Notes under the pieces: model-generated
What the model was told of the DNA's origin: nothing
What the model saw: only the letters and a program-made list of their open reading frames with translations
Databases searched by the model: none
NCBI GenBank assembly: GCA_045653705.1
Contig: JAZOMG010000006.1
Span: 25,972-89,971, forward strand
Length of the DNA: 64,000 nucleotides
Source: Eubacteriales bacterium
Lineage (GTDB): Bacteria; Bacillota; Clostridia; Oscillospirales; CAG-272
Reading direction: 5' to 3'
Made by a program: the position numbers and the translations under genes
Part shown: one piece after another, positions 1-64,000 of the stretch
How the letters are laid out: every line of letters begins with the position of its first letter
How positions within the stretch are numbered: position 1 is the first letter of the stretch

Positions 1-399
1 AAGGAAGAGGTTGTGGGTGTATTCGGCGCACTGTCTTCTTCTAACGCTTACGAGTACTTTTCGGGAGTGTTTGAGGGAAGCGGTCTTGCTGCATTCTCTT
101 TTATGATGTTTAATCTGCTGTGCGCGCCCTGCTTTGCGGCTATGGGAGCTATACGTCGGGAAATGAATAACTGGAAATGGACCTTAGGCGCCATAGGATA
201 TATGTGCGGCTTTGCATACGTTATATCTCTTATCATATATCAGATAGGCGCGTGGTTCAGCCCTGTATACAGCCCTGTTCTGAACGCGGGCACAAGCTAC
301 ATTGATAACGTTATCGGTACGGCTTTTGCTGTCATTTGTATTGGCGTAATGGGATATATGATCTTCCGAAAGAAAAAAACGACCGGTAAGGTTAATTAA
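1..399 (+). CDS. feoB: Ferrous iron transporter FeoB, C-terminal fragment (5' end lies outside the window)
   Basis: Frame 1 is open from base 1 to TAA at 397-399. The translation (..FNLLCAPCFAAMGAIRREMNNWKWTLGAIGYMCGFAY..) resembles the conserved C-terminal membrane region of FeoB. It is followed by the small Cys-rich FeoB-associated ORF. Confidence 0.8.
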   Translation, partial: KEEVVGVFGALSSSNAYEYFSGVFEGSGLAAFSFMMFNLLCAPCFAAMGAIRREMNNWKWTLGAIGYMCGFAYVISLIIYQIGAWFSPVYSPVLNAGTSYIDNVIGTAFAVICIGVMGYMIFRKKKTTGKVN

Positions 400-421
400 A
401 AATTGAATTTCAGGGGGAATA

Positions 422-583
422 ATGGAACTTACTGTTATAATTACCGTTGCGATAGCGGCTGTTTTTGTTGCCGTTATTGTCAATGAAATAAAAAAGAAAA
501 AACAAGGCAAGGGCTCTTGCTCCTGCGGCGGTTCCTGCGGAGCTTGCGGTATGAATTGCTCTTGTGATCAAACAAAAAAATAA
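422..583 (+). CDS. FeoB-associated Cys-rich small membrane protein (53 aa), absent from the supplied ORF track
   Basis: ATG at 422, TAA at 581-583. Translation is MELTVIITVAIAAVFVAVIVNEIKKKKQGKGSCSCGGSCGACGMNCSCDQTKK: one TM helix, a Lys-rich linker and a Cys/Gly-rich tail. It starts 22 nt after the feoB stop, with GGGGGA upstream. Confidence 0.7.
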   Translation: MELTVIITVAIAAVFVAVIVNEIKKKKQGKGSCSCGGSCGACGMNCSCDQTKK

Positions 584-650
584 ATGCTAAAGGGGTGTGA
601 ATTTTTCGCATCCCTTGTAGCGCATTACAGAGTGTGGGGAGCGTAAGAAT

Positions 651-3125
651 TTGAAAAAATATGATATAACGGGAATGAGCTGTGCCGCCTGTAGCGCGCG
701 GGTGCAAAAGGCTGTGGAGAAGCTTGAAGGCGTAGACGCTTGCGCTGTAAATCTATTGACGAACTCAATGACCGTAGAGGGCAGTATATCTGACAGCGAC
801 ATTATAGCGGCAGTTGAGCGAGCGGGCTATGGAGCAATTCCCGTAGATAGCAAAAAACTCCGTGAAGATAAAAAAAGTAATGCGACCGATAAAGATAGCG
901 AAGATAAAAAGCTTATATATAGGCTTGTATTTTCGGCGCTGTTTTTAACAGCCCTGATGTATATATCAATGGGGCATATTATGTGGGGCGCGCCTCTGCC
1001 TGCCTTTTTAGCAGATAACCCTGTGGGTCTTGGGCTTGTAGAGCTTATTTTATCCGCCATAATAATGGTGATAAATCAAAGCTTTTTTATAAAGGGTTTT
1101 CGGGGGCTTATATATCTATCTACTAATATGGATACCCTTGTATCAATAGGTTCGCTGTCCGCATTTGCATATAGCGTTGTAAGCCTCTACACTATGACAG
1201 CCGAGCGTGATGCGCATTTACTGCACCAGAGCCTGCACGGACTGTACTTTGAGTCCGCCGCTATGGTTCTTACCCTTATAACCCTTGGAAAGCTTCTCGA
1301 GGCTAAGGCAAAAGGTAAGACAACCAACGCAATAAGGGAGCTTATGGATTTAGCTCCCAAAACGGCAGTTGTCGTAAGAAACGGAGAAGAAATTAAAATA
1401 TCCGTGGATGAGGTAAGGATAGGAGATATCTTTATTGTAAGACCGGGCGACAGTATTCCCGTTGACGGCACGGTTATTGATGGCGCAAGCTCGGTGGATG
1501 AGTCGGCGCTGACAGGGGAGAGTATACCTGTTGATAAAAAAATAGGCGATGCTGTTTCCGCCGCTACAATAAACACATCTGGTTTTTTACGCTGTGAGGC
1601 AAAACGGGTCGGTGAGGATACAACCTTGTCTCAAATCATAAAAACGGTTAATGAAGCATCGGCTACAAAAGCGCCTATTGCAAAGATCGCGGATAAAGTG
1701 TCGGGCATATTTGTGCCTGTGGTTATTGCCATAGCTGCGGTAACCTTAGCCGTCTGGCTTGTAGTTAGCAAGGATTTTGGCTTCTCATTGGCAAGAGCTA
1801 TATCGGTTTTAGTCATTAGCTGCCCTTGCGCTCTCGGGCTTGCAACGCCTGTGGCTATAATGGTAGGAAGCGGCGTAGGAGCAAAGCGGGGAGTGCTTTT
1901 TAAAAATGCTACGGCTCTTGAAACACTCGGACGAGCGAAAATAGTGGCTCTAGACAAAACAGGTACTGTGACCCAAGGACAGCCCTGCGTCACCGATATT
2001 ATATGCAATGATAATACAGATGCCGATGAGCTTTTACGTATAGCCTCGGCTGTTGAGCAAAACAGTGAGCATCCTCTGGCAAAAGCTGTGATGAGCTATG
2101 CAAAGGAAAGAGGTACTGAAATACCCAATGTGAGGGGCTTTGAGAATATGTCGGGTAGCGGTGTAAAGGCATATTTTGATGATAAAAAGATATACGGCGG
2201 TAATTACGCATTTATTAGGGAATTTTCAGAAATACCCCAAAAGTATGAGGATATATCCTCGGAGCTTGCGAATAAAGGAAAAACTCCTTTATTCTTTGCT
2301 GTTGAAAATACGTTTATGGGAATCATAGCCGTATCAGATAAAATACGCGAGGACAGCAGAGAATCGGTTGACGAATTGAAGCGTATGGGTGTTCGGGTCG
2401 TTATGCTGACAGGTGATAATCAAGCTACTGCGGCGGCAATAGGTAAGGATGCGTGCATTGATGAGATAATAGCGGGTATAAAACCTCAGCAAAAGGAAGA
2501 ACAAATAAGAACGTTGCAGACGAACGGAATAGTGTGTATGGTGGGTGACGGAATAAATGACGCTCCCGCCCTGACACGTGCCGACGTAGGTGTCGCTATC
2601 GGAAGTGGCACTGACGTTGCTATTGAATCTGCCGACGTTGTGGTTGTAAAAAGCAAGCTGTCCGACGTTGTTTCGGCTATTAAGCTAAGCCGTGGGGTGA
2701 GGAGAAATATATGCGAAAACTTGTTTTGGGCTTTCGGATATAACCTTATCGGAATTCCATTGGCGGCGGGTGTTTTTATACCGCTTTTAGGCTGGGAGCT
2801 TCAGCCTATATTCGGTGCGGCGGCTATGAGTATTTCAAGCTTTTTGGTCGTTTCGAATGCGCTGAGATTAAATTTTATAAAGCTTACAAAGAAAAATAAA
2901 GGGGAACAAAAAACAATGGTAAAGACTTTGAATATTACAGGGATGATGTGTACGCATTGCGAGGCAAGAGTGAAAAAGCTTCTTGAGGGTATCGACGGCG
3001 TTGTATCCGCTGACGTAAGTCACGAAAAGGGAACTGCCACAGTTACTCTTTCAAAGGATATTTCCAAAGATACGTTCGTTAAGTTGATCGAAGCTGACGG
3101 GTATAAGGTCACGTCCATAATATAA
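651..3125 (+). CDS. copA: Copper-translocating P1B-type ATPase with an N-terminal and an extra C-terminal heavy-metal-binding (HMA) domain
   Basis: 824 aa with a TTG start. Motifs seen: N-terminal [16 protein letters not shown] ([11 protein letters not shown]), [21 protein letters not shown] and MSISS, plus a C-terminal HMA ([11 protein letters not shown]). Confidence 0.9.
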
Positions 3126-3133
3126 AAAACAAT

Positions 3134-3210
3134 AGGGCTGTCTCATTTAGCGCAGAAAAAATCCATGAAATCACGACTTCTGCATCTAAATGAAACAGCC
3201 CCTTGTTTTT
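3134..3210. terminator. Long imperfect hairpin acting as a bidirectional terminator between convergent copA and sigG
   Basis: Arms at about 3135-3157 and 3178-3200 (ggctgtctcatttag.. / ..ctaaatgaaacagcc). There is a T-run downstream on the + strand (3204-3210) and a T-run on the - strand after the hairpin. Confidence 0.6.
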
Positions 3211-3982
3211 ATACTTGCTTTTTCATATGCTCAAGAGCGCCCTTTTCAAGTCTTGATACCTGAGCTTGGGAAATTCCTATTTCGTCGGCTATTTCCATTT
3301 GCGTTTTGTTTTTGTAATATCGCATACTGATAATAGTTCGTTCTCTTTCGGTAAGCTTTTGCATAGCTTCCTTTATGGCAATGTTCTCAAGCCACAGCTC
3401 CTCTGAGCTGTTAGTGTCGCTTATCTGGTCCATAACGTATATTGAGTCTCCGTTGTCGCTGTATATAGGTTCATAAAGAGATATGGGTTCTATAATGGCT
3501 TCCATAGCGTGCACCACGGCTTCCTTTTTTTCACCGATTCTCTTGGCAATTTCCTCAACGTCAGGCTCGCCTTCCTTTTCGCGAATAAGCTCCTCTCTGG
3601 CTTGAAGTGCCCTGTATGCAAGGTCGCGTACAGAACGGCTTATCCGTATTGAATTGTTATCCCTCAGATATCGGCGGATCTCTCCTATTATCATCGGCAC
3701 AGCATAAGTGGAAAATTTAACGTCAAGGTCTGTATTAAAATTGTCTACCGCCTTTACAAGACCGATACAGCCAACTTGAAAAAGATCATCGATATTTTCC
3801 TTTCTGTTTGTAAAGCGTTGGATGATACTCAAAACCAAGCGTATATTACCGCAGATAAGCTCCTGTCTTGCCTCTTCATCTCCCGCCTTAACCTTTAATA
3901 AAAGCGTCTTTTTCTCTTCATCTGTCAGGACCTTAAGCTTTGATGTGTTAACACCGCATATTTCAACCTTGTTATAATACAT
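3209..3982 (-). CDS. sigG: Sporulation sigma factor sigma-G (forespore late)
   Basis: 257 aa. The N-terminus NKVEICGVNTSKLKVL, DDLFQVGCIGL, FSTYAVPMIIGEIRRYLRDNNSIRISRS and GISQAQVSRLEK are near-identical in pattern to B. subtilis SigG rather than SigF. Confidence 0.9.
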   Translation of the reverse strand: MYYNKVEICGVNTSKLKVLTDEEKKTLLLKVKAGDEEARQELICGNIRLVLSIIQRFTNRKENIDDLFQVGCIGLVKAVDNFNTDLDVKFSTYAVPMIIGEIRRYLRDNNSIRISRSVRDLAYRALQAREELIREKEGEPDVEEIAKRIGEKKEAVVHAMEAIIEPISLYEPIYSDNGDSIYVMDQISDTNSSEELWLENIAIKEAMQKLTERERTIISMRYYKNKTQMEIADEIGISQAQVSRLEKGALEHMKKQV

Positions 3983-3987
3983 AAAAA

Positions 3988-4021
3988 TACTCCCGACATA
4001 AATTACCTTATGTCAGGAGTA
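3988..4021 (-). terminator. Terminator hairpin of the crp-ABC operon; its 3' arm contains the sigG Shine-Dalgarno
   Basis: On the minus-strand RNA: UACUCCUGACAUAA-GGUAAU-UUAUGUCGGGAGUA followed by UUUUU, then the sigG AUG. The single arm difference is a G.U pair on the minus strand but a C.A mismatch on the plus strand. Confidence 0.55.
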
Positions 4022-4041
4022 TTGACAGATACAGCCGAGAG

Positions 4042-4656
4042 TTATTCAGTTTTATAATTTCCACTTTCTGCCGATTGAAAATGCGACACGGGAGCTCCGC
4101 ACATTTTCAGCACGGTATCGCAGTAGACGAGGTCATCATGATCGTGGGTTACAAGTATAACAGTTTTATCCTTGAGATATTCAAATACAAAACGCCGCAC
4201 GTCATCTTTAAGCTCGGCATCCAAGCCCTTAAAAGGCTCGTCCATAAGGATTATATCTCCATCATATGACAATGCTCTGGCGATAGCTATTCGTTGCTTC
4301 ATTCCTCCCGATAGCTCCGAGGGGTATTTTTCTTTAGCATCAATATCCTTTATGAGAGTGTCGATAAGTGATGATGCCTTTTCAGCACTACCGCATACGA
4401 GCTTTACGTTTTCGACAGCGGTAAGCCAAGGAAACAGGCGTGGCTCTTGAAATATGTAAGAGAGTTTTTCGTTTTCTAATGTAACGTTTCCTCGCGTTGG
4501 CTTTTTTAGTCCCGAAATGATATTTAAAAGGGTGGTTTTTCCTATACCGGATGAACCTGTAATGGCGTAATTTTTACCATTTTCAAAGGTATATGAAAGC
4601 CCGTCTATTATTACGTCCTCATTATAGGTTGCCAGCAGATCTTCAATTTTCAGCAT
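4042..4656 (-). CDS. ABC transporter ATP-binding protein (nitrate/sulfonate/taurine NitT/TauT-type)
   Basis: Walker A GSSGIGKTT, signature LSGGMKQR, Walker B ILMDEP. I prefer the ATG at 4656 (MLKIEDL, AAGGAG 6 nt upstream) to the track start at 4674. Confidence 0.85.
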   Translation of the reverse strand: MLKIEDLLATYNEDVIIDGLSYTFENGKNYAITGSSGIGKTTLLNIISGLKKPTRGNVTLENEKLSYIFQEPRLFPWLTAVENVKLVCGSAEKASSLIDTLIKDIDAKEKYPSELSGGMKQRIAIARALSYDGDIILMDEPFKGLDAELKDDVRRFVFEYLKDKTVILVTHDHDDLVYCDTVLKMCGAPVSHFQSAESGNYKTE

Positions 4657-5437
4657 AGATGTCTCCTTTCGCAACTAACCGCAATGAGCGACCGAGCCTG
4701 TTGAGCATCAAAACTATACTTTTTTCAATTACAACGCTAAGTATTATCACAATTATTGTCCAAGCGAATACGGGAGCTGTCTCAAAGTTGGTTTTTGCGT
4801 AATATATCTCCCGTCCGATAGAGCTTCGCGTAAGTACTATCATTTCAGCGGCGACGCTTGCTTTCCAAGCCATACCGAGGGATGACTTGCATGCGGCTAA
4901 AAAGTAAGGCGCAACGGTGGGAATATAGAGCCTGTATAGCTTTTTTATCGGTGAAAGCCTGTACACGCGAGCTACGTCCAAAAGCTCCTTATCGATAGCT
5001 GAGATACCCTGTAAAACATTTGATGTTATAATGGGAATTACTATGAGGGATGCGATAAATATCGGTAGATATCCCGTGTCGATCCATACCCACGCTATTA
5101 CGATAAAGGATGCAACAGGGGTGGCTTTGATGATTGAGAGCAGGGGAGAGACGACAGTGTTCAAAAGCTTTGATTTAGAAATCAAATACGCCGTTATACA
5201 TCCAATTACCACCGATGCGGTCACCCCTAATATTACCCTTAGAAAGGACATTACAGCGGGTATCCAAAATTCAGATGTTGTAATTATTTCCCATAACGAT
5301 CTCAGTACTGCCCAAGGGGTGGGAACGATCAGCTTTTCATTCACAGCTATTGCAGCAATCGACCATATCGCTACCCAAAATGCAATAGCCGCGGTGTTTT
5401 TGCCCATATTTATAGCAATTTTTTTTACCGAGGTCAT
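4643..5437 (-). CDS. ABC transporter permease (NitT/TauT family)
   Basis: 264 aa polytopic membrane protein with a binding-protein-dependent transport fold. Its ends overlap both neighbouring genes (ATGA overlap with the binding-protein gene). Confidence 0.85.
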   Translation of the reverse strand: MTSVKKIAINMGKNTAAIAFWVAIWSIAAIAVNEKLIVPTPWAVLRSLWEIITTSEFWIPAVMSFLRVILGVTASVVIGCITAYLISKSKLLNTVVSPLLSIIKATPVASFIVIAWVWIDTGYLPIFIASLIVIPIITSNVLQGISAIDKELLDVARVYRLSPIKKLYRLYIPTVAPYFLAACKSSLGMAWKASVAAEMIVLTRSSIGREIYYAKTNFETAPVFAWTIIVIILSVVIEKSIVLMLNRLGRSLRLVAKGDIYAEN

Positions 5438-6417
5438 TTTGTTATATAGTAAAATCCGTCATCGGGAATTGCGGCTATAGATGAGGGGTCAAGGGCAAAA
5501 AGCTTTTCGTAAAATACACCTATGGATGCTTTCATTTCGCTTCCTGTGATACAGCAGATGTTGCACTTTGGCAGAGCTTTTTTTGCAATAGCGGCTTTGG
5601 GCAGTATTTTTGCATTCACTATCATATTCACAGCCTCATCGGACCCTGCCGATATAAATTCAACCGATGCTTTGTAATCATCAAGGAATTTCTTTATCTC
5701 GTTGGGATGCTCCTCGGCGAAAGCCTTATTTACTACAAGACAGCCCTGCACGAGAGTGTTTTCTCCGTAAAGCTTTTCCCATTCAGCCGTAAGGTCTATG
5801 GCGACGCTAACGCCCTCCTTTTGTCCTGTTACAACGCTGACCTTAGGCTCGGGGAGAACAGCGATCTCCGCTTGACCTGCAATGATAGCGCCTTGAAGAG
5901 CATCGGGACTGGCATATGAATCGGTATCTATCGTAACGTTAGCAACTCCCGCGCCTTTTATAAGAGCGGCGGTAATATATTCGGGGTTTGAGCCGCTACC
6001 GGGCACGTATACGGTTTTGCCCTCAAGGTCGGAAAGTGTTTTTACGGTTCCTGTGGTATCAAGAACGTAGAGGACACCGAGGGTATTTAGAGCAAGTAGC
6101 TGTATCTTACCCTCGCTTTTTTTGTAAAGCTTTGCCGCAACGTTTGTGGGAAGAGCGGCAATCGCGCACTCGCCTGTAAGTACAGCGCTTGTTACCTTAT
6201 CGGCGGCATCGTAAAGCTGAATATCATAGTTCATATCGTCCGAGTCTGTGCCTGCATTATCGATCATTTGCGCCATACCGAGAGCGGTAGTTCCGTTAAG
6301 AGCGTAAACGGTTATTTCAAGCTCGTTATCTACCTTGTTGCAGGACACAAGAGAAAAGGGAATAAGCATAACTAATGCTAAGAGTAAGGTTGTTAATTTT
6401 AAGGTGATTTTTTTCAT
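5434..6417 (-). CDS. ABC transporter substrate-binding lipoprotein (NMT1/THI5-like)
   Basis: 327 aa. Signal peptide with lipobox (..FSLVSC), periplasmic-binding-protein-like sequence, first transporter gene after the regulator. Confidence 0.8.
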   Translation of the reverse strand: MKKITLKLTTLLLALVMLIPFSLVSCNKVDNELEITVYALNGTTALGMAQMIDNAGTDSDDMNYDIQLYDAADKVTSAVLTGECAIAALPTNVAAKLYKKSEGKIQLLALNTLGVLYVLDTTGTVKTLSDLEGKTVYVPGSGSNPEYITAALIKGAGVANVTIDTDSYASPDALQGAIIAGQAEIAVLPEPKVSVVTGQKEGVSVAIDLTAEWEKLYGENTLVQGCLVVNKAFAEEHPNEIKKFLDDYKASVEFISAGSDEAVNMIVNAKILPKAAIAKKALPKCNICCITGSEMKASIGVFYEKLFALDPSSIAAIPDDGFYYITK

Positions 6418-6435
6418 TTTTTTAATTCCTTTCGT

Positions 6436-7098
6436 TTATATGTTTTTTAAATTTTGATTATCAAGTATAATGATTTTTTTACCTTGCTTTTCAATGAGCC
6501 GATTGTCAACAAGATTATCCATAGCTCGGTACAGTGAGGCTCTTCCCATTTGCAGAATACATGCAAGCTCGGAGAGCGACGACGGCGGAGAAAATACATT
6601 ATCCGTTGCGTTTTCCAAAATGTACGAAGCAAGCTTCTTTTCCGCGCTACCCGCTGTAAGCGTTGCAAGCTTTCGGTTAAGATACACTATTTTTTTTGAC
6701 AGAAGCGACAGATAGTTCTTCATAGCGGTACTGTCATTTTCTATAAACGCCTTGAATGCTTCGCCACTTATAAACAGAATTTTCGCATCTGTGGCGGTTA
6801 TTATGTAGCTTGGAAATGGCTCGTCCTCGTCATAAAGGTTTGCAATACCGAACATATCTCCCGCGTTTAAGGTACGGATAAGAGCGCTTTCTTCGCTGTC
6901 TCCCATATATACCTTTGCCGTACCGCTAATGACAAAAGCTACCTGCATATATTCATTACGGGAAGAATAGGCAATGGTGTTTGGTGAATATTCCTTTACG
7001 CTTGCGGTATTACTGTTGATATATTGGTTTGTATGGGCTTTAGCAACGTTCTTGAAAAGAGGATGATTTTCCAAATCGGGTATAAGGGAATATATCAT
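6436..7098 (-). CDS. Crp/Fnr family transcriptional regulator
   Basis: 220 aa. N-terminal cNMP-binding-like beta-roll and a C-terminal HTH (LSELACILQMGRASLYRAMDNL). No N-terminal Cys cluster. GAGGTGGA Shine-Dalgarno upstream. Confidence 0.85.
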   Translation of the reverse strand: MIYSLIPDLENHPLFKNVAKAHTNQYINSNTASVKEYSPNTIAYSSRNEYMQVAFVISGTAKVYMGDSEESALIRTLNAGDMFGIANLYDEDEPFPSYIITATDAKILFISGEAFKAFIENDSTAMKNYLSLLSKKIVYLNRKLATLTAGSAEKKLASYILENATDNVFSPPSSLSELACILQMGRASLYRAMDNLVDNRLIEKQGKKIIILDNQNLKNI

Positions 7099-7110
7099 GA
7101 TCCACCTCGC

Positions 7111-7142
7111 AATCTAAATGTCTCATATGAGACATTTAGATT
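7111..7142. promoter_or_regulatory. Perfect 32-bp palindrome with CRP-type 5-6-5 geometry; probable operator of the adjacent Crp/Fnr regulator
   Basis: AATCTAAATGTCTCAT|ATGAGACATTTAGATT. The core AAATGTCTCATATGAGACATTT is TGTCT-N6-AGACA, the same spacing and flanks as the ideal CRP site AAATGTGATCTAGATCACATTT. Confidence 0.6.
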
Positions 7143-7168
7143 GTAACACATTTTAAATAAAAAGTCAA
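7140..7168 (-). promoter_or_regulatory. Candidate sigma-A promoter of the crp-ABC operon
   Basis: On the minus strand: TTGACT (7168-7163), 17 nt spacer, TACAAT (7145-7140). The -10 box overlaps the palindrome by 3 nt. Confidence 0.5.
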
Positions 7169-7290
7169 TATTTTGTCGGCAAAAAATGTAAACAAAATGT
7201 TAAATAAAGATAAATGTATTTAAATAAAAAGAGGTTTATGGTATAATGTAGGCTGTAATTATTACTTAACAAAGATTAAAGGGGTACAAT

Positions 7291-8196
7291 ATGACACTTG
7301 TTATTTTGGCGGCGGGAATGGGCTCGCGATACGGTGGACTTAAGCAGATCGATCCCATTACTAAAAACGGCGAATTTATTATTGATTTTTCTGTTTTCGA
7401 TGCCATACGCGCAGGCTTTGATAAGATAGTTTTTGTTATTAAGGAAGAAAATCTTAACGAGTTTAAATCAACTATCGGAAAGCGCTTTGAAAATAAAATA
7501 AAGGTTGAATACGCTTTCCAGAAGCTTGATGATATTCCCGAGGGATATGAGATACCCGAGGGCAGGGTCAAGCCTTGGGGTACAGCTCACGCACTCCTTG
7601 CGGCAAGAGACATTGTAAAGGATAACTTTGCGGTTATAAATGCCGACGATTTCTACGGAAAAAGCGCATACTCCCTTATAGCCAAGCACTTTGACGGTGT
7701 CAGCATGTCTGATAGATCTGAGTACTGTATGGTTGGATATATTCTGGAAAATACACTTACGGAAAACGGAACTGTTTCAAGAGGAATATGCAACGTAGGG
7801 GACGACGGATATCTTGTTGACGTTGTGGAGCGTACAAGTATACGCAGAGGCGACGGTACTGCTCTTTACGAGGAGAACGGAGTGGATACGGAGCTTCCTC
7901 TCGATTCAATAGCTTCTATGAACTGCTGGGGCTTTACTCCCGATATTTTCGACGGCGTGATGGATGGCTTCAAGAAATTTCTTGATGGCGTTAACACAAC
8001 GCCCAATCCTCAGAAGGCTGAGTATTATCTTCCTTTCGCAGTGCGCGAGCTGATGGATGCCGACAAGTGCGCCGTTAAGGTATATGCGTCGGAGGGAGCT
8101 TGGTACGGCGTTACTTATCATGAAGATAAGGAAAAGGTAATGGCAAGCATACAGTCCCTTAAGGACAGCGGGGAATATCCCGAAAGTCTTAACTAA
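7291..8196 (+). CDS. Sugar-1-phosphate nucleotidyltransferase family protein
   Basis: 301 aa. N-terminal LILAAGMGSRYGGLKQ is a nucleotidyltransferase glycine-rich loop. Located upstream of galE-galM. A TGgTATAAT extended -10 lies at 7239-7247. Confidence 0.7.
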   Translation: MTLVILAAGMGSRYGGLKQIDPITKNGEFIIDFSVFDAIRAGFDKIVFVIKEENLNEFKSTIGKRFENKIKVEYAFQKLDDIPEGYEIPEGRVKPWGTAHALLAARDIVKDNFAVINADDFYGKSAYSLIAKHFDGVSMSDRSEYCMVGYILENTLTENGTVSRGICNVGDDGYLVDVVERTSIRRGDGTALYEENGVDTELPLDSIASMNCWGFTPDIFDGVMDGFKKFLDGVNTTPNPQKAEYYLPFAVRELMDADKCAVKVYASEGAWYGVTYHEDKEKVMASIQSLKDSGEYPESLN

Positions 8197-8239
8197 TATT
8201 ATAAATTATTATAAATATTTATTGCATAGGAGAATTTTA

Positions 8240-9253
8240 ATGGCTATTTTAATAACTGGTGGAGCGGGATATATCGGCTCACACACAATGGTTGAATTTT
8301 TGAACGCGGGAAGAGAGCTTGTAGTTGTTGATAACTTTATGAACAGTAAGCCCGAATCCTTGGAGAGAGTAAAAAAGATAACGGGTAAAGACTTTAAATT
8401 TTATCAGGTAGACCTTCTTGACAAGGAAGCCCTTGACAAGGTAGTTCGCGAAAATAACATAGACAGCTGTATACACTTTGCGGGTCTTAAGGCTGTTGGT
8501 GAATCCTGCGCAAAGCCCATGCTTTATTATCACAATAACATTACGGGCACGCTTAATCTTTGCGATGTCCTCAGCAAATACGGCGCAAAGAGAATGGTGT
8601 TCAGCTCCTCCGCAACCGTATACGGCAACCCCGCAAGTGTTCCGATAACCGAGGATTTCCCCCTTTCTACCACCAACCCTTACGGTGAAACAAAATTGAT
8701 GATAGAGAGAATTTTAAAGGATATATACAACGCCGATAACGAGTGGAGCATATCTGTTCTTCGCTATTTCAATCCGATCGGAGCGCATAAGAGCGGACTT
8801 ATCGGTGAGGATCCTCAGGGTATACCTAACAACCTGCTTCCTTACATAACACAGGTAGCGGCGGGCAGACGCGAGTGCCTGTCTGTTTTCGGTAACGACT
8901 ATAATACTCCCGACGGAACAGGCGTACGTGACTATATTCACGTTGTAGACCTTGCGCGTGCGCATCTTAAGGCTATTGAGCTTGCCGAGACTGTTACGGG
9001 AATTGATTATTTTAATATCGGAACGGGCGTTGGCTATTCTGTTCTCGATATTATCAACGCTTACGAAAAGGCAACGGGAATAAAGATAAATTATAAAATA
9101 ACCGCTCGCCGTCCCGGTGACATCGATGAATGCTATGCTAACCCCAAGAAAGCGTATGAGGTTCTTGGTTGGGCAGCGGAATACAATATTGAGGATATGT
9201 GTCGCGATTCCTATAATTGGCAGCGGCAGAATCCCAACGGATACGACAATTGA
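8240..9253 (+). CDS. galE: UDP-glucose 4-epimerase
   Basis: MAILITGGAGYIGSH Rossmann motif and YGETK catalytic motif, with GalE-like sequence throughout. ATG at 8240 with AGGAGA upstream is preferred to the TTG at 8222. Confidence 0.9.
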   Translation: MAILITGGAGYIGSHTMVEFLNAGRELVVVDNFMNSKPESLERVKKITGKDFKFYQVDLLDKEALDKVVRENNIDSCIHFAGLKAVGESCAKPMLYYHNNITGTLNLCDVLSKYGAKRMVFSSSATVYGNPASVPITEDFPLSTTNPYGETKLMIERILKDIYNADNEWSISVLRYFNPIGAHKSGLIGEDPQGIPNNLLPYITQVAAGRRECLSVFGNDYNTPDGTGVRDYIHVVDLARAHLKAIELAETVTGIDYFNIGTGVGYSVLDIINAYEKATGIKINYKITARRPGDIDECYANPKKAYEVLGWAAEYNIEDMCRDSYNWQRQNPNGYDN

Positions 9254-9267
9254 TAGGAGAATTTGAA

Positions 9268-10329
9268 ATGAGTATAAAGAAGAAGCTTTTTGGAGTACTT
9301 TCCGACGGTACAGAGGTGTATTCATATACAATGCGTAACGCAAATGGAATGAAAGTGAAAATACTCAGCTACGGCGGCGCTATTGCACAGATAAAGGTTC
9401 CCGATAAAAAGGGATGCTACACCGACGTTATAGGCGGGTATGACTGCCTTGACTCTTACGTTAGAGGCGACGGTTATCAGGGCGCGCTTATAGGAAGATG
9501 GGGTAACAGAATCGCCAGAGGAAAATTTACGCTTGAGGGCAAGGATTACAGCTTGTTTATCAATAACGGCGTAAATCATCTTCACGGCGGTGAGTTCGGC
9601 TATAATGCAAAGGTATGGGACGTTACCGAAATTGACGGAGACGAGCCTGTGCTGAAGCTCCATATACTTTCTCCCGACGGAGATGAGGGATACCCCGGAA
9701 ATCTTGACCTTACCGTTACCTATAAGCTTAGTGCTCAAAACGGATTGTCTATAAGATATGAGGCTACAACCGATAAAACCACAGTTATTAACCTTACCAA
9801 CCATACGTATTTCAATTTGGCGGGATACGCTTCGGGAAGCATACATCCGTTGGTGCTTTGGATAGATGCGGATACGTATCTTCCTACGGATGAAACCCTT
9901 ATTCCTACAGGTGAGATAAGAAGCGTTGAGGGAACCCCCTTTGATTTCAGAACGCCTAAGACCGTAGGTCGCGATATTAACTGTGACAATGAGGATCTCC
10001 GTCTTGCGGGCGGATATGACCATTGCCTCAACTTTGTTGGTGGAGAGACAAAAGAGCCTGTTAAAAGAGCAGAGCTTTACGATCCCGAAAGCGGTCGCGT
10101 AATGGAAGTTTTCACAAATCAGCCTTGCGTACAGCTCTATTCGGGCAACTTCCTTAACAATGCGGAATTTCCCTTTAAGGGCGGTTATAAGCAGAGCCTT
10201 CAAACCTTGCTTTGCCTTGAAACACAGCATATGCCCGACAGTGTAAACCACGATAACTTTACAAATTGCGTATTAAAGCCCGAGGAGAAATACGACTATA
10301 CAACAGAATACCGTTTTTCTGTAAAATAA
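9268..10329 (+). CDS. galM: Galactose mutarotase (aldose 1-epimerase)
   Basis: Aldose-1-epimerase pattern (NHLHGG, LTNHTYFNL, HCLNF, ETQHMPDS). ATG at 9268 with AGGAGA at 9255-9260 is preferred to the track start at 9217. Confidence 0.9.
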   Translation: MSIKKKLFGVLSDGTEVYSYTMRNANGMKVKILSYGGAIAQIKVPDKKGCYTDVIGGYDCLDSYVRGDGYQGALIGRWGNRIARGKFTLEGKDYSLFINNGVNHLHGGEFGYNAKVWDVTEIDGDEPVLKLHILSPDGDEGYPGNLDLTVTYKLSAQNGLSIRYEATTDKTTVINLTNHTYFNLAGYASGSIHPLVLWIDADTYLPTDETLIPTGEIRSVEGTPFDFRTPKTVGRDINCDNEDLRLAGGYDHCLNFVGGETKEPVKRAELYDPESGRVMEVFTNQPCVQLYSGNFLNNAEFPFKGGYKQSLQTLLCLETQHMPDSVNHDNFTNCVLKPEEKYDYTTEYRFSVK

Positions 10330-10333
10330 TATG

Positions 10334-10366
10334 AAAAGAGCCGCTTTGATGCGGCTCTTTTCATAT
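10334..10366 (+). terminator. Rho-independent terminator after galM
   Basis: AAAAGAGCCGC-tttgat-GCGGCTCTTTT followed by a T-rich run. Confidence 0.7.
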
Positions 10367-10407
10367 TTTCATCATAGCTCACATATATTGTTTTGAGGTG
10401 ATGAAAT

Positions 10408-11577
10408 ATGAAAATTTTTTTAAAAATACTATCTTTTGTAACGTCTCTTTCGATAGTTTTTACCGCTTTTATTGTTACCGTGAATGCAACCGATAGTATT
10501 ACGGGTGTGACCGCGACAGCCCCTTATGTTGAGTGCAAATCGGCAATTTTAATGGAAGCATCAACAGGGCAGGTGCTTTATGAGCAAAATGCCGATGAGG
10601 CTCTGCCGCCGGCATCGGTAACAAAGATCATGACGCTTCTTTTGGTTATGGAAGCAATAGAAAAGGGAAAATTAAAATATGACGATATGGTTACGGCAAG
10701 CGCCCATGCCTGTTCAATGGGCGGCTCTCAGATATATCTTAAAGAGGGCGAGCAAATGACCGTTGAGGATATGATAAAGAGCGTAGTTATCGCTTCGGCT
10801 AACGATGCGGCGGTAGCCTTAGCCGAGCATATATCGGGAAGTGAGGAAGCCTTTGTTTCGGAGATGAACAAGCGAGCAGCTGAGCTTGGAATGTTCCACA
10901 CAACCTTTGAAAATACCAACGGGCTTGACGATACCGCAAAAAATCACCTGGCATCGGCAAGGGATATTGCAATAATGTCCCGAGAGTTGATAAAGCATAA
11001 GAAAATAACCGAGTATAGCTCTATATGGATGGATACTGTGCGAGACGGGGCGTTCGGTCTTACAAACACAAATCGACTTGTGCGGTTTTATAAGGGGGCT
11101 ACGGGGCTTAAGACGGGTTCTACGTCAAAAGCGGGCTTTTGTATTTCAGCAACGGCTGAGAGAGACGGAATGACACTTATTTGTGTTATTATGGCGTCGC
11201 CTACGAGGGATATAAGGAATGCTGCCGCAACCGCCTTGCTCGACTGGGGATTTGCTAATCATAAAATATATACGTCTCCCAAAATAGAGCTACCCGATAT
11301 AAAGGTTGTGGGTGGTAAAAATGCTAAATGCTCGCTTTCATGCAAGGAACTGAATCTTGTCGTTGATAAAGGAATTGCCGATAAAATCGAATTTACTGTG
11401 GAGCTTCCCGAAAATGTCTCCGCACCCGTGGAGCAGGGAACAAAAATAGGGTGTGTTAAATATACAGTGGGGGATACGGAGATAGGCAGTGTCGATATAT
11501 ATGCAGACCAATTTATAAAAAAGATTACCTTTTTAGACCTTTTATTTAGTATTTTTTGCTCTATTTCGATTTTTTAA
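10408..11577 (+). CDS. D-alanyl-D-alanine carboxypeptidase (S11, PBP5/DacB-like)
   Basis: 389 aa with a signal sequence. Motifs: SVTK (SxxK), SAN, KTGST (KTG), and a C-terminal PBP5-C-like domain with a hydrophobic tail. Confidence 0.85.
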   Translation: MKIFLKILSFVTSLSIVFTAFIVTVNATDSITGVTATAPYVECKSAILMEASTGQVLYEQNADEALPPASVTKIMTLLLVMEAIEKGKLKYDDMVTASAHACSMGGSQIYLKEGEQMTVEDMIKSVVIASANDAAVALAEHISGSEEAFVSEMNKRAAELGMFHTTFENTNGLDDTAKNHLASARDIAIMSRELIKHKKITEYSSIWMDTVRDGAFGLTNTNRLVRFYKGATGLKTGSTSKAGFCISATAERDGMTLICVIMASPTRDIRNAAATALLDWGFANHKIYTSPKIELPDIKVVGGKNAKCSLSCKELNLVVDKGIADKIEFTVELPENVSAPVEQGTKIGCVKYTVGDTEIGSVDIYADQFIKKITFLDLLFSIFCSISIF

Positions 11578-11680
11578 CAATTAGTTGTCAAAAAAGTAAC
11601 AGTTTGTTATAAAATATTCTCTCGCAATATTATATAATATGGTTCTAAGATTTTATATAGTTACAGTGGGGGATAGTAAA

Positions 11681-13021
11681 ATGACACTCAAATTAACGGA
11701 CGCGTACGTAAAACCATTTGTCAGCGATGACGAGCTTGCCGCTATCGGTACAGAGGTGCTTGCGGCTCAAAAGAGTCTGCTTGCAAAGGACGGACAGGGA
11801 AATGATTTTCTCGGTTGGATAACTCTGCCCGATGATTACGACAAGGAAGAATTTGACAGAATAAAAAAGGCTGCCGCAAAGATACAGACATCTTGCGACG
11901 TATTTATAGCCATAGGAATAGGCGGCTCTTATCTTGGCGCGAGAGCTGTTGTTGAATTTTTGAAGTCTCCTCTTTACAATAGCTTAAAGAAAGACACCCC
12001 CGATGTTTATTTTTCGGGTTGTAACATAAGCGCACAGTCTCTTAATGAGCTTTTGGCTCTTTGCGAGGGTAAGGACGTTTGCATAAACGTAATCTCGAAA
12101 TCCGGCACTACCACAGAGCCTGCGGTTGCTTTCCGAGTATTCAGAGACCTTCTTGAAAAGAAATACGGCAAGGACGGAGCCCGTGAGCGTATTTTTGTAA
12201 CAACCGATAAGGCAAAGGGAACGTTGAAGAAATTTGCCGATGAGGCGGGATATGAGACCTTTGTAGTACCGGATGACGTAGGCGGACGTTTCTCTGTTTT
12301 GACCGCAGTAGGACTTCTTCCTATCGCTGTATCGGGTGTTGACATAGATGCCCTTATGAAAGGTGCTTCCGATGCTGCCGCAAGATATACGACAGTTGCT
12401 GACGTAAACGAGAACGAGTGCTTAAAGTATGCCGCTCTTCGTAACATATTGTACCGCAAGGGAATGGCTACCGAAATACTCGTTAGCTACGAGCCTTATG
12501 CGGCTATGTTCAACGAGTGGTGGAAGCAGCTTTACGGAGAGAGTGAGGGTAAGGACGGAAAGGGTCTGTTCCCCGCATCGGTTATTTTCTCCACCGACCT
12601 CCATTCCTTGGGTCAGTTTATTCAGGACGGAAGCCGTAACGTATTCGAGACTATCGTATCTGTAAAGAATGCCGATAGCAAGCTTGCGGTGCCCTATGAC
12701 GAGGCAAACATTGACGGTCTCAACTTCCTTGCGGGAACAGACCTTAACGAAATAAATAAGGTTGCAATGCAGGGAACTATACTTGCGCACATCGACGGCG
12801 GCGCGCCCAACATTCTTGTTGAAATTGAAAATAAGGATGAATACTCCCTTGGATATCTCCTTTATTTCTTTGAATTTGCTTGCGGAGTTTCGGGTTACGT
12901 TCTCGGTGTAAATCCCTTTAATCAGCCCGGTGTTGAGGCATACAAAAAGAATATGTTTGCGCTTCTCGGCAAGCCCGGATACGAGGAACAGAAGAAAGCC
13001 CTTGAAGCAAGATTGAAGTAA
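11681..13021 (+). CDS. pgi: Glucose-6-phosphate isomerase
   Basis: Firmicute-type short PGI ([32 protein letters not shown]). ATG at 11681 after GTGGGGGA is preferred to 11639. Confidence 0.9.
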
Positions 13022-13137
13022 GATAATTTTTAGAAATTTATTACAAAAATTTCAAATTACCTCTTGAAAAATTTATAAAAATATGATATCATATATATGA
13101 GCAAATTTTAGCTCAATAAATTAATCGGAGGTCCGAA

Positions 13138-13545
13138 ATGTTAAAGTTAATAATCGGTGTAAAAGGAACAGGAAAAACCAAGGCTCTCATCAATTTAGTA
13201 AACGCGGCTGTTGAAAGCTCTCACGGCAACGTTGTATGTATTGAAAAAGGCGATAAGCTTACTTATGATGTAAAGCATCAGGCAAGATTGATTGATACAA
13301 AACAATATTTTGTTTCCGACGCGCAGTCCCTGTACGGATTTGTAGCGGGAATATTCGCAAGCAACCACGATGTTACGGATCTGTTTATCGATTCCGCGCT
13401 CAAGATATGCGGAAACGATACCGTCGCATTTGACAAGTTTGTTGAAGAGATCAACGCACTTGTTGAAAAGCTTGGCGTAAACGTTGTTATGACATCGTCT
13501 ATTCCTGTTGAGGATGCAAGCGAGACTGTTCAAAAATATCTTTAA
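13138..13545 (+). CDS. Small P-loop NTPase-like protein of unknown function
   Basis: 135 aa. Walker A-like GVKGTGKT at residues 7-14 and Walker B-like DLFIDS. Good Shine-Dalgarno (GGAGG). No further recognisable domain. Confidence 0.6.
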   Translation: MLKLIIGVKGTGKTKALINLVNAAVESSHGNVVCIEKGDKLTYDVKHQARLIDTKQYFVSDAQSLYGFVAGIFASNHDVTDLFIDSALKICGNDTVAFDKFVEEINALVEKLGVNVVMTSSIPVEDASETVQKYL

Positions 13546-13610
13546 TTCACATATAAAGCCTTAGGCGTGGCAACGTCTAAGGCTTTATTAAAATATTTGG
13601 GAGAACTTTT

Positions 13611-15710
13611 ATGATATTAATAATTGCTGAGAAGCCAAGCCTTGGCAGAAATATTGCCGCGGGACTTGGCAATTTTCAGCGAAGGGATGGGTATTTAGAG
13701 AACGAGGCTTACATAATAACGTGGGCATTCGGACATCTGTTTTCCTTGGCGGATATAGAATATTACAGTCCTACCGAAAGCGGGCGCTGGACGATGGACA
13801 ATCTTCCTTGCTTTCCCGAAGAATTTCATTTTGAATTGAGAAAAGGAAAGGACAAGCAGGCGGATAGCGGCGTTATAAAGCAGTTTAAAACTATTGAATA
13901 TCTGTGCAACCGAGAGGATGTTGAAGCTATCGTAAACGCGGGGGACGCAGACCGTGAGGGAGAGATAATAGTCAGGACCTGTATAAAAAAAGCGTTACGC
14001 AGCGCAAAGCCCGTAAAAAGGCTTTGGCTCCCCGATCAGACCCCCGAAACCGTCCGAAATGCGTTTGCCGAAATGCGCGACGACGGAGAATATAATAATC
14101 TTGCGAACGAGGGATATGCCAGAACCTACATAGATTGGCTTTACGGAGTTAATCTGACAAGATACGCCACACTTCGCTCGGGAAGTCTGCTTCGCGTAGG
14201 CAGAGTTATCGTGCCTATCGTAAGAGCTATTTACGACAGGGATATGGCAATCAAAAATTTTACCCCCGAAAAATATTATTCTATCGCGAGCAAAGAAAAA
14301 ACAGGCGACGAGGTAGTGGAGCTTCAAAGCAAATGTAAGTTTTCGGCGCAGGAATATAACAAGGCGCTTAGCACCTGTGAAAGATATAACGCCTGTGATG
14401 CTATAGTAACCTCTGTAAAGCGAAAAAAAGACACCCTGTCACCGGGTAAGCTCTATTCGCTGTCAAAGCTTCAAAACGCCCTTGGTAAAAAATATAAAAT
14501 GTCAATGGCGGAGAGCTTGGAGATAGTTCAAAAGCTTTACGAGAACGGCTATCTGACCTATCCGAGAACTAACTCGGAGTATCTTGCCACTGCCGAAAAG
14601 GGAAAAATAAAGAGTATTCTTGAAAACTGTAAAAAAATAGGCTATCCTGTGGTATTCAAGGATAAAAAGACGATTTTCGACGATAGCAAGATAGAGTCTC
14701 ACTCGGCTATTACGCCAACCTATAAGATACCCGATAAAAGTCGCCTGAGCGAAAAAGAAATGCAGGTATATTCTACCGTATTCAGAAGATTTATCGCCGT
14801 ATTTTGCGCCGAGGACTGTATTGCCGAAAAGGTTGAGATAACAGTGAGCGTAGGTGAGCTTGAGGATTTTGTTCTTAAAGGACTTTCCATACGTGAAAAG
14901 GGTTGGATGAAATATGATGACAGTACCCAAAAGGACAAGCTTTTGCCACAGCTCCAAAAAGGCGATAAGGTCAATATAAATTTTGCGCCCGTCGAAAAGG
15001 AAACGACACCGCCAAAGCACTACACCATAGAAACCCTGAATAACTATCTTAAAAATCCCTTCAGAGAGGAAAAGGCGGCTATTGACGATTCTATGGGTGC
15101 GGATGACGCCGAGGAGTACAGAGCAATGCTTGAGGGCGTTGAGCTTGGCACAGAAGCCACAAGAACGGGTATAATAGATAACGCGAGAAGCAGTGGCTAT
15201 ATACAGCTTAAAAAGGACGTATATACTATTCTCCCCGAGGGAATATACCTTATTGAATCCTTGGATAAAATGAATATATCCATGGATAAGTTTAAGACCT
15301 CGGAGATGGGCAAGGCGCTCAAAAGAGTTTACCGCGGTGAAATAGGCGTGAGCGACAGCGTAGGCTTTGCCGTTGAAGAGATAAAGCGATATTTTGACAG
15401 CCCTCAGCTACCCTTAGAGCTTGATAACGACATAGGATTTTTCGGTGAAACGGTAGGTAAATGTCCGCTCTGCGGAAAGGATGTAAAACGGTATAAATTT
15501 AACTACGGATGCAGCGGATATAAGGACGGCTGCAAATTCAGAATATATATGTCTATGTCGGGTAGAGTTATATCAATAAACCACGCAAGACAGCTCTTGG
15601 AAAAGGGACGTACCGAGACCATAAAGGGCTTTGTTTCAAAAGCGGGTAAACCCTTTGACGCGTCTTTGAAAATAGACGGAGATAAATGCGCCTTTGATTT
15701 TTCAAATTAA
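13611..15710 (+). CDS. topB: DNA topoisomerase III
   Basis: 699 aa. N-terminal Toprim (MILIIAEKPS, DADREGE), type IA core (YLTYPRTNSEYL, catalytic Tyr) and C-terminal Cys-rich zinc ribbons (CPLCGK..CSGYKDGC). Confidence 0.9.
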   Translation: MILIIAEKPSLGRNIAAGLGNFQRRDGYLENEAYIITWAFGHLFSLADIEYYSPTESGRWTMDNLPCFPEEFHFELRKGKDKQADSGVIKQFKTIEYLCNREDVEAIVNAGDADREGEIIVRTCIKKALRSAKPVKRLWLPDQTPETVRNAFAEMRDDGEYNNLANEGYARTYIDWLYGVNLTRYATLRSGSLLRVGRVIVPIVRAIYDRDMAIKNFTPEKYYSIASKEKTGDEVVELQSKCKFSAQEYNKALSTCERYNACDAIVTSVKRKKDTLSPGKLYSLSKLQNALGKKYKMSMAESLEIVQKLYENGYLTYPRTNSEYLATAEKGKIKSILENCKKIGYPVVFKDKKTIFDDSKIESHSAITPTYKIPDKSRLSEKEMQVYSTVFRRFIAVFCAEDCIAEKVEITVSVGELEDFVLKGLSIREKGWMKYDDSTQKDKLLPQLQKGDKVNINFAPVEKETTPPKHYTIETLNNYLKNPFREEKAAIDDSMGADDAEEYRAMLEGVELGTEATRTGIIDNARSSGYIQLKKDVYTILPEGIYLIESLDKMNISMDKFKTSEMGKALKRVYRGEIGVSDSVGFAVEEIKRYFDSPQLPLELDNDIGFFGETVGKCPLCGKDVKRYKFNYGCSGYKDGCKFRIYMSMSGRVISINHARQLLEKGRTETIKGFVSKAGKPFDASLKIDGDKCAFDFSN

Positions 15711-15724
15711 AATGAGGAGAAAAA

Positions 15725-16393
15725 ATGGATAAAAATGATATTTTGAGTAAAGTAGACCATACCTTGCTTTTACAGGGAGCTACTTGGGAAGATATACGGA
15801 AAATATGTGACGATGCCCTTAAATATGAAACCGCCTCGGTATGTATTCCGCCTGCCTTTGTAAAACAGGTAAGGGAATATCTTGACGGCAGAATAGCTGT
15901 ATGCACTGTAATAGGCTTTCCTAACGGCTACCAAACCACAGCGGTAAAATCCTTTGAAACTGCCGATGCTATAAAAAACGGAGCTGATGAGATAGATATG
16001 GTAATTCATATTGGCAAGCTCCGTGAAAAGGATTACGCGTATATTCTTAATGAAATAAAAGAGATAAAGGCTGTTTGCAAAGAGCGGATATTAAAGGTAA
16101 TCATAGAGACCTGTCTCCTTACCGACGATGAGAAGATAAAAATGTGCGAGCTTGTAACAGAAGCAGGCGCGGATTACATCAAGACTTCAACAGGCTTTTC
16201 AAGCGGTGGAGCTACCTTTGAGGATATTAAGCTTTTTGCCGAGCATATCGGAGAGAACGTTAAGATAAAGGCGGCAGGCGGTATAAAAAGCTTTGACGAT
16301 GCCGAAAGGTTTATATCTCTCGGCGCAGACCGCTTGGGCACAAGCCGACTTGTGGCAATAATGAAGAATATTGACAGCGGTGGCGCATATTAA
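15725..16393 (+). CDS. deoC: Deoxyribose-phosphate aldolase
   Basis: 222 aa. Class I aldolase DeoC pattern ([37 protein letters not shown]). Confidence 0.9.
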
Positions 16394-16418
16394 AAATTAA
16401 AATAATTACAGTAAAAAT

Positions 16419-16456
16419 GGGCTGGCTCAAATTATTGCATTTGAGCCAGCCTTTTT
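16419..16456. terminator. Bidirectional rho-independent terminator between deoC and potD
   Basis: GGGCTGGCTCAAA-ttattgca-TTTGAGCCAGCC followed by TTTTTG, with an A-run on the other side. Confidence 0.75.
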
Positions 16457-16491
16457 GTACAGCTTTTGCTATATTATATGAGAACATATTT

Positions 16492-17742
16492 TTATGGATT
16501 TTCGTATAATTTTTTCATTGACCGTCTCTTGATGACATACGCAAGAAACAGCAGAATCATTGAAATAATTATAACTCCGCAGATGATGTAGATGCCTATA
16601 CCGATTTCAATATCGGATTTTAACTCTTCCCAAAGGGTATTGAGAAGCACCAGCTTGTCCTCTGTGAGATTTTTATAGGACGTTGCCTTGACTGTATCGG
16701 ACGGATACATTTTCTCATAGGCATCCTCTTTTATTTCGGACATATATTCCCGATATTCCTCGTTTTCCACAACAAGGCTGTTTGGAGAGGCATAGTAGGT
16801 ATATTCCGCGTTAGCCACAGCAATTTCCTCGCTGAGCATAAAGTTAATATACATCTCCGCAATATCCTTGTTTTTAGAGGATGTGGGAACACACATAGCA
16901 TCTACGTAAAGGTTAGTGCCTTCCTTGGGGTAGTAAAACTCAAGGTTGTTGTTTTCCTCGTACATTGTGAGATAGTCTCCCGCATAATAAGCGGCAATGG
17001 CGGCAGAGCCGTTCTCCATTTTGTTGAATATCTCATCCATTACGTAACCCTGAACTATTTTTTTCTGTTCCTTGAGCAATTCAAGGGCATCGCGCCATTG
17101 CTCCTCGGTAGCTTCGTTTACGTCTACACCTAGATAGTACTGAGCTGTTCCAAAAGCGTCGCGGGAGTTGTTGAACTGAAGTATATTGCCTGTATAATCC
17201 TCATCCCACATAAGAGACCAGCTGCCGATATCTTCATCCTCGGGGTCAACCATCGTAGTGTTGTAAATTATTCCTATCATACCGTAAAGGTAGGGAACAG
17301 AATACACGTTTCCGATATCATAGTAAGCGTTTTCGCCCTTAAATTCTGGAAGTATATATTCCATGTTTGGAATATTCTCATAATTCAAGGGCGCAAGATA
17401 TCCGCCCTCGGCGAGTCGCTGTACCATATAATCCGAGGGAACTATAACGTCATAGCTTACCGCATCGCTCGTTATCTTTGCGTATAAGTCCTCGTTACTT
17501 GAATAGGTTGAATAGTTGACCTTAACTCGCGTGCCGTTTTTTGCGCCTATTTCGGAATTATACCAATCCTCAAAGGCTTGATTTACGTCAAGAGAGTCCT
17601 CAGAGCCGTCGGAGATATATTCTCCCCAGTTATAAACGTACAGTGTAATAACGTCGTTATTAACAGCCTCACAGGAAGAAAATGAAAGTACGGAAAGAAT
17701 CAATACGACAGCGCAGAGAATAATAGAAATTATTTTTTTCAT
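16492..17742 (-). CDS. potD: Spermidine/putrescine ABC transporter substrate-binding protein with an extra C-terminal TM helix
   Basis: 416 aa. Lipoprotein signal (..SVLSFSSC), PotD-like body, and a C-terminal hydrophobic segment IGIGIYIICGVIIISMILLFLAYVI followed by KRR. Confidence 0.85.
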   Translation of the reverse strand: MKKIISIILCAVVLILSVLSFSSCEAVNNDVITLYVYNWGEYISDGSEDSLDVNQAFEDWYNSEIGAKNGTRVKVNYSTYSSNEDLYAKITSDAVSYDVIVPSDYMVQRLAEGGYLAPLNYENIPNMEYILPEFKGENAYYDIGNVYSVPYLYGMIGIIYNTTMVDPEDEDIGSWSLMWDEDYTGNILQFNNSRDAFGTAQYYLGVDVNEATEEQWRDALELLKEQKKIVQGYVMDEIFNKMENGSAAIAAYYAGDYLTMYEENNNLEFYYPKEGTNLYVDAMCVPTSSKNKDIAEMYINFMLSEEIAVANAEYTYYASPNSLVVENEEYREYMSEIKEDAYEKMYPSDTVKATSYKNLTEDKLVLLNTLWEELKSDIEIGIGIYIICGVIIISMILLFLAYVIKRRSMKKLYENP

Positions 17743-17748
17743 TTTCTC

Positions 17749-18558
17749 TTACCTCCTTACCGTCTGTTTTCTTCGGTTGTTTACCGAGCCTGTGAAATTA
17801 ACAATAAGCAGTATGACGAGAATAACAGCTATTATAAGCGCGCAGAGCGCGTACATACTGAATTTTACGTTATGTGCCGTTTGATTGTAAACGTAGAGGG
17901 GCAGGGTTTGGAAATTGGGAGAGCTTACAAAATGGCTGATAACGAAATCGTCAAGCGACATCGTAAATGCAAGCATAACTCCCGATATTATTCCGGGAAC
18001 TATCTGGGGGAGTTCGACCTTAAAGAACGCGCGTGTAGGCGTACAACCAAGGTCCATAGCCGCCTCCGACAGCGAGCTGTCAAGCTGATTAAATCTCGGA
18101 AGCACCGACAAAAGAACGTAGGGAAGATTAAAGGTCGTATGGGCTATAAGCATAGTTCCAAAACCGAGAAAATCATTGGTTTTAAGAATTTTCGCTACGG
18201 CAACAAACAAAAGCATCATTGATACGCCCGTTACGATGTCGGGGTTTACCATTGGTATGTTTGTAACCGATTTTATTGCGTTCTTTACGTATTTCTTGCG
18301 CATATGGTGTATTCCAAGAGCCGCAAAGGTCGCGATGACCGTAGCGCAGAGCGAGGAACAAACAGCCAATATAAGTGAGTTTTTAAGAGCCATAAAGGCT
18401 TCCTCGTCGCCGAAAAGCTCGATGTACCATATGGGCGAGATCCTTGTAAACTCGCTAAGGCTTCCCGACTCATTGAATGAAAACACAACAAGTACGACTA
18501 TGGGGGCGTACAGCAGGGCGAATATGATAAACATATATGCTTTCCACAGAAATTTCAT
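17749..18558 (-). CDS. potC: Spermidine/putrescine ABC transporter permease
   Basis: 269 aa. Six-TM binding-protein-dependent permease with an EAA-like loop (EAAMDLGCTP). Operon position is potA-B-C-D. Confidence 0.85.
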   Translation of the reverse strand: MKFLWKAYMFIIFALLYAPIVVLVVFSFNESGSLSEFTRISPIWYIELFGDEEAFMALKNSLILAVCSSLCATVIATFAALGIHHMRKKYVKNAIKSVTNIPMVNPDIVTGVSMMLLFVAVAKILKTNDFLGFGTMLIAHTTFNLPYVLLSVLPRFNQLDSSLSEAAMDLGCTPTRAFFKVELPQIVPGIISGVMLAFTMSLDDFVISHFVSSPNFQTLPLYVYNQTAHNVKFSMYALCALIIAVILVILLIVNFTGSVNNRRKQTVRR

Positions 18559-19415
18559 ATGATTATCCCCCCTTCGTCATCCGAAAACCTATTCATAATT
18601 CCAACCGAAATCAAAATAAGTATCATCATAACAAGAGATATTGCCGCGCCTATATTGTAGGTGGACGGAGTTTGGAATAACCTCTCGATAGTGTCTCCGA
18701 TAAGGTCTATCTTTCCTGCGCCAAGCTTTTGAGAAATATAGAAGGTGCTTATTGACGGCACAAATACCATTGTAATTCCAGAAATTACACCCGACAGTGA
18801 CAGAGGGAAAATGACCTTTGTCATAACCTGAAAGCTGTTACAGCCAAGGTCAGCCGCCGCTTCGGTATAACGCTTGTCTATCTTGGATATTGAAGTAAAG
18901 ATAGGAAGCACCATATAGGGCAGAAAGTCGTATATCATTCCGAGTATTACGCCAAAGTCAGAGCCAACGATATACAGCTTGTCCAGCCCCATTTTTTCCA
19001 AAAGGGAATTGAGAAGCCCGCCGTTATCAAGCAAAGCCATAAGGGCGTAGGTTCTTATAAGGAGATTGCACCACATAGGTAGCATAAGAAGCACAAGCAA
19101 CACAGTTCTTGCTCTGGGTCCCGACTTTGCCATAAAATACGCCAAGGGATAGCCTATTATAAGGCATATAACAGTAGCTATAAGGGCAAAGGCGATTGAG
19201 AGAATAAAAACATTTGAATACTGTGTCAGATTTGATATGTTGGAAAGTGAAAATCCGTTTTCATCGGTAAAAGCGAAATACACCACAAAGAGCATGGGCG
19301 CAACGATAAACATTATCATCCATACGATATGAGGTGTCGCCGCAAGTTTTTGTAACGGCGAGCGGCGGTCAACTGCTTTGCTTTTTTGTCTTGACAACTT
19401 ACGCATCCTCCTCAT
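18555..19415 (-). CDS. potB: Spermidine/putrescine ABC transporter permease
   Basis: 286 aa permease with an EAA loop ([10 protein letters not shown]). Overlaps potC by 4 nt and potA by 17 nt. Confidence 0.85.
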
Positions 19416-20520
19416 CTACAATATCGGAAAGATGATCAAGCTCATCAGAGAACGACGAATAGTCGCCAAACATTCCCGAAAACTCGGATTTTTTCATAAT
19501 ATGTATTGCATCGGGTTCGATATAAACGCCTATCTCAGAATCGGGCGCTACGTAATCGGTGGTTTGTATCATCCACTTGAAGCCATCGATTTCAACTATT
19601 ATTTCATAGTGCACGCCCTTAAAGGTAACGGTAGAAACCTTTCCTGAGAGCATACCCTTTTCTATGGGAACAACGTCTACGTCCTCGGGACGGATAACAA
19701 CGTCAACAGGCTCGTTTTTATCGAAGCCCTTGTCAAGGCAGTTAAAGGTGTGCTTTGCGAATTTAACGCTGTAATCGTCAAGCATAATACCGTCGATTAT
19801 ATTGGACTCACCGATAAAGTCGGCAACAAAAGCGTTAATAGGCTCATTGTATATATCCGTAGGCGTTCCGATCTGCTGTATCTTACCGTTTGCCATTACA
19901 ACGACGGTGTCAGACATAGAAAGAGCTTCCTCTTGGTCGTGAGTTACGTATATAAAGGTGATACCTGTTTTAGCCTGAATATTTTTAAGCTCCACCTGCA
20001 TATCCTTGCGGAGCTTCAGGTCAAGCGCGCCTAAAGGCTCGTCCAACAGCAGAACCTGAGGCTTGTTTATTAAGGCTCTAGCGATAGCCACACGCTGTTG
20101 CTGTCCGCCCGAAAGATTGTTAACGTTTCTTTTCTCAAAGCCGCGCAGATTTACAAGCTCAAGCATTTCCGAAACACGCTTGCGGATCTCATTTTTGTCC
20201 ACCTTTGCCAAGGTGAGACCAAAAGCGATATTATCATACACGTTCAGGTGAGGGAAAAGGGCGTATTTCTGAAATACGGTGTTTACGTTTCTTTTATGAG
20301 CGGGAACATCGTTTATACGTTTTCCGTCAAAATAAACGTCTCCCTCGTCAGGTACTTCAAATCCGCCTATAATACGAAGGGTCGTTGTTTTACCGCAACC
20401 CGACGGTCCTAAAAGCGTGATAAATTCGTGGTCATTGATGTAAAGGTCAACGTTTGAGAGTATTTGCTCGCCGTCATATGCCTTGCAGATATTCTTTAGT
20501 TCTATAAGCTTTGTTTTCAT
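19399..20520 (-). CDS. potA: Spermidine/putrescine ABC transporter ATP-binding protein
   Basis: 373 aa. Walker [24 protein letters not shown] and a C-terminal TOBE-like domain. Confidence 0.9.
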
Positions 20521-20617
20521 TCCGCATAAAAACTCCTTAGGAAAATAAATATACGGATAAGGGCAGGATTATACGCAAAAAATTACATATAAGTCTGCCC
20601 TTTGCATCCATGCGAAT

Positions 20618-20646
20618 ATTGTAACAGAAATTAAAGAAAAATGCAA
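20618..20646 (-). promoter_or_regulatory. Candidate sigma-A promoter of potABCD
   Basis: On the minus strand: TTGCAT (20646-20641), 17 nt spacer, TACAAT (20623-20618). This leaves a 5' UTR of roughly 90 nt. Confidence 0.5.
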
Positions 20647-20782
20647 TATATTTTATAAAAAAATTTTTAAAAAACGCCAATAAATTTAATTAAAATCGTT
20701 AAAACGCGATTAAATTGAATTTTTAGGCAAAAAAACAGTATTATCTCGGTATTTCTTGGAAAATCGTCGTTTTTCTTCTTTT

Positions 20783-21355
20783 TCAGCTCGTAACAAATAT
20801 TTTTGTAAAAAGGGATATTGAGAATATAAATAAAGATAAATTCGCCCCCGATATTAATAATAGATATACGGATATCAGCCAAAGGAGAAAAATCAATATA
20901 AAAGAAACTATAAGAATGACCTTTTCGGCAAATATAGGCTCTTTTGCCAAGCATAAAAGTGAATATAATATTCTTCCGCCGTCAAAATCTTTAATGGGCA
21001 ATAGATTTAAAGCGGCTAAAACTAAGGATGACAGTATAAAATACAATATGACTTGATATTGAATAACACAGTATACAGGAATTAATGCTATGGCAGAAAA
21101 AATATTTATCAGCGGACCGCATATGCACAGAAAAATCTCATCTTTGTAGGAATAGCTTGCGGTATACGGTGTCAAGCCTGCTCCGTATATTCCTATATTA
21201 CATTCATACAGATGTATTCCGCAAAGCTTGGAAGCTATAATATGCCCCAGCTCGTGCACCGTAACAGCGCAAAAGGACGCCAATGCGAAATATGAATGTG
21301 AGATAAGCAACGATAAAAATAGCATTACGGAAAAAAAGCCTATTTTAATTTTCAT
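20783..21355 (-). CDS. Site-2 protease (M50) family membrane metalloprotease, SpoIVFB-like but without a CBS domain
   Basis: HELGH zinc motif and NLLPIKDFDGGR second motif in a polytopic membrane protein. ATG at 21355 (MKIKIGFF, GGAG 6 nt upstream) is preferred to the track start at 21487. Confidence 0.65.
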   Translation of the reverse strand: MKIKIGFFSVMLFLSLLISHSYFALASFCAVTVHELGHIIASKLCGIHLYECNIGIYGAGLTPYTASYSYKDEIFLCICGPLINIFSAIALIPVYCVIQYQVILYFILSSLVLAALNLLPIKDFDGGRILYSLLCLAKEPIFAEKVILIVSFILIFLLWLISVYLLLISGANLSLFIFSISLFTKIFVTS

Positions 21356-21568
21356 AATAAGCTCCAAAGTTATATATATATCCATACATATGAGAATGAG
21401 GAAACAGTCTATTACAAAATGTATTTTGTTTGAAATGTTTGAACAAATAACGGATATTATTTGGATGTTTTTTGGTAAAAAAAACAAATCTAAAAAAATC
21501 CAAAAAAACTATTGACTTTTTTGAAAAATAGTGTATAATATTATATGTTGCCGCTGATGCGGTGGCAT

Positions 21569-21653
21569 GCGGAAGTGGCGGAACTGGCAGACGCGCACGT
21601 TTGAGGGGCGTGTGGTTTACACCGTACGGGTTCAAGTCCCGTTTTCCGCACCA
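21569..21653 (+). tRNA. tRNA-Leu (anticodon GAG), type II with long variable arm, CCA encoded
   Basis: Acceptor GCGGAAG/TTTCCGC, anticodon stem CACGT/GCGTG with loop TT-GAG-GG, a 13-nt variable arm, T arm ACGGG-TTCAAGT-CCCGT, and discriminator A plus CCA. Confidence 0.9.
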
Positions 21654-21657
21654 GACA

Positions 21658-21687
21658 TAGGGAGAGCTAAGCTCTCCCTATTGTTTT
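21658..21687 (+). terminator. Rho-independent terminator after tRNA-Leu
   Basis: TAGGGAGAGCT-a-AGCTCTCCCTA followed by TTGTTTT. Confidence 0.7.
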
Positions 21688-21715
21688 ATCTACTTCATAA
21701 TACGGAGACTTTTAA

Positions 21716-22882
21716 ATGACAACTCTACTTATAAAGCTTTTTATTAAGAATAAAGATGAAGTTGAAGCTCAAAATGTCAGATCTGCATACGTTACTTTGG
21801 CGAGCGTTATCGGTATTTTGCTAAATGTTATGCTGTTTGTTGGAAAGCTTGTGTTTGGAATTTTGGCGGGTTCGATGTCGATGGTTGCCGATGCGTTTAA
21901 TAATATAACCGATGCAGGTTCATCTGTGGTTTCTTTTGTCGGCTTTAAGCTATCCGTAAAACACGTTGATAAAAAGCATCCTTTCGGTCACGGCAGAATG
22001 GAATACGTGGCGGGTTTTATCGTTGATATGCTTATAATTCTTGTGGGGTTTGAGCTATTCAAGGAATCAATTGGAAAAATAATTTCTCCCACCAAGCCTG
22101 AGGTCAGTATTTTTACTGTTGTTGTTTTATGCGTTTCAATACTTATAAAGCTGTGGCTGTTCTTTTTCTACCGTAAAGTAGGAAAGAAAATAGGCTCATC
22201 TGCAATTAAATCCACTTCATTAGACAGTATTACCGACTGTGCCGCAACAACTCTCGTTCTTGTGTCGGTGATATTGTCTAAGCAATTCAATATTACTGTT
22301 GACGGATACGTTGGGATTGTTGTTGCGGCTTTAATATGTTGGGCGGGCATTAAGTCGGCAAAGGAAACCATTGACCTGCTTTTAGGCGCGCCGCCTACCA
22401 AGGAATATATAGAACGTATATATAACTTTACAAGATCATATCCCGAAATCGTTGGAATACACGACCTTATGGTTCACGATTACGGCGTTGGAAGAAAGTT
22501 TATTTCATTTCACGCTGAGATACCGTCCGATTATAACGTAGATTTGGCGCACGAGACTATTGATAGGCTTGAGCGTGATATGAATGATGAATTTGACGTA
22601 TTGGTTACTGTTCACCTCGATCCTATTGCGGTAGACGATGCAGATGTTGAAAAAATGAAGCGCTTTGCTATCGACTGTATGACAGAGGTCAACAAGGATT
22701 TTATGCTTCACGATTTTAGAATGACAAAGGGCGAAAAATATGTAAATGTCATTTTTGATATGGTTATTCCGCTTGATTATATAGGAAATCATGATGATGC
22801 GGCGCGAATGGTTGCCGATAAAATAAAAGAAAAAAATCCCGATTGTTTTGCCGTTATACATCCCGAGCATCCCTATTACTAA
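21716..22882 (+). CDS. Cation diffusion facilitator (CDF) family metal efflux transporter
   Basis: 388 aa. Six TM helices with the CDF signature (ADAFNNITD, HPFGHGRMEY) and a C-terminal cytoplasmic dimerisation domain. Confidence 0.85.
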   Translation: MTTLLIKLFIKNKDEVEAQNVRSAYVTLASVIGILLNVMLFVGKLVFGILAGSMSMVADAFNNITDAGSSVVSFVGFKLSVKHVDKKHPFGHGRMEYVAGFIVDMLIILVGFELFKESIGKIISPTKPEVSIFTVVVLCVSILIKLWLFFFYRKVGKKIGSSAIKSTSLDSITDCAATTLVLVSVILSKQFNITVDGYVGIVVAALICWAGIKSAKETIDLLLGAPPTKEYIERIYNFTRSYPEIVGIHDLMVHDYGVGRKFISFHAEIPSDYNVDLAHETIDRLERDMNDEFDVLVTVHLDPIAVDDADVEKMKRFAIDCMTEVNKDFMLHDFRMTKGEKYVNVIFDMVIPLDYIGNHDDAARMVADKIKEKNPDCFAVIHPEHPYY

Positions 22883-22889
22883 GAAAAAT

Positions 22890-22935
22890 ACCGCGTTTAC
22901 TGTCTCCGAAAAGAGAAGTAAACGCGGTGTTTTTT
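22890..22935. terminator. Bidirectional rho-independent terminator between the CDF gene and ruvB
   Basis: ACCGCGTTTACT-15 nt-AGTAAACGCGGT followed by GTTTTTT. The minus strand has ATTTTTCTT after the stem. Confidence 0.7.
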
Positions 22936-24004
22936 ATTCGTTTTCAAAAACGTTTATCTGTTCAGTAGGACGGTTTTGCTGTTTTGGTGTGTAATTTAAA
23001 CCAAGATGCTCGTATGCTAACCTGGTTGCGCAGCGTCCTCTCGGAGTACGGCTGAGAAATCCGATTTGGAGCAGATACGGCTCATATACGTCCTCAAGTG
23101 TTACTGCTTCCTCGCCAACAGTAGCGGCAACCGTTTCAAGTCCTACGGGTCCGCCGTCGTAAAACTTTATAATTGTTTCAAGCATACGGCGGTCGGTGTT
23201 ATCAAGTCCAAGTCCGTCTATTTCAAGCCTGCCAAGAGCTATATTGGCTATTCTGCTGTCTATTTTATCCTGTCCGCTGACCTGAGCAAAATCACGCACA
23301 CGCTTGATAAGCCTGTTTGCAATACGGGGCGTTCCTCTGGAGCGTGATGCTATTTCGTAAGCTCCGTCCTCTGTTATTGAAAAACCCAATATGTTTGCGC
23401 TTCGCATAACAATCGTTGTTAGCTCCTCGGGTGTATAAAGCTCTAATTTCAGCACCACACCAAATCTATCGCGAAGGGGCGGCGTTAATTGACCCGCGCG
23501 TGTGGTAGCTCCTATCAAGGTAAATCGGGGCAGGTCGATGCGTATACTTCTTGCGGCAGGACCTTTGCCGATTATTATATCCAGGGCATTATCTTCCATA
23601 GCGGGATATAGTATCTCTTCCACAGAGCGAGACAGTCGGTGTATTTCATCTATAAACAGAACATCTCCCTCGGAAAGATTGGTAAGCAGTGCCGCAAGGT
23701 CTCCCTGCTTTTCTATGGCAGGACCCGATGTGATTCTGATGTTTACGCCCATTTCGGCAGCGATAATGTTGGATAGGGTGGTTTTACCTAATCCGGGAGG
23801 TCCGTAAAGTAAAACGTGGTCAAGGCTTTCACCGCGTATTTTGGCGGCTTCAATGTAAATTTTCAGATTTTCCTTTACCTTATCCTGTCCGATATAATCT
23901 TCAAGGGTCTTGGGGCGAAGTGAGGTGTCTGTTCCGCTGTCCTCTCTTGTATAAGAGGTGGTCATTATTCGGTTTTCAAAGTCAAATTCATCTGACATAT
24001 CCAT
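22934..24004 (-). CDS. ruvB: Holliday junction branch migration helicase RuvB
   Basis: 356 aa. [12 protein letters not shown], Walker [10 protein letters not shown], Walker B FIDEIHRL, sensor TTRAG and a RuvB winged-helix C-terminus. Confidence 0.95.
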
Positions 24005-24019
24005 AATGCGTTATCCCCC

Positions 24020-24646
24020 TTATTTCATAATTTTCTTAAGAGCAAGACGGATAATATCATCAAGCTCCAAATTTGCGGTATCAAGTGTTTTAAGAACGCT
24101 ATACGCTTCATTTCTCGAATACCCCAGCGCCATAAGGGCTTCCTGCGCATCGGATAGCTTGCTTTGCGCGCCAACGGTTTTGGAGACTGCCGCCCCAAAA
24201 GAATCACCGCTATCAGCGCCGATGGGAGCTTTGGTAAGCTTATCCTTAAGCTCAAGAATAACACGAGCCGCTGTTTTCGGACCTATACCGTTTGCCAAGG
24301 ATATAGCCTTTTTATCCTCCGAGCATATTGCCACAGAGAGCTTTTGAGGCGTTAGCTGTGACAGTATGGCTATTGCTGCCTTAGGACCTACTCCCGATAC
24401 CGTTATCAAAAGCTTGAACGCATCAAGCTCGTCAACGGTACTGAAGCCGAAAAGCTCCACGCCGTCTTCTCTGACCGCCATATAGCTATATAAGGTCACG
24501 TCATCATTTTTTGAGCTTGTCGAATTTCTTGAAAGCAGGGAATGGGTAGTTTGTGATATGGTAAGGCGGTATCCAACGCCGTTTGCGTCTATTACAGCAA
24601 ACGAGGGATCGAGAAGCGCCAGCTTACCGCGAATATAATAAAACAT
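24020..24646 (-). CDS. ruvA: Holliday junction DNA-binding protein RuvA
   Basis: 208 aa. MFYYIRGKL OB fold, HhH motifs (LITVSGVGPKAA, ANGIGPKTA) and C-terminal domain III. Confidence 0.9.
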   Translation of the reverse strand: MFYYIRGKLALLDPSFAVIDANGVGYRLTISQTTHSLLSRNSTSSKNDDVTLYSYMAVREDGVELFGFSTVDELDAFKLLITVSGVGPKAAIAILSQLTPQKLSVAICSEDKKAISLANGIGPKTAARVILELKDKLTKAPIGADSGDSFGAAVSKTVGAQSKLSDAQEALMALGYSRNEAYSVLKTLDTANLELDDIIRLALKKIMK

Positions 24647-27582
24647 CAGTTGTCTCCTTTTGAATTGCTGTTATTGCTTGCGGATGACTTTTCTTTTTTT
24701 GCCTTTAAAATATCCCTCAGGGATCTTTTTTGCGGCTTAGGGGTAATAAGCATTTCCTCGTGATCTACGTCAAAATCTTCGAGCGTCCATTTGCTGTCGC
24801 AAAGCGCGTACATATGCGGGCGCTTCTTTTTTATGACTGTGAAATAAAGTATGACATCAGCTAAGCAAATAATAATAAATAATGACGTTCCGATAATAGA
24901 GATTATCGCGCCTGTTTTGTATATGCTTGGGTCGTATTTGAACTCAAGGCTGTGCTGACCGACGCTGTCGATATTAAAGGCGATCAGCGCGTCAAGGGTC
25001 TTATAAAATTCTACCTCGTTGCCGTCTACGTATATTTTCCAGCCCTCGTCATAGGGAATCGTTGTTTGTATCATTTGCGATTGCTTGTCGGTGGTGATGT
25101 TGCCCTTAAGGTTATCGTCTGTATATTCGGTAACGTTGAACTGAGGCTTGGCTTTCAGAAGCGCGAAAGCGTTTTCATATGCCTCGGCATCCAAATACCA
25201 TATAAAGTCATAACCCGTATACAGTGTGACGTCTTTTTCGATCAATTTTATTTTGACAGATACATCCTCGCCCTCGTTGAAATAGCCAAGGGAAGCGATA
25301 TATTTTGTATTACTGCCAAGATATTTTCCTATGAGAGAACCGTTGACGTACAGCTCCACCTCGGCGCTTTGCTTGCTTGGGGGATAAAAATAATATTCCG
25401 CGCTTTTTGGCGCTGTAAAGTTATAGCTGACCGAATTATCCCCATTTTCTATCCCTATTGAATAGGAGATAGACAATCCGAGCGATGATTGAATGCAGTC
25501 GGGAGATTTGACGGTGTCTATTTCGGTCTTGTTAACAGGAACGTACAGCTTGGAAGAGAAGCTATCCCCAAGCATGGCGGATACAAGGGTATTCAATCTT
25601 TCAAAATACCGCTCGAAGTTTGAGGAGTGGAGCGACATATCGTATTTTGCAACTGCGTCGTCTACTCCAAACGCTACCGATAGCGCCTGCGGATTGTAAT
25701 ATGCAGTATACTTCCCATTTGTTTTGAACTCTTCGTATGTGTTTACAAGCTTGTCCGAGGTTTCATAATCGATGATATATTTGATACCGAGCAGGGAATC
25801 GGTAACAGGATTTCCGCCGTAGTATTGTGAGTGATGAGAGGTGGACGCATATCCCATTCTTCTCAAAAAGGTTATGGTTTCGGAATTTAAAGTTGAGGTG
25901 GAATTTGAGATTCCGTGTAATCCAAGCGCCATATTGTCGTTATATTTTTTGTGCGCTAATTTCTCGGCTCTGTAAAAGCCCTTGTCACTTTCTTGAATGT
26001 CGGTGACGATAGGGCGCAGATCCCCCACAAAATTGTTATATTTTGAGTAAGAGGAATATGCCACGTCGCCGTCAAACTGAACCACACAAGCAAGACTGCT
26101 GCAAAATATCTCGATACATACGATTATTGCGAGAACAGATGTTATATTTTCCCGTTTGATCGGATTTTTTTGACGTATTATAAGGCATAGCGTCACTAAT
26201 ATTGCAACAGCCGCTATTACGGTTAACCACACTGTTTCAAGTGTCAGAAGCTTGCTGTTATTTTCAACGTAGGTCTCAAATTCAAGCTTGTTACATACTG
26301 TCACGAAAAGTATTATAAACGCGACTATTCCAAGTAAAAATTTTTCGCTGACCGTTCGCAGATTTCCAAAAGCCTTATATGCAAGTATAAGCAAGAAAAA
26401 GCACAGCATAAAGCTATATCTGTAATTCAGCCAGTTGGGCGCTTGAAATCCGTGCCAAATAAGATCAAGCGGGCTTGCGATAAAGCTTAAGGCGAAGATG
26501 ACAATGAAAATTAGAGAAGCCACCTTTTCGCGGGAAGCGATCTTTTTTGACATAAAATACACAGGAACGAGGATCAATGTCAAAATACCGCAATATACGA
26601 ACGGCAAGCCCTGAGGTCTTACTGTATCATAAGAGCCGGGGAGAAATTTTGTGAGAAAATCAAGAATATCAAACTTTGTTTTAAATGACCAGTTGGGGTC
26701 TGAAAACGTGGTTTTACCAAAGGTGAGAGAATAGTACGCTCCGAGTATCATAAATGCGGATATAGCTACCGCAAGGAGAGAAAAGCAGGCTATTCTTACA
26801 AAGGAGCGAAGCATATGGAGCTTTTCTTTGTGTGGGTTCAGGGTCTCTGCCGAGTGGGCAAAGCAATAGTAAAAATAATAGAGCATTACATAGATACAAA
26901 TCATATATCCAATATAAAAATTGCTCATTATCGCAATGGATAGCGAAATAACGAATAGCTTATATCTGCGGTTCTTTATAAGTTGTTCGATGCCATAGGT
27001 GATAAGAGGAAGCCATATAAGGGCATCTATCCACATCATATTGTTCTGGTAGACCACCGCGTATGCGCAGAGCGAGTACATAACCGAAAAGGCTACGGTG
27101 ATGACCTTGTTTTGATGGGAAGAATTTTTGTGGAGATAAAAGCCGAAGGAAAGACCGCAAAGCCCAACCTTTAGGAGAATTATGGTAAGCAGAGCTTCAA
27201 GAATACGCGTTTGCGGAAAGAGCGCCACAATAAACGAAAGAGGGCTTGCGAGATAGTATGCGTACATACCAATAAACTCTCCGCCTAGACCGCGAAGAAA
27301 GGTATATAGCATACTGCCGTCTCCGTAAATTATCTTTCTGAGTGCTTCAAAATAGTATACGTACTGTCCGTTGAGGTCGAGGACGAGAACACTGCCGTCT
27401 CCAAAGGGGTGTATCTCCATAGCAAGGTATACGAGGTACATTATAACAACGGGAACGGCGAAGCAGAAGAAAAGATATGAGTATGGCGATGACGCTATTT
27501 TATACTGCAAGCGAGCTAAGTACTTTCTTGGATTAAGCATAGCTCTTTTTGAAGATGCTTCTGTGATTTGTTGATTATCCAT
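24646..27582 (-). CDS. YfhO family polytopic membrane protein (putative glycosyltransferase)
   Basis: 978 aa. Many N-terminal TM helices, a large extracytoplasmic C-terminal domain and a final TM helix. Size and topology match the YfhO family. Confidence 0.75.
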   Translation of the reverse strand: MDNQQITEASSKRAMLNPRKYLARLQYKIASSPYSYLFFCFAVPVVIMYLVYLAMEIHPFGDGSVLVLDLNGQYVYYFEALRKIIYGDGSMLYTFLRGLGGEFIGMYAYYLASPLSFIVALFPQTRILEALLTIILLKVGLCGLSFGFYLHKNSSHQNKVITVAFSVMYSLCAYAVVYQNNMMWIDALIWLPLITYGIEQLIKNRRYKLFVISLSIAIMSNFYIGYMICIYVMLYYFYYCFAHSAETLNPHKEKLHMLRSFVRIACFSLLAVAISAFMILGAYYSLTFGKTTFSDPNWSFKTKFDILDFLTKFLPGSYDTVRPQGLPFVYCGILTLILVPVYFMSKKIASREKVASLIFIVIFALSFIASPLDLIWHGFQAPNWLNYRYSFMLCFFLLILAYKAFGNLRTVSEKFLLGIVAFIILFVTVCNKLEFETYVENNSKLLTLETVWLTVIAAVAILVTLCLIIRQKNPIKRENITSVLAIIVCIEIFCSSLACVVQFDGDVAYSSYSKYNNFVGDLRPIVTDIQESDKGFYRAEKLAHKKYNDNMALGLHGISNSTSTLNSETITFLRRMGYASTSHHSQYYGGNPVTDSLLGIKYIIDYETSDKLVNTYEEFKTNGKYTAYYNPQALSVAFGVDDAVAKYDMSLHSSNFERYFERLNTLVSAMLGDSFSSKLYVPVNKTEIDTVKSPDCIQSSLGLSISYSIGIENGDNSVSYNFTAPKSAEYYFYPPSKQSAEVELYVNGSLIGKYLGSNTKYIASLGYFNEGEDVSVKIKLIEKDVTLYTGYDFIWYLDAEAYENAFALLKAKPQFNVTEYTDDNLKGNITTDKQSQMIQTTIPYDEGWKIYVDGNEVEFYKTLDALIAFNIDSVGQHSLEFKYDPSIYKTGAIISIIGTSLFIIICLADVILYFTVIKKKRPHMYALCDSKWTLEDFDVDHEEMLITPKPQKRSLRDILKAKKEKSSASNNSNSKGDN

Positions 27583-27793
27583 CGCTTTGCTCCTTTCCCA
27601 TATCCTCGGAAAAGATTATCTTTTTCGTTGCCTTTTCAAGCTTTATGCGGTCGACGTTCATATCCCGTCCGCAGCCTTGACAAACAACTCTCATCTCACT
27701 GCCCACGCGAAGTATTTTAAACTGCTTTGAGCCGCAGGGGTGAGGCTTTTTTAATTCTATAATATCGTTTAGTTTAAATTTAATAATATTCAT
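27575..27793 (-). CDS. DUF951 family small protein
   Basis: 72 aa. The pattern ELKKPHPCGSKQFKILRVGSEMRVVCQGCGRDMNVDR is typical of DUF951. Overlaps the yfhO start by 8 nt. Confidence 0.75.
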   Translation of the reverse strand: MNIIKFKLNDIIELKKPHPCGSKQFKILRVGSEMRVVCQGCGRDMNVDRIKLEKATKKIIFSEDMGKEQSDG

Positions 27794-27890
27794 CCTTGCA
27801 CCGCTAAAACATAATATATTTTTATTTTACCACAATATCAATAATTTGTAAATATCTATATAAAATTTTACAATTTTTATTAAATAGTAT

Positions 27891-27919
27891 TTGACTTGAT
27901 GCCTCGGATGTGGTATAAT
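27891..27919 (+). promoter_or_regulatory. Near-consensus sigma-A promoter upstream of ruvC
   Basis: TTGACT (27891-27896), 17 nt spacer, TATAAT (27914-27919), with an extended -10 TG at 27911-27912. Confidence 0.65.
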
Positions 27920-27948
27920 AAGGAGTAAGTTATTTTTTGGAGGAGCAA

Positions 27949-28449
27949 ATGATCATTCTCGGAATTGACCCTGGGCTCGCCATTGTGGGATGGGGGGTCG
28001 TAGATTATAGCGGCTCACGCTTTACCACCTTGGGCTACGGTTCGATAGAGACTCCTGCGGGTATGGCTACCGAGCAAAGGCTGTCTCTTATTTACGACAG
28101 TATCGGAAAGCTTATCGAAAAATACAGACCGGAGCAGATGGCTATTGAGGAGCTTTTTTTCAATACCAATCAGACCACAGGTATAAGAGTTGCCGAAGCG
28201 AGGGGCGTTATTATTATGTGCGCTCACCGTATGGGGGTCAAAATATTCGAATATACCCCTCTTCAGGTAAAACAGTCGGTAGTCGGTTACGGACGGGCAG
28301 AAAAAAAGCAGGTCATAACTATGGTCACGATGTTTTTGGGACTGCCTAAGCCTCCAAAGCCCGACGATACGGCGGATGCGTTGGCTATTGCTGTGTGTCA
28401 CGCTCATTCGGGAACGTCAAGGCTTGCGGACTATTATAATAAAAACTAA
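27949..28449 (+). CDS. ruvC: Crossover junction endodeoxyribonuclease RuvC
   Basis: MIILGIDPGLAIVGWG, IEELFF and DAADALAIAVCH are RuvC catalytic acidic motifs. ATG at 27949 after GGAGGA is preferred to the TTG at 27937. Confidence 0.9.
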   Translation: MIILGIDPGLAIVGWGVVDYSGSRFTTLGYGSIETPAGMATEQRLSLIYDSIGKLIEKYRPEQMAIEELFFNTNQTTGIRVAEARGVIIMCAHRMGVKIFEYTPLQVKQSVVGYGRAEKKQVITMVTMFLGLPKPPKPDDTADALAIAVCHAHSGTSRLADYYNKN

Positions 28450-28459
28450 GGCGGAAATT

Positions 28460-29320
28460 ATGTGGATTGCAGATAAATGGGAAGATTATGAGCTGATAGA
28501 TACAGCTAACGGAGAGCGACTTGAGCGTTGGGGACAGTACGTTTTAAGACGTCCCGACCCTCAGATAATTTGGAAAAGCTCTTCAAGCGGAAAACAGTGG
28601 AATTATGCCGATGCGGTATACAAGCGCTCATCAAAGGGCGGCGGCGGTTGGGTGAAAAACGAATTGCCCGAATCCTGGAATATAAAATACAGAGATTTGA
28701 AGTTTGTTTTAAAGCCGATGGGCTTTAAGCATACGGGGCTTTTCCCCGAGCAGGCGGCGAATTGGGATTGGTTTTCCGAGCTTATCGTTAAATCCAAAAG
28801 ACCTATAAAGGTTTTAAATATGTTTGCGTATACAGGCGGCGCGACTGTTGCGGCGGCTCGCGCGGGCGCTTCTGTCGTTCACGTTGACGCGGCAAAGGGA
28901 ATGGTGGCACAGGCAAAGGAAAACGCGGCGCTGTCAGGGCTTGCCGACGCCCCTATCCGTTATATAGTTGACGATTGCAAAAAATTTGTGGAGCGTGAGA
29001 TACGCAGAGGCAACAAATACGATGCTATTATAATGGATCCCCCATCTTACGGCAGAGGTCCTTCGGGAGAGGTATGGAAGATAGAGGATTGCGTAGACGA
29101 GCTTGTAACTCTCAGCGCGCGTCTTTTGTCGGACAAGCCCCTGTTCTTTCTCATAAACTCATATACCACTGGTCTGTCACCTATGGCTATGCAGTATATT
29201 CTCGGATTGCGTGTGGCATCGAAATTCGGCGGACATCTTGAGGCAGGCGAGCTTGGATTGCCGGTGACCTCGTCGGGGCTTTCTGTTCCTTGCGGCTCAA
29301 GCGCCAGATGGTACTTATAA
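28460..29320 (+). CDS. Class I SAM-dependent methyltransferase (COG1092/RlmI-like catalytic domain, no PUA domain)
   Basis: 286 aa from ATG 28460. SAM-binding region LNMFAYTGGATVAAA and IIMDPPSYGRG (DPPxY/F) motif. Confidence 0.8.
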   Translation: MWIADKWEDYELIDTANGERLERWGQYVLRRPDPQIIWKSSSSGKQWNYADAVYKRSSKGGGGWVKNELPESWNIKYRDLKFVLKPMGFKHTGLFPEQAANWDWFSELIVKSKRPIKVLNMFAYTGGATVAAARAGASVVHVDAAKGMVAQAKENAALSGLADAPIRYIVDDCKKFVEREIRRGNKYDAIIMDPPSYGRGPSGEVWKIEDCVDELVTLSARLLSDKPLFFLINSYTTGLSPMAMQYILGLRVASKFGGHLEAGELGLPVTSSGLSVPCGSSARWYL

Positions 29321-29335
29321 AAACAAGGTGGTTAA

Positions 29336-30199
29336 ATGAACACTCCTTTTATTAAAACAGAAAATCTATCCTACCGTTATGACGGAGACGACGGACAGGG
29401 AAGCCCTGTTCTTAACGGACTTTCCTTGGAAATATCCGAGGGCGAATTTGTCGCTGTTCTCGGGCATAACGGCTCGGGTAAATCAACTCTTGCAAAGCTC
29501 CTTAATATGATACTTACTCCCGTTGAGGGGAAGATATATATTATGGGCAGAGATATAACCGACGAGAATATGACCGAAGCCGATGTTTTAGAGCTTCGTA
29601 AGAATATCGGTATGGTATTTCAAAACCCCGACAATCAGCTCGTTGCTACTATTGTTGAGGATGATGTGGCGTTTGGCCCGGAAAATCTCGGTGTTCCGTC
29701 GGCTGAGATAAGACAGCGTGTTGACAGCGTATTGGCGGGTGTTGGAATGTCAGAATACGCAAAGCATGAGCCTCACAGACTGTCGGGCGGTCAAAAGCAG
29801 CGCATCGCCATTGCGGGTATTATGGCAATGCTCCCTCGGTGTATTATTTTTGATGAGTCCACCGCTATGCTTGACCCTGTGGGACGGCAAGAGGTTATGG
29901 ATGCTATATTAAAGCTTAACCGCGAAAAGAATATAACTGTGATCATAATTACCCACTATATGGAAGAGGCCGCTATGGCTGACAGAATAGTGGTTTTAAA
30001 CGACGGACAGCTTGTGTTGGACGGAACTCCCGAATATGTCTTTGACCAAGAGGATGTTCTTCGTGGATGCGGATTGAATCTGCCCCAATGTACAGAGCTT
30101 ATTCACAGATTGAGAGAGCGCGGTATAGAGCTTGACGGAGAATGCACTTCGGTGGAGGCTTGCGCCGAATTGATTTTTAAATCTATCAGTAAGGAATGA
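29336..30199 (+). CDS. ecfA1: Energy-coupling factor transporter ATPase
   Basis: 287 aa. GHNGSGKST, LSGGQKQR, IIFDEST. Canonical ecfA1-ecfA2-ecfT-truA order. Confidence 0.9.
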   Translation: MNTPFIKTENLSYRYDGDDGQGSPVLNGLSLEISEGEFVAVLGHNGSGKSTLAKLLNMILTPVEGKIYIMGRDITDENMTEADVLELRKNIGMVFQNPDNQLVATIVEDDVAFGPENLGVPSAEIRQRVDSVLAGVGMSEYAKHEPHRLSGGQKQRIAIAGIMAMLPRCIIFDESTAMLDPVGRQEVMDAILKLNREKNITVIIITHYMEEAAMADRIVVLNDGQLVLDGTPEYVFDQEDVLRGCGLNLPQCTELIHRLRERGIELDGECTSVEACAELIFKSISKE

Positions 30200-30202
30200 A
30201 AT

Positions 30203-31054
30203 ATGTCTGAAATAAAAATAGAAGAGCTTACTTATTTTCACGGTAAGGATACGCCTTATGAGATAAAGGCTCTTGATAACGTCACGTTGACAATTCCAAG
30301 GGGCGTTATAACGGGAATTATAGGTCATACGGGCTCGGGTAAATCTACTCTTGTGCAGATGTTCAACGGAATTCTCCGTCCCGAGCGGGGCAGAGTGCTT
30401 TTGGCTGGCTCGGATATATGGCACAAGCCTAAAAATATACGGGCTGTCAGATTTAAGGTTGGGCTTGTAATGCAGTATCCCGAATATCAGCTTTTTGAGG
30501 ATACCGTGTATAAGGATATTGCTTTCGGACCCAGAAATATGGGGCTTAGTGAAGCCGAGATAAAGGAGCGTGTCGAGGAAGCCGCTATCTTTTCGGGGCT
30601 GAGCGCTGAAATGCTTTCTAAGTCACCCTTTGACCTATCGGGCGGACAAAAGAGACGGGCAGCTATCGCGGGTATAATCGCAATGCGTCCCGACGTGCTT
30701 GTTTTGGATGAGCCTGCGGCGGGGCTTGACCCCCGAGGCAGAGAGGATATTTTTAACAATATCGTCGATTATCAAAGAAAAAGCGGTAGCACTGTTGTTA
30801 TCGTCAGCCACAGTATGGAGGATATGGCGAGATACTGTCAGAACCTTGTGGTTATGAACAACGGAAGGATAGCGATGCAGGGCGACGCTTCGCAGATATT
30901 CTCACGCTCTGAGGAGCTGTCCGAAATAGGCTTGGATATTCCTCAGATAAGCAAGCTGATGCTTATGCTGAAGAAAATGGGCGTTGATGTCGATACGGGA
31001 GCTTACACCGTTGAGAACGCTCTCGAGAGCTTGTTGGAAATCTATAATAAATGA
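30203..31054 (+). CDS. ecfA2: Energy-coupling factor transporter ATPase
   Basis: 283 aa. GHTGSGKST, LSGGQKRR, LVLDEPAAGLDP. Confidence 0.9.
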   Translation: MSEIKIEELTYFHGKDTPYEIKALDNVTLTIPRGVITGIIGHTGSGKSTLVQMFNGILRPERGRVLLAGSDIWHKPKNIRAVRFKVGLVMQYPEYQLFEDTVYKDIAFGPRNMGLSEAEIKERVEEAAIFSGLSAEMLSKSPFDLSGGQKRRAAIAGIIAMRPDVLVLDEPAAGLDPRGREDIFNNIVDYQRKSGSTVVIVSHSMEDMARYCQNLVVMNNGRIAMQGDASQIFSRSEELSEIGLDIPQISKLMLMLKKMGVDVDTGAYTVENALESLLEIYNK

Positions 31055-31073
31055 TTGGTAGTGCATAAAATTT

Positions 31074-31898
31074 ATGAAAGGTATAGCATTCGGACAGTAT
31101 TATCCGTCTGATTCGGTATTGCACAGGCTGGACCCTCGAATTAAAATAATAATTACGGTCCTTTATATAGTCAGTACGTTCCTGTGTAAAAATATTTTAA
31201 GCTTCGCTTTGCTGTTGTTATCGGCTATTATACTCGTGCTATTGGGCAGAGTACCGCTGAAGCTGGTTTTCAAAAGTCTTCGTCCCGTATTGTTTATTTT
31301 AGCCTTTACGGCTGTGCTGAACGTGTTTTGGACAGGTGGCGAGGGCGAGCCGATATTCAGTAAATGGATAATAACAATTTATATAGAGGGCATATATAAC
31401 GCCATTTTTATAATGGTGCGTATCGTCACTCTTATAATCGGTACGAGTATGTTACTTACTTATACCACAACTCCAATAGCGTTGACAGATGCAATAGAGG
31501 ATCTTCTTTCTCCCCTGAAAAAGCTTCGTGTTCCGGTTCACGAGTTTGCTATGATGATGACTATCGCGTTGCGTTTCATTCCTACGCTTATGGAGGAGAC
31601 CGATAAAATAATGACAGCCCAAAAGGCGAGAGGCGCTGATTTTTCAAGCGGAAGCCTTACACAAAGAGCAAAGGCGCTTATTCCTGTTCTTATCCCTTTA
31701 TTCGTTTCGGCGTTTAACAGAGCGTCGGATCTTGCAACGGCAATGGAATGTCGCTGTTATCACGGCGGTGAGGGACGGACAAGAATGACGGTTCGCCATA
31801 TCAGATTTACAGATGTTGTGTATCTTATGATGTTCATTGCGTTCGGCGGGGTGATAATATGGCTGAATATACTCGGCATTGGATTTACAATGAGGTGA
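31074..31898 (+). CDS. ecfT: Energy-coupling factor transporter transmembrane (T) component
   Basis: 274 aa. CbiQ/EcfT-type membrane protein with the conserved coupling helices (..ALRFIPTL.., ..KARGADF..). Confidence 0.9.
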   Translation: MKGIAFGQYYPSDSVLHRLDPRIKIIITVLYIVSTFLCKNILSFALLLLSAIILVLLGRVPLKLVFKSLRPVLFILAFTAVLNVFWTGGEGEPIFSKWIITIYIEGIYNAIFIMVRIVTLIIGTSMLLTYTTTPIALTDAIEDLLSPLKKLRVPVHEFAMMMTIALRFIPTLMEETDKIMTAQKARGADFSSGSLTQRAKALIPVLIPLFVSAFNRASDLATAMECRCYHGGEGRTRMTVRHIRFTDVVYLMMFIAFGGVIIWLNILGIGFTMR

Positions 31899-31905
31899 TC
31901 GCAAT

Positions 31906-32664
31906 ATGAAGGCTCTGATATATATTTCTTTTTTGGGTACTAATTATTGCGGATATCAGATACAGCCTAACGGAGTAACTGTACAACAGAAGCTTAATGA
32001 AGCTACAAAGGCTCTTTTTGGATATGACTGCGATATAGTAGGGTGCAGTAGAACAGACAGCGGCGTGCACGCTAATTGCTTTTGCGCTACAGTGTCTAAA
32101 AAAGGGTGCGATGAGTTGATTACTACGATACCTGTGGATAAAATTCCTCTTGCCATTGCTAACTATCTGCCCGATGATATCGCGGTTTTTGACGCAAAGG
32201 CGGTGGATGGCTCCTTTCATCCCAGGTACGATGTAAAATACAAGGAATACGTTTACCGTATTTGGAACAGACAGCAAAGAGATCCGTTTGTAAACGGAAG
32301 AACGTGGCATTATCCAAAAGAAATAAACGATGACACCTTGGAAAAAATGAGAAAAGCCGCAGCTGCGTTTGTGGGAACACACGATTTTGCAACGTATATG
32401 TCGGCTGACACAAAAATTCAGGACACAGTACGGACGGTGTACGAAGCGGACGTTACAAGAGACGGAAACATAATTGAATTTCGAGTGTCGGCAAACGGAT
32501 TTCTCTACAATATGGTCAGAATACTTACAGGAACTCTTATTGCAGTTGCCGAGGGGAAAATATCTCCTGATGAGATAGAAGCGGTCACACTGTCAAAGGA
32601 TAGACGCAGGGCGGGAATAACCGCGCCTGCCGAAGGCTTGTATCTTAATAAAGTTATTTACTGA
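31906..32664 (+). CDS. truA: tRNA pseudouridine(38-40) synthase
   Basis: 252 aa. GCSRTDSGVHA catalytic Asp motif and YNMVRILTG. Confidence 0.9.
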   Translation: MKALIYISFLGTNYCGYQIQPNGVTVQQKLNEATKALFGYDCDIVGCSRTDSGVHANCFCATVSKKGCDELITTIPVDKIPLAIANYLPDDIAVFDAKAVDGSFHPRYDVKYKEYVYRIWNRQQRDPFVNGRTWHYPKEINDDTLEKMRKAAAAFVGTHDFATYMSADTKIQDTVRTVYEADVTRDGNIIEFRVSANGFLYNMVRILTGTLIAVAEGKISPDEIEAVTLSKDRRRAGITAPAEGLYLNKVIY

Positions 32665-32687
32665 TTTTTACGAAAGGAGGCTGTGCT

Positions 32688-34016
32688 ATGGGATTTTTCG
32701 ATATAATTAAAAAAAAGAAAAGCGAACAAAAGGATATTGAAGTTTCCAAGAATGACGGAATACCCTCTGTCGCAAAAAAAATAGGCGAATATTTTAGCAC
32801 CGAGCCTCAAAAGGAAAAGGTACTTGCTCACGAGGATTTCGATGCTGCCGGTGATACCTATTATGCCAATGTGTCCGCTCATTACAAGGTAGCGCAGAGA
32901 ATACTTTTTATTTTCTTTGTATTTTTCCTTGTTTTTTCGATTATAACCAATTTCAGTGAAATAACCTATGATAACTTTTATTATTTGTTAAAGGACTTTA
33001 CAAGTGCCGCTGATGCGGGGAACAATAGCTATGAAACTCTTTCCTACGAATCGGATTCACGTCAGAATTTTGTGCTGTACAGAGGTGGAATAGCCACGGT
33101 AAGCCCATCTAAAATATCAATATTTACCGCAACAGGCAGACGTACGCTTAACGAAACGTCTCAGTTTTCTTCACCTTATGCTGCCGCGTCGGATAAATAT
33201 GTTATGTTTTTTGATACAGCGGGGAACACTTTTTCAATATATAATTCCTTTGCGCGAGTATATAGCGAGACATTGGAGCATCCCGTTAAATGCGCAAGCC
33301 TTGCTGAAGACGGCTCCTTTGCCGTTGTTACACAGGCAAGCACAGGATATTGGACAACGAGAATATATACAAAAAATTTCAATCATAAAGCAACAATTCC
33401 CTCAAGCAATTATATATTCGGCATACACCTTGACAGCGATGAGGAAAAGCTTTGTGTTCTTTCCTATGAAGCAGGCAACGGAACGGGACAGACTGTGCTT
33501 TCGGTCTATGACCTTTCTATGATGAGCGACAAAAAGGGAAATGAGATAGAGCTTGAGGAAAAGCTTACCTATGACGGAGAATTTCCTATAAAGTGCGGTT
33601 TTATAGATAACGGTTACCTGGCTTTAATAACCGATAGCCGTGTACGTATACTTGACCGAGGATATGATGTTTTCGAGGAAAGCTCTGATTTTTCGGGCGG
33701 TAGCTTGACGGGATATTATCTAGGAGACCACGGTGCGGCGGTATCTGTTGTGGATGTGTCAAGCTGTAAGGTTATTGCCTATAACGGCGAGGGAGACGAA
33801 CTTCATAACGGTAATATCTCGTACAACGTTTTGGATCTGAGCGTTTGCGACGGTATTATCTTTCTTCAGATAGACCAGGGGGTCGTAAGATTAAACCCCG
33901 ATAACGATGAAAGACAGCTTTTGAATGCCGGCAACGGAAAGATGCTGATATATAACAAGAGCACAGCGCTGGTATGCGGCGAGTCAAAGGCTGAATATCT
34001 TGTATTTAACAGTTAA
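32688..34016 (+). CDS. Hypothetical single-pass membrane protein with a large beta-rich extracytoplasmic domain
   Basis: 442 aa. A Lys-rich N-terminus, one TM helix (RILFIFFVFFLVFSIITNF), then about 340 aa rich in short beta-strand-like repeats. I recognise no catalytic motif. Confidence 0.6.
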   Translation: MGFFDIIKKKKSEQKDIEVSKNDGIPSVAKKIGEYFSTEPQKEKVLAHEDFDAAGDTYYANVSAHYKVAQRILFIFFVFFLVFSIITNFSEITYDNFYYLLKDFTSAADAGNNSYETLSYESDSRQNFVLYRGGIATVSPSKISIFTATGRRTLNETSQFSSPYAAASDKYVMFFDTAGNTFSIYNSFARVYSETLEHPVKCASLAEDGSFAVVTQASTGYWTTRIYTKNFNHKATIPSSNYIFGIHLDSDEEKLCVLSYEAGNGTGQTVLSVYDLSMMSDKKGNEIELEEKLTYDGEFPIKCGFIDNGYLALITDSRVRILDRGYDVFEESSDFSGGSLTGYYLGDHGAAVSVVDVSSCKVIAYNGEGDELHNGNISYNVLDLSVCDGIIFLQIDQGVVRLNPDNDERQLLNAGNGKMLIYNKSTALVCGESKAEYLVFNS

Positions 34017-34058
34017 TTATTGCTTTTTGCAAAATGCCTTGGAAAGGACTAACAGTCG

Positions 34059-34637
34059 ATGAAATTAAAAAATATTCCAAATATTTTATCGATAATAAGA
34101 ATTTGTCTTGTATTTGTTTTTGTAGCGTTGTTCTTCAACGATATGGTAATTCCTGCCCTCATTGTATTTTTGCTAGCGGGGGCAACCGATATTGTTGACG
34201 GATATCTGGCAAGACGGTATAACTGGATAACAAACCTCGGAAAGATACTTGACCCTGTCGCGGACAAGCTGATGCAATGCACAGTGCTTGTTTGTCTTTG
34301 TATAGGTAAGTATATTCCCGCGTGGTTTGCCGTTGTGTTTTTCCTAAAGGAGCTTGGAACCTTGCTTATGGGCTTTATAGTTATCAAGCGCCGAGACGTT
34401 ACGGTGGTAAGTAAATGGTACGGAAAGCTTACCGTGTGCCTTTTTTACGCTACGATAGCGGCATCTATTCTTTTTAACGATTTCTTTTCAGAGCATATTG
34501 TGCTTAATATATTAATTTATATTCCCGCCGTATTTTTCGGCATCTTCTCATTTGCAGCGTACGTGAGACATTACGCTTGGCTGAAGCACGAGGCGATTAA
34601 AAAAGGGAATTTGATAAAAGGACGAAAGGAACAGTGA
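34059..34637 (+). CDS. pgsA: CDP-diacylglycerol--glycerol-3-phosphate 3-phosphatidyltransferase
   Basis: 192 aa. CDP-alcohol phosphatidyltransferase motif DIVDGYLARRYNWITNLGKILDPVADKL. Confidence 0.85.
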   Translation: MKLKNIPNILSIIRICLVFVFVALFFNDMVIPALIVFLLAGATDIVDGYLARRYNWITNLGKILDPVADKLMQCTVLVCLCIGKYIPAWFAVVFFLKELGTLLMGFIVIKRRDVTVVSKWYGKLTVCLFYATIAASILFNDFFSEHIVLNILIYIPAVFFGIFSFAAYVRHYAWLKHEAIKKGNLIKGRKEQ

Positions 34638-34664
34638 AGCGATTCATTCGCTTAAGGTTTTATT

Positions 34665-36983
34665 ATGGTAATGTGTTCAAAATGTCACAAACGCGTTGCG
34701 GTTGTGTTTGTAAATAAAATAGATAACGGAAACAAGATATCCGAGGGCTTGTGCCTTAAGTGCGCCAGAGAGCTGGGGATTCCTGTGGATAATATGCTTG
34801 GAAATATGATGAACCAGATGGGCATATCTCCCGAACAGCTTGAAAATATGGAAGACGATATAAACAATTATATTAATGAGGCGCAAAATCTTCCTACGGA
34901 TAATGACGACCTTGAAGAGGGCGGAGCTCCCGCTATCGATCTGCCCCAGCTTTTTGGCGACGCCGGCTTTCCCCTCCCCAAAGCACCGCAACCTAACAAG
35001 GGAGATAACGGAAAGAAAAACGATAAAGGCGAAAAGACAAGAAAAAAATACAAGTTCCTTGACACATATTGCCGAAATCTGACAAGACGCGCTGAAATGG
35101 GCAAGCTTGACAGAATAATAGGCAGAGATAAGGAGCTTGACCGAGTTATACAGATACTTTGCAGACGGCAAAAAAATAACCCCTGCCTCATAGGTGAGCC
35201 GGGTGTGGGTAAAACAGCTATCGCAGAGGCGCTTGCCCAAAAGATCGCGGATGGAGACGTACCGTATAAGCTGAGAGGAAAGCAGATATATTTAGTCGAT
35301 CTTACGGCAATAGTCGCGGGAACTCAATTCAGAGGTCAGTTTGAATCTAGGATATTAGGGCTTTTAAACGAAGTCAAGGAAGCGGGAAACGTTATCCTTG
35401 TCATCGACGAGGTCCATAATATTGTGGGCGCGGGAGATGCTGAGGGTAGTGTTAACGCCGCTAATATCCTTAAGCCCGCACTGTCAAGAGGTGAGGTCCG
35501 CATAATAGGCGCTACTACGCTTAACGAATACAGGAAATATATCGAAAAGGATTCCGCCCTTGAAAGGCGTTTTCAGCCTGTAACGGTCAATGAGCCGTCA
35601 CTCTCTGAAACAGTAAAAATGCTTGAGGGTATCAAGCACTACTATGAGGAATTTCATTCTATAAAAATCCCCGATGCGGTTATAAACAGGGCGGTTGTAT
35701 TATCCGAAAGATATATAACCGACAGATATCTGCCCGATAAGGCAATTGACCTTATCGACGAAGCGGCATCAAGACTTTCTTTGAACAGCGCAGAGCTTAA
35801 TGAAACGCTTGACATAAGGGAAAAGCTGTTGAATCTGAGAGAGAGACGGGAGGCGCTGGAGGCCGCCGCGCCCACAGATGAAAAGCAGGCGCAGAAATGC
35901 TATGAAGAGATAGCGGGGATAAAAGCCGAGGAGATCAAGCTGTCCGAGAGACTTAAGGAAATAGAGCCTCAGTGTGATAACATTTATCTGACAACATCGG
36001 ATATAGCGGCGGTTATAGAGGTATGGACAGGTGTGCCCGCTATGGATATTGATGAAAATGAATTTGAACAGATAGATAAGCTTGAGAGCCGTTTAAGGGC
36101 AAGAATAATCGGACAGGATGAGGCAGTTGTTGCCGTGGCAAAGGCTATAAAGAGAAACCGCGCGGGAATTTCTTATAAGAGAAAGCCTGTTTCCTTTATA
36201 TTCGCAGGGCCTACGGGCGTGGGAAAGACCGAGCTTGTCAAAACACTTGCGGCGGATTTGTTCCATTCTCCCGAAACGCTTATAAGACTTGATATGTCCG
36301 AGTTTATGGAGAAGCATTCTGTATCAAGAATCATCGGAGCGCCTCCCGGATACGTTGGATATGATGACGCGGGACAGCTTACTGAAAAAATACGCCGCCG
36401 TCCTTACTCGGTGGTGCTGTTTGATGAGATCGAAAAGGCGCATCCCGATGTGTTGAATATTCTTTTGCAGATACTTGATGACGGAAGAATAACCGATGCT
36501 CACGGTAAGACTGTTAACTTTGAAAACACCGTTTTGGTAATGACGACCAACGCAGGCTCTGACCGCTCATCCGCAACGGTAGGATTTTCGGTACAGGAGG
36601 GCACAACGGATAACGACAATACAATGAAAGCTCTGTCGAAATTTTTGCGCCCCGAGTTTATAAACCGAGTTGACGAGATAATTACCTTTAATTCCTTGAC
36701 CGAAGACAATTTTGCAAAGATTGCCGTTATTATGCTTGAGGAGCTTAAGAGCGCCCTTGCTGAGAAGAATATACTTTTCACGTATTCTCAGCCGTCTGTT
36801 GATTATATAGCGAAAAATTCCTATTCTAAGAAATTCGGCGCGAGAAATATGCGCAGATTTATAAGAACCAACGTGGAAGATCTTATGGCTGAAAAGATAG
36901 TTTCGGACTATAACAGAACTATCGCGGGAATTGCATTAAAGTATTCCAAAAAGGAAGATAAATTAGTTATTGAGTGTATTTGA
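34665..36983 (+). CDS. Clp/Hsp100 AAA+ unfoldase, ClpE-like (N-terminal zinc ribbon, two AAA modules, ClpP-docking VGF loop)
   Basis: 772 aa. N-terminal CSKCHK..CLKCARE. AAA1 GEPGVGKTA/VIDEVH. AAA2 GPTGVGKTE/LFDEIEKAH. VGF tripeptide in SATVGFSVQ. Confidence 0.85.
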   Translation: MVMCSKCHKRVAVVFVNKIDNGNKISEGLCLKCARELGIPVDNMLGNMMNQMGISPEQLENMEDDINNYINEAQNLPTDNDDLEEGGAPAIDLPQLFGDAGFPLPKAPQPNKGDNGKKNDKGEKTRKKYKFLDTYCRNLTRRAEMGKLDRIIGRDKELDRVIQILCRRQKNNPCLIGEPGVGKTAIAEALAQKIADGDVPYKLRGKQIYLVDLTAIVAGTQFRGQFESRILGLLNEVKEAGNVILVIDEVHNIVGAGDAEGSVNAANILKPALSRGEVRIIGATTLNEYRKYIEKDSALERRFQPVTVNEPSLSETVKMLEGIKHYYEEFHSIKIPDAVINRAVVLSERYITDRYLPDKAIDLIDEAASRLSLNSAELNETLDIREKLLNLRERREALEAAAPTDEKQAQKCYEEIAGIKAEEIKLSERLKEIEPQCDNIYLTTSDIAAVIEVWTGVPAMDIDENEFEQIDKLESRLRARIIGQDEAVVAVAKAIKRNRAGISYKRKPVSFIFAGPTGVGKTELVKTLAADLFHSPETLIRLDMSEFMEKHSVSRIIGAPPGYVGYDDAGQLTEKIRRRPYSVVLFDEIEKAHPDVLNILLQILDDGRITDAHGKTVNFENTVLVMTTNAGSDRSSATVGFSVQEGTTDNDNTMKALSKFLRPEFINRVDEIITFNSLTEDNFAKIAVIMLEELKSALAEKNILFTYSQPSVDYIAKNSYSKKFGARNMRRFIRTNVEDLMAEKIVSDYNRTIAGIALKYSKKEDKLVIECI

Positions 36984-36985
36984 AA

Positions 36986-39697
36986 ATGAACGAAAAATGG
37001 TTTGGATTAAGTATTGCTGATATTGAGAAAAAGCTAAAGACCAACGCCGCCTCGGGGCTTTCCCCAAAGGCGGCTCGTTCTCGTGGAAACAGAGGGGCGG
37101 GGCATTTGTTCTATCTCCCCAAAAAATCGGTATGGCGGTTGATCTTTGAATTAATGTCGGATTTTTCTTTAGTAATACTTTTGCTTGGCGCTATATTTTC
37201 GTTGGCTTTTGAGGTGGAAGAGCGAGTAAGAGGCGGAGTTGTTCTTGCAATAGCGGTAGGGGCGATCGCGTTTTGCGGTATAATGTATTTCCGTTCGCAA
37301 AGAATGACTGAATCTCTCAATTCGTTTTTCTATCCCTCAGCAAAGGTTATAAGAGGTGGCAGACTTTACTGTGTTGATTTTCGTTCGGTTGTTGTTGGGG
37401 ACGTTATCCTACTTGAAAAAGGGGATATTCTTTGCGTAGATGCGAGAATAGTAACATCAGACGACTTAAGGGTAAAAATGCGTGTTTCTCGTGACGAGTA
37501 CGCAATTCTTGAAAAATATGCCGATGGCGTTACCGCACCAAATGAGCAAAGGGCTAAGGAGATGGCAAATATGCTCCACGCAGGCTCGGTTGTACTTTCG
37601 GGCGGAGCGCGGGCAATAGTAACGGCTGTTGGTAAATATACATATCTGGGCGCGATGACAGGCGGAATACCTTTGCCTGTATCCGATGCGCGACCGAAAT
37701 TTTTGAGCAAGCTACGCAAGCAATGCTCAAAAATCAATATGATAACCCTTATATCGGTTTTGCCCTTTAGTATGATCAGTCTACTTCTTGGTAATATGCT
37801 TTCCGAGCGGGAATCTGTTCTTTCTATAGCTTTTTTAACAGGCTTGGCTATTGCTGCCACAACTATGTCCCAGCTTACATGTGTGCTGTTGCGTATGTAC
37901 TATACTCATAAGATAAGGCGCTTGGTTATGAATGACAGTGCGGCGGTGGTTAAATCGGTAGAGGCTTTTGATAAGCTATCAGACGCAGATTATATATTTA
38001 TGCTCGACGGTTGCGCGGCTACTGACGGCGTGTATCACTATACCTGCGCACATTGCGCGGAGGGGGAAATACGAAGCTACGCCTCTCTAAATAAAACGGC
38101 TCGCAAGCTTTCGGAATACGTATCTGTATATTATTTTGCGGCAACACGAACTCTAACCACGGGAATAAGCGGAGCGGGGGATTATTTTCTCGGAATTGAA
38201 GAGTTTATAAAAAAGTGTGACGTAGACAGAGATGCCTTAAAAATAAGATGTCCTGTAAGCTCATACCTGGCGGGAAATATGACCGATGCTCCCGAGAGAG
38301 TGTTGTTTAAGGATATGGGACGCTCTTACTGTCTTAATGTGTGGAGAACACCTGTGGCACTTCAAAACTGCCGTACCGTTATGTTAGGCGGTGACGAACA
38401 ACCATTAAGCGCTGACGGAATAAAACAGCTTGCAGACGCGTGGAAAAAAAGGGAAGCAGTTGGAGAAACGCCTATTTTATTCACACTTTCTTCTGCGGAC
38501 CAAGCATACGGCACAGAATGCTTTTTAGGCGAAATTATTTTAAAAGAGGGCGTAGACCTGAATTTAAGTAAAAATATTACACGTCTTGGACGGATGGGCT
38601 GTAAGGTAGTATCCTTTTCAAGACGCGGAAATGCACCTAAGCTTCCAACCCCGCTCATTGGACGCGGCTGTGTTGTGAAAGCATCATTTGCGAGAAATAA
38701 ATTGCCTCTTACATATAATTTTGGCAGTATAGGCGCATATTCGGACTTCTCCGATGACGATATTCTGACACTTATCGATTATGCTCATTCTCAAGGAAAA
38801 AGGGTTATAGTAGTAGGCTTTAATGAAAGCGCTATGCGGATAGGCGCTAAGGCGGACGGCTTTATTACTTGCTCGGATATCTCCCCCAAGACCTTTGGAT
38901 ATTTAAATGAAGAAATACATAGCACAGAGCTGGCGGGGCAGAACGGAAGCGTTAACTGTATTCAAACCGTTAAGGAAAGAGCCGATTGTATAATAACCCG
39001 ACCTAAGAATGGCAGAGGTGGACTTGGTGGTATCTTGGCTGTGTTTACTGAGCTTCGCTCTGTATATAGAAACATATCGGACTATCTGAGATATACGCTA
39101 TGCGCGCAAATTATAAGACTGATTATAGTAGGCTGTCCGATGCTGTTGGGAGATGCCATACTTGACGCACGACACGTGTTGCTTTGCTCATACGTTCTTG
39201 ACCTTTTTGTTTTCTTCGGTTTTATGCTGAGGAAGAGTGTTTATATAAATAAAAGGTTGAAAAACTATTGCAAGGCAGAATCAATAAAGGATTATCTTAC
39301 AGGCGACAGTCCAATGCTTATTTCAAGTATTGTATCATCTGTAATAGCGGTACTGTTGCCCATAGGTGCAGACCTGTTGATAGGTGACTATGATTACAGA
39401 CTTGAGGGGCTGCTTACATCGATTTTGCTCCTACATATCACGGCATTTGTTATGATTTACTACGGTAACAATTGGAAAGAAATCAAGTACGTGTATAAAA
39501 ATAAGCTGTTGCTTATTGAGATTGCGACGGTCATTCTGCTATGGGCGCTGTGCTTTGCTTTTTCTCCCATAGGTGTTCTGTTCGGAATTGAGGGAATGAT
39601 GCCTGCGGTTTACCTATGTATAGCGGTTGTTCCGTCAATTGTATTTGCTGTGATCTTTATTCTCATAAGTCGAAAAAAGCAAATGAAGAAATTTTGA
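36986..39697 (+). CDS. P-type ATPase-like membrane protein with degenerate catalytic motifs (predicted pseudo-enzyme)
   Basis: About 903 aa. A P2-type layout is recognisable (N-terminal GLSPKAARSR, A-domain VIRGGRLYCVDFRSVVVGDVILLEKGDILCVDARIV, 10 hydrophobic segments), but TGES is absent, PEGLP reads TMSQL, DKTGT reads LDGCAAT and GDGxNDxP reads VGFNESAM. The ATG at 36986 is 2 nt after the clp stop; a GTG at 36974 is an alternative start. Confidence 0.7.
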   Translation: MNEKWFGLSIADIEKKLKTNAASGLSPKAARSRGNRGAGHLFYLPKKSVWRLIFELMSDFSLVILLLGAIFSLAFEVEERVRGGVVLAIAVGAIAFCGIMYFRSQRMTESLNSFFYPSAKVIRGGRLYCVDFRSVVVGDVILLEKGDILCVDARIVTSDDLRVKMRVSRDEYAILEKYADGVTAPNEQRAKEMANMLHAGSVVLSGGARAIVTAVGKYTYLGAMTGGIPLPVSDARPKFLSKLRKQCSKINMITLISVLPFSMISLLLGNMLSERESVLSIAFLTGLAIAATTMSQLTCVLLRMYYTHKIRRLVMNDSAAVVKSVEAFDKLSDADYIFMLDGCAATDGVYHYTCAHCAEGEIRSYASLNKTARKLSEYVSVYYFAATRTLTTGISGAGDYFLGIEEFIKKCDVDRDALKIRCPVSSYLAGNMTDAPERVLFKDMGRSYCLNVWRTPVALQNCRTVMLGGDEQPLSADGIKQLADAWKKREAVGETPILFTLSSADQAYGTECFLGEIILKEGVDLNLSKNITRLGRMGCKVVSFSRRGNAPKLPTPLIGRGCVVKASFARNKLPLTYNFGSIGAYSDFSDDDILTLIDYAHSQGKRVIVVGFNESAMRIGAKADGFITCSDISPKTFGYLNEEIHSTELAGQNGSVNCIQTVKERADCIITRPKNGRGGLGGILAVFTELRSVYRNISDYLRYTLCAQIIRLIIVGCPMLLGDAILDARHVLLCSYVLDLFVFFGFMLRKSVYINKRLKNYCKAESIKDYLTGDSPMLISSIVSSVIAVLLPIGADLLIGDYDYRLEGLLTSILLLHITAFVMIYYGNNWKEIKYVYKNKLLLIEIATVILLWALCFAFSPIGVLFGIEGMMPAVYLCIAVVPSIVFAVIFILISRKKQMKKF

Positions 39698-39711
39698 ATA
39701 TAGACAAAACC

Positions 39712-39757
39712 CCCTTGCATAGATTTAATTAGCTATACTATGCAAGGGAGATTTTAT
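39712..39757 (+). terminator. Hairpin after the ATPase-like gene; its 3' arm overlaps the ylmC Shine-Dalgarno
   Basis: CCCTTGCATAG-15 nt-CTATGCAAGGG followed by AGATTTTATT. GGGAG of the 3' arm lies 9 nt before the ATG at 39759. Confidence 0.5.
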
Positions 39758-39758
39758 T

Positions 39759-40040
39759 ATGGAACGGTTCAGTACCTGTGAGTTAAGAGAGAAAGAAGTT
39801 ATAAATCTGTGCGACGGTACTCGGCTGGGTTGTCCCTGTGACTTTGAATTTAACGTTTATGAGGGAGCTATAACAGCGCTTATCGTGCCTCGCCCAAGCG
39901 GCTTTTTAGGGCTTAGCCATGCAAACGACCTGGTTATTCCTTGGGATAATATCGAATGTATCGGCACGGACGCTATACTTGTCAGAATGACATCGAACGA
40001 AAGCCATGTTGTATATAAGGGTAAGAACAGTAAAAGATAA
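39759..40040 (+). CDS. YlmC/YmxH family sporulation protein (PRC-barrel)
   Basis: 93 aa. The pattern CELREKEVINLCDGTRLG..DFEF.....I.ALIVP.......IPWDNIECIGTDAILV is typical of YlmC/YmxH. Confidence 0.8.
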   Translation: MERFSTCELREKEVINLCDGTRLGCPCDFEFNVYEGAITALIVPRPSGFLGLSHANDLVIPWDNIECIGTDAILVRMTSNESHVVYKGKNSKR

Positions 40041-40078
40041 TATAATTGTAAATAATTTGTAAATATATTTTATTTCTA

Positions 40079-40107
40079 TTGAAGTATATAAAAAAATATG
40101 GTATAAT
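40079..40107 (+). promoter_or_regulatory. Near-consensus sigma-A promoter of rpsB-tsf
   Basis: TTGAAG (40079-40084), 17 nt spacer, TATAAT (40102-40107), with an extended -10 TG at 40099-40100. Confidence 0.65.
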
Positions 40108-40242
40108 CTCTGCAATTGCGCGAATGAAAATCATTCGGCAAAATAAAAAATACACACACGTGCGCAGAGGGCGATGCGGTGTTGTCGAAAGGCAATAAAA
40201 TCGCTATGTGTACGTGGTGGAAAAACCGAAGGAGGACATAAA

Positions 40243-40992
40243 ATGTCTATTATCTCAATCAAACAGCTTCTCGAAGCAGGCGTTCATTTTGGACACCACA
40301 CCAGAAGATGGAATCCTAAGATGCAGGAGTACATTTTCACAGAAAGAAACGGCATCTACATCATCGACCTTCAGAAAACAGTTAAGAAGTTTGATGAAGC
40401 TTACGCGTTTGTTCGCGACGTAGCGGCAGAGGGTGGAAACATTCTCTTCGTTGGTACTAAGAAGCAGGCAGCTGACGCTATTAAGGAAGAGGCTACCCGT
40501 TGCGGAATGTACTACGTAAACGTTCGTTGGCCCGGCGGTATGATGACCAACTTCAAGACTATCAAGCGTTCTATCGCTCGTCTTAACAGCCTTGAAAAGA
40601 TGCAAGAGGACGGAACTTTCGATCTTCTTCCTAAGAAAGAGGTTGCCGCTAAGCAGAAAGAGATCTTCGATCTTCAGAAGAACTACGGCGGTATCAAGAA
40701 TATGGAAGAGCTTCCCGCAGCTATCTTTATAGTTGACCCCAAGAAGGAAAGAAATGCAGTTCTTGAGGCTAAGAGACTCGGTATCCCCGTTGTTGCTATC
40801 GTTGATACCAACTGTGACCCCGATGATGCTGATTACATCATTCCCGGTAACGATGACGCTATCCGCGCTATCAAGCTTATCTCGGCTTCTCTCGCTGACG
40901 CAGTTATCGAGGGCAGACAGGGCGAGCAGCTCGTAGAGGAAGTAGCTGAAGAGGCAGCAGAGGAAGTTGCTGAAGAAGCAGCTGCTGAGTAA
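40243..40992 (+). CDS. rpsB: 30S ribosomal protein S2 (with acidic EEVAEEAA C-terminal tail)
   Basis: [27 protein letters not shown] and following sequence. GGAGGA at 40231-40236. The ATG at 40243 is preferred to the track start at 40174. Confidence 0.95.
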
Positions 40993-41027
40993 TTTTCTTA
41001 CAATAAACATTTGAAAGGAATACTAAA

Positions 41028-41957
41028 ATGGCAAATATTACTGCAAAAGATGTTGCGGCTCTCCGCGCAAAGACCGGTATCGGTATGATGGAGTGCAAGA
41101 AAGCACTTGTTGAGGCTAACGGTGATGTTGAAGAGGCAATAAAGATTCTCCGTAAGAGAGGCGAGCTTAAGGCTGAGGCTAAGGCTGCTTCCAGAATTGC
41201 GGCTGACGGTATCGTTGATATAATGAGCGAGAATGGCGTAACTGCTATGATCGAGGTTAACTCCGAGACCGACTTCGTTGCTAAGAACGCATCTTTCCAG
41301 GAATTCGTAAAGAATCTTCTTAAGACAATCATTGCAAACAAGCCCGCAGACGTTGATGCTCTTATGGCATCCACTTACGTTGACGGTTCTGCTACCGTTG
41401 ACGCAAAGCTTAAGGAAATGATCTTCGTTATCGGAGAAAAGCTCAGCATTCGCCGCTTTGTAGTTGTTGAGGGACTTACAAGCACATATATCCACGGCGC
41501 AGGCTCTATCGGTGTTATCGTTTCTTTTGATGCCGATGCTGCTGTTGCTGCAAAGGATGAGTTCACCGCATTCGCTAAGAACATCGCACTTCAGGTTGGC
41601 GCATATCCTACGCCTTACCTCAATCGCGAGTCTGTTCCCGCATCTGTTATAGATGAGGAAAAGGCAATTCTTATGGCACAGATCGCTAACGATCCCGCTA
41701 ATGCTAAGAAGCCTGCACAGATCATCGAAAAGATGGTTACAGGAAGAATTAGCAAGTTCTACGACAATAACTGTCTGTTGGATATGGCATACGTTAAGGA
41801 TGACGATATGAAGGTTGGTCAGTACGTTGCCGCAACCGCTAAAGAGCTGGGCGGAAACATCACTGTTACAGGCTTCCACCGCTTTGAAAAGGGGGAGGGT
41901 ATCCAGAAGAGAGAAGAAAACTTTGCGGAAGAGATCGCAAAGCTCACAAATAAGTAA
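41028..41957 (+). CDS. tsf: Translation elongation factor Ts
   Basis: 309 aa. MANITAKDVAALRAKTGIGMMECKKAL UBA-like N-terminus and the EF-Ts core. Confidence 0.95.
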   Translation: MANITAKDVAALRAKTGIGMMECKKALVEANGDVEEAIKILRKRGELKAEAKAASRIAADGIVDIMSENGVTAMIEVNSETDFVAKNASFQEFVKNLLKTIIANKPADVDALMASTYVDGSATVDAKLKEMIFVIGEKLSIRRFVVVEGLTSTYIHGAGSIGVIVSFDADAAVAAKDEFTAFAKNIALQVGAYPTPYLNRESVPASVIDEEKAILMAQIANDPANAKKPAQIIEKMVTGRISKFYDNNCLLDMAYVKDDDMKVGQYVAATAKELGGNITVTGFHRFEKGEGIQKREENFAEEIAKLTNK

Positions 41958-42000
41958 TTTAAATTATTTATTTTGAGAGTGAATTTTAAAAAATAAAGTG

Positions 42001-42041
42001 ATTGCACCTCAAAACAAAGCTTTGAGGTGCAATTTGCTTTT
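42001..42041 (+). terminator. Rho-independent terminator after tsf
   Basis: ATTGCACCTCAAA-acaaagc-TTTGAGGTGCAAT followed by TTGCTTTT. Confidence 0.75.
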
Positions 42042-42065
42042 AGTTAATTATACAAGGAGTTATCT

Positions 42066-42920
42066 ATGTATAAGATTGTTAAAAAAGAAATTTTAAACCC
42101 TACCGTAACAAAAATGGAAATTGAAGCGCCTCTTGTTGCCGCCAAGGCAGAGCCGGGGCAGTTTATTATTCTTCGCGTTGACGACGAGGGCGAGCGTATC
42201 CCTCTTACAGTGGCAGGATATGACAGGGAAAAGGGAACTGTTACGATAATATTTCAGATAGTAGGCGCAACCACCGCTCTTTTAAATACAAAAAAAGAGG
42301 GCGATTATATTTCTGATTTTGTGGGTCCTCTTGGTAATAAGACAAGACTTGACGGCTTGAAAAAGGTTTGCATAGTCGGTGGGGGAGTTGGTTGCGCAAT
42401 TGCGTTGCCGATAGCTCAAAAATTAAAGGAAATAGGCTGTGACGTAACGTCTGTTATAGGTTTTAGGTCTAAAGAACTTCTCATATTAGAAGATGAATTT
42501 TCCAAAGCCTCGAATAAGATTATAGTTATGACCGATGACGGCTCGTATGGACGGCAGGGAAACGTTTGTGTTCCGCTTAATGAAATGTTCGCCTCGGGTG
42601 AGTCCTTTGACGAGGTAATCACCATAGGACCCCTCATTATGATGAAATTTGTAGTTGAAGCCGTAAGACCTACGGGAATTCCTTGCACAGTGTCAATGAA
42701 TCCAATTATGATTGACGGTACGGGAATGTGCGGCGGCTGTCGGCTTACTTTAAATAGAGACGGGAAAAAGGTAACCGAATTTGCCTGTGTCAACGGCCCC
42801 GATTTTAACGGATACGAGGTTGATTTTGACGAGGCAATGTTGAGAGGCGGAATGTACAGAGATTTTGAACGTCACGCGTATGAAAGCGCCTGCAATCTGT
42901 TTAATAAGGAGACAAAGTAA
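42066..42920 (+). CDS. nfnA: NfnA-like FAD/NAD-binding iron-sulfur flavoprotein (sulfide/dihydroorotate dehydrogenase-like small subunit)
   Basis: 284 aa. Ferredoxin-NADP-reductase-like fold (GQFIILRV, GGGVGCA) and a C-terminal Cys cluster (CGGC..C). Paired with the GltD-like large subunit at a 2-nt gap. Confidence 0.75.
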   Translation: MYKIVKKEILNPTVTKMEIEAPLVAAKAEPGQFIILRVDDEGERIPLTVAGYDREKGTVTIIFQIVGATTALLNTKKEGDYISDFVGPLGNKTRLDGLKKVCIVGGGVGCAIALPIAQKLKEIGCDVTSVIGFRSKELLILEDEFSKASNKIIVMTDDGSYGRQGNVCVPLNEMFASGESFDEVITIGPLIMMKFVVEAVRPTGIPCTVSMNPIMIDGTGMCGGCRLTLNRDGKKVTEFACVNGPDFNGYEVDFDEAMLRGGMYRDFERHAYESACNLFNKETK

Positions 42921-42922
42921 AC

Positions 42923-44335
42923 ATGGCTAATATGAGTTTAGAAAAAAATCCTATGCCTACCCAAGAGCCATCTGTTCGATGTCATAATTTTAATGAGGTT
43001 GCGCTTGGATATAGTGAGGAAACCGCGGTAAACGAAGCTTTGCGTTGCCTTAACTGTAAAAATATGCCTTGTGTTACAGGATGTCCCGTAAACGTTCATA
43101 TACCCGAATTTATCTCGAAGATAAAAGAGATGGATTTTGAGGGGGCGTATCAGATTATAGCAAGAAGCTCTAGCCTTCCTGCGGTTTGCGGACGTGTATG
43201 TCCTCAGGAAACGCAGTGCGAAAGCAAGTGCGTGAGAGGAATAAAGGGAGAGCCTGTGGGAATCGGCAGACTCGAACGCTTTGTAGCCGATTGGCATAAC
43301 GCCCATTCTGAATCGACACCCACTGTTGACGATTTCAACGGACATAGAGTTGCCGTGGTCGGCGCAGGACCCAGCGGACTTACCTGTGCGGGAGACCTTG
43401 CCAAAAAAGGATATAAGGTAACTGTATTTGAAGCTCTGCATTCTGCGGGAGGCGTGCTTGTGTACGGAATTCCCGAATTCAGACTGCCTAAGTCTATAGT
43501 TCAAAAGGAAGTTGATAATCTTAAAGCTATGGGCGTTGAAATAGAGACAAACGTTGTGATTGGAAAAACACTTACGGTAGATGAGCTTTTTGAAAAAGGC
43601 TATGAAGCGGTATTTATAGGCTCGGGCGCAGGATTGCCAAGCTTTATGGGAATCCCCGGTGAATCTCTCAACGGAGTTTATTCGGCAAATGAGTTCCTTA
43701 CTCGTTCCAATCTTATGAAAGCATATAAGGATGAGCCTGTAACGCCTATAATGAAAGGCGGTAAGGTTGCTGTTGTGGGTGGCGGTAACGTTGCAATGGA
43801 TGCGGCGAGAACAGCTTTGCGTCTTGGCGCTGAAAAGGTATTTATAGTTTACAGGCGTTCTATGGATGAGCTTCCCGCGCGTAAGGAAGAGGTGGAGCAT
43901 GCCATAGAAGAGGGAATAGAATTTAAGCTTCTCAATAATCCTATTGAAATTCTTGGATATCACTCAGATGATAGACGCGACCCCAAAAATGGATTTGTTG
44001 TCGGTATGAAGTGTATACAAATGGAGCTTGGCGAGCCTGACGAACGAGGCAGACGCTCACCTGTTCCTGTTGAGGGCAGTGAGTTTGTTCTTGATGTTGA
44101 TACGGTCATAATGTCTATCGGTACATCACCGAATCCCTTGATTAAAATGACAACAGACGGACTTGACGTTAACCGCAGAGGCGGAATCGTTGTTGAAGAA
44201 GCAACAGGCGCTACAACCCGTGAAGGCGTGTTTGCGGGCGGTGATGCGGTAACAGGTGCGGCAACGGTTATTTCCGCAATGGGCGCAGGAAAAACGGCTG
44301 CCAAGGCTATTGATGAGTATATTACATCTAAATAA
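42923..44335 (+). CDS. nfnB: NfnB-like NADPH-dependent glutamate-synthase-homologous oxidoreductase
   Basis: 470 aa. Two N-terminal [4Fe-4S] Cys motifs (CLNCKNMPCVTGCP; CGRVCPQETQCESKC) and two dinucleotide folds (VVGAGPSGL, VVGGGNVAMD). Confidence 0.75.
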   Translation: MANMSLEKNPMPTQEPSVRCHNFNEVALGYSEETAVNEALRCLNCKNMPCVTGCPVNVHIPEFISKIKEMDFEGAYQIIARSSSLPAVCGRVCPQETQCESKCVRGIKGEPVGIGRLERFVADWHNAHSESTPTVDDFNGHRVAVVGAGPSGLTCAGDLAKKGYKVTVFEALHSAGGVLVYGIPEFRLPKSIVQKEVDNLKAMGVEIETNVVIGKTLTVDELFEKGYEAVFIGSGAGLPSFMGIPGESLNGVYSANEFLTRSNLMKAYKDEPVTPIMKGGKVAVVGGGNVAMDAARTALRLGAEKVFIVYRRSMDELPARKEEVEHAIEEGIEFKLLNNPIEILGYHSDDRRDPKNGFVVGMKCIQMELGEPDERGRRSPVPVEGSEFVLDVDTVIMSIGTSPNPLIKMTTDGLDVNRRGGIVVEEATGATTREGVFAGGDAVTGAATVISAMGAGKTAAKAIDEYITSK

Positions 44336-44376
44336 AAAAATCACAGAGTTCAAAATTGAACTCTGTGATTTTTTTA
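44334..44376. terminator. Bidirectional rho-independent terminator between nfnB and the DUF896 gene
   Basis: A7-TCACAGAGTTCAA-aa-TTGAACTCTGTGA-T8, a perfect 13-bp stem. Confidence 0.8.
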
Positions 44377-44580
44377 TTTGTTGTCTTTTTTTAACGGCTT
44401 GCGAGATCCGTCGGGATATTGAATTACAGTATTATCGAGCATAGCGCCGAAGGATAATCTTATTTCGTTGATATATTCTTGGCGAAGCGCTGCTTGCTCT
44501 TGCTTTTCTGCTTCCGTAAGCTCAGCTTCCTTGGATTTTTTTGCAAGCTCGTTTATTCTGTTTAGCTTTTCTTTTTCCAT
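44374..44580 (-). CDS. DUF896 (UPF0291/YnzC-like) small helical protein
   Basis: 68 aa. The pattern LNRINELAKKSKEAELTEAEKQEQAALRQEYI is typical of DUF896. It starts 10 nt after the pheT stop. Confidence 0.75.
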   Translation of the reverse strand: MEKEKLNRINELAKKSKEAELTEAEKQEQAALRQEYINEIRLSFGAMLDNTVIQYPDGSRKPLKKDNK

Positions 44581-44590
44581 TTTCTATCCC

Positions 44591-46984
44591 TTAAGCGCGA
44601 AGCGTAATATTAAACGCCTTATTGAGAGCCGTCAATATTTTTCCGCTTATTTTCTCTGCTTCTTCTACCGTAAGTGTGCGGTCGGATGCTCTGAGAGATA
44701 CTCGAATGGATACCGACTTTTTATTTTCTCCAACCTGAGGACCGCGGTAAATATCAAACAGAGAAATGCTTTCAACAAGCTTTCCGCCTGCCTTTGCCAT
44801 TTCTTCCTCTATTGTACCGACCTCAATATCCTCATCGCATACAAACGAGAAATCGCGGGTTGTAGCGGGGAACTTAGGCAGAGGAGTATAGAGCTTTTCT
44901 GTTGCCATCATTGAGAAGATAGCCTCGAAATCTATCTCAGCCGCATATACGTCGCAATCTACACCGTAGTTCTGCATTACGAGAGGATGTACTTGTCCGA
45001 GAATTGCCACCTGCTTTTCTCCCACAAAGAGACGGGCGCATCTTCCCGGGTGATAGGATACTGCATCTTTTTCGGAACGGATGGTGTATTTATCTATTCC
45101 CGCTATCTTCAATACATTTTCACAAACACCCTTGAGTGTGTAGAAATCGCAATCTCCGTACATTCCGACGGCAATAACCTTATCTTCATTAGGAAGTGTA
45201 TCCGCGCCTGTAGGAATATATACAGTGGCAATCTCGAACAGGCGAACGTCGTTGTTGTTGAAGTTATAATTTCTTGCAATGACTTCAAGCATAGAGGGGA
45301 GAGAAGTTGTTCTCATAACGCTTGTGTCCTCGCCGAGAGGATTGGAAATAACCACAGAGCTTCTGAGCTTGCTGTCGTCGGGAAGCCTGATTTTATCGTA
45401 GTATTTGGGGCTTATAAACGAGAAGGTCTGTATCTGGTTGATACCCATTCCGCACATAGCGTGCTCAAGGTCTACCTCAAACTGCTGCTTAGGCGTTCTG
45501 CCGCCTTGTGTCATTTCTCCCTTTATGAGAGTAGACTTGATATTGTTGTATCCGTAAATACGTGCTATTTCTTCGGCAATATCATTCATACATCCAAGGT
45601 CAGCACGGAATGTGGGAGGGATAAGCTTTCCATTCTCAACCTTTACGTCAAGCGCCGCTAAGGTTTTTTTCATATCCTCGTAAGAAATATCTGTTCCGAG
45701 GAAGCTGTTTATCCTCTCAAAATCAAAGTCGAGAACAACAGGTTCTGCCTTTGTGGGGTATACGTCGATATATTCATTTACGACCTCACCGGCACCAAGC
45801 AATTCGATAAGCTCGCAAGCTCTTTCAAGTCCACCGAAGCAGTTTTCAGGGTCAAGACCCTTTTCGAAACGTGCTGAGCTTTCGGTACGCATACCGTTTT
45901 TCTTAGCTGTAACACGAACAGATGCTCCGTTGAAGCAAGCGGATTCAAACACGATAGTTTTTGTATCATCCTTGATTTCGCTGTTAGCTCCGCCCATAAC
46001 ACCCGCAAGGGCAACAGCGCGTTCCTTATCGGCGATTACGAGCATATCGCTGTTAAGAGTATGCTCCTGATCGTCAAGGGATTTAAAGCTCTCGTTATCG
46101 TTAGCTCTGCGTACAACTATTGACGAGCCGTTAAGACAGCTGTAATCAAAGGCGTGCATAGGCTGACCGTACTCAAGCATTACGTAATTTGTAATATCTA
46201 CGATGTTGTTTATGGGTCTTACACCGCTTGCCCGCAGACGCATACGAAGCCAAAGGGGAGAAGGCTCTATCTTTACGTTTTTAACAACTCTCGCCATGTA
46301 TCTGTAGCAAAGGTCGGGTGCGTCAATCTTTACAGAGAGATAATTGCTTATCTTATCTCCGTCGTTAGCGCATTTTACAACAGGTGTATGAAGCGTTAAC
46401 GGGCGGTTAAAGGATACGGCTGTTTCTCTTGCAAGTCCTATAACAGACAGACAGTCGGGACGGTTTGACGTTATTTCAAACTCCACAACCGTGTCGTTGA
46501 GCATAAGAGCCTCGCGAACATCCATACCTATTTTATCAGCATAGCTGTCATCAAGTATGAGTATTCCGTTGGGATCTTTTCCCGGCATATCGTGCTCTGT
46601 AAGCTCAAGCTCGCCCATAGAGCAAAGCATGCCGTCCGATTGAACGCCGCGAAGCTTGCCCGATTTGATAACGATATCCCCGGGGAGCTTTGCTACGGGA
46701 ATAGCCGCGGGAACGATAGCACCCTCAAATACATTTTGCGCGCCTGTAACTATTTGAGCGATTTTTCCGTTTCCTATTTCAACCTGACATATTTGCAGGT
46801 GGTCGCTGTTTTCGTGAGGCTCAATTTTTATAATCTTGGCAACAACAACGTTTTCAATATTACTGCCAAGCTCTTCAAAGCATTCTACCTTCGAGCCCGT
46901 GTCAGTCATTCTGTCGCAGTAATCCTTTGAGGATATATCACTGACATCGACAAAATCCGACAGCCAATTTCTTGACAAATTCAT
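44591..46984 (-). CDS. pheT: Phenylalanine--tRNA ligase beta subunit
   Basis: 797 aa. N-terminal tRNA-binding OB domain, B3/4, B5 and a C-terminal FDX-ACB domain. PheT-like sequence throughout. Confidence 0.95.
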   Translation of the reverse strand: MNLSRNWLSDFVDVSDISSKDYCDRMTDTGSKVECFEELGSNIENVVVAKIIKIEPHENSDHLQICQVEIGNGKIAQIVTGAQNVFEGAIVPAAIPVAKLPGDIVIKSGKLRGVQSDGMLCSMGELELTEHDMPGKDPNGILILDDSYADKIGMDVREALMLNDTVVEFEITSNRPDCLSVIGLARETAVSFNRPLTLHTPVVKCANDGDKISNYLSVKIDAPDLCYRYMARVVKNVKIEPSPLWLRMRLRASGVRPINNIVDITNYVMLEYGQPMHAFDYSCLNGSSIVVRRANDNESFKSLDDQEHTLNSDMLVIADKERAVALAGVMGGANSEIKDDTKTIVFESACFNGASVRVTAKKNGMRTESSARFEKGLDPENCFGGLERACELIELLGAGEVVNEYIDVYPTKAEPVVLDFDFERINSFLGTDISYEDMKKTLAALDVKVENGKLIPPTFRADLGCMNDIAEEIARIYGYNNIKSTLIKGEMTQGGRTPKQQFEVDLEHAMCGMGINQIQTFSFISPKYYDKIRLPDDSKLRSSVVISNPLGEDTSVMRTTSLPSMLEVIARNYNFNNNDVRLFEIATVYIPTGADTLPNEDKVIAVGMYGDCDFYTLKGVCENVLKIAGIDKYTIRSEKDAVSYHPGRCARLFVGEKQVAILGQVHPLVMQNYGVDCDVYAAEIDFEAIFSMMATEKLYTPLPKFPATTRDFSFVCDEDIEVGTIEEEMAKAGGKLVESISLFDIYRGPQVGENKKSVSIRVSLRASDRTLTVEEAEKISGKILTALNKAFNITLRA

Positions 46985-47013
46985 TGTATTTCTCCTAAAT
47001 CTTCTTTATACTA

Positions 47014-47820
47014 TTAGCCTCTTGTCTTACCGCCGGCAACATTGAGCGTTACACCGTGAATATAGGAAGCCTGCTCGCTTGCCATGAATGCGACGGTGGA
47101 AGCGACCTCAGAAAGCTTACCCGAGCGTCCGAGCGGTGTTGTGCCTGTTTTGCTGTAGCCTGCGCGAAGCTGATCTACGGTGATACCTCTTGTATATGCA
47201 AGAGCTGTCTCGTAAGAAATAGTGCGGAGACCTGTTGCTTCAAGAATACCGGGGGCAATTCCCACAACGCGGATATTCTTCTTTCCAAGCTCCTTTGCCC
47301 AAGAGCGTGTAAGGGCGTTGACTGCCGCCTTGGAAGCTGCGTATACGCTCTGTCCCTCAGATCCCTCGAGTCCGCACTCAGAGGACATATTTACGATAAC
47401 ACCGCCACCGTTCTTCAGCATTACTCTTGCGGCTTCCTGAGAGCAGTAGAACAGACCTTTAAGGTTTACGTTCATCACCTTATCCCAAACAGCTTCGTCA
47501 AGCTCATACTGTCCTGCTTCGTCAACAAGCAAACGGGGAATATTAATACCTGCGTTGTTTACAAGAATATCTACCTTTCCAAAGGTCTCAACAGCTTTGT
47601 CAACCATATTCTTAACGCTCTCGCGTGATGTAACGTCGGTTGCCACGTAAAGAACCTGTCCGTCCTTTGCGCCGCTAAATTCGGGAGCAGTGGGGTTAAT
47701 GTCGCATACAACAACGTTTGCGCCGTCCTTTATAAATTCTTCAACGGTAGCGTATCCTATACCCGAAGCGCCGCCTGTGATTATTACTGTTTTGTTTTCA
47801 AGATTCAACCAATTGCTCAT
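47014..47820 (-). CDS. Short-chain dehydrogenase/reductase (SDR) family oxidoreductase
   Basis: 268 aa. TGGASGIG cofactor motif, NNAG, catalytic S..YAASK, and PG. Separated from pheS and pheT by 33 and 29 nt, with its own AAGGAGA Shine-Dalgarno. Confidence 0.85.
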   Translation of the reverse strand: MSNWLNLENKTVIITGGASGIGYATVEEFIKDGANVVVCDINPTAPEFSGAKDGQVLYVATDVTSRESVKNMVDKAVETFGKVDILVNNAGINIPRLLVDEAGQYELDEAVWDKVMNVNLKGLFYCSQEAARVMLKNGGGVIVNMSSECGLEGSEGQSVYAASKAAVNALTRSWAKELGKKNIRVVGIAPGILEATGLRTISYETALAYTRGITVDQLRAGYSKTGTTPLGRSGKLSEVASTVAFMASEQASYIHGVTLNVAGGKTRG

Positions 47821-47853
47821 TTTAAAATCTCCTTTAATAGATATATTTTTTAA

Positions 47854-48867
47854 TCAAAATTGTTCAAGGAACCGAACGTCGTTTTCGTAAAGAAGACGCA
47901 TATCATCAATTCCAAATTGCTTCATTGCCAAGCGTTCAATGCCCATACCGAATGCAAAGCCGCTATATACCTCGGGGTCTATTCCGCAGTTTGAAAGCAC
48001 AAAGGGGTGTACCATTCCTGCGCCAAGTATCTCTATCCAACCCTCGTTTTTACAAACGCGACAGCCCTTACCGCCGCAAACAAAGCAGGAAACGTCGATC
48101 TCGGCAGACGGCTCGGTAAATGGGAAGTGGTGGGGACGGAAGCGCAGGCGTGTATCCTCTCCGAAAAACTCCTTAGCAAACGTTTCCATCATACCTTTCC
48201 AATCTCCCATAGTAACGCCCTTATCTACAACCAATCCCTCGACCTGATGGAACAGGGGAGAGTGGGTTGCGTCAACGGCATCGGAGCGGTAAACACGACC
48301 GGGAGAGATTACTCTGATAGGCGGTTTCTGCTTCTCCATGGTTCTGACCTGTACGGGGGAGGTCTGTGAGCGGAGAAGTATGTTTTCAGTTATATAAAAT
48401 GTGTCCTGTGTATCTCTCGCGGGGTGATTTGGGGGAATGTTGAGGGCTTGGAAGTTGTAATAATCGTATTCAACCTCAGGACCCTCGGCAATAGAAAATC
48501 CCATTCCGATAAATATATCCTCTATCTTTCTTTGAACAGCGGTGAGAGGATGTATATGTCCTATCTTTGATGCACAAGAGGGAAGTGTAACGTCAATCTT
48601 TTCGGATATAAGCTTTTCTTCCAACTGCTTTTGTTTAAGCTGTTGCGCTTTTTCTGAAAGAGCTTCTTCTATCGCTCCTCTGACCTCGTTTGCGAGCTGA
48701 CCTATTATAGGTCTTTCCTCGGCGGACAAAGCTCCCATTCCGCGCAATACGGATGTAAGCTCACCTTTCTTTCCCAGATACTGAATACGTATCTGCTCAA
48801 TATCCGCATCCTTTGCGGAAATAGCAGACAAGGCATTCTCTCTGATGCGTTGCAATGTTTCTTTCAT
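47854..48867 (-). CDS. pheS: Phenylalanine--tRNA ligase alpha subunit
   Basis: 337 aa. Class II aaRS motifs ([35 protein letters not shown]). Confidence 0.95.
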
Positions 48868-48904
48868 TGTCTTGTCCTTTCTTTATCTTGAAAAATTAAT
48901 TATA

Positions 48905-49158
48905 AACATAACAAAACCCCGTCCCATACGAATATAGGACGGGGAAAATAAACCGCGGTACCACCTAAATTTTGATTTATAAAATCAACACTCAAAAGCT
49001 ATAACGGCGCTTACCCGTACCAAGCTACTTTTTGTAATTTCACAAGGTCTCCTCCGAAGTGAAATGCAAGTTCTCTGCCTGTAACCGCTTTCAGCCGTGG
49101 CGGTCTCTCTGTAACGTAGCGTTGAAAACTGCGAGCTTCATCATAGCATTTTATTTCA
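48905..49158 (-). promoter_or_regulatory. T-box riboswitch leader, Phe specifier (UUC), upstream of pheS
   Basis: On the minus strand: AGAGAG box in Stem I, specifier loop ..AUUUCA.. (UUC plus A) closed by GAAG/CUUC, the T-box sequence AUUUAGGUGGUACCGCGG (48952-48969), and terminator CCCCGUCC-N12-GGACGGGG plus UUUU (48913-48946). Confidence 0.85.
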
Positions 49159-49165
49159 TCTTGAA

Positions 49166-49194
49166 TATTATATCACAGATGCGTTTTTATTTCA
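49166..49194 (-). promoter_or_regulatory. Sigma-A promoter of the pheS T-box leader
   Basis: On the minus strand: TTGAAA (49194-49189), 17 nt spacer, TATAAT (49171-49166). Confidence 0.6.
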
Positions 49195-49211
49195 AGAGGA
49201 TTTTCAAAAAA

Positions 49212-50867
49212 TCAGAATTTTATTATACTTTCATCCCACATATCGGGAGCGTCGTATCCCATAAGGTTAACCATAGTTGCGGCAACGTTGGAAAGACCGA
49301 AGCTTCCGTTGTCATCCTTTACTGTATAGCTGTCCTTGTAGAAGTTATCGTAAATGATGCAAGGAACGGGATTAAGAGTGTGGCTTGTTTTAGCCTTAAA
49401 GCATCCGTTTTTATCTGCCTTGGGCATACCCGTCTTTTTATCTATCTCGTACATTTCATCAGCGTTTCCGTGGTCTGCTGTAATGAGGGCAACGCCCTTT
49501 GCCTTATCAACAGCGGCGATTATTCTCGCAAGCTGAAGATCAAGAGCTTCCATAGAGCATCTTGTAGCAAGAAGCGAGCCTGTATGACCTACCATATCTC
49601 CGTTGGGGAAGTTTACGCGCAGATACTTATATTTGCCGGATTCGATACACTCTATAAGCTTATCGGTAATCTCTGCGCACTTCATCCAAGGTCTTTGCTC
49701 AAAGGGAACAACGTCCGAGGGAATCTCTATATATGTTTCAAGCTCCTCGGAGAATTTGCCCGAGCGGTTTCCGTTCCAGAAATAGGTTACGTGTCCGTAT
49801 TTCTGAGTTTCGGAAATTGCAAGCTGGTTTACACCTGCGTTTGCAAGGTATTCGCTCATAGTATTGGTTATCTCGGGAGGAGATACAAGATATCTGTGGG
49901 GTATATGAAGGTCTCCGTCATATTCAAGCATACCCGCGTATACAACAGAGGGAACTCTCTTACGGTCAAACTTATCAAACTCACCCTCAGCGGCATCAAA
50001 CGCCTTGGATATCTCAATAGAACGGTCGCCGCGGAAATTAAAGAATATAACGCTGTCGCCGTCATTGATCGTTCCAACAGGCTTGCCGTTCTCCGCAATT
50101 ACAAAAGGAGGAAGATCCTGGTCTATTACCTTAAGCTCGTCTCTGTATGTCTTTACAGCTTCTGCCGCGCTTGCGAAATATCTGCCCTCTCCGAGAACGT
50201 GGGTCTGCCAGCCTCTGTCTACCATAGACCAGTCAGCCTCGTATCTGTCCATCGTTATTTTCATACGTCCGCCGCCGGATGCGATTTTAATATCAAAGTC
50301 AGCAGAACGAAGCTCGCCTATGAACGCCTCGAAAGGTTCAATATATTCAAGCGCGCTTGTCTCGCCAACGTCACGTCCGTCTATGAGAATGTGAATGCGA
50401 ACTGTCTTTATGCCCTCGTTCTTTGCCTGAAGTATCATTGCCTTAAGATGGTCTATATGAGAGTGTACGTTACCGTCAGAGAACAGACCGAGGAAATGAA
50501 GCACGCTTCCGTTATTATTTACGTTGGAAATTATAGCCTTCCAAGTGTCGGATGCGAACATTTTTCCGCTTTCAATGGACTGAGATACAAGCTTTGCTCC
50601 CTGAGCAAATACCTGACCCGCACCGAGAGCGTTGTGACCTACCTCGGAGTTACCCATATCGTCATCAGAGGGAAGTCCAACTGCCATTCCGTGAGCCTTC
50701 AGCTTAACGGTGGGGTATTTTTCCATAAGCATATCAAGTGTGGGAGTATATGCGCCCTTAACCGCATTTGCAATAGTATCGGGGGCAATTCCAACGCCGT
50801 CCATTACTATTGTCAGTACAGGTCCGTCAACTCCGTTAAATTTAGAAAGTTTTTTCAATTCTGCCAT
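49212..50867 (-). CDS. gpmI: 2,3-bisphosphoglycerate-independent phosphoglycerate mutase (long ~550-aa form)
   Basis: 551 aa. iPGAM motifs seen: VMDGVGI, MGNSEVGHNALGAG, TADHGNAD and VGHTG. Confidence 0.9.
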   Translation of the reverse strand: MAELKKLSKFNGVDGPVLTIVMDGVGIAPDTIANAVKGAYTPTLDMLMEKYPTVKLKAHGMAVGLPSDDDMGNSEVGHNALGAGQVFAQGAKLVSQSIESGKMFASDTWKAIISNVNNNGSVLHFLGLFSDGNVHSHIDHLKAMILQAKNEGIKTVRIHILIDGRDVGETSALEYIEPFEAFIGELRSADFDIKIASGGGRMKITMDRYEADWSMVDRGWQTHVLGEGRYFASAAEAVKTYRDELKVIDQDLPPFVIAENGKPVGTINDGDSVIFFNFRGDRSIEISKAFDAAEGEFDKFDRKRVPSVVYAGMLEYDGDLHIPHRYLVSPPEITNTMSEYLANAGVNQLAISETQKYGHVTYFWNGNRSGKFSEELETYIEIPSDVVPFEQRPWMKCAEITDKLIECIESGKYKYLRVNFPNGDMVGHTGSLLATRCSMEALDLQLARIIAAVDKAKGVALITADHGNADEMYEIDKKTGMPKADKNGCFKAKTSHTLNPVPCIIYDNFYKDSYTVKDDNGSFGLSNVAATMVNLMGYDAPDMWDESIIKF

Positions 50868-50988
50868 TTCAGCCTCCTAAAAGAAATATTATTCCAATCT
50901 TATATAGTATAACTCTAAAACGATTTTTTTTCAAGTAGGAAATTAAATATTTTTTGATTTTTTGTCAATTATTTTATTATGAGCGGGA

Positions 50989-51017
50989 TTGACAGGCAAT
51001 GCGTGATATGATACAAT
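50989..51017 (+). promoter_or_regulatory. Consensus sigma-A promoter of the TerB/ATPase/helicase cassette
   Basis: TTGACA (50989-50994), 17 nt spacer, TACAAT (51012-51017), with an extended -10 TG at 51009-51010. AAAGGGGGA Shine-Dalgarno before the ATG at 51058. Confidence 0.65.
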
Positions 51018-51057
51018 ATTATAATAAGCATTTTTATTTTTATGAAAGGGGGATAAT

Positions 51058-52656
51058 ATGACCGATAAGGATAAGCTTGACGATTTTTGGGATCTTTCGT
51101 CTCTTGTTCCCCAAAAGAGTATTTCTTTTTCGCCAGTGACGGCTGTAGAGCCTGTGGAAATAACGGCAGAGCCAAATAAAAAAGACGAAGCTGACGGTAA
51201 AAATGATACGGTTATAAAAAGATACATTCCCCCATATAACGGCAATTCAAGACTTACTCTTGACGAGCAGTTTGAAAAGATAGAAAGCTATGAGCCTAAA
51301 GGGGCGCTTATTCACAGGGTTACTGTTAAAAAGAGAAAAACACAATATAACTATTACGCCGAGTTTTTAAAAAACGCAATAGAATATATTGACGTTAAGG
51401 GATATAAATGCGATTTTGTTCCGTTCTTTTCATACGTTCCTATGTATGACCAAATGACAAATGAACAGCTATCCTATTATTTTTGGTTTCGTGAGAACGC
51501 AAAAAACGGAACGTTTATAAAAACCGATTACGGTTATTTGTTTGTCTATATTTTTGAAATATTGAATTTAGGAACAAGAATGGACGTAAAGGAAGCCCAG
51601 TGTATCCTTATGTCTCTTTGGAACGAATATCAAGAGGAATATCCCGCTATTTCGGGAAAGCTTGCGGATTGGATATGTGATTACGGTCTGTTGCACCGTT
51701 TGCCGCCGCCAACCTCTGTTAGCTCTAAAATAATACAAAAGGTTCATTCCCTTAAGGAATACTTTATATGCTTGCCTAAGGACGATATTCAAAGATGTGT
51801 GTTGACGCTTATGCGCTATTGCACGTCCTATGATTACAAAACGAGCAAATTCTACACTCCACAAAACAAGCCGCTTTTTGATAAGTATATAATAGGAGCG
51901 CTATCTGTTGCTGTTAAATATTATTCGACGGATGGCAATATACTTTCGGGGTTTGACTGTAACGACAGTACCGTTTCAAGAGACGTTTATGTGGGGGCTG
52001 TTTGCGTTGCCGAGCAAAAATACCGAATAGAGGTGAGCTACTGCTCATTTTCGAGGTCTAATGAACGCAGATTTCTTATAGGAGATATTATTAAATATTC
52101 CGAGAATAAGCTGAGAGCTTATATAGGAGTAAAGACGAAAATGACGGTATATTCATTAGCGACCGAGCTGCGCGGACTTATCGATAACTATTTTGCGGAA
52201 GCCCTACCGCCCAGACGGACATCTAAGCCCGTCACCGAAAAGCACGATTACGATATTTTGTATGACGTTCCCGCAAAGCCTTTGTCGCTTTCAAATGCCG
52301 CAAAAATCGAGGAGATATCCTGGAATACAACAAATGAGCTTGTAGGCGCGTTTGAGGAAGAGAATGACAAGCAAGAGCCAATTAAGGATATATCAATACC
52401 GAAAGCACTGCCTATTGAAGATACGTTAAAGCAGGACAACGACCCATTTGAGCTTTACAGACAGGTGATTTTAGCTACGTTAAACAGTGACAAAAATGCC
52501 ATAGCTGTATTTGCTAAAGCTCAGGGTAAAATGACTGACAGTGTTGTCGAAGCTATCAACGAAATAGCCTATGACGTTTTTGGTGACCTTTTGATAGAGG
52601 ATGACGGTGTGGGAAATTATACCGTCATAGAGGATTATAAGAATTATTTTATTTGA
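51058..52656 (+). CDS. TerB-N plus TerB-C domain protein (Shango SngA-like)
   Basis: 532 aa. The TerB-N-like block is FVPFFSYVPMYDQMTNEQLSYYFWFRENAKNGTFIKTDYGYLFVYIFEILNL. The TerB-C-like tail is AVFAKAQGKMTDSVVEAINEIAYDVFGDLLIEDDG. No TM helix. Confidence 0.75.
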   Translation: MTDKDKLDDFWDLSSLVPQKSISFSPVTAVEPVEITAEPNKKDEADGKNDTVIKRYIPPYNGNSRLTLDEQFEKIESYEPKGALIHRVTVKKRKTQYNYYAEFLKNAIEYIDVKGYKCDFVPFFSYVPMYDQMTNEQLSYYFWFRENAKNGTFIKTDYGYLFVYIFEILNLGTRMDVKEAQCILMSLWNEYQEEYPAISGKLADWICDYGLLHRLPPPTSVSSKIIQKVHSLKEYFICLPKDDIQRCVLTLMRYCTSYDYKTSKFYTPQNKPLFDKYIIGALSVAVKYYSTDGNILSGFDCNDSTVSRDVYVGAVCVAEQKYRIEVSYCSFSRSNERRFLIGDIIKYSENKLRAYIGVKTKMTVYSLATELRGLIDNYFAEALPPRRTSKPVTEKHDYDILYDVPAKPLSLSNAAKIEEISWNTTNELVGAFEEENDKQEPIKDISIPKALPIEDTLKQDNDPFELYRQVILATLNSDKNAIAVFAKAQGKMTDSVVEAINEIAYDVFGDLLIEDDGVGNYTVIEDYKNYFI

Positions 52657-52671
52657 CATACGGAGAATTAT

Positions 52672-54027
52672 ATGAGTAATAGCGTTGATATTCAAAGAAT
52701 ACCAAAAAGGATATTAAATTCACTTCTTGTATCGGTGTCCGCAGGGGTTGTGCCGAGAATAGGCGCACCTTATATTGCCATAGGACGGCGGGACGAGATA
52801 AGCGCGCTCCTTTCGGACCTTGAACAAATAAACGAGGGCGGTGGAACTATGCGTTTTATCGTAGGTCGCTATGGAAGCGGAAAGAGCTTTCTTATGCAGC
52901 TTATAAGGGGATATGCCCTTGAGCGTGACTTCATAACCGCCGATGCAGACCTTTCTCCCGAACGGCGCCTGTACGGTTCATCGGGAAGCGGAGTCGCAAC
53001 GTATCGTGAGCTTATAAAGAATATGGCATCAAAAACCTCTCCCGACGGCGGGGCGCTACCTAAAATGATAGCCCGTTGGATAGAGCTTTTAAAGTCCGAT
53101 ATTATTGCAGAGGGAATATCTCCCGACAGTGAGAAATTTAATTTGAGGCTTAACTCTCTTGTTTCTCAAAAAATGAGAGAGGTTGAATTTATGGTAGGCG
53201 GCTTTGACTTTTCGCGGGTTATTACCGAATACTATAAGGCATATACTGACGGAAACGACGAAAAGAGAAGCGCGTGTCTCCGTTGGCTAAGAGGAGAATA
53301 TTCAACTAAGACCGAGGCAAGGTCAGCTCTTGGCTTTTCGGTGTCTGTAATCATAGATGACGACAACTGGTACGATTTTATAAAGCTCTGGGCGATGCTT
53401 GTAAGATTTATTGGTTACAGAGGTCTTGTTGTTTTTATTGACGAGTGTGTAAATCTTTATAAAATAACACACAGAGTAAGCCGAGAGAATAATTACGAAA
53501 AAATACTTTCAATGTTTAACGATACTCTGCAAGGAAGAGCACCAGGGCTTGGACTTATTCTTGGGGGAACACCTCAGTTTATGGATGATACCCGAAGAGG
53601 GCTTTTTAGCTATGAGGCATTGAAGAGCAGACTTTGTGACAGTCGATATGCTTTGGAAGAATATAAAAATTATATAGGACCTGTAATCAGATTAAAGCGT
53701 CTGACCGATGATGAGCTGTTCGCTCTTATTTCCCGAATTACAAAGCTTTACGCTGTAAATTACGGCGCAGAGCCGAGAATTACCGAAGATGAAATGGTAA
53801 GATTTCTTGAAATATCCCTTTCAAGAGCGGGTGCTGAACAATTGATCACTCCCCGAGAGATGCTACGCGACTATATGACGGTTTTGAATATTCTTATGCA
53901 AAATGAAAACGTGACCTTCGAACAGGTCATAAACAAAGCATTTGCTGGAAGTGAAGAACAGGGCGCGGATAACGCAGGTACTTCTAAGAAAGAGAACGTA
54001 TTTTCGGCAGAGGACATAGAATTTTAA
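52672..54027 (+). CDS. DUF2791/BREX-BrxD-like P-loop ATPase (Shango SngB-like)
   Basis: 451 aa. Walker A GRYGSGKSF, Walker B LVVFIDEC. Starts 15 nt after the upstream gene, with its own Shine-Dalgarno. Confidence 0.75.
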   Translation: MSNSVDIQRIPKRILNSLLVSVSAGVVPRIGAPYIAIGRRDEISALLSDLEQINEGGGTMRFIVGRYGSGKSFLMQLIRGYALERDFITADADLSPERRLYGSSGSGVATYRELIKNMASKTSPDGGALPKMIARWIELLKSDIIAEGISPDSEKFNLRLNSLVSQKMREVEFMVGGFDFSRVITEYYKAYTDGNDEKRSACLRWLRGEYSTKTEARSALGFSVSVIIDDDNWYDFIKLWAMLVRFIGYRGLVVFIDECVNLYKITHRVSRENNYEKILSMFNDTLQGRAPGLGLILGGTPQFMDDTRRGLFSYEALKSRLCDSRYALEEYKNYIGPVIRLKRLTDDELFALISRITKLYAVNYGAEPRITEDEMVRFLEISLSRAGAEQLITPREMLRDYMTVLNILMQNENVTFEQVINKAFAGSEEQGADNAGTSKKENVFSAEDIEF

Positions 54028-54048
54028 AAACTGTAAGGAGAAAGAAAA

Positions 54049-56280
54049 GTGACAGAAGCAGATAGAATATTTGACAGATTTCCGTCTTTCATACGTGAAT
54101 ATATTTATTCTCACTCTTGGGATAGTTTAAGACCTGTTCAGCTTGAAGCGGCGAAAACTATCTTTAATACGGAAAACAATCTGCTTTTGACGTCGGCTAC
54201 TGCCAGCGGAAAAACAGAAGCCGTTTTCTTTCCTATTCTCAGTGATATATGCGGCAGACCTGAAAACGGAATATCCGTTTTATATATCGCGCCGCTTAAA
54301 AGCTTGATAAACGACCAGTTTTTCAGAATAGAGGAGCTGCTTCGGGAAAGCGGTATAGCCGTTACTCATTGGCACGGAGACGTGTCGGCTTCCCAAAAGA
54401 AAAAGCTTTTAAAAAATCCCGAGGGTATATTGCAGATAACCCCCGAGTCATTGGAAGCGATGCTTATAAATCGTTCAAACGATATTCCCCGTATTTTTTC
54501 GGGCTTGCGTTATATCGTTATTGATGAGATACACTGTCTTACGGGAACCGACAGAGGAAATCAGATCATTTGTCAGCTAAACAGAATAGAGCGGCTTATA
54601 GGGTATTCTCCCCGGCGGATAGGTCTTTCCGCAACCGTCGGAAATCCCGAGCTGTCTGCAAAATGGCTTAGCGGCGGGTCCGACAGAAAAACCGATATTC
54701 CTATGTTTGATCAGGAAAAAATTAAATGGAGATTGGGACTTGAGCATTTCTTTATTCAAAACAAAAGCTTTGACCAAACCGCCCCGACAGTATCAAAGGG
54801 TCTTACCCCCGCGGCGGCTATGGATGCAGGGTATGAATATCTATACGATTGCGTAAAAGACAGAAAGTCCATAGTTTTTTCCAACTCCCGAGAAGAGACC
54901 GAATACGTATGCGCAACCCTCAGACAAATTGCGAAAAAGAGAAGTGATAAAGATGTTTTTCTTATTCATCACGGAAATCTGTCAGCCTCGCTACGAGAGG
55001 AAGCCGAGCTAAAAATGAAGAATGACGATAGCTTTGCCGTTACCTGCGCTACGTCAACCATGGAGCTTGGAATCGATATCGGCAGACTTGAACGCATTGC
55101 TCACGTTGATTTTCCCAACAGTGTTTCGGGATTTCTTCAGCGCCTCGGACGTTCGGGAAGAAGAGGGCAGCCCCCCGAGATGATGGCTGTATTCCGTGAG
55201 GAAGAGCCACTGCCTAACGCTCCGTTACCACAGCTTATTCCGTGGGATCTGATTCGCGCAATAGCCATTATTCAGCTTTATATTGAAGAACGCTTTGTTG
55301 AGCCGCCATCAAAAAAGCGGGAGCCCTTTAGCTTGCTGTTTCATCAAACACTTAGTGTTCTTGCCGCCTCGGGAGAGCTAAAAGCCGCTGCTCTCGCGGA
55401 GCGACTTCTTTCGCTTCCGCCTTTTGCCGACGTGTCAAGGGAAAAATATAAATCCTTACTTGTTTCGATGTTAAACAACGGTTTCTTGGAGATGACTGAG
55501 GAAAAAGGTCTTATTGTCGGTATGTCGGGAGAGCGATTGCTTAATAGCTTTAAGTTTTATGCCGTATTTAACGACAGCGAGGATTTTACCGTTAGGCGTG
55601 ATTCCGAAGAAATCGGCACAATAACAACACCGCCGCCCGTTGGTGACCGATTTGCTCTTGCGGGGCGTGTATGGGAAGTGTTAGAGCTTGACGTTCAAAG
55701 ACGACTCGTATACGTAAAGAGTGTTGAGGGTAAAATGGAAATATCGTGGCCGGGCGAATACGGAGAGATACACACTAGAATACTTGAGCGTATGAAGCTT
55801 GTATTGACGGAGAACGTTGATTATCCGTATCTTAAGGACAATGCAAGACATAGACTTCAAATCGCAAGACGTGTGTTTGAAAACGCGGGAATATCGCATA
55901 GCCCTGTTGTGCATTTGGGCGGATATACATGGTGCTTGTTCCCGTGGCTAGGAACAAGAAGCTTTCGCGCTATGCGGAAAGCCCTTGGGCGAATTTCTAC
56001 CGATTTTGGTATTTCGGGTATGGATTACGAGGGTTGTTATTATATAAAATTCCGTATGGAGCAGGGAACGCCCAAAGAGCTTCTTATGCGTCTTGACGCG
56101 GAATTTGAAGCTGTTGGAGATAACGTGCAGCTTCTTGTTGGGAAATCCGAGCTGCCGATATTTGAAAAATACGACAGATATATTCCCGCTGAACTTTTAA
56201 GAAGCTCCTATGCAGTAGACAAATTGAACGCCTTTGAAGCCCGAGGCAGAGTGGCAGAGATGCTTGAAAAATATCAATAA
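54049..56280 (+). CDS. Lhr-like superfamily-2 DEAD/DEAH-box helicase with a long C-terminal extension (Shango SngC-like)
   Basis: 743 aa, GTG start with AAGGAGA 6 nt upstream. Motif I ATASGKTEA, Ia YIAPLKSL, II DEIH, III SAT, VI QRLGRSGRRG. About 330 aa of non-core C-terminus. Confidence 0.8.
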   Translation: MTEADRIFDRFPSFIREYIYSHSWDSLRPVQLEAAKTIFNTENNLLLTSATASGKTEAVFFPILSDICGRPENGISVLYIAPLKSLINDQFFRIEELLRESGIAVTHWHGDVSASQKKKLLKNPEGILQITPESLEAMLINRSNDIPRIFSGLRYIVIDEIHCLTGTDRGNQIICQLNRIERLIGYSPRRIGLSATVGNPELSAKWLSGGSDRKTDIPMFDQEKIKWRLGLEHFFIQNKSFDQTAPTVSKGLTPAAAMDAGYEYLYDCVKDRKSIVFSNSREETEYVCATLRQIAKKRSDKDVFLIHHGNLSASLREEAELKMKNDDSFAVTCATSTMELGIDIGRLERIAHVDFPNSVSGFLQRLGRSGRRGQPPEMMAVFREEEPLPNAPLPQLIPWDLIRAIAIIQLYIEERFVEPPSKKREPFSLLFHQTLSVLAASGELKAAALAERLLSLPPFADVSREKYKSLLVSMLNNGFLEMTEEKGLIVGMSGERLLNSFKFYAVFNDSEDFTVRRDSEEIGTITTPPPVGDRFALAGRVWEVLELDVQRRLVYVKSVEGKMEISWPGEYGEIHTRILERMKLVLTENVDYPYLKDNARHRLQIARRVFENAGISHSPVVHLGGYTWCLFPWLGTRSFRAMRKALGRISTDFGISGMDYEGCYYIKFRMEQGTPKELLMRLDAEFEAVGDNVQLLVGKSELPIFEKYDRYIPAELLRSSYAVDKLNAFEARGRVAEMLEKYQ

Positions 56281-56326
56281 TGTCGAAATGCACAAAAAAA
56301 TAAAGTTTTATTGTGCAAAATATATA

Positions 56327-56355
56327 TTGACATTTTTTGCAAAAAAGAGTAATAT
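56327..56355 (+). promoter_or_regulatory. Sigma-A promoter of the ilvA T-box leader
   Basis: TTGACA (56327-56332), 17 nt spacer, TAATAT (56350-56355). Confidence 0.6.
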
Positions 56356-56361
56356 TATATG

Positions 56362-56612
56362 TGCAATGATAGGGAGCGGTGAAAACGTACGCTTTTCAGA
56401 GAGCTGTTGGTCGGTGCGAAGCAGTAAGCGCTTTTTTACTAAATCACCCTTGAGCTTGCTGTCGATAGTCGCTGACAGGTAGAACAGCACGTATTTCTGC
56501 GTTAAAGAATGGTGTATGAAAGTACAGAGAGGTCTGCAAATTGCGGACAAAAAGAGTGGTACCGCGGAGTTATACCTTCGTCTCTTAGATAAATGAGAGA
56601 CGAAGGTTTTTT
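56362..56612 (+). promoter_or_regulatory. T-box riboswitch leader, Ile specifier (AUC), upstream of ilvA-ridA
   Basis: AGAGAG box, distal loop GGUGCGAA, specifier ..AAAUCA.. closed by GGG/CCC, T-box sequence AAAGAGUGGUACCGCGG (56551-56567), and terminator ACCUUCGUCUCU-N9-GAGAGACGAAGGU plus U6 (56574-56612). Confidence 0.85.
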
Positions 56613-56654
56613 GTTTTAAACTATGTAAATTTATGTAAGTGAAAGGAAGAAAAA

Positions 56655-57851
56655 ATGCTTACTCTTGATAAAATCTATCACGCCGCGTTTGTTTTAAAAA
56701 ACGTGGTTCGGGAAACGACCTTGATCCCATCTCCAAAATTAAATCCTAGCTGTAAGAACGTTTATCTTAAAACGGAAAATTTACAGCTCACAGGCTCTTT
56801 TAAGGTAAGAGGCGCGGGATATATGATATCTCAGCTGACAGAAGAGGAAAAGGCAAGAGGTGTTATTGCTTGCTCGGCGGGAAATCACGCGCAGGGCGTT
56901 GCGCTTGCCTCGCAGAAATACGGAATACGCTCTGTTATCTGTCTGCCGGAGGGCGCACCTATATCCAAGGTCGAGGCTACCAAGAGCTACGGAGCTGAGG
57001 TGGTTATGGTCAAGGGCGTATATGATGACGCGTACAACCACGCTTTAAAACTCAGAGACGAAATGGGATATACCTTTGTTCATCCCTTTGATGACGAAAA
57101 CGTTATTGCGGGTCAGGGAACTAACGGACTTGAGCTGCTCAATCAATGCGGCGATCTCGACGCTGTTGTAGTACCGATAGGCGGTGGCGGACTTATCTCG
57201 GGTGTTGCTTATGCGATAAAAATGTTAGCGCCTCATATTAAGGTTTACGGCGTTCAGGCTGCCGGCGCTCCGAGTATGAAAAACTCGGTAAAGGACGGCA
57301 AGATAGAGAGACTTAATTCTGTTTCTACTATTGCCGACGGTATTGCTGTAAAGCAACCCGGTGAAAATACCTTTAAATTCTGCTCGGAATACGTTGACGA
57401 GATAGTTACGGTTACCGAGGATGAGATATCCTCCGCTATTCTTGCCCTTATAGAACAGCACAAGATGATAGCAGAGGGCGCAGGCGCTGTGGCTGTGGCG
57501 GCGGTAATGTTTAACAAGCTCCCCATAAAGGGCAAAAACGTAGCCTGTGTGGTCTCGGGCGGTAATATTGACGTTACAATACTTTCGAGAGTAATGGAGC
57601 GCGGTCTGCTAAAATCGGGCAGAACATGTAATCTCTGCATAGAGCTTATGGATAAGCCCGGACAGCTCAGAGACGTTTCGAGTATCATAGCTTCGTTGGG
57701 AGCAAACGTAATATCGGTACACCACGAACGCGCAAGTGAAACTACCGATATAAACGGATGCTTCTTGAGAATTGTTCTTGAGACAAGGGATTATGAGCAT
57801 ATACAGCTTATTACGTCCACGCTTACAGATGCGGGATTCCATCTCGTATAA
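56655..57851 (+). CDS. ilvA: Threonine ammonia-lyase (biosynthetic threonine dehydratase, single ACT-like C-terminal domain)
   Basis: 398 aa. PLP-Lys motif GSFKVRGA, SAGNHAQG, GGGGLISG, and a C-terminal regulatory domain. Confidence 0.9.
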   Translation: MLTLDKIYHAAFVLKNVVRETTLIPSPKLNPSCKNVYLKTENLQLTGSFKVRGAGYMISQLTEEEKARGVIACSAGNHAQGVALASQKYGIRSVICLPEGAPISKVEATKSYGAEVVMVKGVYDDAYNHALKLRDEMGYTFVHPFDDENVIAGQGTNGLELLNQCGDLDAVVVPIGGGGLISGVAYAIKMLAPHIKVYGVQAAGAPSMKNSVKDGKIERLNSVSTIADGIAVKQPGENTFKFCSEYVDEIVTVTEDEISSAILALIEQHKMIAEGAGAVAVAAVMFNKLPIKGKNVACVVSGGNIDVTILSRVMERGLLKSGRTCNLCIELMDKPGQLRDVSSIIASLGANVISVHHERASETTDINGCFLRIVLETRDYEHIQLITSTLTDAGFHLV

Positions 57852-57878
57852 ATACATAAAACACAAAGGAGAACAAAA

Positions 57879-58250
57879 ATGGAAAAAGTATATACAAAAA
57901 ACGCTCCCGATGCAATCGGTCCTTACTCACAGGCAGTTGTTTGCGGTAATATGGTTTTTACCTCGGGGCAGATAGCGATTGATCCTGCTGACGGGGCTGT
58001 TCACGCAGTAACTATCGAGGATCAGACTGAGCAGGTTTGTAAGAACTTGTCAGAGGTACTTAAGGCGGCGGGAACGTCTATTGATAAGGCTGTAAAAACT
58101 ACGTGCTTTTTGGCGAATATGAGCGACTTTGCCGCATTTAACGAGGTATACGGCAAGTACTTCACCCAAAAGCCCGCAAGATCTTGTGTTGCCGCTAAAG
58201 AGCTTCCTCGCGGTGTGCTTGTTGAAGTAGAGGTTATCGCTGAGCTTTAA
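57879..58250 (+). CDS. ridA: RidA family reactive enamine/imine deaminase
   Basis: 123 aa. The YjgF/RidA pattern is seen (APDAIGPYSQAV, FTSGQI, PARSCV, VEVEVIA). Confidence 0.9.
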   Translation: MEKVYTKNAPDAIGPYSQAVVCGNMVFTSGQIAIDPADGAVHAVTIEDQTEQVCKNLSEVLKAAGTSIDKAVKTTCFLANMSDFAAFNEVYGKYFTQKPARSCVAAKELPRGVLVEVEVIAEL

Positions 58251-58332
58251 TGGCTGAAATGTATTGAATTTTCGACACTTTTATAAAAAAATTGTGCAGA
58301 TTTGATAATTATGAAATTATTAAAAAATTCTC

Positions 58333-58361
58333 TTGACAAAGCTCGTATTTCGTGATAGAAT
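58333..58361 (+). promoter_or_regulatory. Sigma-A promoter of the ilvBNC T-box leader
   Basis: TTGACA (58333-58338), 17 nt spacer, TAGAAT (58356-58361), with an extended -10 TG at 58353-58354. Confidence 0.65.
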
Positions 58362-58367
58362 ATTTAC

Positions 58368-58652
58368 ATATTTATTAAAGCGTTATTAAGGGGAATCAGT
58401 AGTAGAGGTAACATTTACAGAAAGCCGATGGTCGATGGAAATCGGTAATGCGATTCTATGAATCTCCTCCCCGAGCTTCCCATTGAAGACCGATTGGTTG
58501 AGTAGATGTGGACGGAAAGCCACCGTTATCGTAGGCTGTCTTACTGATTGGTAAGTTTTGAGGGGCTGATTTTTTTCAGCAACAAGAGTGGTACCGCAGA
58601 GTGTCAATGACCTTTGTCTCTTAAATGTGATTAAGAGATAAAGGTCTTTTTT
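58368..58652 (+). promoter_or_regulatory. T-box riboswitch leader, probable Leu specifier (CUC), upstream of ilvB-ilvN-ilvC
   Basis: AGAAAG box, specifier-loop region ..GAAUCUCCUCCCC with GGGGA/UCCCC closing the stem, T-box sequence CAAGAGUGGUACCGCAG (58583-58599), and terminator GACCUUUGUCUCUUAA-N6-UUAAGAGAUAAAGGUC plus U6 (58609-58652). Confidence 0.8.
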
Positions 58653-58691
58653 GATATTATTCCCGACGGAGTCGGAAAAAGGAGTGATTAA

Positions 58692-60353
58692 ATGATTTTA
58701 AACGGTTCTGAAATTCTCGTAAACGTTCTTATGGAACAGGGCGTGGATACCGTGTTCGGTTATCCCGGGGGCGCAGTGCTTAACATTTATGATGCGTTGT
58801 ATAAGTATAAGGATAAAATCACGCATTATATGACAGCACACGAGCAGGGCGCTGCTCACGCCGCGGACGGATATGCAAGATCCACAGGAAAAACGGGCGT
58901 TGTTATCGCCACAAGCGGTCCCGGCGCTACAAACCTTGTAACAGGTATTGCTACCGCATATATGGACAGTGTTCCTATGGTGGCTATAACAGGAAACGTT
59001 CCAACACCTCTTATTGGATGCGATAGCTTCCAAGAGGTTTACATAGCGGGTATTACAATGCCCATAACCAAGCATAATTTCGTGGTACGTAAGGTAGATG
59101 ACCTTGCCGATACGCTGAGAGATGCGTTTAGAATCGCATCCAGCGGCAGACCCGGACCTGTTCTTGTTGATATCCCCAAGGATGTTACGGCTAATAAAAC
59201 AACTTACGTGCCCGCACCGTCTCCTGTTCAAAAGGAAATGCCTACTCACGTTGTAGGTGATGTTGAGGAAATTGCAGACCTTATTAACAAGGCAGAGCGT
59301 CCTTTCGTTTACTTTGGCGGCGGAGTTCGTTTGTCGGGAGCGTCGGAAGAGCTCAGAGAACTGTTGCTTACAGCCGATATTCCTGCGGCGTATACCCTTA
59401 TGGCGGCAGGAGCGCTTAAATACGGAGAGAAGCAAAATCTCGGTTTGCTTGGAATGCACGGATGCTATTCGGCAAATTGCGCGGCAAACAGAGCGGACGT
59501 TATGATAGCCATCGGAACTCGCTTTAGTGACCGAGTTGCTTTGAATACAACCAAGTTCGGTCACAATGCTAAGATAATCCATATTGATATTGATTCCGTT
59601 GAGATAAATAAAAACATCATAGCGGATTATAGCATCATAGGTGACGTAAAGGCGGTTCTCAAAGAGCTGATGCAGTACATAAAGCCTGCCGACCGTTCCG
59701 ATTGGTTTGAGCAGATAGAAAAATGGAAAGCTGATGATTATCACCCCGAGGATTGCGAAACGGCATTGCGTCCCCATCAGGTTATAGAAACCGCTTGTGA
59801 AATAGCAGGAGAGGATGCAATATTTGTTACGGATGTCGGACAGCATCAAATGTGGGCGGCTCAATATTTACACCACGTAAAGCCTAAGAGCTTCCTTACA
59901 AGCGGCGGTCTTGGTACTATGGGCTACGGATATGGAGCGGCAATAGGCGCTCAGATAGCAAATCCGGATGTACCCGTTGTTCATTTCACGTCCGACGGCT
60001 CGCTTCATATGAATATGAATGAGCTTTGTACCGCTGTCAGCTACAAGGTTCCGGTTATTACTGTTATAATGAATAATGCGGTGCTCGGTATGGTTCGTCA
60101 GTGGCAGGGCGTGTTCTACGGAAGACGGTTCTCATCAAGCGAGCCTGAGCGCGTTACCGATTACGTTAAGGTTGCCGAAGCCTTTGGAGCAGTCGGCTTC
60201 CGCTGTACGACCCCCGCTGAATTTGAAGCAGCGATGAAAAAGGCAATGACCGTAGGCGGTCCTGTTTGGATAGAGTGCGTAATAGACCGAGAAGAAAAGG
60301 TTCTTCCTATGATACCCGCAGGCGGAACTGTTCACGATACTATGTTTAACTAA
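58692..60353 (+). CDS. ilvB: Acetolactate synthase (biosynthetic), large subunit
   Basis: 553 aa. ThDP enzyme (GYPGGA, EQGAAHAADGYAR, GLGTMGYG, SDGS..MN..EL). Confidence 0.9.
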   Translation: MILNGSEILVNVLMEQGVDTVFGYPGGAVLNIYDALYKYKDKITHYMTAHEQGAAHAADGYARSTGKTGVVIATSGPGATNLVTGIATAYMDSVPMVAITGNVPTPLIGCDSFQEVYIAGITMPITKHNFVVRKVDDLADTLRDAFRIASSGRPGPVLVDIPKDVTANKTTYVPAPSPVQKEMPTHVVGDVEEIADLINKAERPFVYFGGGVRLSGASEELRELLLTADIPAAYTLMAAGALKYGEKQNLGLLGMHGCYSANCAANRADVMIAIGTRFSDRVALNTTKFGHNAKIIHIDIDSVEINKNIIADYSIIGDVKAVLKELMQYIKPADRSDWFEQIEKWKADDYHPEDCETALRPHQVIETACEIAGEDAIFVTDVGQHQMWAAQYLHHVKPKSFLTSGGLGTMGYGYGAAIGAQIANPDVPVVHFTSDGSLHMNMNELCTAVSYKVPVITVIMNNAVLGMVRQWQGVFYGRRFSSSEPERVTDYVKVAEAFGAVGFRCTTPAEFEAAMKKAMTVGGPVWIECVIDREEKVLPMIPAGGTVHDTMFN

Positions 60354-60365
60354 GGAGAATCGAAA

Positions 60366-60863
60366 ATGAAAAAACAGTGTATGGTGATTCTTGTTGAAAA
60401 TAATTCGGGTGTTCTTGCGCGCGTATCGTCTTTGTTTATGCAGCGTGGCTTCAACATTGATTCCTTGACGGTTTCATCAACAGAAAATCCTAAAATATCA
60501 AGAATAACGGTTATGACAACCGGAGACCAAAAGAACTTCAGTCAGATATTGAAGCAAACGGGTAAGCTGATAGAAACAAAAATGATATTCTCGGTAGAGC
60601 CGTCATTCAGCCTTATAAGAGAGCTTCTCTTAGTAAAGTTTTCAACCGAGCATATAGACGTATCGGTGCTGAAAAAGCTTATTGATAGCTTTGGAGCTAA
60701 TATAATCGATATTACCAACGGGTGCTTTGTTGCGGAGCTTTCAGCGTCTACCCAGAAGATAGACGATTTCCTTGAAGCGACCAAGGAATATGAAATGATT
60801 GAAATGTGCCGTTCGGGCGCCATAGCTATGGAACGCGGCAAGGTTTCATACGACATTAACTGA
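60366..60863 (+). CDS. ilvN: Acetolactate synthase small (regulatory) subunit
   Basis: 165 aa. ACT domain (LVENNSGVLARVSSLFMQRGFNIDSL) plus the ALS_ss_C region. Confidence 0.9.
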   Translation: MKKQCMVILVENNSGVLARVSSLFMQRGFNIDSLTVSSTENPKISRITVMTTGDQKNFSQILKQTGKLIETKMIFSVEPSFSLIRELLLVKFSTEHIDVSVLKKLIDSFGANIIDITNGCFVAELSASTQKIDDFLEATKEYEMIEMCRSGAIAMERGKVSYDIN

Positions 60864-60901
60864 AAAAATTAAATTTTACATAATTCAAAGGAGAACAAAA
60901 A

Positions 60902-61912
60902 ATGATTACTAAGTACTATGATTCTGATTGCAACCTCGGACTTCTCGACGGCAAGACAGTTGCCGTTATCGGATTTGGAAGCCAAGGACACGCTCACTCC
61001 ATGAACCTCGCAGAGAGCGGATGTAACGTTGTTGTCGGTCTTCGCAAGGGAAGCGGACACTGGCAGAAGGCTGCTGATTTCGCGGCTACACATCCTAACT
61101 TCAAGGTTATGGAGGTTGAGGATGCGGCTAAGGCTGCTGACCTCGTTATGATGCTCGTTCCCGATGAGCTTGCCGCTGACATCTACAACAAGCAGGTAGC
61201 TCCTCATATGAAGGACGGCGACGTTCTTATGTTCGCTCACGGCTTCAATATTCATTTCAATTTCATTCAGCCTGCTAAGAACATAGACGTTATAATGGTT
61301 GCTCCCAAGGGACCCGGACACACTGTAAGAAGCCAGTATCAAGAGGGCAAGGGTGTTCCCAGCCTTATCGCGGTACATCAGGATTACACAGGTAAGGCTA
61401 AGGAATATGCGCTTGCATACGCTTCCGGAATCGGCGCGGGCAGAGCAGGTATTCTTGAAACATCCTTCCGTGAGGAGACCGAGACCGACCTCTTCGGTGA
61501 GCAGGCAGTTCTTTGCGGCGGTGTTACCGAGCTTATGAAGGCAGGCTTTGATACTCTTGTTGAAGCTGGCTATGAGCCCGAAATGGCTTACTTCGAGTGT
61601 ATCCACGAAATGAAGCTTATCGTTGACCTTATTAACAACGGCGGCTTTGCAATGATGAGATACTCCATCTCCAACACAGCGGAGTACGGCGATTACAGAA
61701 CAGGTAAGCGTCTTGTTACCGAGGAAACTCGCAAGGAAATGAAAAAGGTTCTTTCCGAAATTCAGGACGGCACGTTCGCTTCCGAGTTTATGCAGGAATT
61801 CTCGGCAGGAAGAAAGGCTAAGTTCCTTGCTACCCGCCGTAAGGAAAGCGAGCATCAGCTCGAAAAGACAGGTGCTGAGCTTCGTCAGATGATGAGCTGG
61901 CTGAAAAAGTAA
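60902..61912 (+). CDS. ilvC: Ketol-acid reductoisomerase (class I)
   Basis: 336 aa. [40 protein letters not shown]. Confidence 0.95.
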
Positions 61913-61922
61913 TTAGTAAATA

Positions 61923-61962
61923 AAATTCGGGGAGATATTCCAACGAATTCTCCCCGAATTTA
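61923..61962 (+). other. 13-bp hairpin between ilvC and coaX (weak terminator or processing site)
   Basis: AAATTCGGGGAGA-N14-TCTCCCCGAATTT followed only by ATAAGG, with no real U-tract. Confidence 0.4.
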
Positions 61963-61974
61963 TAAGGAGAGCTT

Positions 61975-62772
61975 ATGTTGCTTGCGGTCAATATCGGAAA
62001 TTCAAGGATATCTGTCGGGGTATTTGATACAAACGGAGAGCTTTGTTGCCGTTATAAAATATCGACCGATAATAATAAAACCGCTGATGAGTATTCATCG
62101 TTAATTCGCTCCGTATTTTCCGAGCGAGGATTTGACGTGGCTAGGATAAATTTCGTTATCCTTTCTTCGGTCGTACCCCAGTTGACCTCAACCGTAACCG
62201 ACGCATTGTGTCAGGTTACAGAAAAAAGCCCCCTTATAGTAGGACCCGGAGTTAAAACAGGTTATTCAATTAAAATCGATAATCCGTCGGAGCTGGGCGG
62301 AGATATCGTTGCTAATACCGCCGCTGTTATAGGTCGGCAAAAAAGTGAATACGGTCAAGCATTTCCGTCGGTCATAGTTGATATGAATACGGTAACAACA
62401 GTATCTGCGGTAAATAAGAACGGCGAATTTATCGGGTGTTCTATTTTTCCCGGCGTGCAGATGTCCTTTGACGCTATGCACGGAAATACGGCATTGCTTC
62501 CCAACGTTATGCTTTCTTCTCCTCAGAGAGCAATCGGCAGAAGCTCGCAAGAGTCTGTCCGTTCGGGAGTTATATTCGGAAATGCGTTTGCCCTTGATGG
62601 CTTTGTGTATAAATTCGCAAAGGAAATGAAGTGCAGACCGGAGGAGCTGAATTTGACAATTACAGGCGAATATGCCAAGAGCGTCTTAGATGTATGTAAT
62701 TCTAGTTTTTCATATGACGAAAACTTAACGCTCAAAGGCTTGTATTATATTTACCTTAACAATAAAAAATAA
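61975..62772 (+). CDS. coaX: Type III pantothenate kinase
   Basis: 265 aa. MLLAVNIGNSRISVGVF (ASKHA phosphate-1 motif) and VDMNTVTT. CoaX-like length. Confidence 0.85.
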   Translation: MLLAVNIGNSRISVGVFDTNGELCCRYKISTDNNKTADEYSSLIRSVFSERGFDVARINFVILSSVVPQLTSTVTDALCQVTEKSPLIVGPGVKTGYSIKIDNPSELGGDIVANTAAVIGRQKSEYGQAFPSVIVDMNTVTTVSAVNKNGEFIGCSIFPGVQMSFDAMHGNTALLPNVMLSSPQRAIGRSSQESVRSGVIFGNAFALDGFVYKFAKEMKCRPEELNLTITGEYAKSVLDVCNSSFSYDENLTLKGLYYIYLNNKK

Positions 62773-62925
62773 TAACGGTTATCCGATTATTATAATTTTT
62801 AAGCGCCGTACCCACAGCGGACGGCAGCATCGGGTGAAAGTCCCGAGAAAGGGAACAGTTATGTTCAAAAAACATCTTATTGAGACAGCACATATGGCTG
62901 TACTTATGAAAGTTGAGGTAGAAAA

Positions 62926-63555
62926 ATGAAAATGTCTACCAAGAAAAAAACTCTTCGTTTGGTTGAGCTTGCAATGCTCATCGCTTTGATTGCGGTTTTG
63001 CAATTCACAGGAGCGTCGATTCCGATAGGTCTTGTACCGCTTACGTTTGTTTTGATTCCCATATGCGTTGGCGCATTTTTGCTGGGACCTGTTGACGGCG
63101 CAATACTCGGATTTGTATTCGGACTTATAACAGTTATTCAAACGCCGCAAAACGGTATTTTGAACTTTTTGTTTCAAGCAAGTCCAATAATCTACGTTAT
63201 TCTCGCGTTAGCGAAGGCAACGCTTGCGGGATTTCTTTCGGGCTTGATATATAAGGCTCTTGATAAAGCCTTTAAGGGCAAGCTTGTGTATCTCAAAACG
63301 TTGATAGCGTCTGTCGCCGCTCCTGTTATCAACACCGCGGTGTTCGTTTTGGGTATGATAATATTTTTTATGCCTCAGCTGTCCGCGATGCCAACCGAAT
63401 TTCCTGATTACTTCAGTAAGTATGTCAATCCAATGCAGGTTTTGTTTTTAGGATTGGCAGGCTTTAATTTTCTCGGTGAAGTTATAGTTAATATTGTTCT
63501 CACACCTGCAATTGTAAGAATTGTCGATGTGGTAAAAAAGAAATTTAATTTTTAG
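62926..63555 (+). CDS. ECF transporter S (substrate-specific) component, possibly pantothenate-specific (PanT-like)
   Basis: 209 aa. Six hydrophobic helices with an S-component-like N-terminus (LVELAMLIALIAVLQF). Specificity is inferred only from adjacency to coaX. GAGGTAG Shine-Dalgarno. Confidence 0.7.
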   Translation: MKMSTKKKTLRLVELAMLIALIAVLQFTGASIPIGLVPLTFVLIPICVGAFLLGPVDGAILGFVFGLITVIQTPQNGILNFLFQASPIIYVILALAKATLAGFLSGLIYKALDKAFKGKLVYLKTLIASVAAPVINTAVFVLGMIIFFMPQLSAMPTEFPDYFSKYVNPMQVLFLGLAGFNFLGEVIVNIVLTPAIVRIVDVVKKKFNF

Positions 63556-63576
63556 TTGTATTGAAAGGATCTTATT

Positions 63577-64000
63577 ATGTCACTTCGTTCCGATAACGTA
63601 ACAAAGGGCGCTGAAAGAGCGCCTAACAGAAGCCTGTTTTATGCGATGGGCTATACAAAAGAGGAGCTTGAAAGACCGCTTATAGGCGTTATTAGCGCCC
63701 ACAGCGAGATAGTTCCGGGACATCACCATCTCGATAAGATTGCCGATGCTGTAAAGGCGGGAATCAGAATGGCGAGCGGTACGCCTGTGCTTATTCCGTC
63801 CATAGGTGTTTGCGACGGTATTGCAATGGGTCATATTGGAATGAAGTATTCTTTGGCAAGCAGAGAGCTTATTTGCGACAGCGTTGAAACTATGACGATG
63901 GCGCATCAGCTTGACGGACTTGTTCTTGTACCTAACTGTGACAAGATAGTTCCCGGTATGCTTATGGCGGCGGTTAGAATGAACGTTCCCGCCATCGTTT
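63577..64000 (+). CDS. ilvD: Dihydroxy-acid dehydratase, N-terminal fragment (continues beyond the window); not in the ORF track
   Basis: ATG at 63577 after AAAGGA. Translation is [74 protein letters not shown], the classic IlvD N-terminus. The frame is open to the window end. Confidence 0.9.

Follow-up and report, generated by a model that had tools for sequence, protein, structure and literature searches.

In the 64,000-nt stretch of DNA analyzed here, which we refer to as the window, the open reading frame (ORF) at 36986..39697 (+) encodes a 903-residue protein that, judged from profile alignments, derives from a bacterial P2A Ca2+-ATPase of the LMCA1/YloB type and has lost its catalytic function, that is predicted to keep the complete P2-type ATPase fold and that, to go by its substitution rates, is under strong purifying selection. 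Few membrane enzymes are understood as well as the P-type ATPases, whose defining feature is a set of invariant catalytic motifs, and it is unexpected that a large bacterial clade has dropped pump chemistry and keeps the entire 900-residue architecture under such selection. We tentatively propose that this pseudo-ATPase serves as a non-enzymatic membrane partner of the ClpE-like unfoldase encoded next to it, which is quite possible, acting as an anchor, adaptor or regulator of Clp.

An intact gene predicted to encode a complete pump fold

The ORF is intact and starts with an ATG. The stop codon of the preceding clp gene (TGA, 36981-36983) is followed by the dinucleotide AA and then by this ATG at 36986, a 2-nt gap that had already been read correctly by an earlier annotation made from the letters of the DNA (the sequence-only reading), and because homologues begin MNEKWF we place the start here rather than at an upstream GTG at 36974. 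Residues 1-57 form the best-conserved stretch of the family, with invariant W5, E14, K18, A21, A22, G24, A29, A30 and R31. The sequence blocks quoted in the earlier reading are all present, namely GLSPKAARSR at residues 24-33, VIRGG...DARIV at 121-156 and AGSVVLSGGARAIVTAVG at 199-216, as are its ten hydrophobic segments, which were recovered both in a Kyte-Doolittle scan and as helices of an AF2 model (Table 1).

The AF2 model (pLDDT 85.4, pTM 0.81) contains 10 TM helices together with A, P and N domains. Its top Foldseek match is the Na,K-ATPase 8jfz_A (TMq 0.71, E 6e-34) and the next is SERCA 4h1w (TMq 0.70); the top matches comprise P2/P3 pumps only, with no other fold among them; identity to the solved pumps is ~15%. 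The predicted structure thus agrees with the P2 layout claimed earlier. Family-level models see considerably less of this relationship: Pfam returned PF00122 (59 bits, cut-off 28.1) and a borderline PF00690 only, with no match to PF00702 or PF13246, and the NCBIfam equivalogs for P2A, P2B, P2C, P2D, P3A and P3B pumps gave 45-65 bits against cut-offs of 507-975.

Table 1. Features of the pseudo-ATPase gene and its neighbors (window coordinates)
Feature	Position	Strand	Basis or remark
Upstream genes DUF5711 (32688-34016) and pgsA (34059-34637)	32688..34637	+	conserved
ClpE-like class-I AAA+ unfoldase, 772 aa	34665..36983	+	Pfam, NCBIfam, motifs
Clp N-terminal C4 zinc ribbon (C4, C7, C30, C33) and GIPVDNMLGN helix	34665..34790	+	
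Clp linker motif GGAPAIDLPQLF, aa 86-97	34920..34955	+	partner comparison
Clp VGF tripeptide, aa 639-641	36579..36587	+	fits ClpP-docking loop consensus [LIV]-G-[FL]
Pseudo-P2-type ATPase, 903 aa	36986..39697	+	full pump fold (predicted), catalytic apparatus degenerate
N-terminal segment, aa 1-57, MNEKWF...KTNAASGLSPKAARSR	36986..37156	+	borderline PF00690
Actuator (A) domain core, aa 117-237	37334..37696	+	PF00122
TGES-equivalent RDEY, aa 169-172	37490..37501	+	LMCA1 alignment, relatives
M4 PEGL-equivalent MSQL, aa 294-297	37865..37876	+	LMCA1/MgtA alignments, relatives
DKTGT-equivalent D341-G-C-A-A-T-D347-G348	38006..38029	+	LMCA1/MgtA alignments
N-domain homologue, aa 361-520	38066..38545	+	LMCA1 alignment, secondary structure of model
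GDGxNDxP-equivalent GFNESAMR, aa 611-618	38816..38839	+	LMCA1/MgtA alignments
Family-specific insertion, aa 635-657	38888..38956	+	sole low-confidence model stretch, pLDDT <50
M5-M6 core	39092..39202	+	LMCA1/MgtA alignments, family conservation
11-bp hairpin between pseudo-ATPase and ylmC	39712..39748	+	
YlmC/YmxH-family PRC-barrel protein, 93 aa	39759..40040	+	TIGR02888, PF05239

Pump chemistry is lost from the catalytic motifs

We set the motif positions from a profile alignment with LMCA1, a Ca2+-ATPase of Listeria, and from an alignment to E. coli MgtA. The family profile aligns from 40 to 627 with residues 38-639 of the LMCA1 chain (~590 positions, E 4e-46, 160 bits) and scores 95 bits against SPCA and ~78 bits against both SERCA and MgtA. 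In these alignments TGES, PEGLP and GDGxNDxP are degenerate, as had been stated, and read RDEY, MSQL and GFNESAMR, respectively. The family consensus at the TGES position is [RK]-[DEN]-x-Y, in which the Glu is not conserved, whereas at the M4 PEGL site Pro has become Ser and Glu has become Gln in 42 of 51 relatives, so that Q296 occupies the ion-binding Glu position of M4, where distant relatives retain the Glu. From the GDGxNDxP region only the subsequent KAD (D624) is left; KGxPE (KGAPE), DPPR, TGD and the conserved Lys are all replaced, and the N-domain sites FDSDRK and KGGPD of LMCA1 read SYLAGNMTD and VWRTPV.

The earlier statement that every catalytic motif is degenerate holds for the motifs but was too sweeping as regards the phosphorylated Asp, which is kept as D341. 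The Lys, Thr, Gly and Thr of DKTGT are gone (DGCAA, 341-345), but D341 aligns with the phosphorylated residue and is invariant in 51/51 close relatives, inside an invariant D-G-x-A-x-T-D-G motif. This invariance would favor a pseudo-ATPase that retains ATPase or phosphatase activity through non-canonical residues around Asp341. We regard such activity as very improbable, given that the Lys and Thr of DKTGT, the Thr and Asp of TGD, the conserved Lys, both Asp residues of GDGxND and the nucleotide-binding motifs have been replaced, that the TGES dephosphorylation loop is gone, and that distant members in which the phospho-Asp position reads G, N or P nonetheless have the fold and the clp pairing. 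With the residues for ATP/Mg2+ binding and for aspartyl-phosphate formation and hydrolysis lost, no E1-E2 transport cycle would be possible.

As an internal control, the CopA-like P1B ATPase at 651-3125 of the window has TGES, CPC, DKTGT, LTGD and GDGIND, indicating that motif loss is specific to the pseudo-ATPase gene. Neither regex searches nor the profile alignments found canonical motifs displaced to other parts of the protein, and so did not yield the intact DKTGT, TGES and GDGxND equivalents that the sequence-only reading had named as refuting its claim; a single LTGD at residue 771 is a chance match that sits in the M6-M7 loop.

A conserved charged core may replace the transported ion

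M5 of the pseudo-ATPase holds Y703, Q708 and R711, and M6 holds L-D727-A-R729-H730 and D739. R711 aligns with the ion-site Asn of MgtA, and D739 with the ion-site Asp of MgtA and LMCA1. Q708, R711 and D739 are kept across the wider family, and the combination of Y-x4-Q-x2-R in M5 with the M6 Asp occurs in both of its tiers. A conserved Arg would lie at a former cation-ligand position, beside a retained ion-site Asp, and this built-in R711/D739 charge pair may stand in for the transported ion.

Conservation of polar and charged core residues (Q296/E, Q708, R711, D739 and D727-A-R-H) also speaks for an autonomous non-pumping membrane protein that provides a passive or gated cation/proton pathway, senses the membrane or ions, or acts as a scaffold, its adjacency to clp being inherited gene order. 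We consider this alternative possible though doubtful, and it is weighed below against the distribution of selection along the protein and the gene order around it.

Purifying selection acts on a large family of predicted pseudo-pumps

The gene is an uninterrupted ORF of 893-928 residues in 55/55 complete species-level loci. In a comparison with a relative of 87% identity, overall dN/dS is 0.079, with the lowest value in the A domain (0.036) and values of 0.10 in the N domain, 0.04-0.10 in the P domain and 0.08-0.10 in the TM segments. The gene does evolve faster than its neighbors (33-67% identity compared with 73-92% for clp), as a decaying pseudogene or annotation artefact might, yet the intact ORFs, the low dN/dS and the confident AF2 model refute this explanation, which we practically dismiss. 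The earlier conclusion of a non-pumping pseudo-ATPase kept under selection is thus upheld by the family-wide residue loss, the absence of ORF decay in relatives and the low dN/dS. More than half of the protein is cytosolic (domains A, P and N), and selection on this part is as strong as that on the TM segments, a pattern that a simple channel or scaffold in the membrane would not call for and that argues against an autonomous role.

Motif-by-motif replacement was found in 51/51 close relatives, in all of the best 150 50%-identity cluster representatives, every one of them without DKTGT, and in another subfamily, of which 116 members were compared. We also looked for an active, ancestor-like member beside clp and found no DKTGT among these 150 and 116 family proteins or in 9 metagenome loci. 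The family is large and unnamed, spanning hundreds of 50%-identity clusters, and the members found belong to gut genomes of uncultured Clostridia/Oscillospiraceae, where their sole annotation is "cation-transporting P-type ATPase", a label that gives many gut-Clostridia genomes a wrong transport function. Homologue searches, a cluster-member look-up and a GTDB scan returned metagenome-assembled genomes (MAGs) only and no cultured or named host; the MAG labels are Clostridia, Eubacteriales, Oscillospiraceae, 'Ruminococcaceae', Lachnospiraceae and Firmicutes. The sole exception among labels is one partial homologue sequence labeled Methanomethylophilaceae. Our literature searches did not find a description of the family, and the inactive or pseudo P-type ATPases that they did return were alveolate GC-P4-ATPase chimeras only. 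As a natural experiment, the family can help to tell the parts of a pump fold that serve structure from those that serve catalysis.

The pseudo-ATPase gene is paired with a ClpE-like unfoldase gene

Immediately upstream lies the zinc-ribbon Clp gene that had been named in the sequence-only reading, with a CxxC...CxxC ribbon and a double AAA+ architecture. The ribbon takes the place of Clp_N (PF02861), for which there is no match; together with the adjoining helix it is nearly invariant across partners, its CxxC...CxxC being invariant in 9 of them. The two AAA+ modules (PF00004 and PF07724 matches) have intact Walker motifs (GxxGxGKT at 177 and 515, hhDE at 245 and 584) and there is a short middle coiled coil. 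A low-complexity linker of ~100 residues carries a conserved GGAPAIDLPKLF motif; the linker motif GGAPAIDLPQLF is recognizable, with substitutions, in the 15 Clp genes preceding a pseudo-ATPase that were examined. The predicted ClpP loop reads IGF, VGF or AGF in distant Clp partners. No clpP gene is present in the 64,000 nt of the window, and the Clp protein does not reach any NCBIfam equivalog cut-off.

Across 58 GTDB species loci having upstream sequence, clp precedes the pseudo-ATPase directly in every one, which is the conservation of the pair that had been proposed as a check; in 50 of these loci only 1-6 nt separate the two genes, and in 2 more they overlap. clp is also upstream in 5/5 distant homologues examined (20-27% identity), even where other genes lie downstream, adjacency survives changed downstream neighbors in loci L067, L068 and L071, and the pair recurs in 9 metagenome loci that a search starting from Clp turned up. 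Adjacency with a spacing of mostly 1-6 nt, held down to 20-27% identity despite changed downstream genes, argues against adjacency that is merely inherited by an autonomous protein. On the other side, the whole region is syntenic (ecfAA'T-truA-DUF5711-(cvpA/pgsA)-clp-X-(ylmC)-rpsB-tsf, with a CvpA-family gene besides or instead of pgsA in other lineages) and takes in the functionally unrelated truA, pgsA, rpsB and tsf, so the clp adjacency could reflect inherited gene order rather than function. Moreover, the same type of Clp occurs without a pseudo-pump: zinc-ribbon Clp genes of related human-gut lineages are followed instead by an unrelated ~335-aa ORF, and the close Clp genes of L077 and L141 retain the linker motif with no pseudo-pump adjacent. 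That the ~335-aa ORF is a pseudo-pump remnant was ruled out (hhalign probability 0.1%). A 763-aa ORF in L080 is a remote pseudo-pump homologue (97.8%). Clp (dN/dS 0.009) is also far more constrained than the pseudo-pump, indicating that the pair is not evolving as tightly matched. Because the neighborhood is syntenic and related Clp genes occur without it, the partnership with Clp is one that we infer, and the link to proteolysis drawn in the sequence-only reading stands as circumstantial.

If the partnership holds, the pseudo-pump would be made together with the AAA+ unfoldase encoded 2 nt upstream, with its zinc ribbon and putative ClpP-docking loop, and its large cytosolic headpiece could tether the Clp machine to the membrane, bring it there or regulate it, or might instead be remodeled by that machine. 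A further proposal, which we think unlikely, is that the pump scaffold has been reused to serve an AAA+ protease as its adaptor or sensor in the membrane. The headpiece would retain E1/E2-like switching and thereby gate or recruit the ClpE-like unfoldase (with ClpP) at the membrane, and what drives the switching might be a response of the charged M5-M6 core to ions, pH or the state of the membrane. Were this true, a new class of Clp partner would be at hand, and for the first time a bacterial pseudo-P-type ATPase would have an assigned role.

The downstream ylmC gene is a variable neighbor

Downstream, the earlier identification of ylmC/ymxH is confirmed by TIGR02888 (62.2 bits, cut-off 44.2) and by a PF05239 match. 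The ribosome-binding site of ylmC lies within the 3' arm of the intergenic hairpin. A promoter scan placed the best promoter-like site at 27891, a long way upstream, and another before rpsB, with no dedicated promoter evident for the pseudo-ATPase. YloB-type pumps are linked to sporulation (PMC12999246). That link, the fact that a Firmicute P2A Ca2+-ATPase is the nearest relative of solved structure, the presence of SigG in the window and the position of ylmC, which follows the pseudo-ATPase here and in ~2/3 of 61 species loci, would fit a sporulation-specific factor derived from a YloB-like Ca2+-ATPase and acting with YlmC/YmxH, for example as a scaffold at the forespore or mother-cell membrane. 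Set against this, ylmC is a variable member of the cluster that was not detected in ~1/3 of the 61 loci, rpsB directly following the pseudo-ATPase in ~17, and the gene sits in a housekeeping cluster with no evident promoter of its own. We therefore judge a sporulation-specific role improbable, and of the sporulation link suggested in the sequence-only reading there remain the adjoining ylmC and SigG in the lineage.

Comparison with known systems

Bacterial P2A Ca2+-ATPases (LMCA1, PDB 9euq/6zhf; B. subtilis YloB; SERCA as the paradigm) have the same fold, domain order and 10 TM segments, with homology to the pseudo-ATPase over the N-terminus, A domain, M1-M4, and P and N domains, and they share with it the A-domain GDxxxxxxGDxxPxDxR and the M6 Asp. 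Unlike these pumps, the pseudo-ATPase has TGES, PEGL, DKTGT (bar the Asp), KGxPE, DPPR, TGD, the Lys and GDGxNDxP replaced, and it has an Arg at the M5 ion-ligand position and a P-domain insertion of ~25 residues. Its M5 Arg and M6 Asp presumably resemble Arg655/Asp684 of AHA2. The AHA2 pair itself has been described (PMC10654040). P3A H+-ATPases (AHA2/Pma1) retain every catalytic motif and pump protons, whereas the pseudo-ATPase, from its residues, would not be productively phosphorylatable, and its profile scores are best to P2A and not P3A pumps.

The upstream Clp and ClpE of Bacilli (B. subtilis, Lactococcus, Streptococcus) both have a zinc ribbon instead of Clp_N, two AAA+ modules and a short middle coiled coil, and the upstream Clp has a putative ClpP-loop tripeptide as ClpE does, the long linker with its conserved motif setting it apart. 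The partners and substrates of ClpE are poorly known, and it is not known to have a membrane partner; if the pairing is physical, ClpE would gain one and pump scaffolds would be reused for regulation in a new way.

A P-type ATPase scaffold with a non-transport output also occurs in alveolate guanylate cyclases (Plasmodium GCalpha/GCbeta, Toxoplasma GC), in some of which the P4-ATPase-like domain has no catalytic residues. Those domains belong to eukaryotic proteins, derive from P4-ATPases (flippases) and are joined to a cyclase in one chain, whereas the pseudo-ATPase is a stand-alone bacterial protein of P2A descent whose gene is paired with that of an AAA+ unfoldase.

Results

The pseudo-ATPase is encoded by an ORF whose ATG lies two bases beyond the TGA (36981-36983) closing clp, and because its orthologues begin MNEKWF, this ATG (36986) is taken as the start; the overlapping GTG at 36974 was considered and is ruled out by the same orthologue N-termini. 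The sequence-only reading had placed the ATG 2 nt past the Clp stop and had described a P2-ATPase layout with ten hydrophobic segments, all of which held up on closer analysis: every sequence block that it quoted is found in the protein, and the ten segments, recovered by a hydropathy scan, are the ten long helices of an AlphaFold model. Pfam recognizes only PF00122 (A-domain/M1-M4, 59 bits) and, at the borderline, PF00690 at the N-terminus, with no match to PF00702 (hydrolase), PF13246 (nucleotide-binding) or PF00689 (C-terminal). NCBIfam P2/P3 equivalogs reach 45-65 bits where their cut-offs demand 507-975, and single-sequence comparison with solved pumps gives a match confined to residues ~30-305. 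A family profile built from 51 members (alignment A1) matches the Listeria Ca2+-ATPase LMCA1 over positions 40-627 (E 4e-46, 160 bits), with lower scores for SPCA (95 bits) and for SERCA and MgtA (~78 bits). Because LMCA1 gives the best profile score, the ancestor resembled a bacterial P2A Ca2+ pump most closely. An AF2 model on the A1 alignment (pLDDT 85.4, pTM 0.81) limits disorder to residues 635-657, and a Foldseek search of the PDB with it returned P2/P3 pumps only, at full length, the best being Na,K-ATPase E1·Mg2+ (8jfz_A; TMq 0.71, E 6e-34) and SERCA (4h1w; 0.70) at ~15% identity. The pseudo-ATPase is a P2A pump homologue with the full fold.

Coordinates of the features discussed (in the window unless a metagenome locus is named)
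Feature	Position	Strand	Remarks
CopA-like P1B ATPase	651-3125	+	two HMA domains; TGES, CPC, DKTGT, LTGD and GDGIND intact
SigG sporulation sigma factor	3209-3982	-	NF006071, 422.7 bits vs cut-off 372
Promoter-like site	27891		best site
DUF5711 protein	32688-34016	+	precedes clp at all examined loci reaching far enough upstream
clp	34665-36983	+	772 aa
Clp linker motif GGAPAIDLPQLF	34920-34955	+	Clp aa 86-97; low-complexity linker from zinc ribbon to first AAA+ module
Pseudo-ATPase	36986-39697	+	single 903-codon ORF
Hairpin CCCCUUGCAUA...UAUGCAAGGG	39712-39748	+	11-bp perfect; in the 61-nt spacer between pseudo-ATPase stop and ylmC start
Promoter-like site	40079		before rpsB
Defence-island-like four-gene run	49059-56280	+	
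617-aa ORF	within 49059-56280	+	no Pfam or NCBIfam match
TerB_N/TerB_C protein	51058-52656	+	
BrxD-like ATPase	52672-54027	+	162 bits, below 350 cut-off
DEAD/DEAH helicase	54049-56280	+	
Shorter pseudo-ATPase, locus L080	9308-11596		763 aa and further eroded, directly after clp
Shorter pseudo-ATPase, locus L081	9317-11563		749 aa and further eroded, directly after clp
Zinc-ribbon Clp with ~335-aa ORF after it, example locus L094	9300-11267		
Zinc-ribbon Clp with ~335-aa ORF after it, example locus L109	9311-11193		

We fixed the positions of the canonical motifs using the LMCA1 profile alignment together with a second alignment (A2, by MAFFT) in which E. coli MgtA is included, and column counts show that the same replacements recur across the 51 relatives. 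The earlier claim that every catalytic motif is degenerate is right as to the motifs, which are replaced in both alignments, but overlooks the Asp at the phosphorylation position (D341), which is kept and is invariant in the close clade within an invariant D-G-x-A-x-T-D-G; in more distant members of the family the position is taken by G, N, D or P. Catalytic, Mg2+-binding and nucleotide-binding residues are absent from the pseudo-ATPase. In the established P-type/HAD mechanism, specific residues hold Mg2+, the attacking water and the gamma-phosphate in place, and because all of these residues are missing, productive phosphorylation would not be expected. Judged from its sequence, the protein very probably does not pump, and residual catalysis, a very slim prospect, is essentially excluded. 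It belongs to the P-type superfamily by homology and displays none of the family's functional features that were tested. The CopA-like P1B pump encoded in the same window is an internal control: the organism retains normal P-type pumps.

Catalytic motifs of P-type ATPases and what stands at their positions
Canonical motif	Pseudo-ATPase	Family
TGES	R-D-E-Y (169-172)	[RK]-[DEN]-x-Y; Glu not conserved
PEGL (M4)	M-S-Q-L (294-297)	Gln at Glu position in 42/51
DKTGT	D341-G-C-A-A	D-G-[SCA]-A-x
FxSxRK, KGxPE (N domain)	SYLAGNMTD, VWRTPV	not retained
DPPR, TGD, conserved Lys	not retained	not retained
GDGxNDxP	G-F-N-E-S-A-M-R (611-618)	only following 'kAD' survives

A word-indexed search returned 642 relatives, and the 120 matches listed among these are ~900 aa long, 38-100% identical, matched in Pfam only by PF00122, PF00690 or PF00689, derived from Clostridia/Ruminococcaceae MAGs and, where a name is given, called 'cation-transporting P-type ATPase'. 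When 1.84 billion cluster representatives were searched exhaustively with the profile, 1,136 matched below 1e-30. Genuine P2A pumps could be among these, which brackets the family at 150 to 1,136 clusters; DKTGT and GDGxND are absent from all of the best 150 of the 1,136 representatives. The family has a close tier (>800 bits, ~23 full-length 50%-identity clusters, D-G...D-G motif present) and a broad tier, or tier-2 (290-495 bits, full length, 20-27% identity to the query), and a search seeded with the tier-2 protein P0229 yielded 116 further proteins, none with DKTGT. Scanning one genome per GTDB species, we found 61 loci, all in uncultured Clostridia, Eubacteriales or Oscillospiraceae MAGs, from ruminant gut samples (roe deer, yak, sheep, water deer) where the isolate name tells the host. 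In two MAGs, a full-length pseudo-ATPase locus occurs on each of two contigs (L039/L042 in JAZOLQ01, L055/L060 in JAFVSI01), which is either a real duplication or a strain mixture in the bin.

The presumption that this non-pumping ORF is under selection is supported on both counts, its catalytic residues being gone and its reading frame preserved. The ORF is uninterrupted (893-928 aa) in each of the 55 loci that no contig end truncates, and its dN/dS (Nei-Gojobori) against an 87%-identical relative, L073, is 0.079, with values of 0.036 for the A domain, 0.04-0.10 for the P domain, 0.10 for the N domain and 0.06-0.10 for the transmembrane regions (M1-M2 block with N-terminus, M3-M4, M5-M10), compared with 0.052 for ylmC, 0.009 for clp (C-terminal part) and 0.008 for tsf; these ratios are approximate because dS is high (0.89, near saturation). 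Strong purifying selection on every domain, the 'dead' ones included, is nonetheless robust, and throughout a large clade the gene is conserved in intact form. ORF decay in relatives was considered and rejected on these data; it is the least probable reading of all and essentially excluded.

What is conserved in place of catalysis lies partly at the N-terminus (MNEKWFxLSxxEIEKKLKTNAAxGLSRKAARSR), the most conserved stretch of the 51-member alignment, and partly in the membrane. Y703-x4-Q708-x2-R711 in M5 and D739 in M6 are conserved across both tiers; Q708 and R711 align with the two Asn of the MgtA SSNFGN segment, and D739 aligns with the M6 Asp of MgtA and LMCA1. Q296 aligns with the PEGL Glu, and tier-2 members retain Glu there. 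We take Q708, R711, D739 and Q296 to be SERCA positions N768, E771, D800 and E309. The close tier also shows, where M6 begins, a near-invariant L-D727-A-R729-H730. We infer that the membrane core would be charge-neutralized by R711, a built-in Arg that may pair with D739 and so neutralize the old cation site. In the plant H+-ATPase AHA2, Arg655 pairs with Asp684 (PMC10654040). The pairing of R711 with the M6 Asp is proposed by likeness to that pair (PMC10654040), as a predicted contact.

The gene upstream encodes a class-I Clp/Hsp100 protein that is ClpE-like: it begins with a C4 zinc ribbon, carries Walker A/B motifs in two modules with a short coiled coil in the middle, and has the tripeptide VGF where a putative ClpP-docking loop would lie. 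The proposed pairing with a zinc-ribbon Clp is borne out as gene order: clp lies directly upstream in 58/58 GTDB loci with upstream sequence (the other three are cut just before the pseudo-ATPase), in three close homologues on long contigs, and in all five tier-2 homologues examined, even where the downstream genes differ (AraC-type regulator; DUF2975). In 50 of these 58 GTDB loci only 1-6 nt separate the two genes, which overlap in two more. The pseudo-ATPase is thus persistently adjacent to a ClpE-like gene and usually translationally coupled to it. A Clp N-domain search gave 80 metagenome loci; the nine with a pseudo-ATPase homologue downstream are all among the Clp genes nearest to that of the window (at least 960 bits). 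The nine include two shorter, further-degenerate versions: the 749-aa protein keeps only PF00122 and PF00690, and the 763-aa protein has no Pfam match and aligns with the family profile across M3-M4/P/N (hhalign, 97.8% probability). Behind the zinc-ribbon Clp genes that are more distant (~850-890 bits, for the most part from human gut; L084-L153) comes an unrelated ~335-aa ORF and then an AraC regulator; this ORF has no family match, shows tight coupling to clp and may be another, lineage-specific Clp partner. The linker motif GGAPAIDLPQLF is recognizable, with substitutions, in all 15 Clp genes examined upstream of a pseudo-ATPase, and a PGGSPVFPFG-type sequence replaces it in most of the more distant genes without one. 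Written as GGAPAIDLPKLF, this linker motif tracks the pseudo-ATPase-associated Clp genes; it may simply track phylogeny, because two fairly close Clp genes without an adjacent pseudo-ATPase (L077, L141) keep a form of it.

The wider locus runs ruvC-methyltransferase-ecfA-ecfA'-ecfT-truA-DUF5711-pgsA-clp-pseudoATPase-ylmC, then rpsB-tsf, on one strand with short gaps, and no convincing terminator was seen between the two promoter-like sites. The hairpin after the pseudo-ATPase (MFE -17.4 kcal/mol, z = -3.7 vs shuffles) holds the ylmC Shine-Dalgarno AAGGGAG in its 3' arm, is followed by a weak U tract only, and could be a partial terminator or a ylmC translational control element. A CvpA-family membrane protein lies beside DUF5711 in most non-window lineages, and DUF5711 and CvpA, judged by ORF size only, also precede clp in two lineages without a pseudo-ATPase; DUF5711-(CvpA)-Clp may be what the locus conserves at its core. 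Further along the window lie four genes in a defence-island-like run.

Discussion

We infer that the protein is selected for conformational signalling or for interaction with other proteins. Its most economical partner is, tentatively and at a little less than even chance, the Clp whose gene ends 2 nt upstream: the pseudo-ATPase would be a membrane anchor, adaptor or regulator of this Clp or, alternatively, its dedicated client. The relatives come from uncultured genomes only. Our estimate is held down because the whole neighbourhood is syntenic, because this Clp type also occurs in genomes without a pseudo-ATPase, and because the two genes evolve at greatly differing rates (73-92% identity for clp vs 33-67% for the pseudo-ATPase across loci). 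In the main rival reading, somewhat less probable, the protein would act autonomously as a scaffold, a sensor or a passive path for ions. A sporulation-specific role, which the sequence-only reading had raised from the ylmC downstream, is possible but improbable: SigG is encoded in the window, so the lineage is probably endospore-forming, but ylmC went undetected in about one third of the 61 loci and rpsB directly follows the pseudo-ATPase in ~17.

We regard the pseudo-ATPase as a non-catalytic, clade-wide branch of the P2 ATPases, currently mis-annotated as a cation transporter. No bacterial case emerged from literature searches on inactive or pseudo-P-type ATPases, and in a recent review of the field's open questions the terms 'degenerate' and 'inactive' are absent, 'pseudo' occurs solely in a species name, and the newly named P6 family is catalytically intact (PMC10654040). 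The mode of working is unlike that of any characterized P-type subfamily, and the only precedent for a non-transport P-type scaffold that our literature searches found is the alveolate guanylate cyclases with their fused P4-ATPase-like domains.
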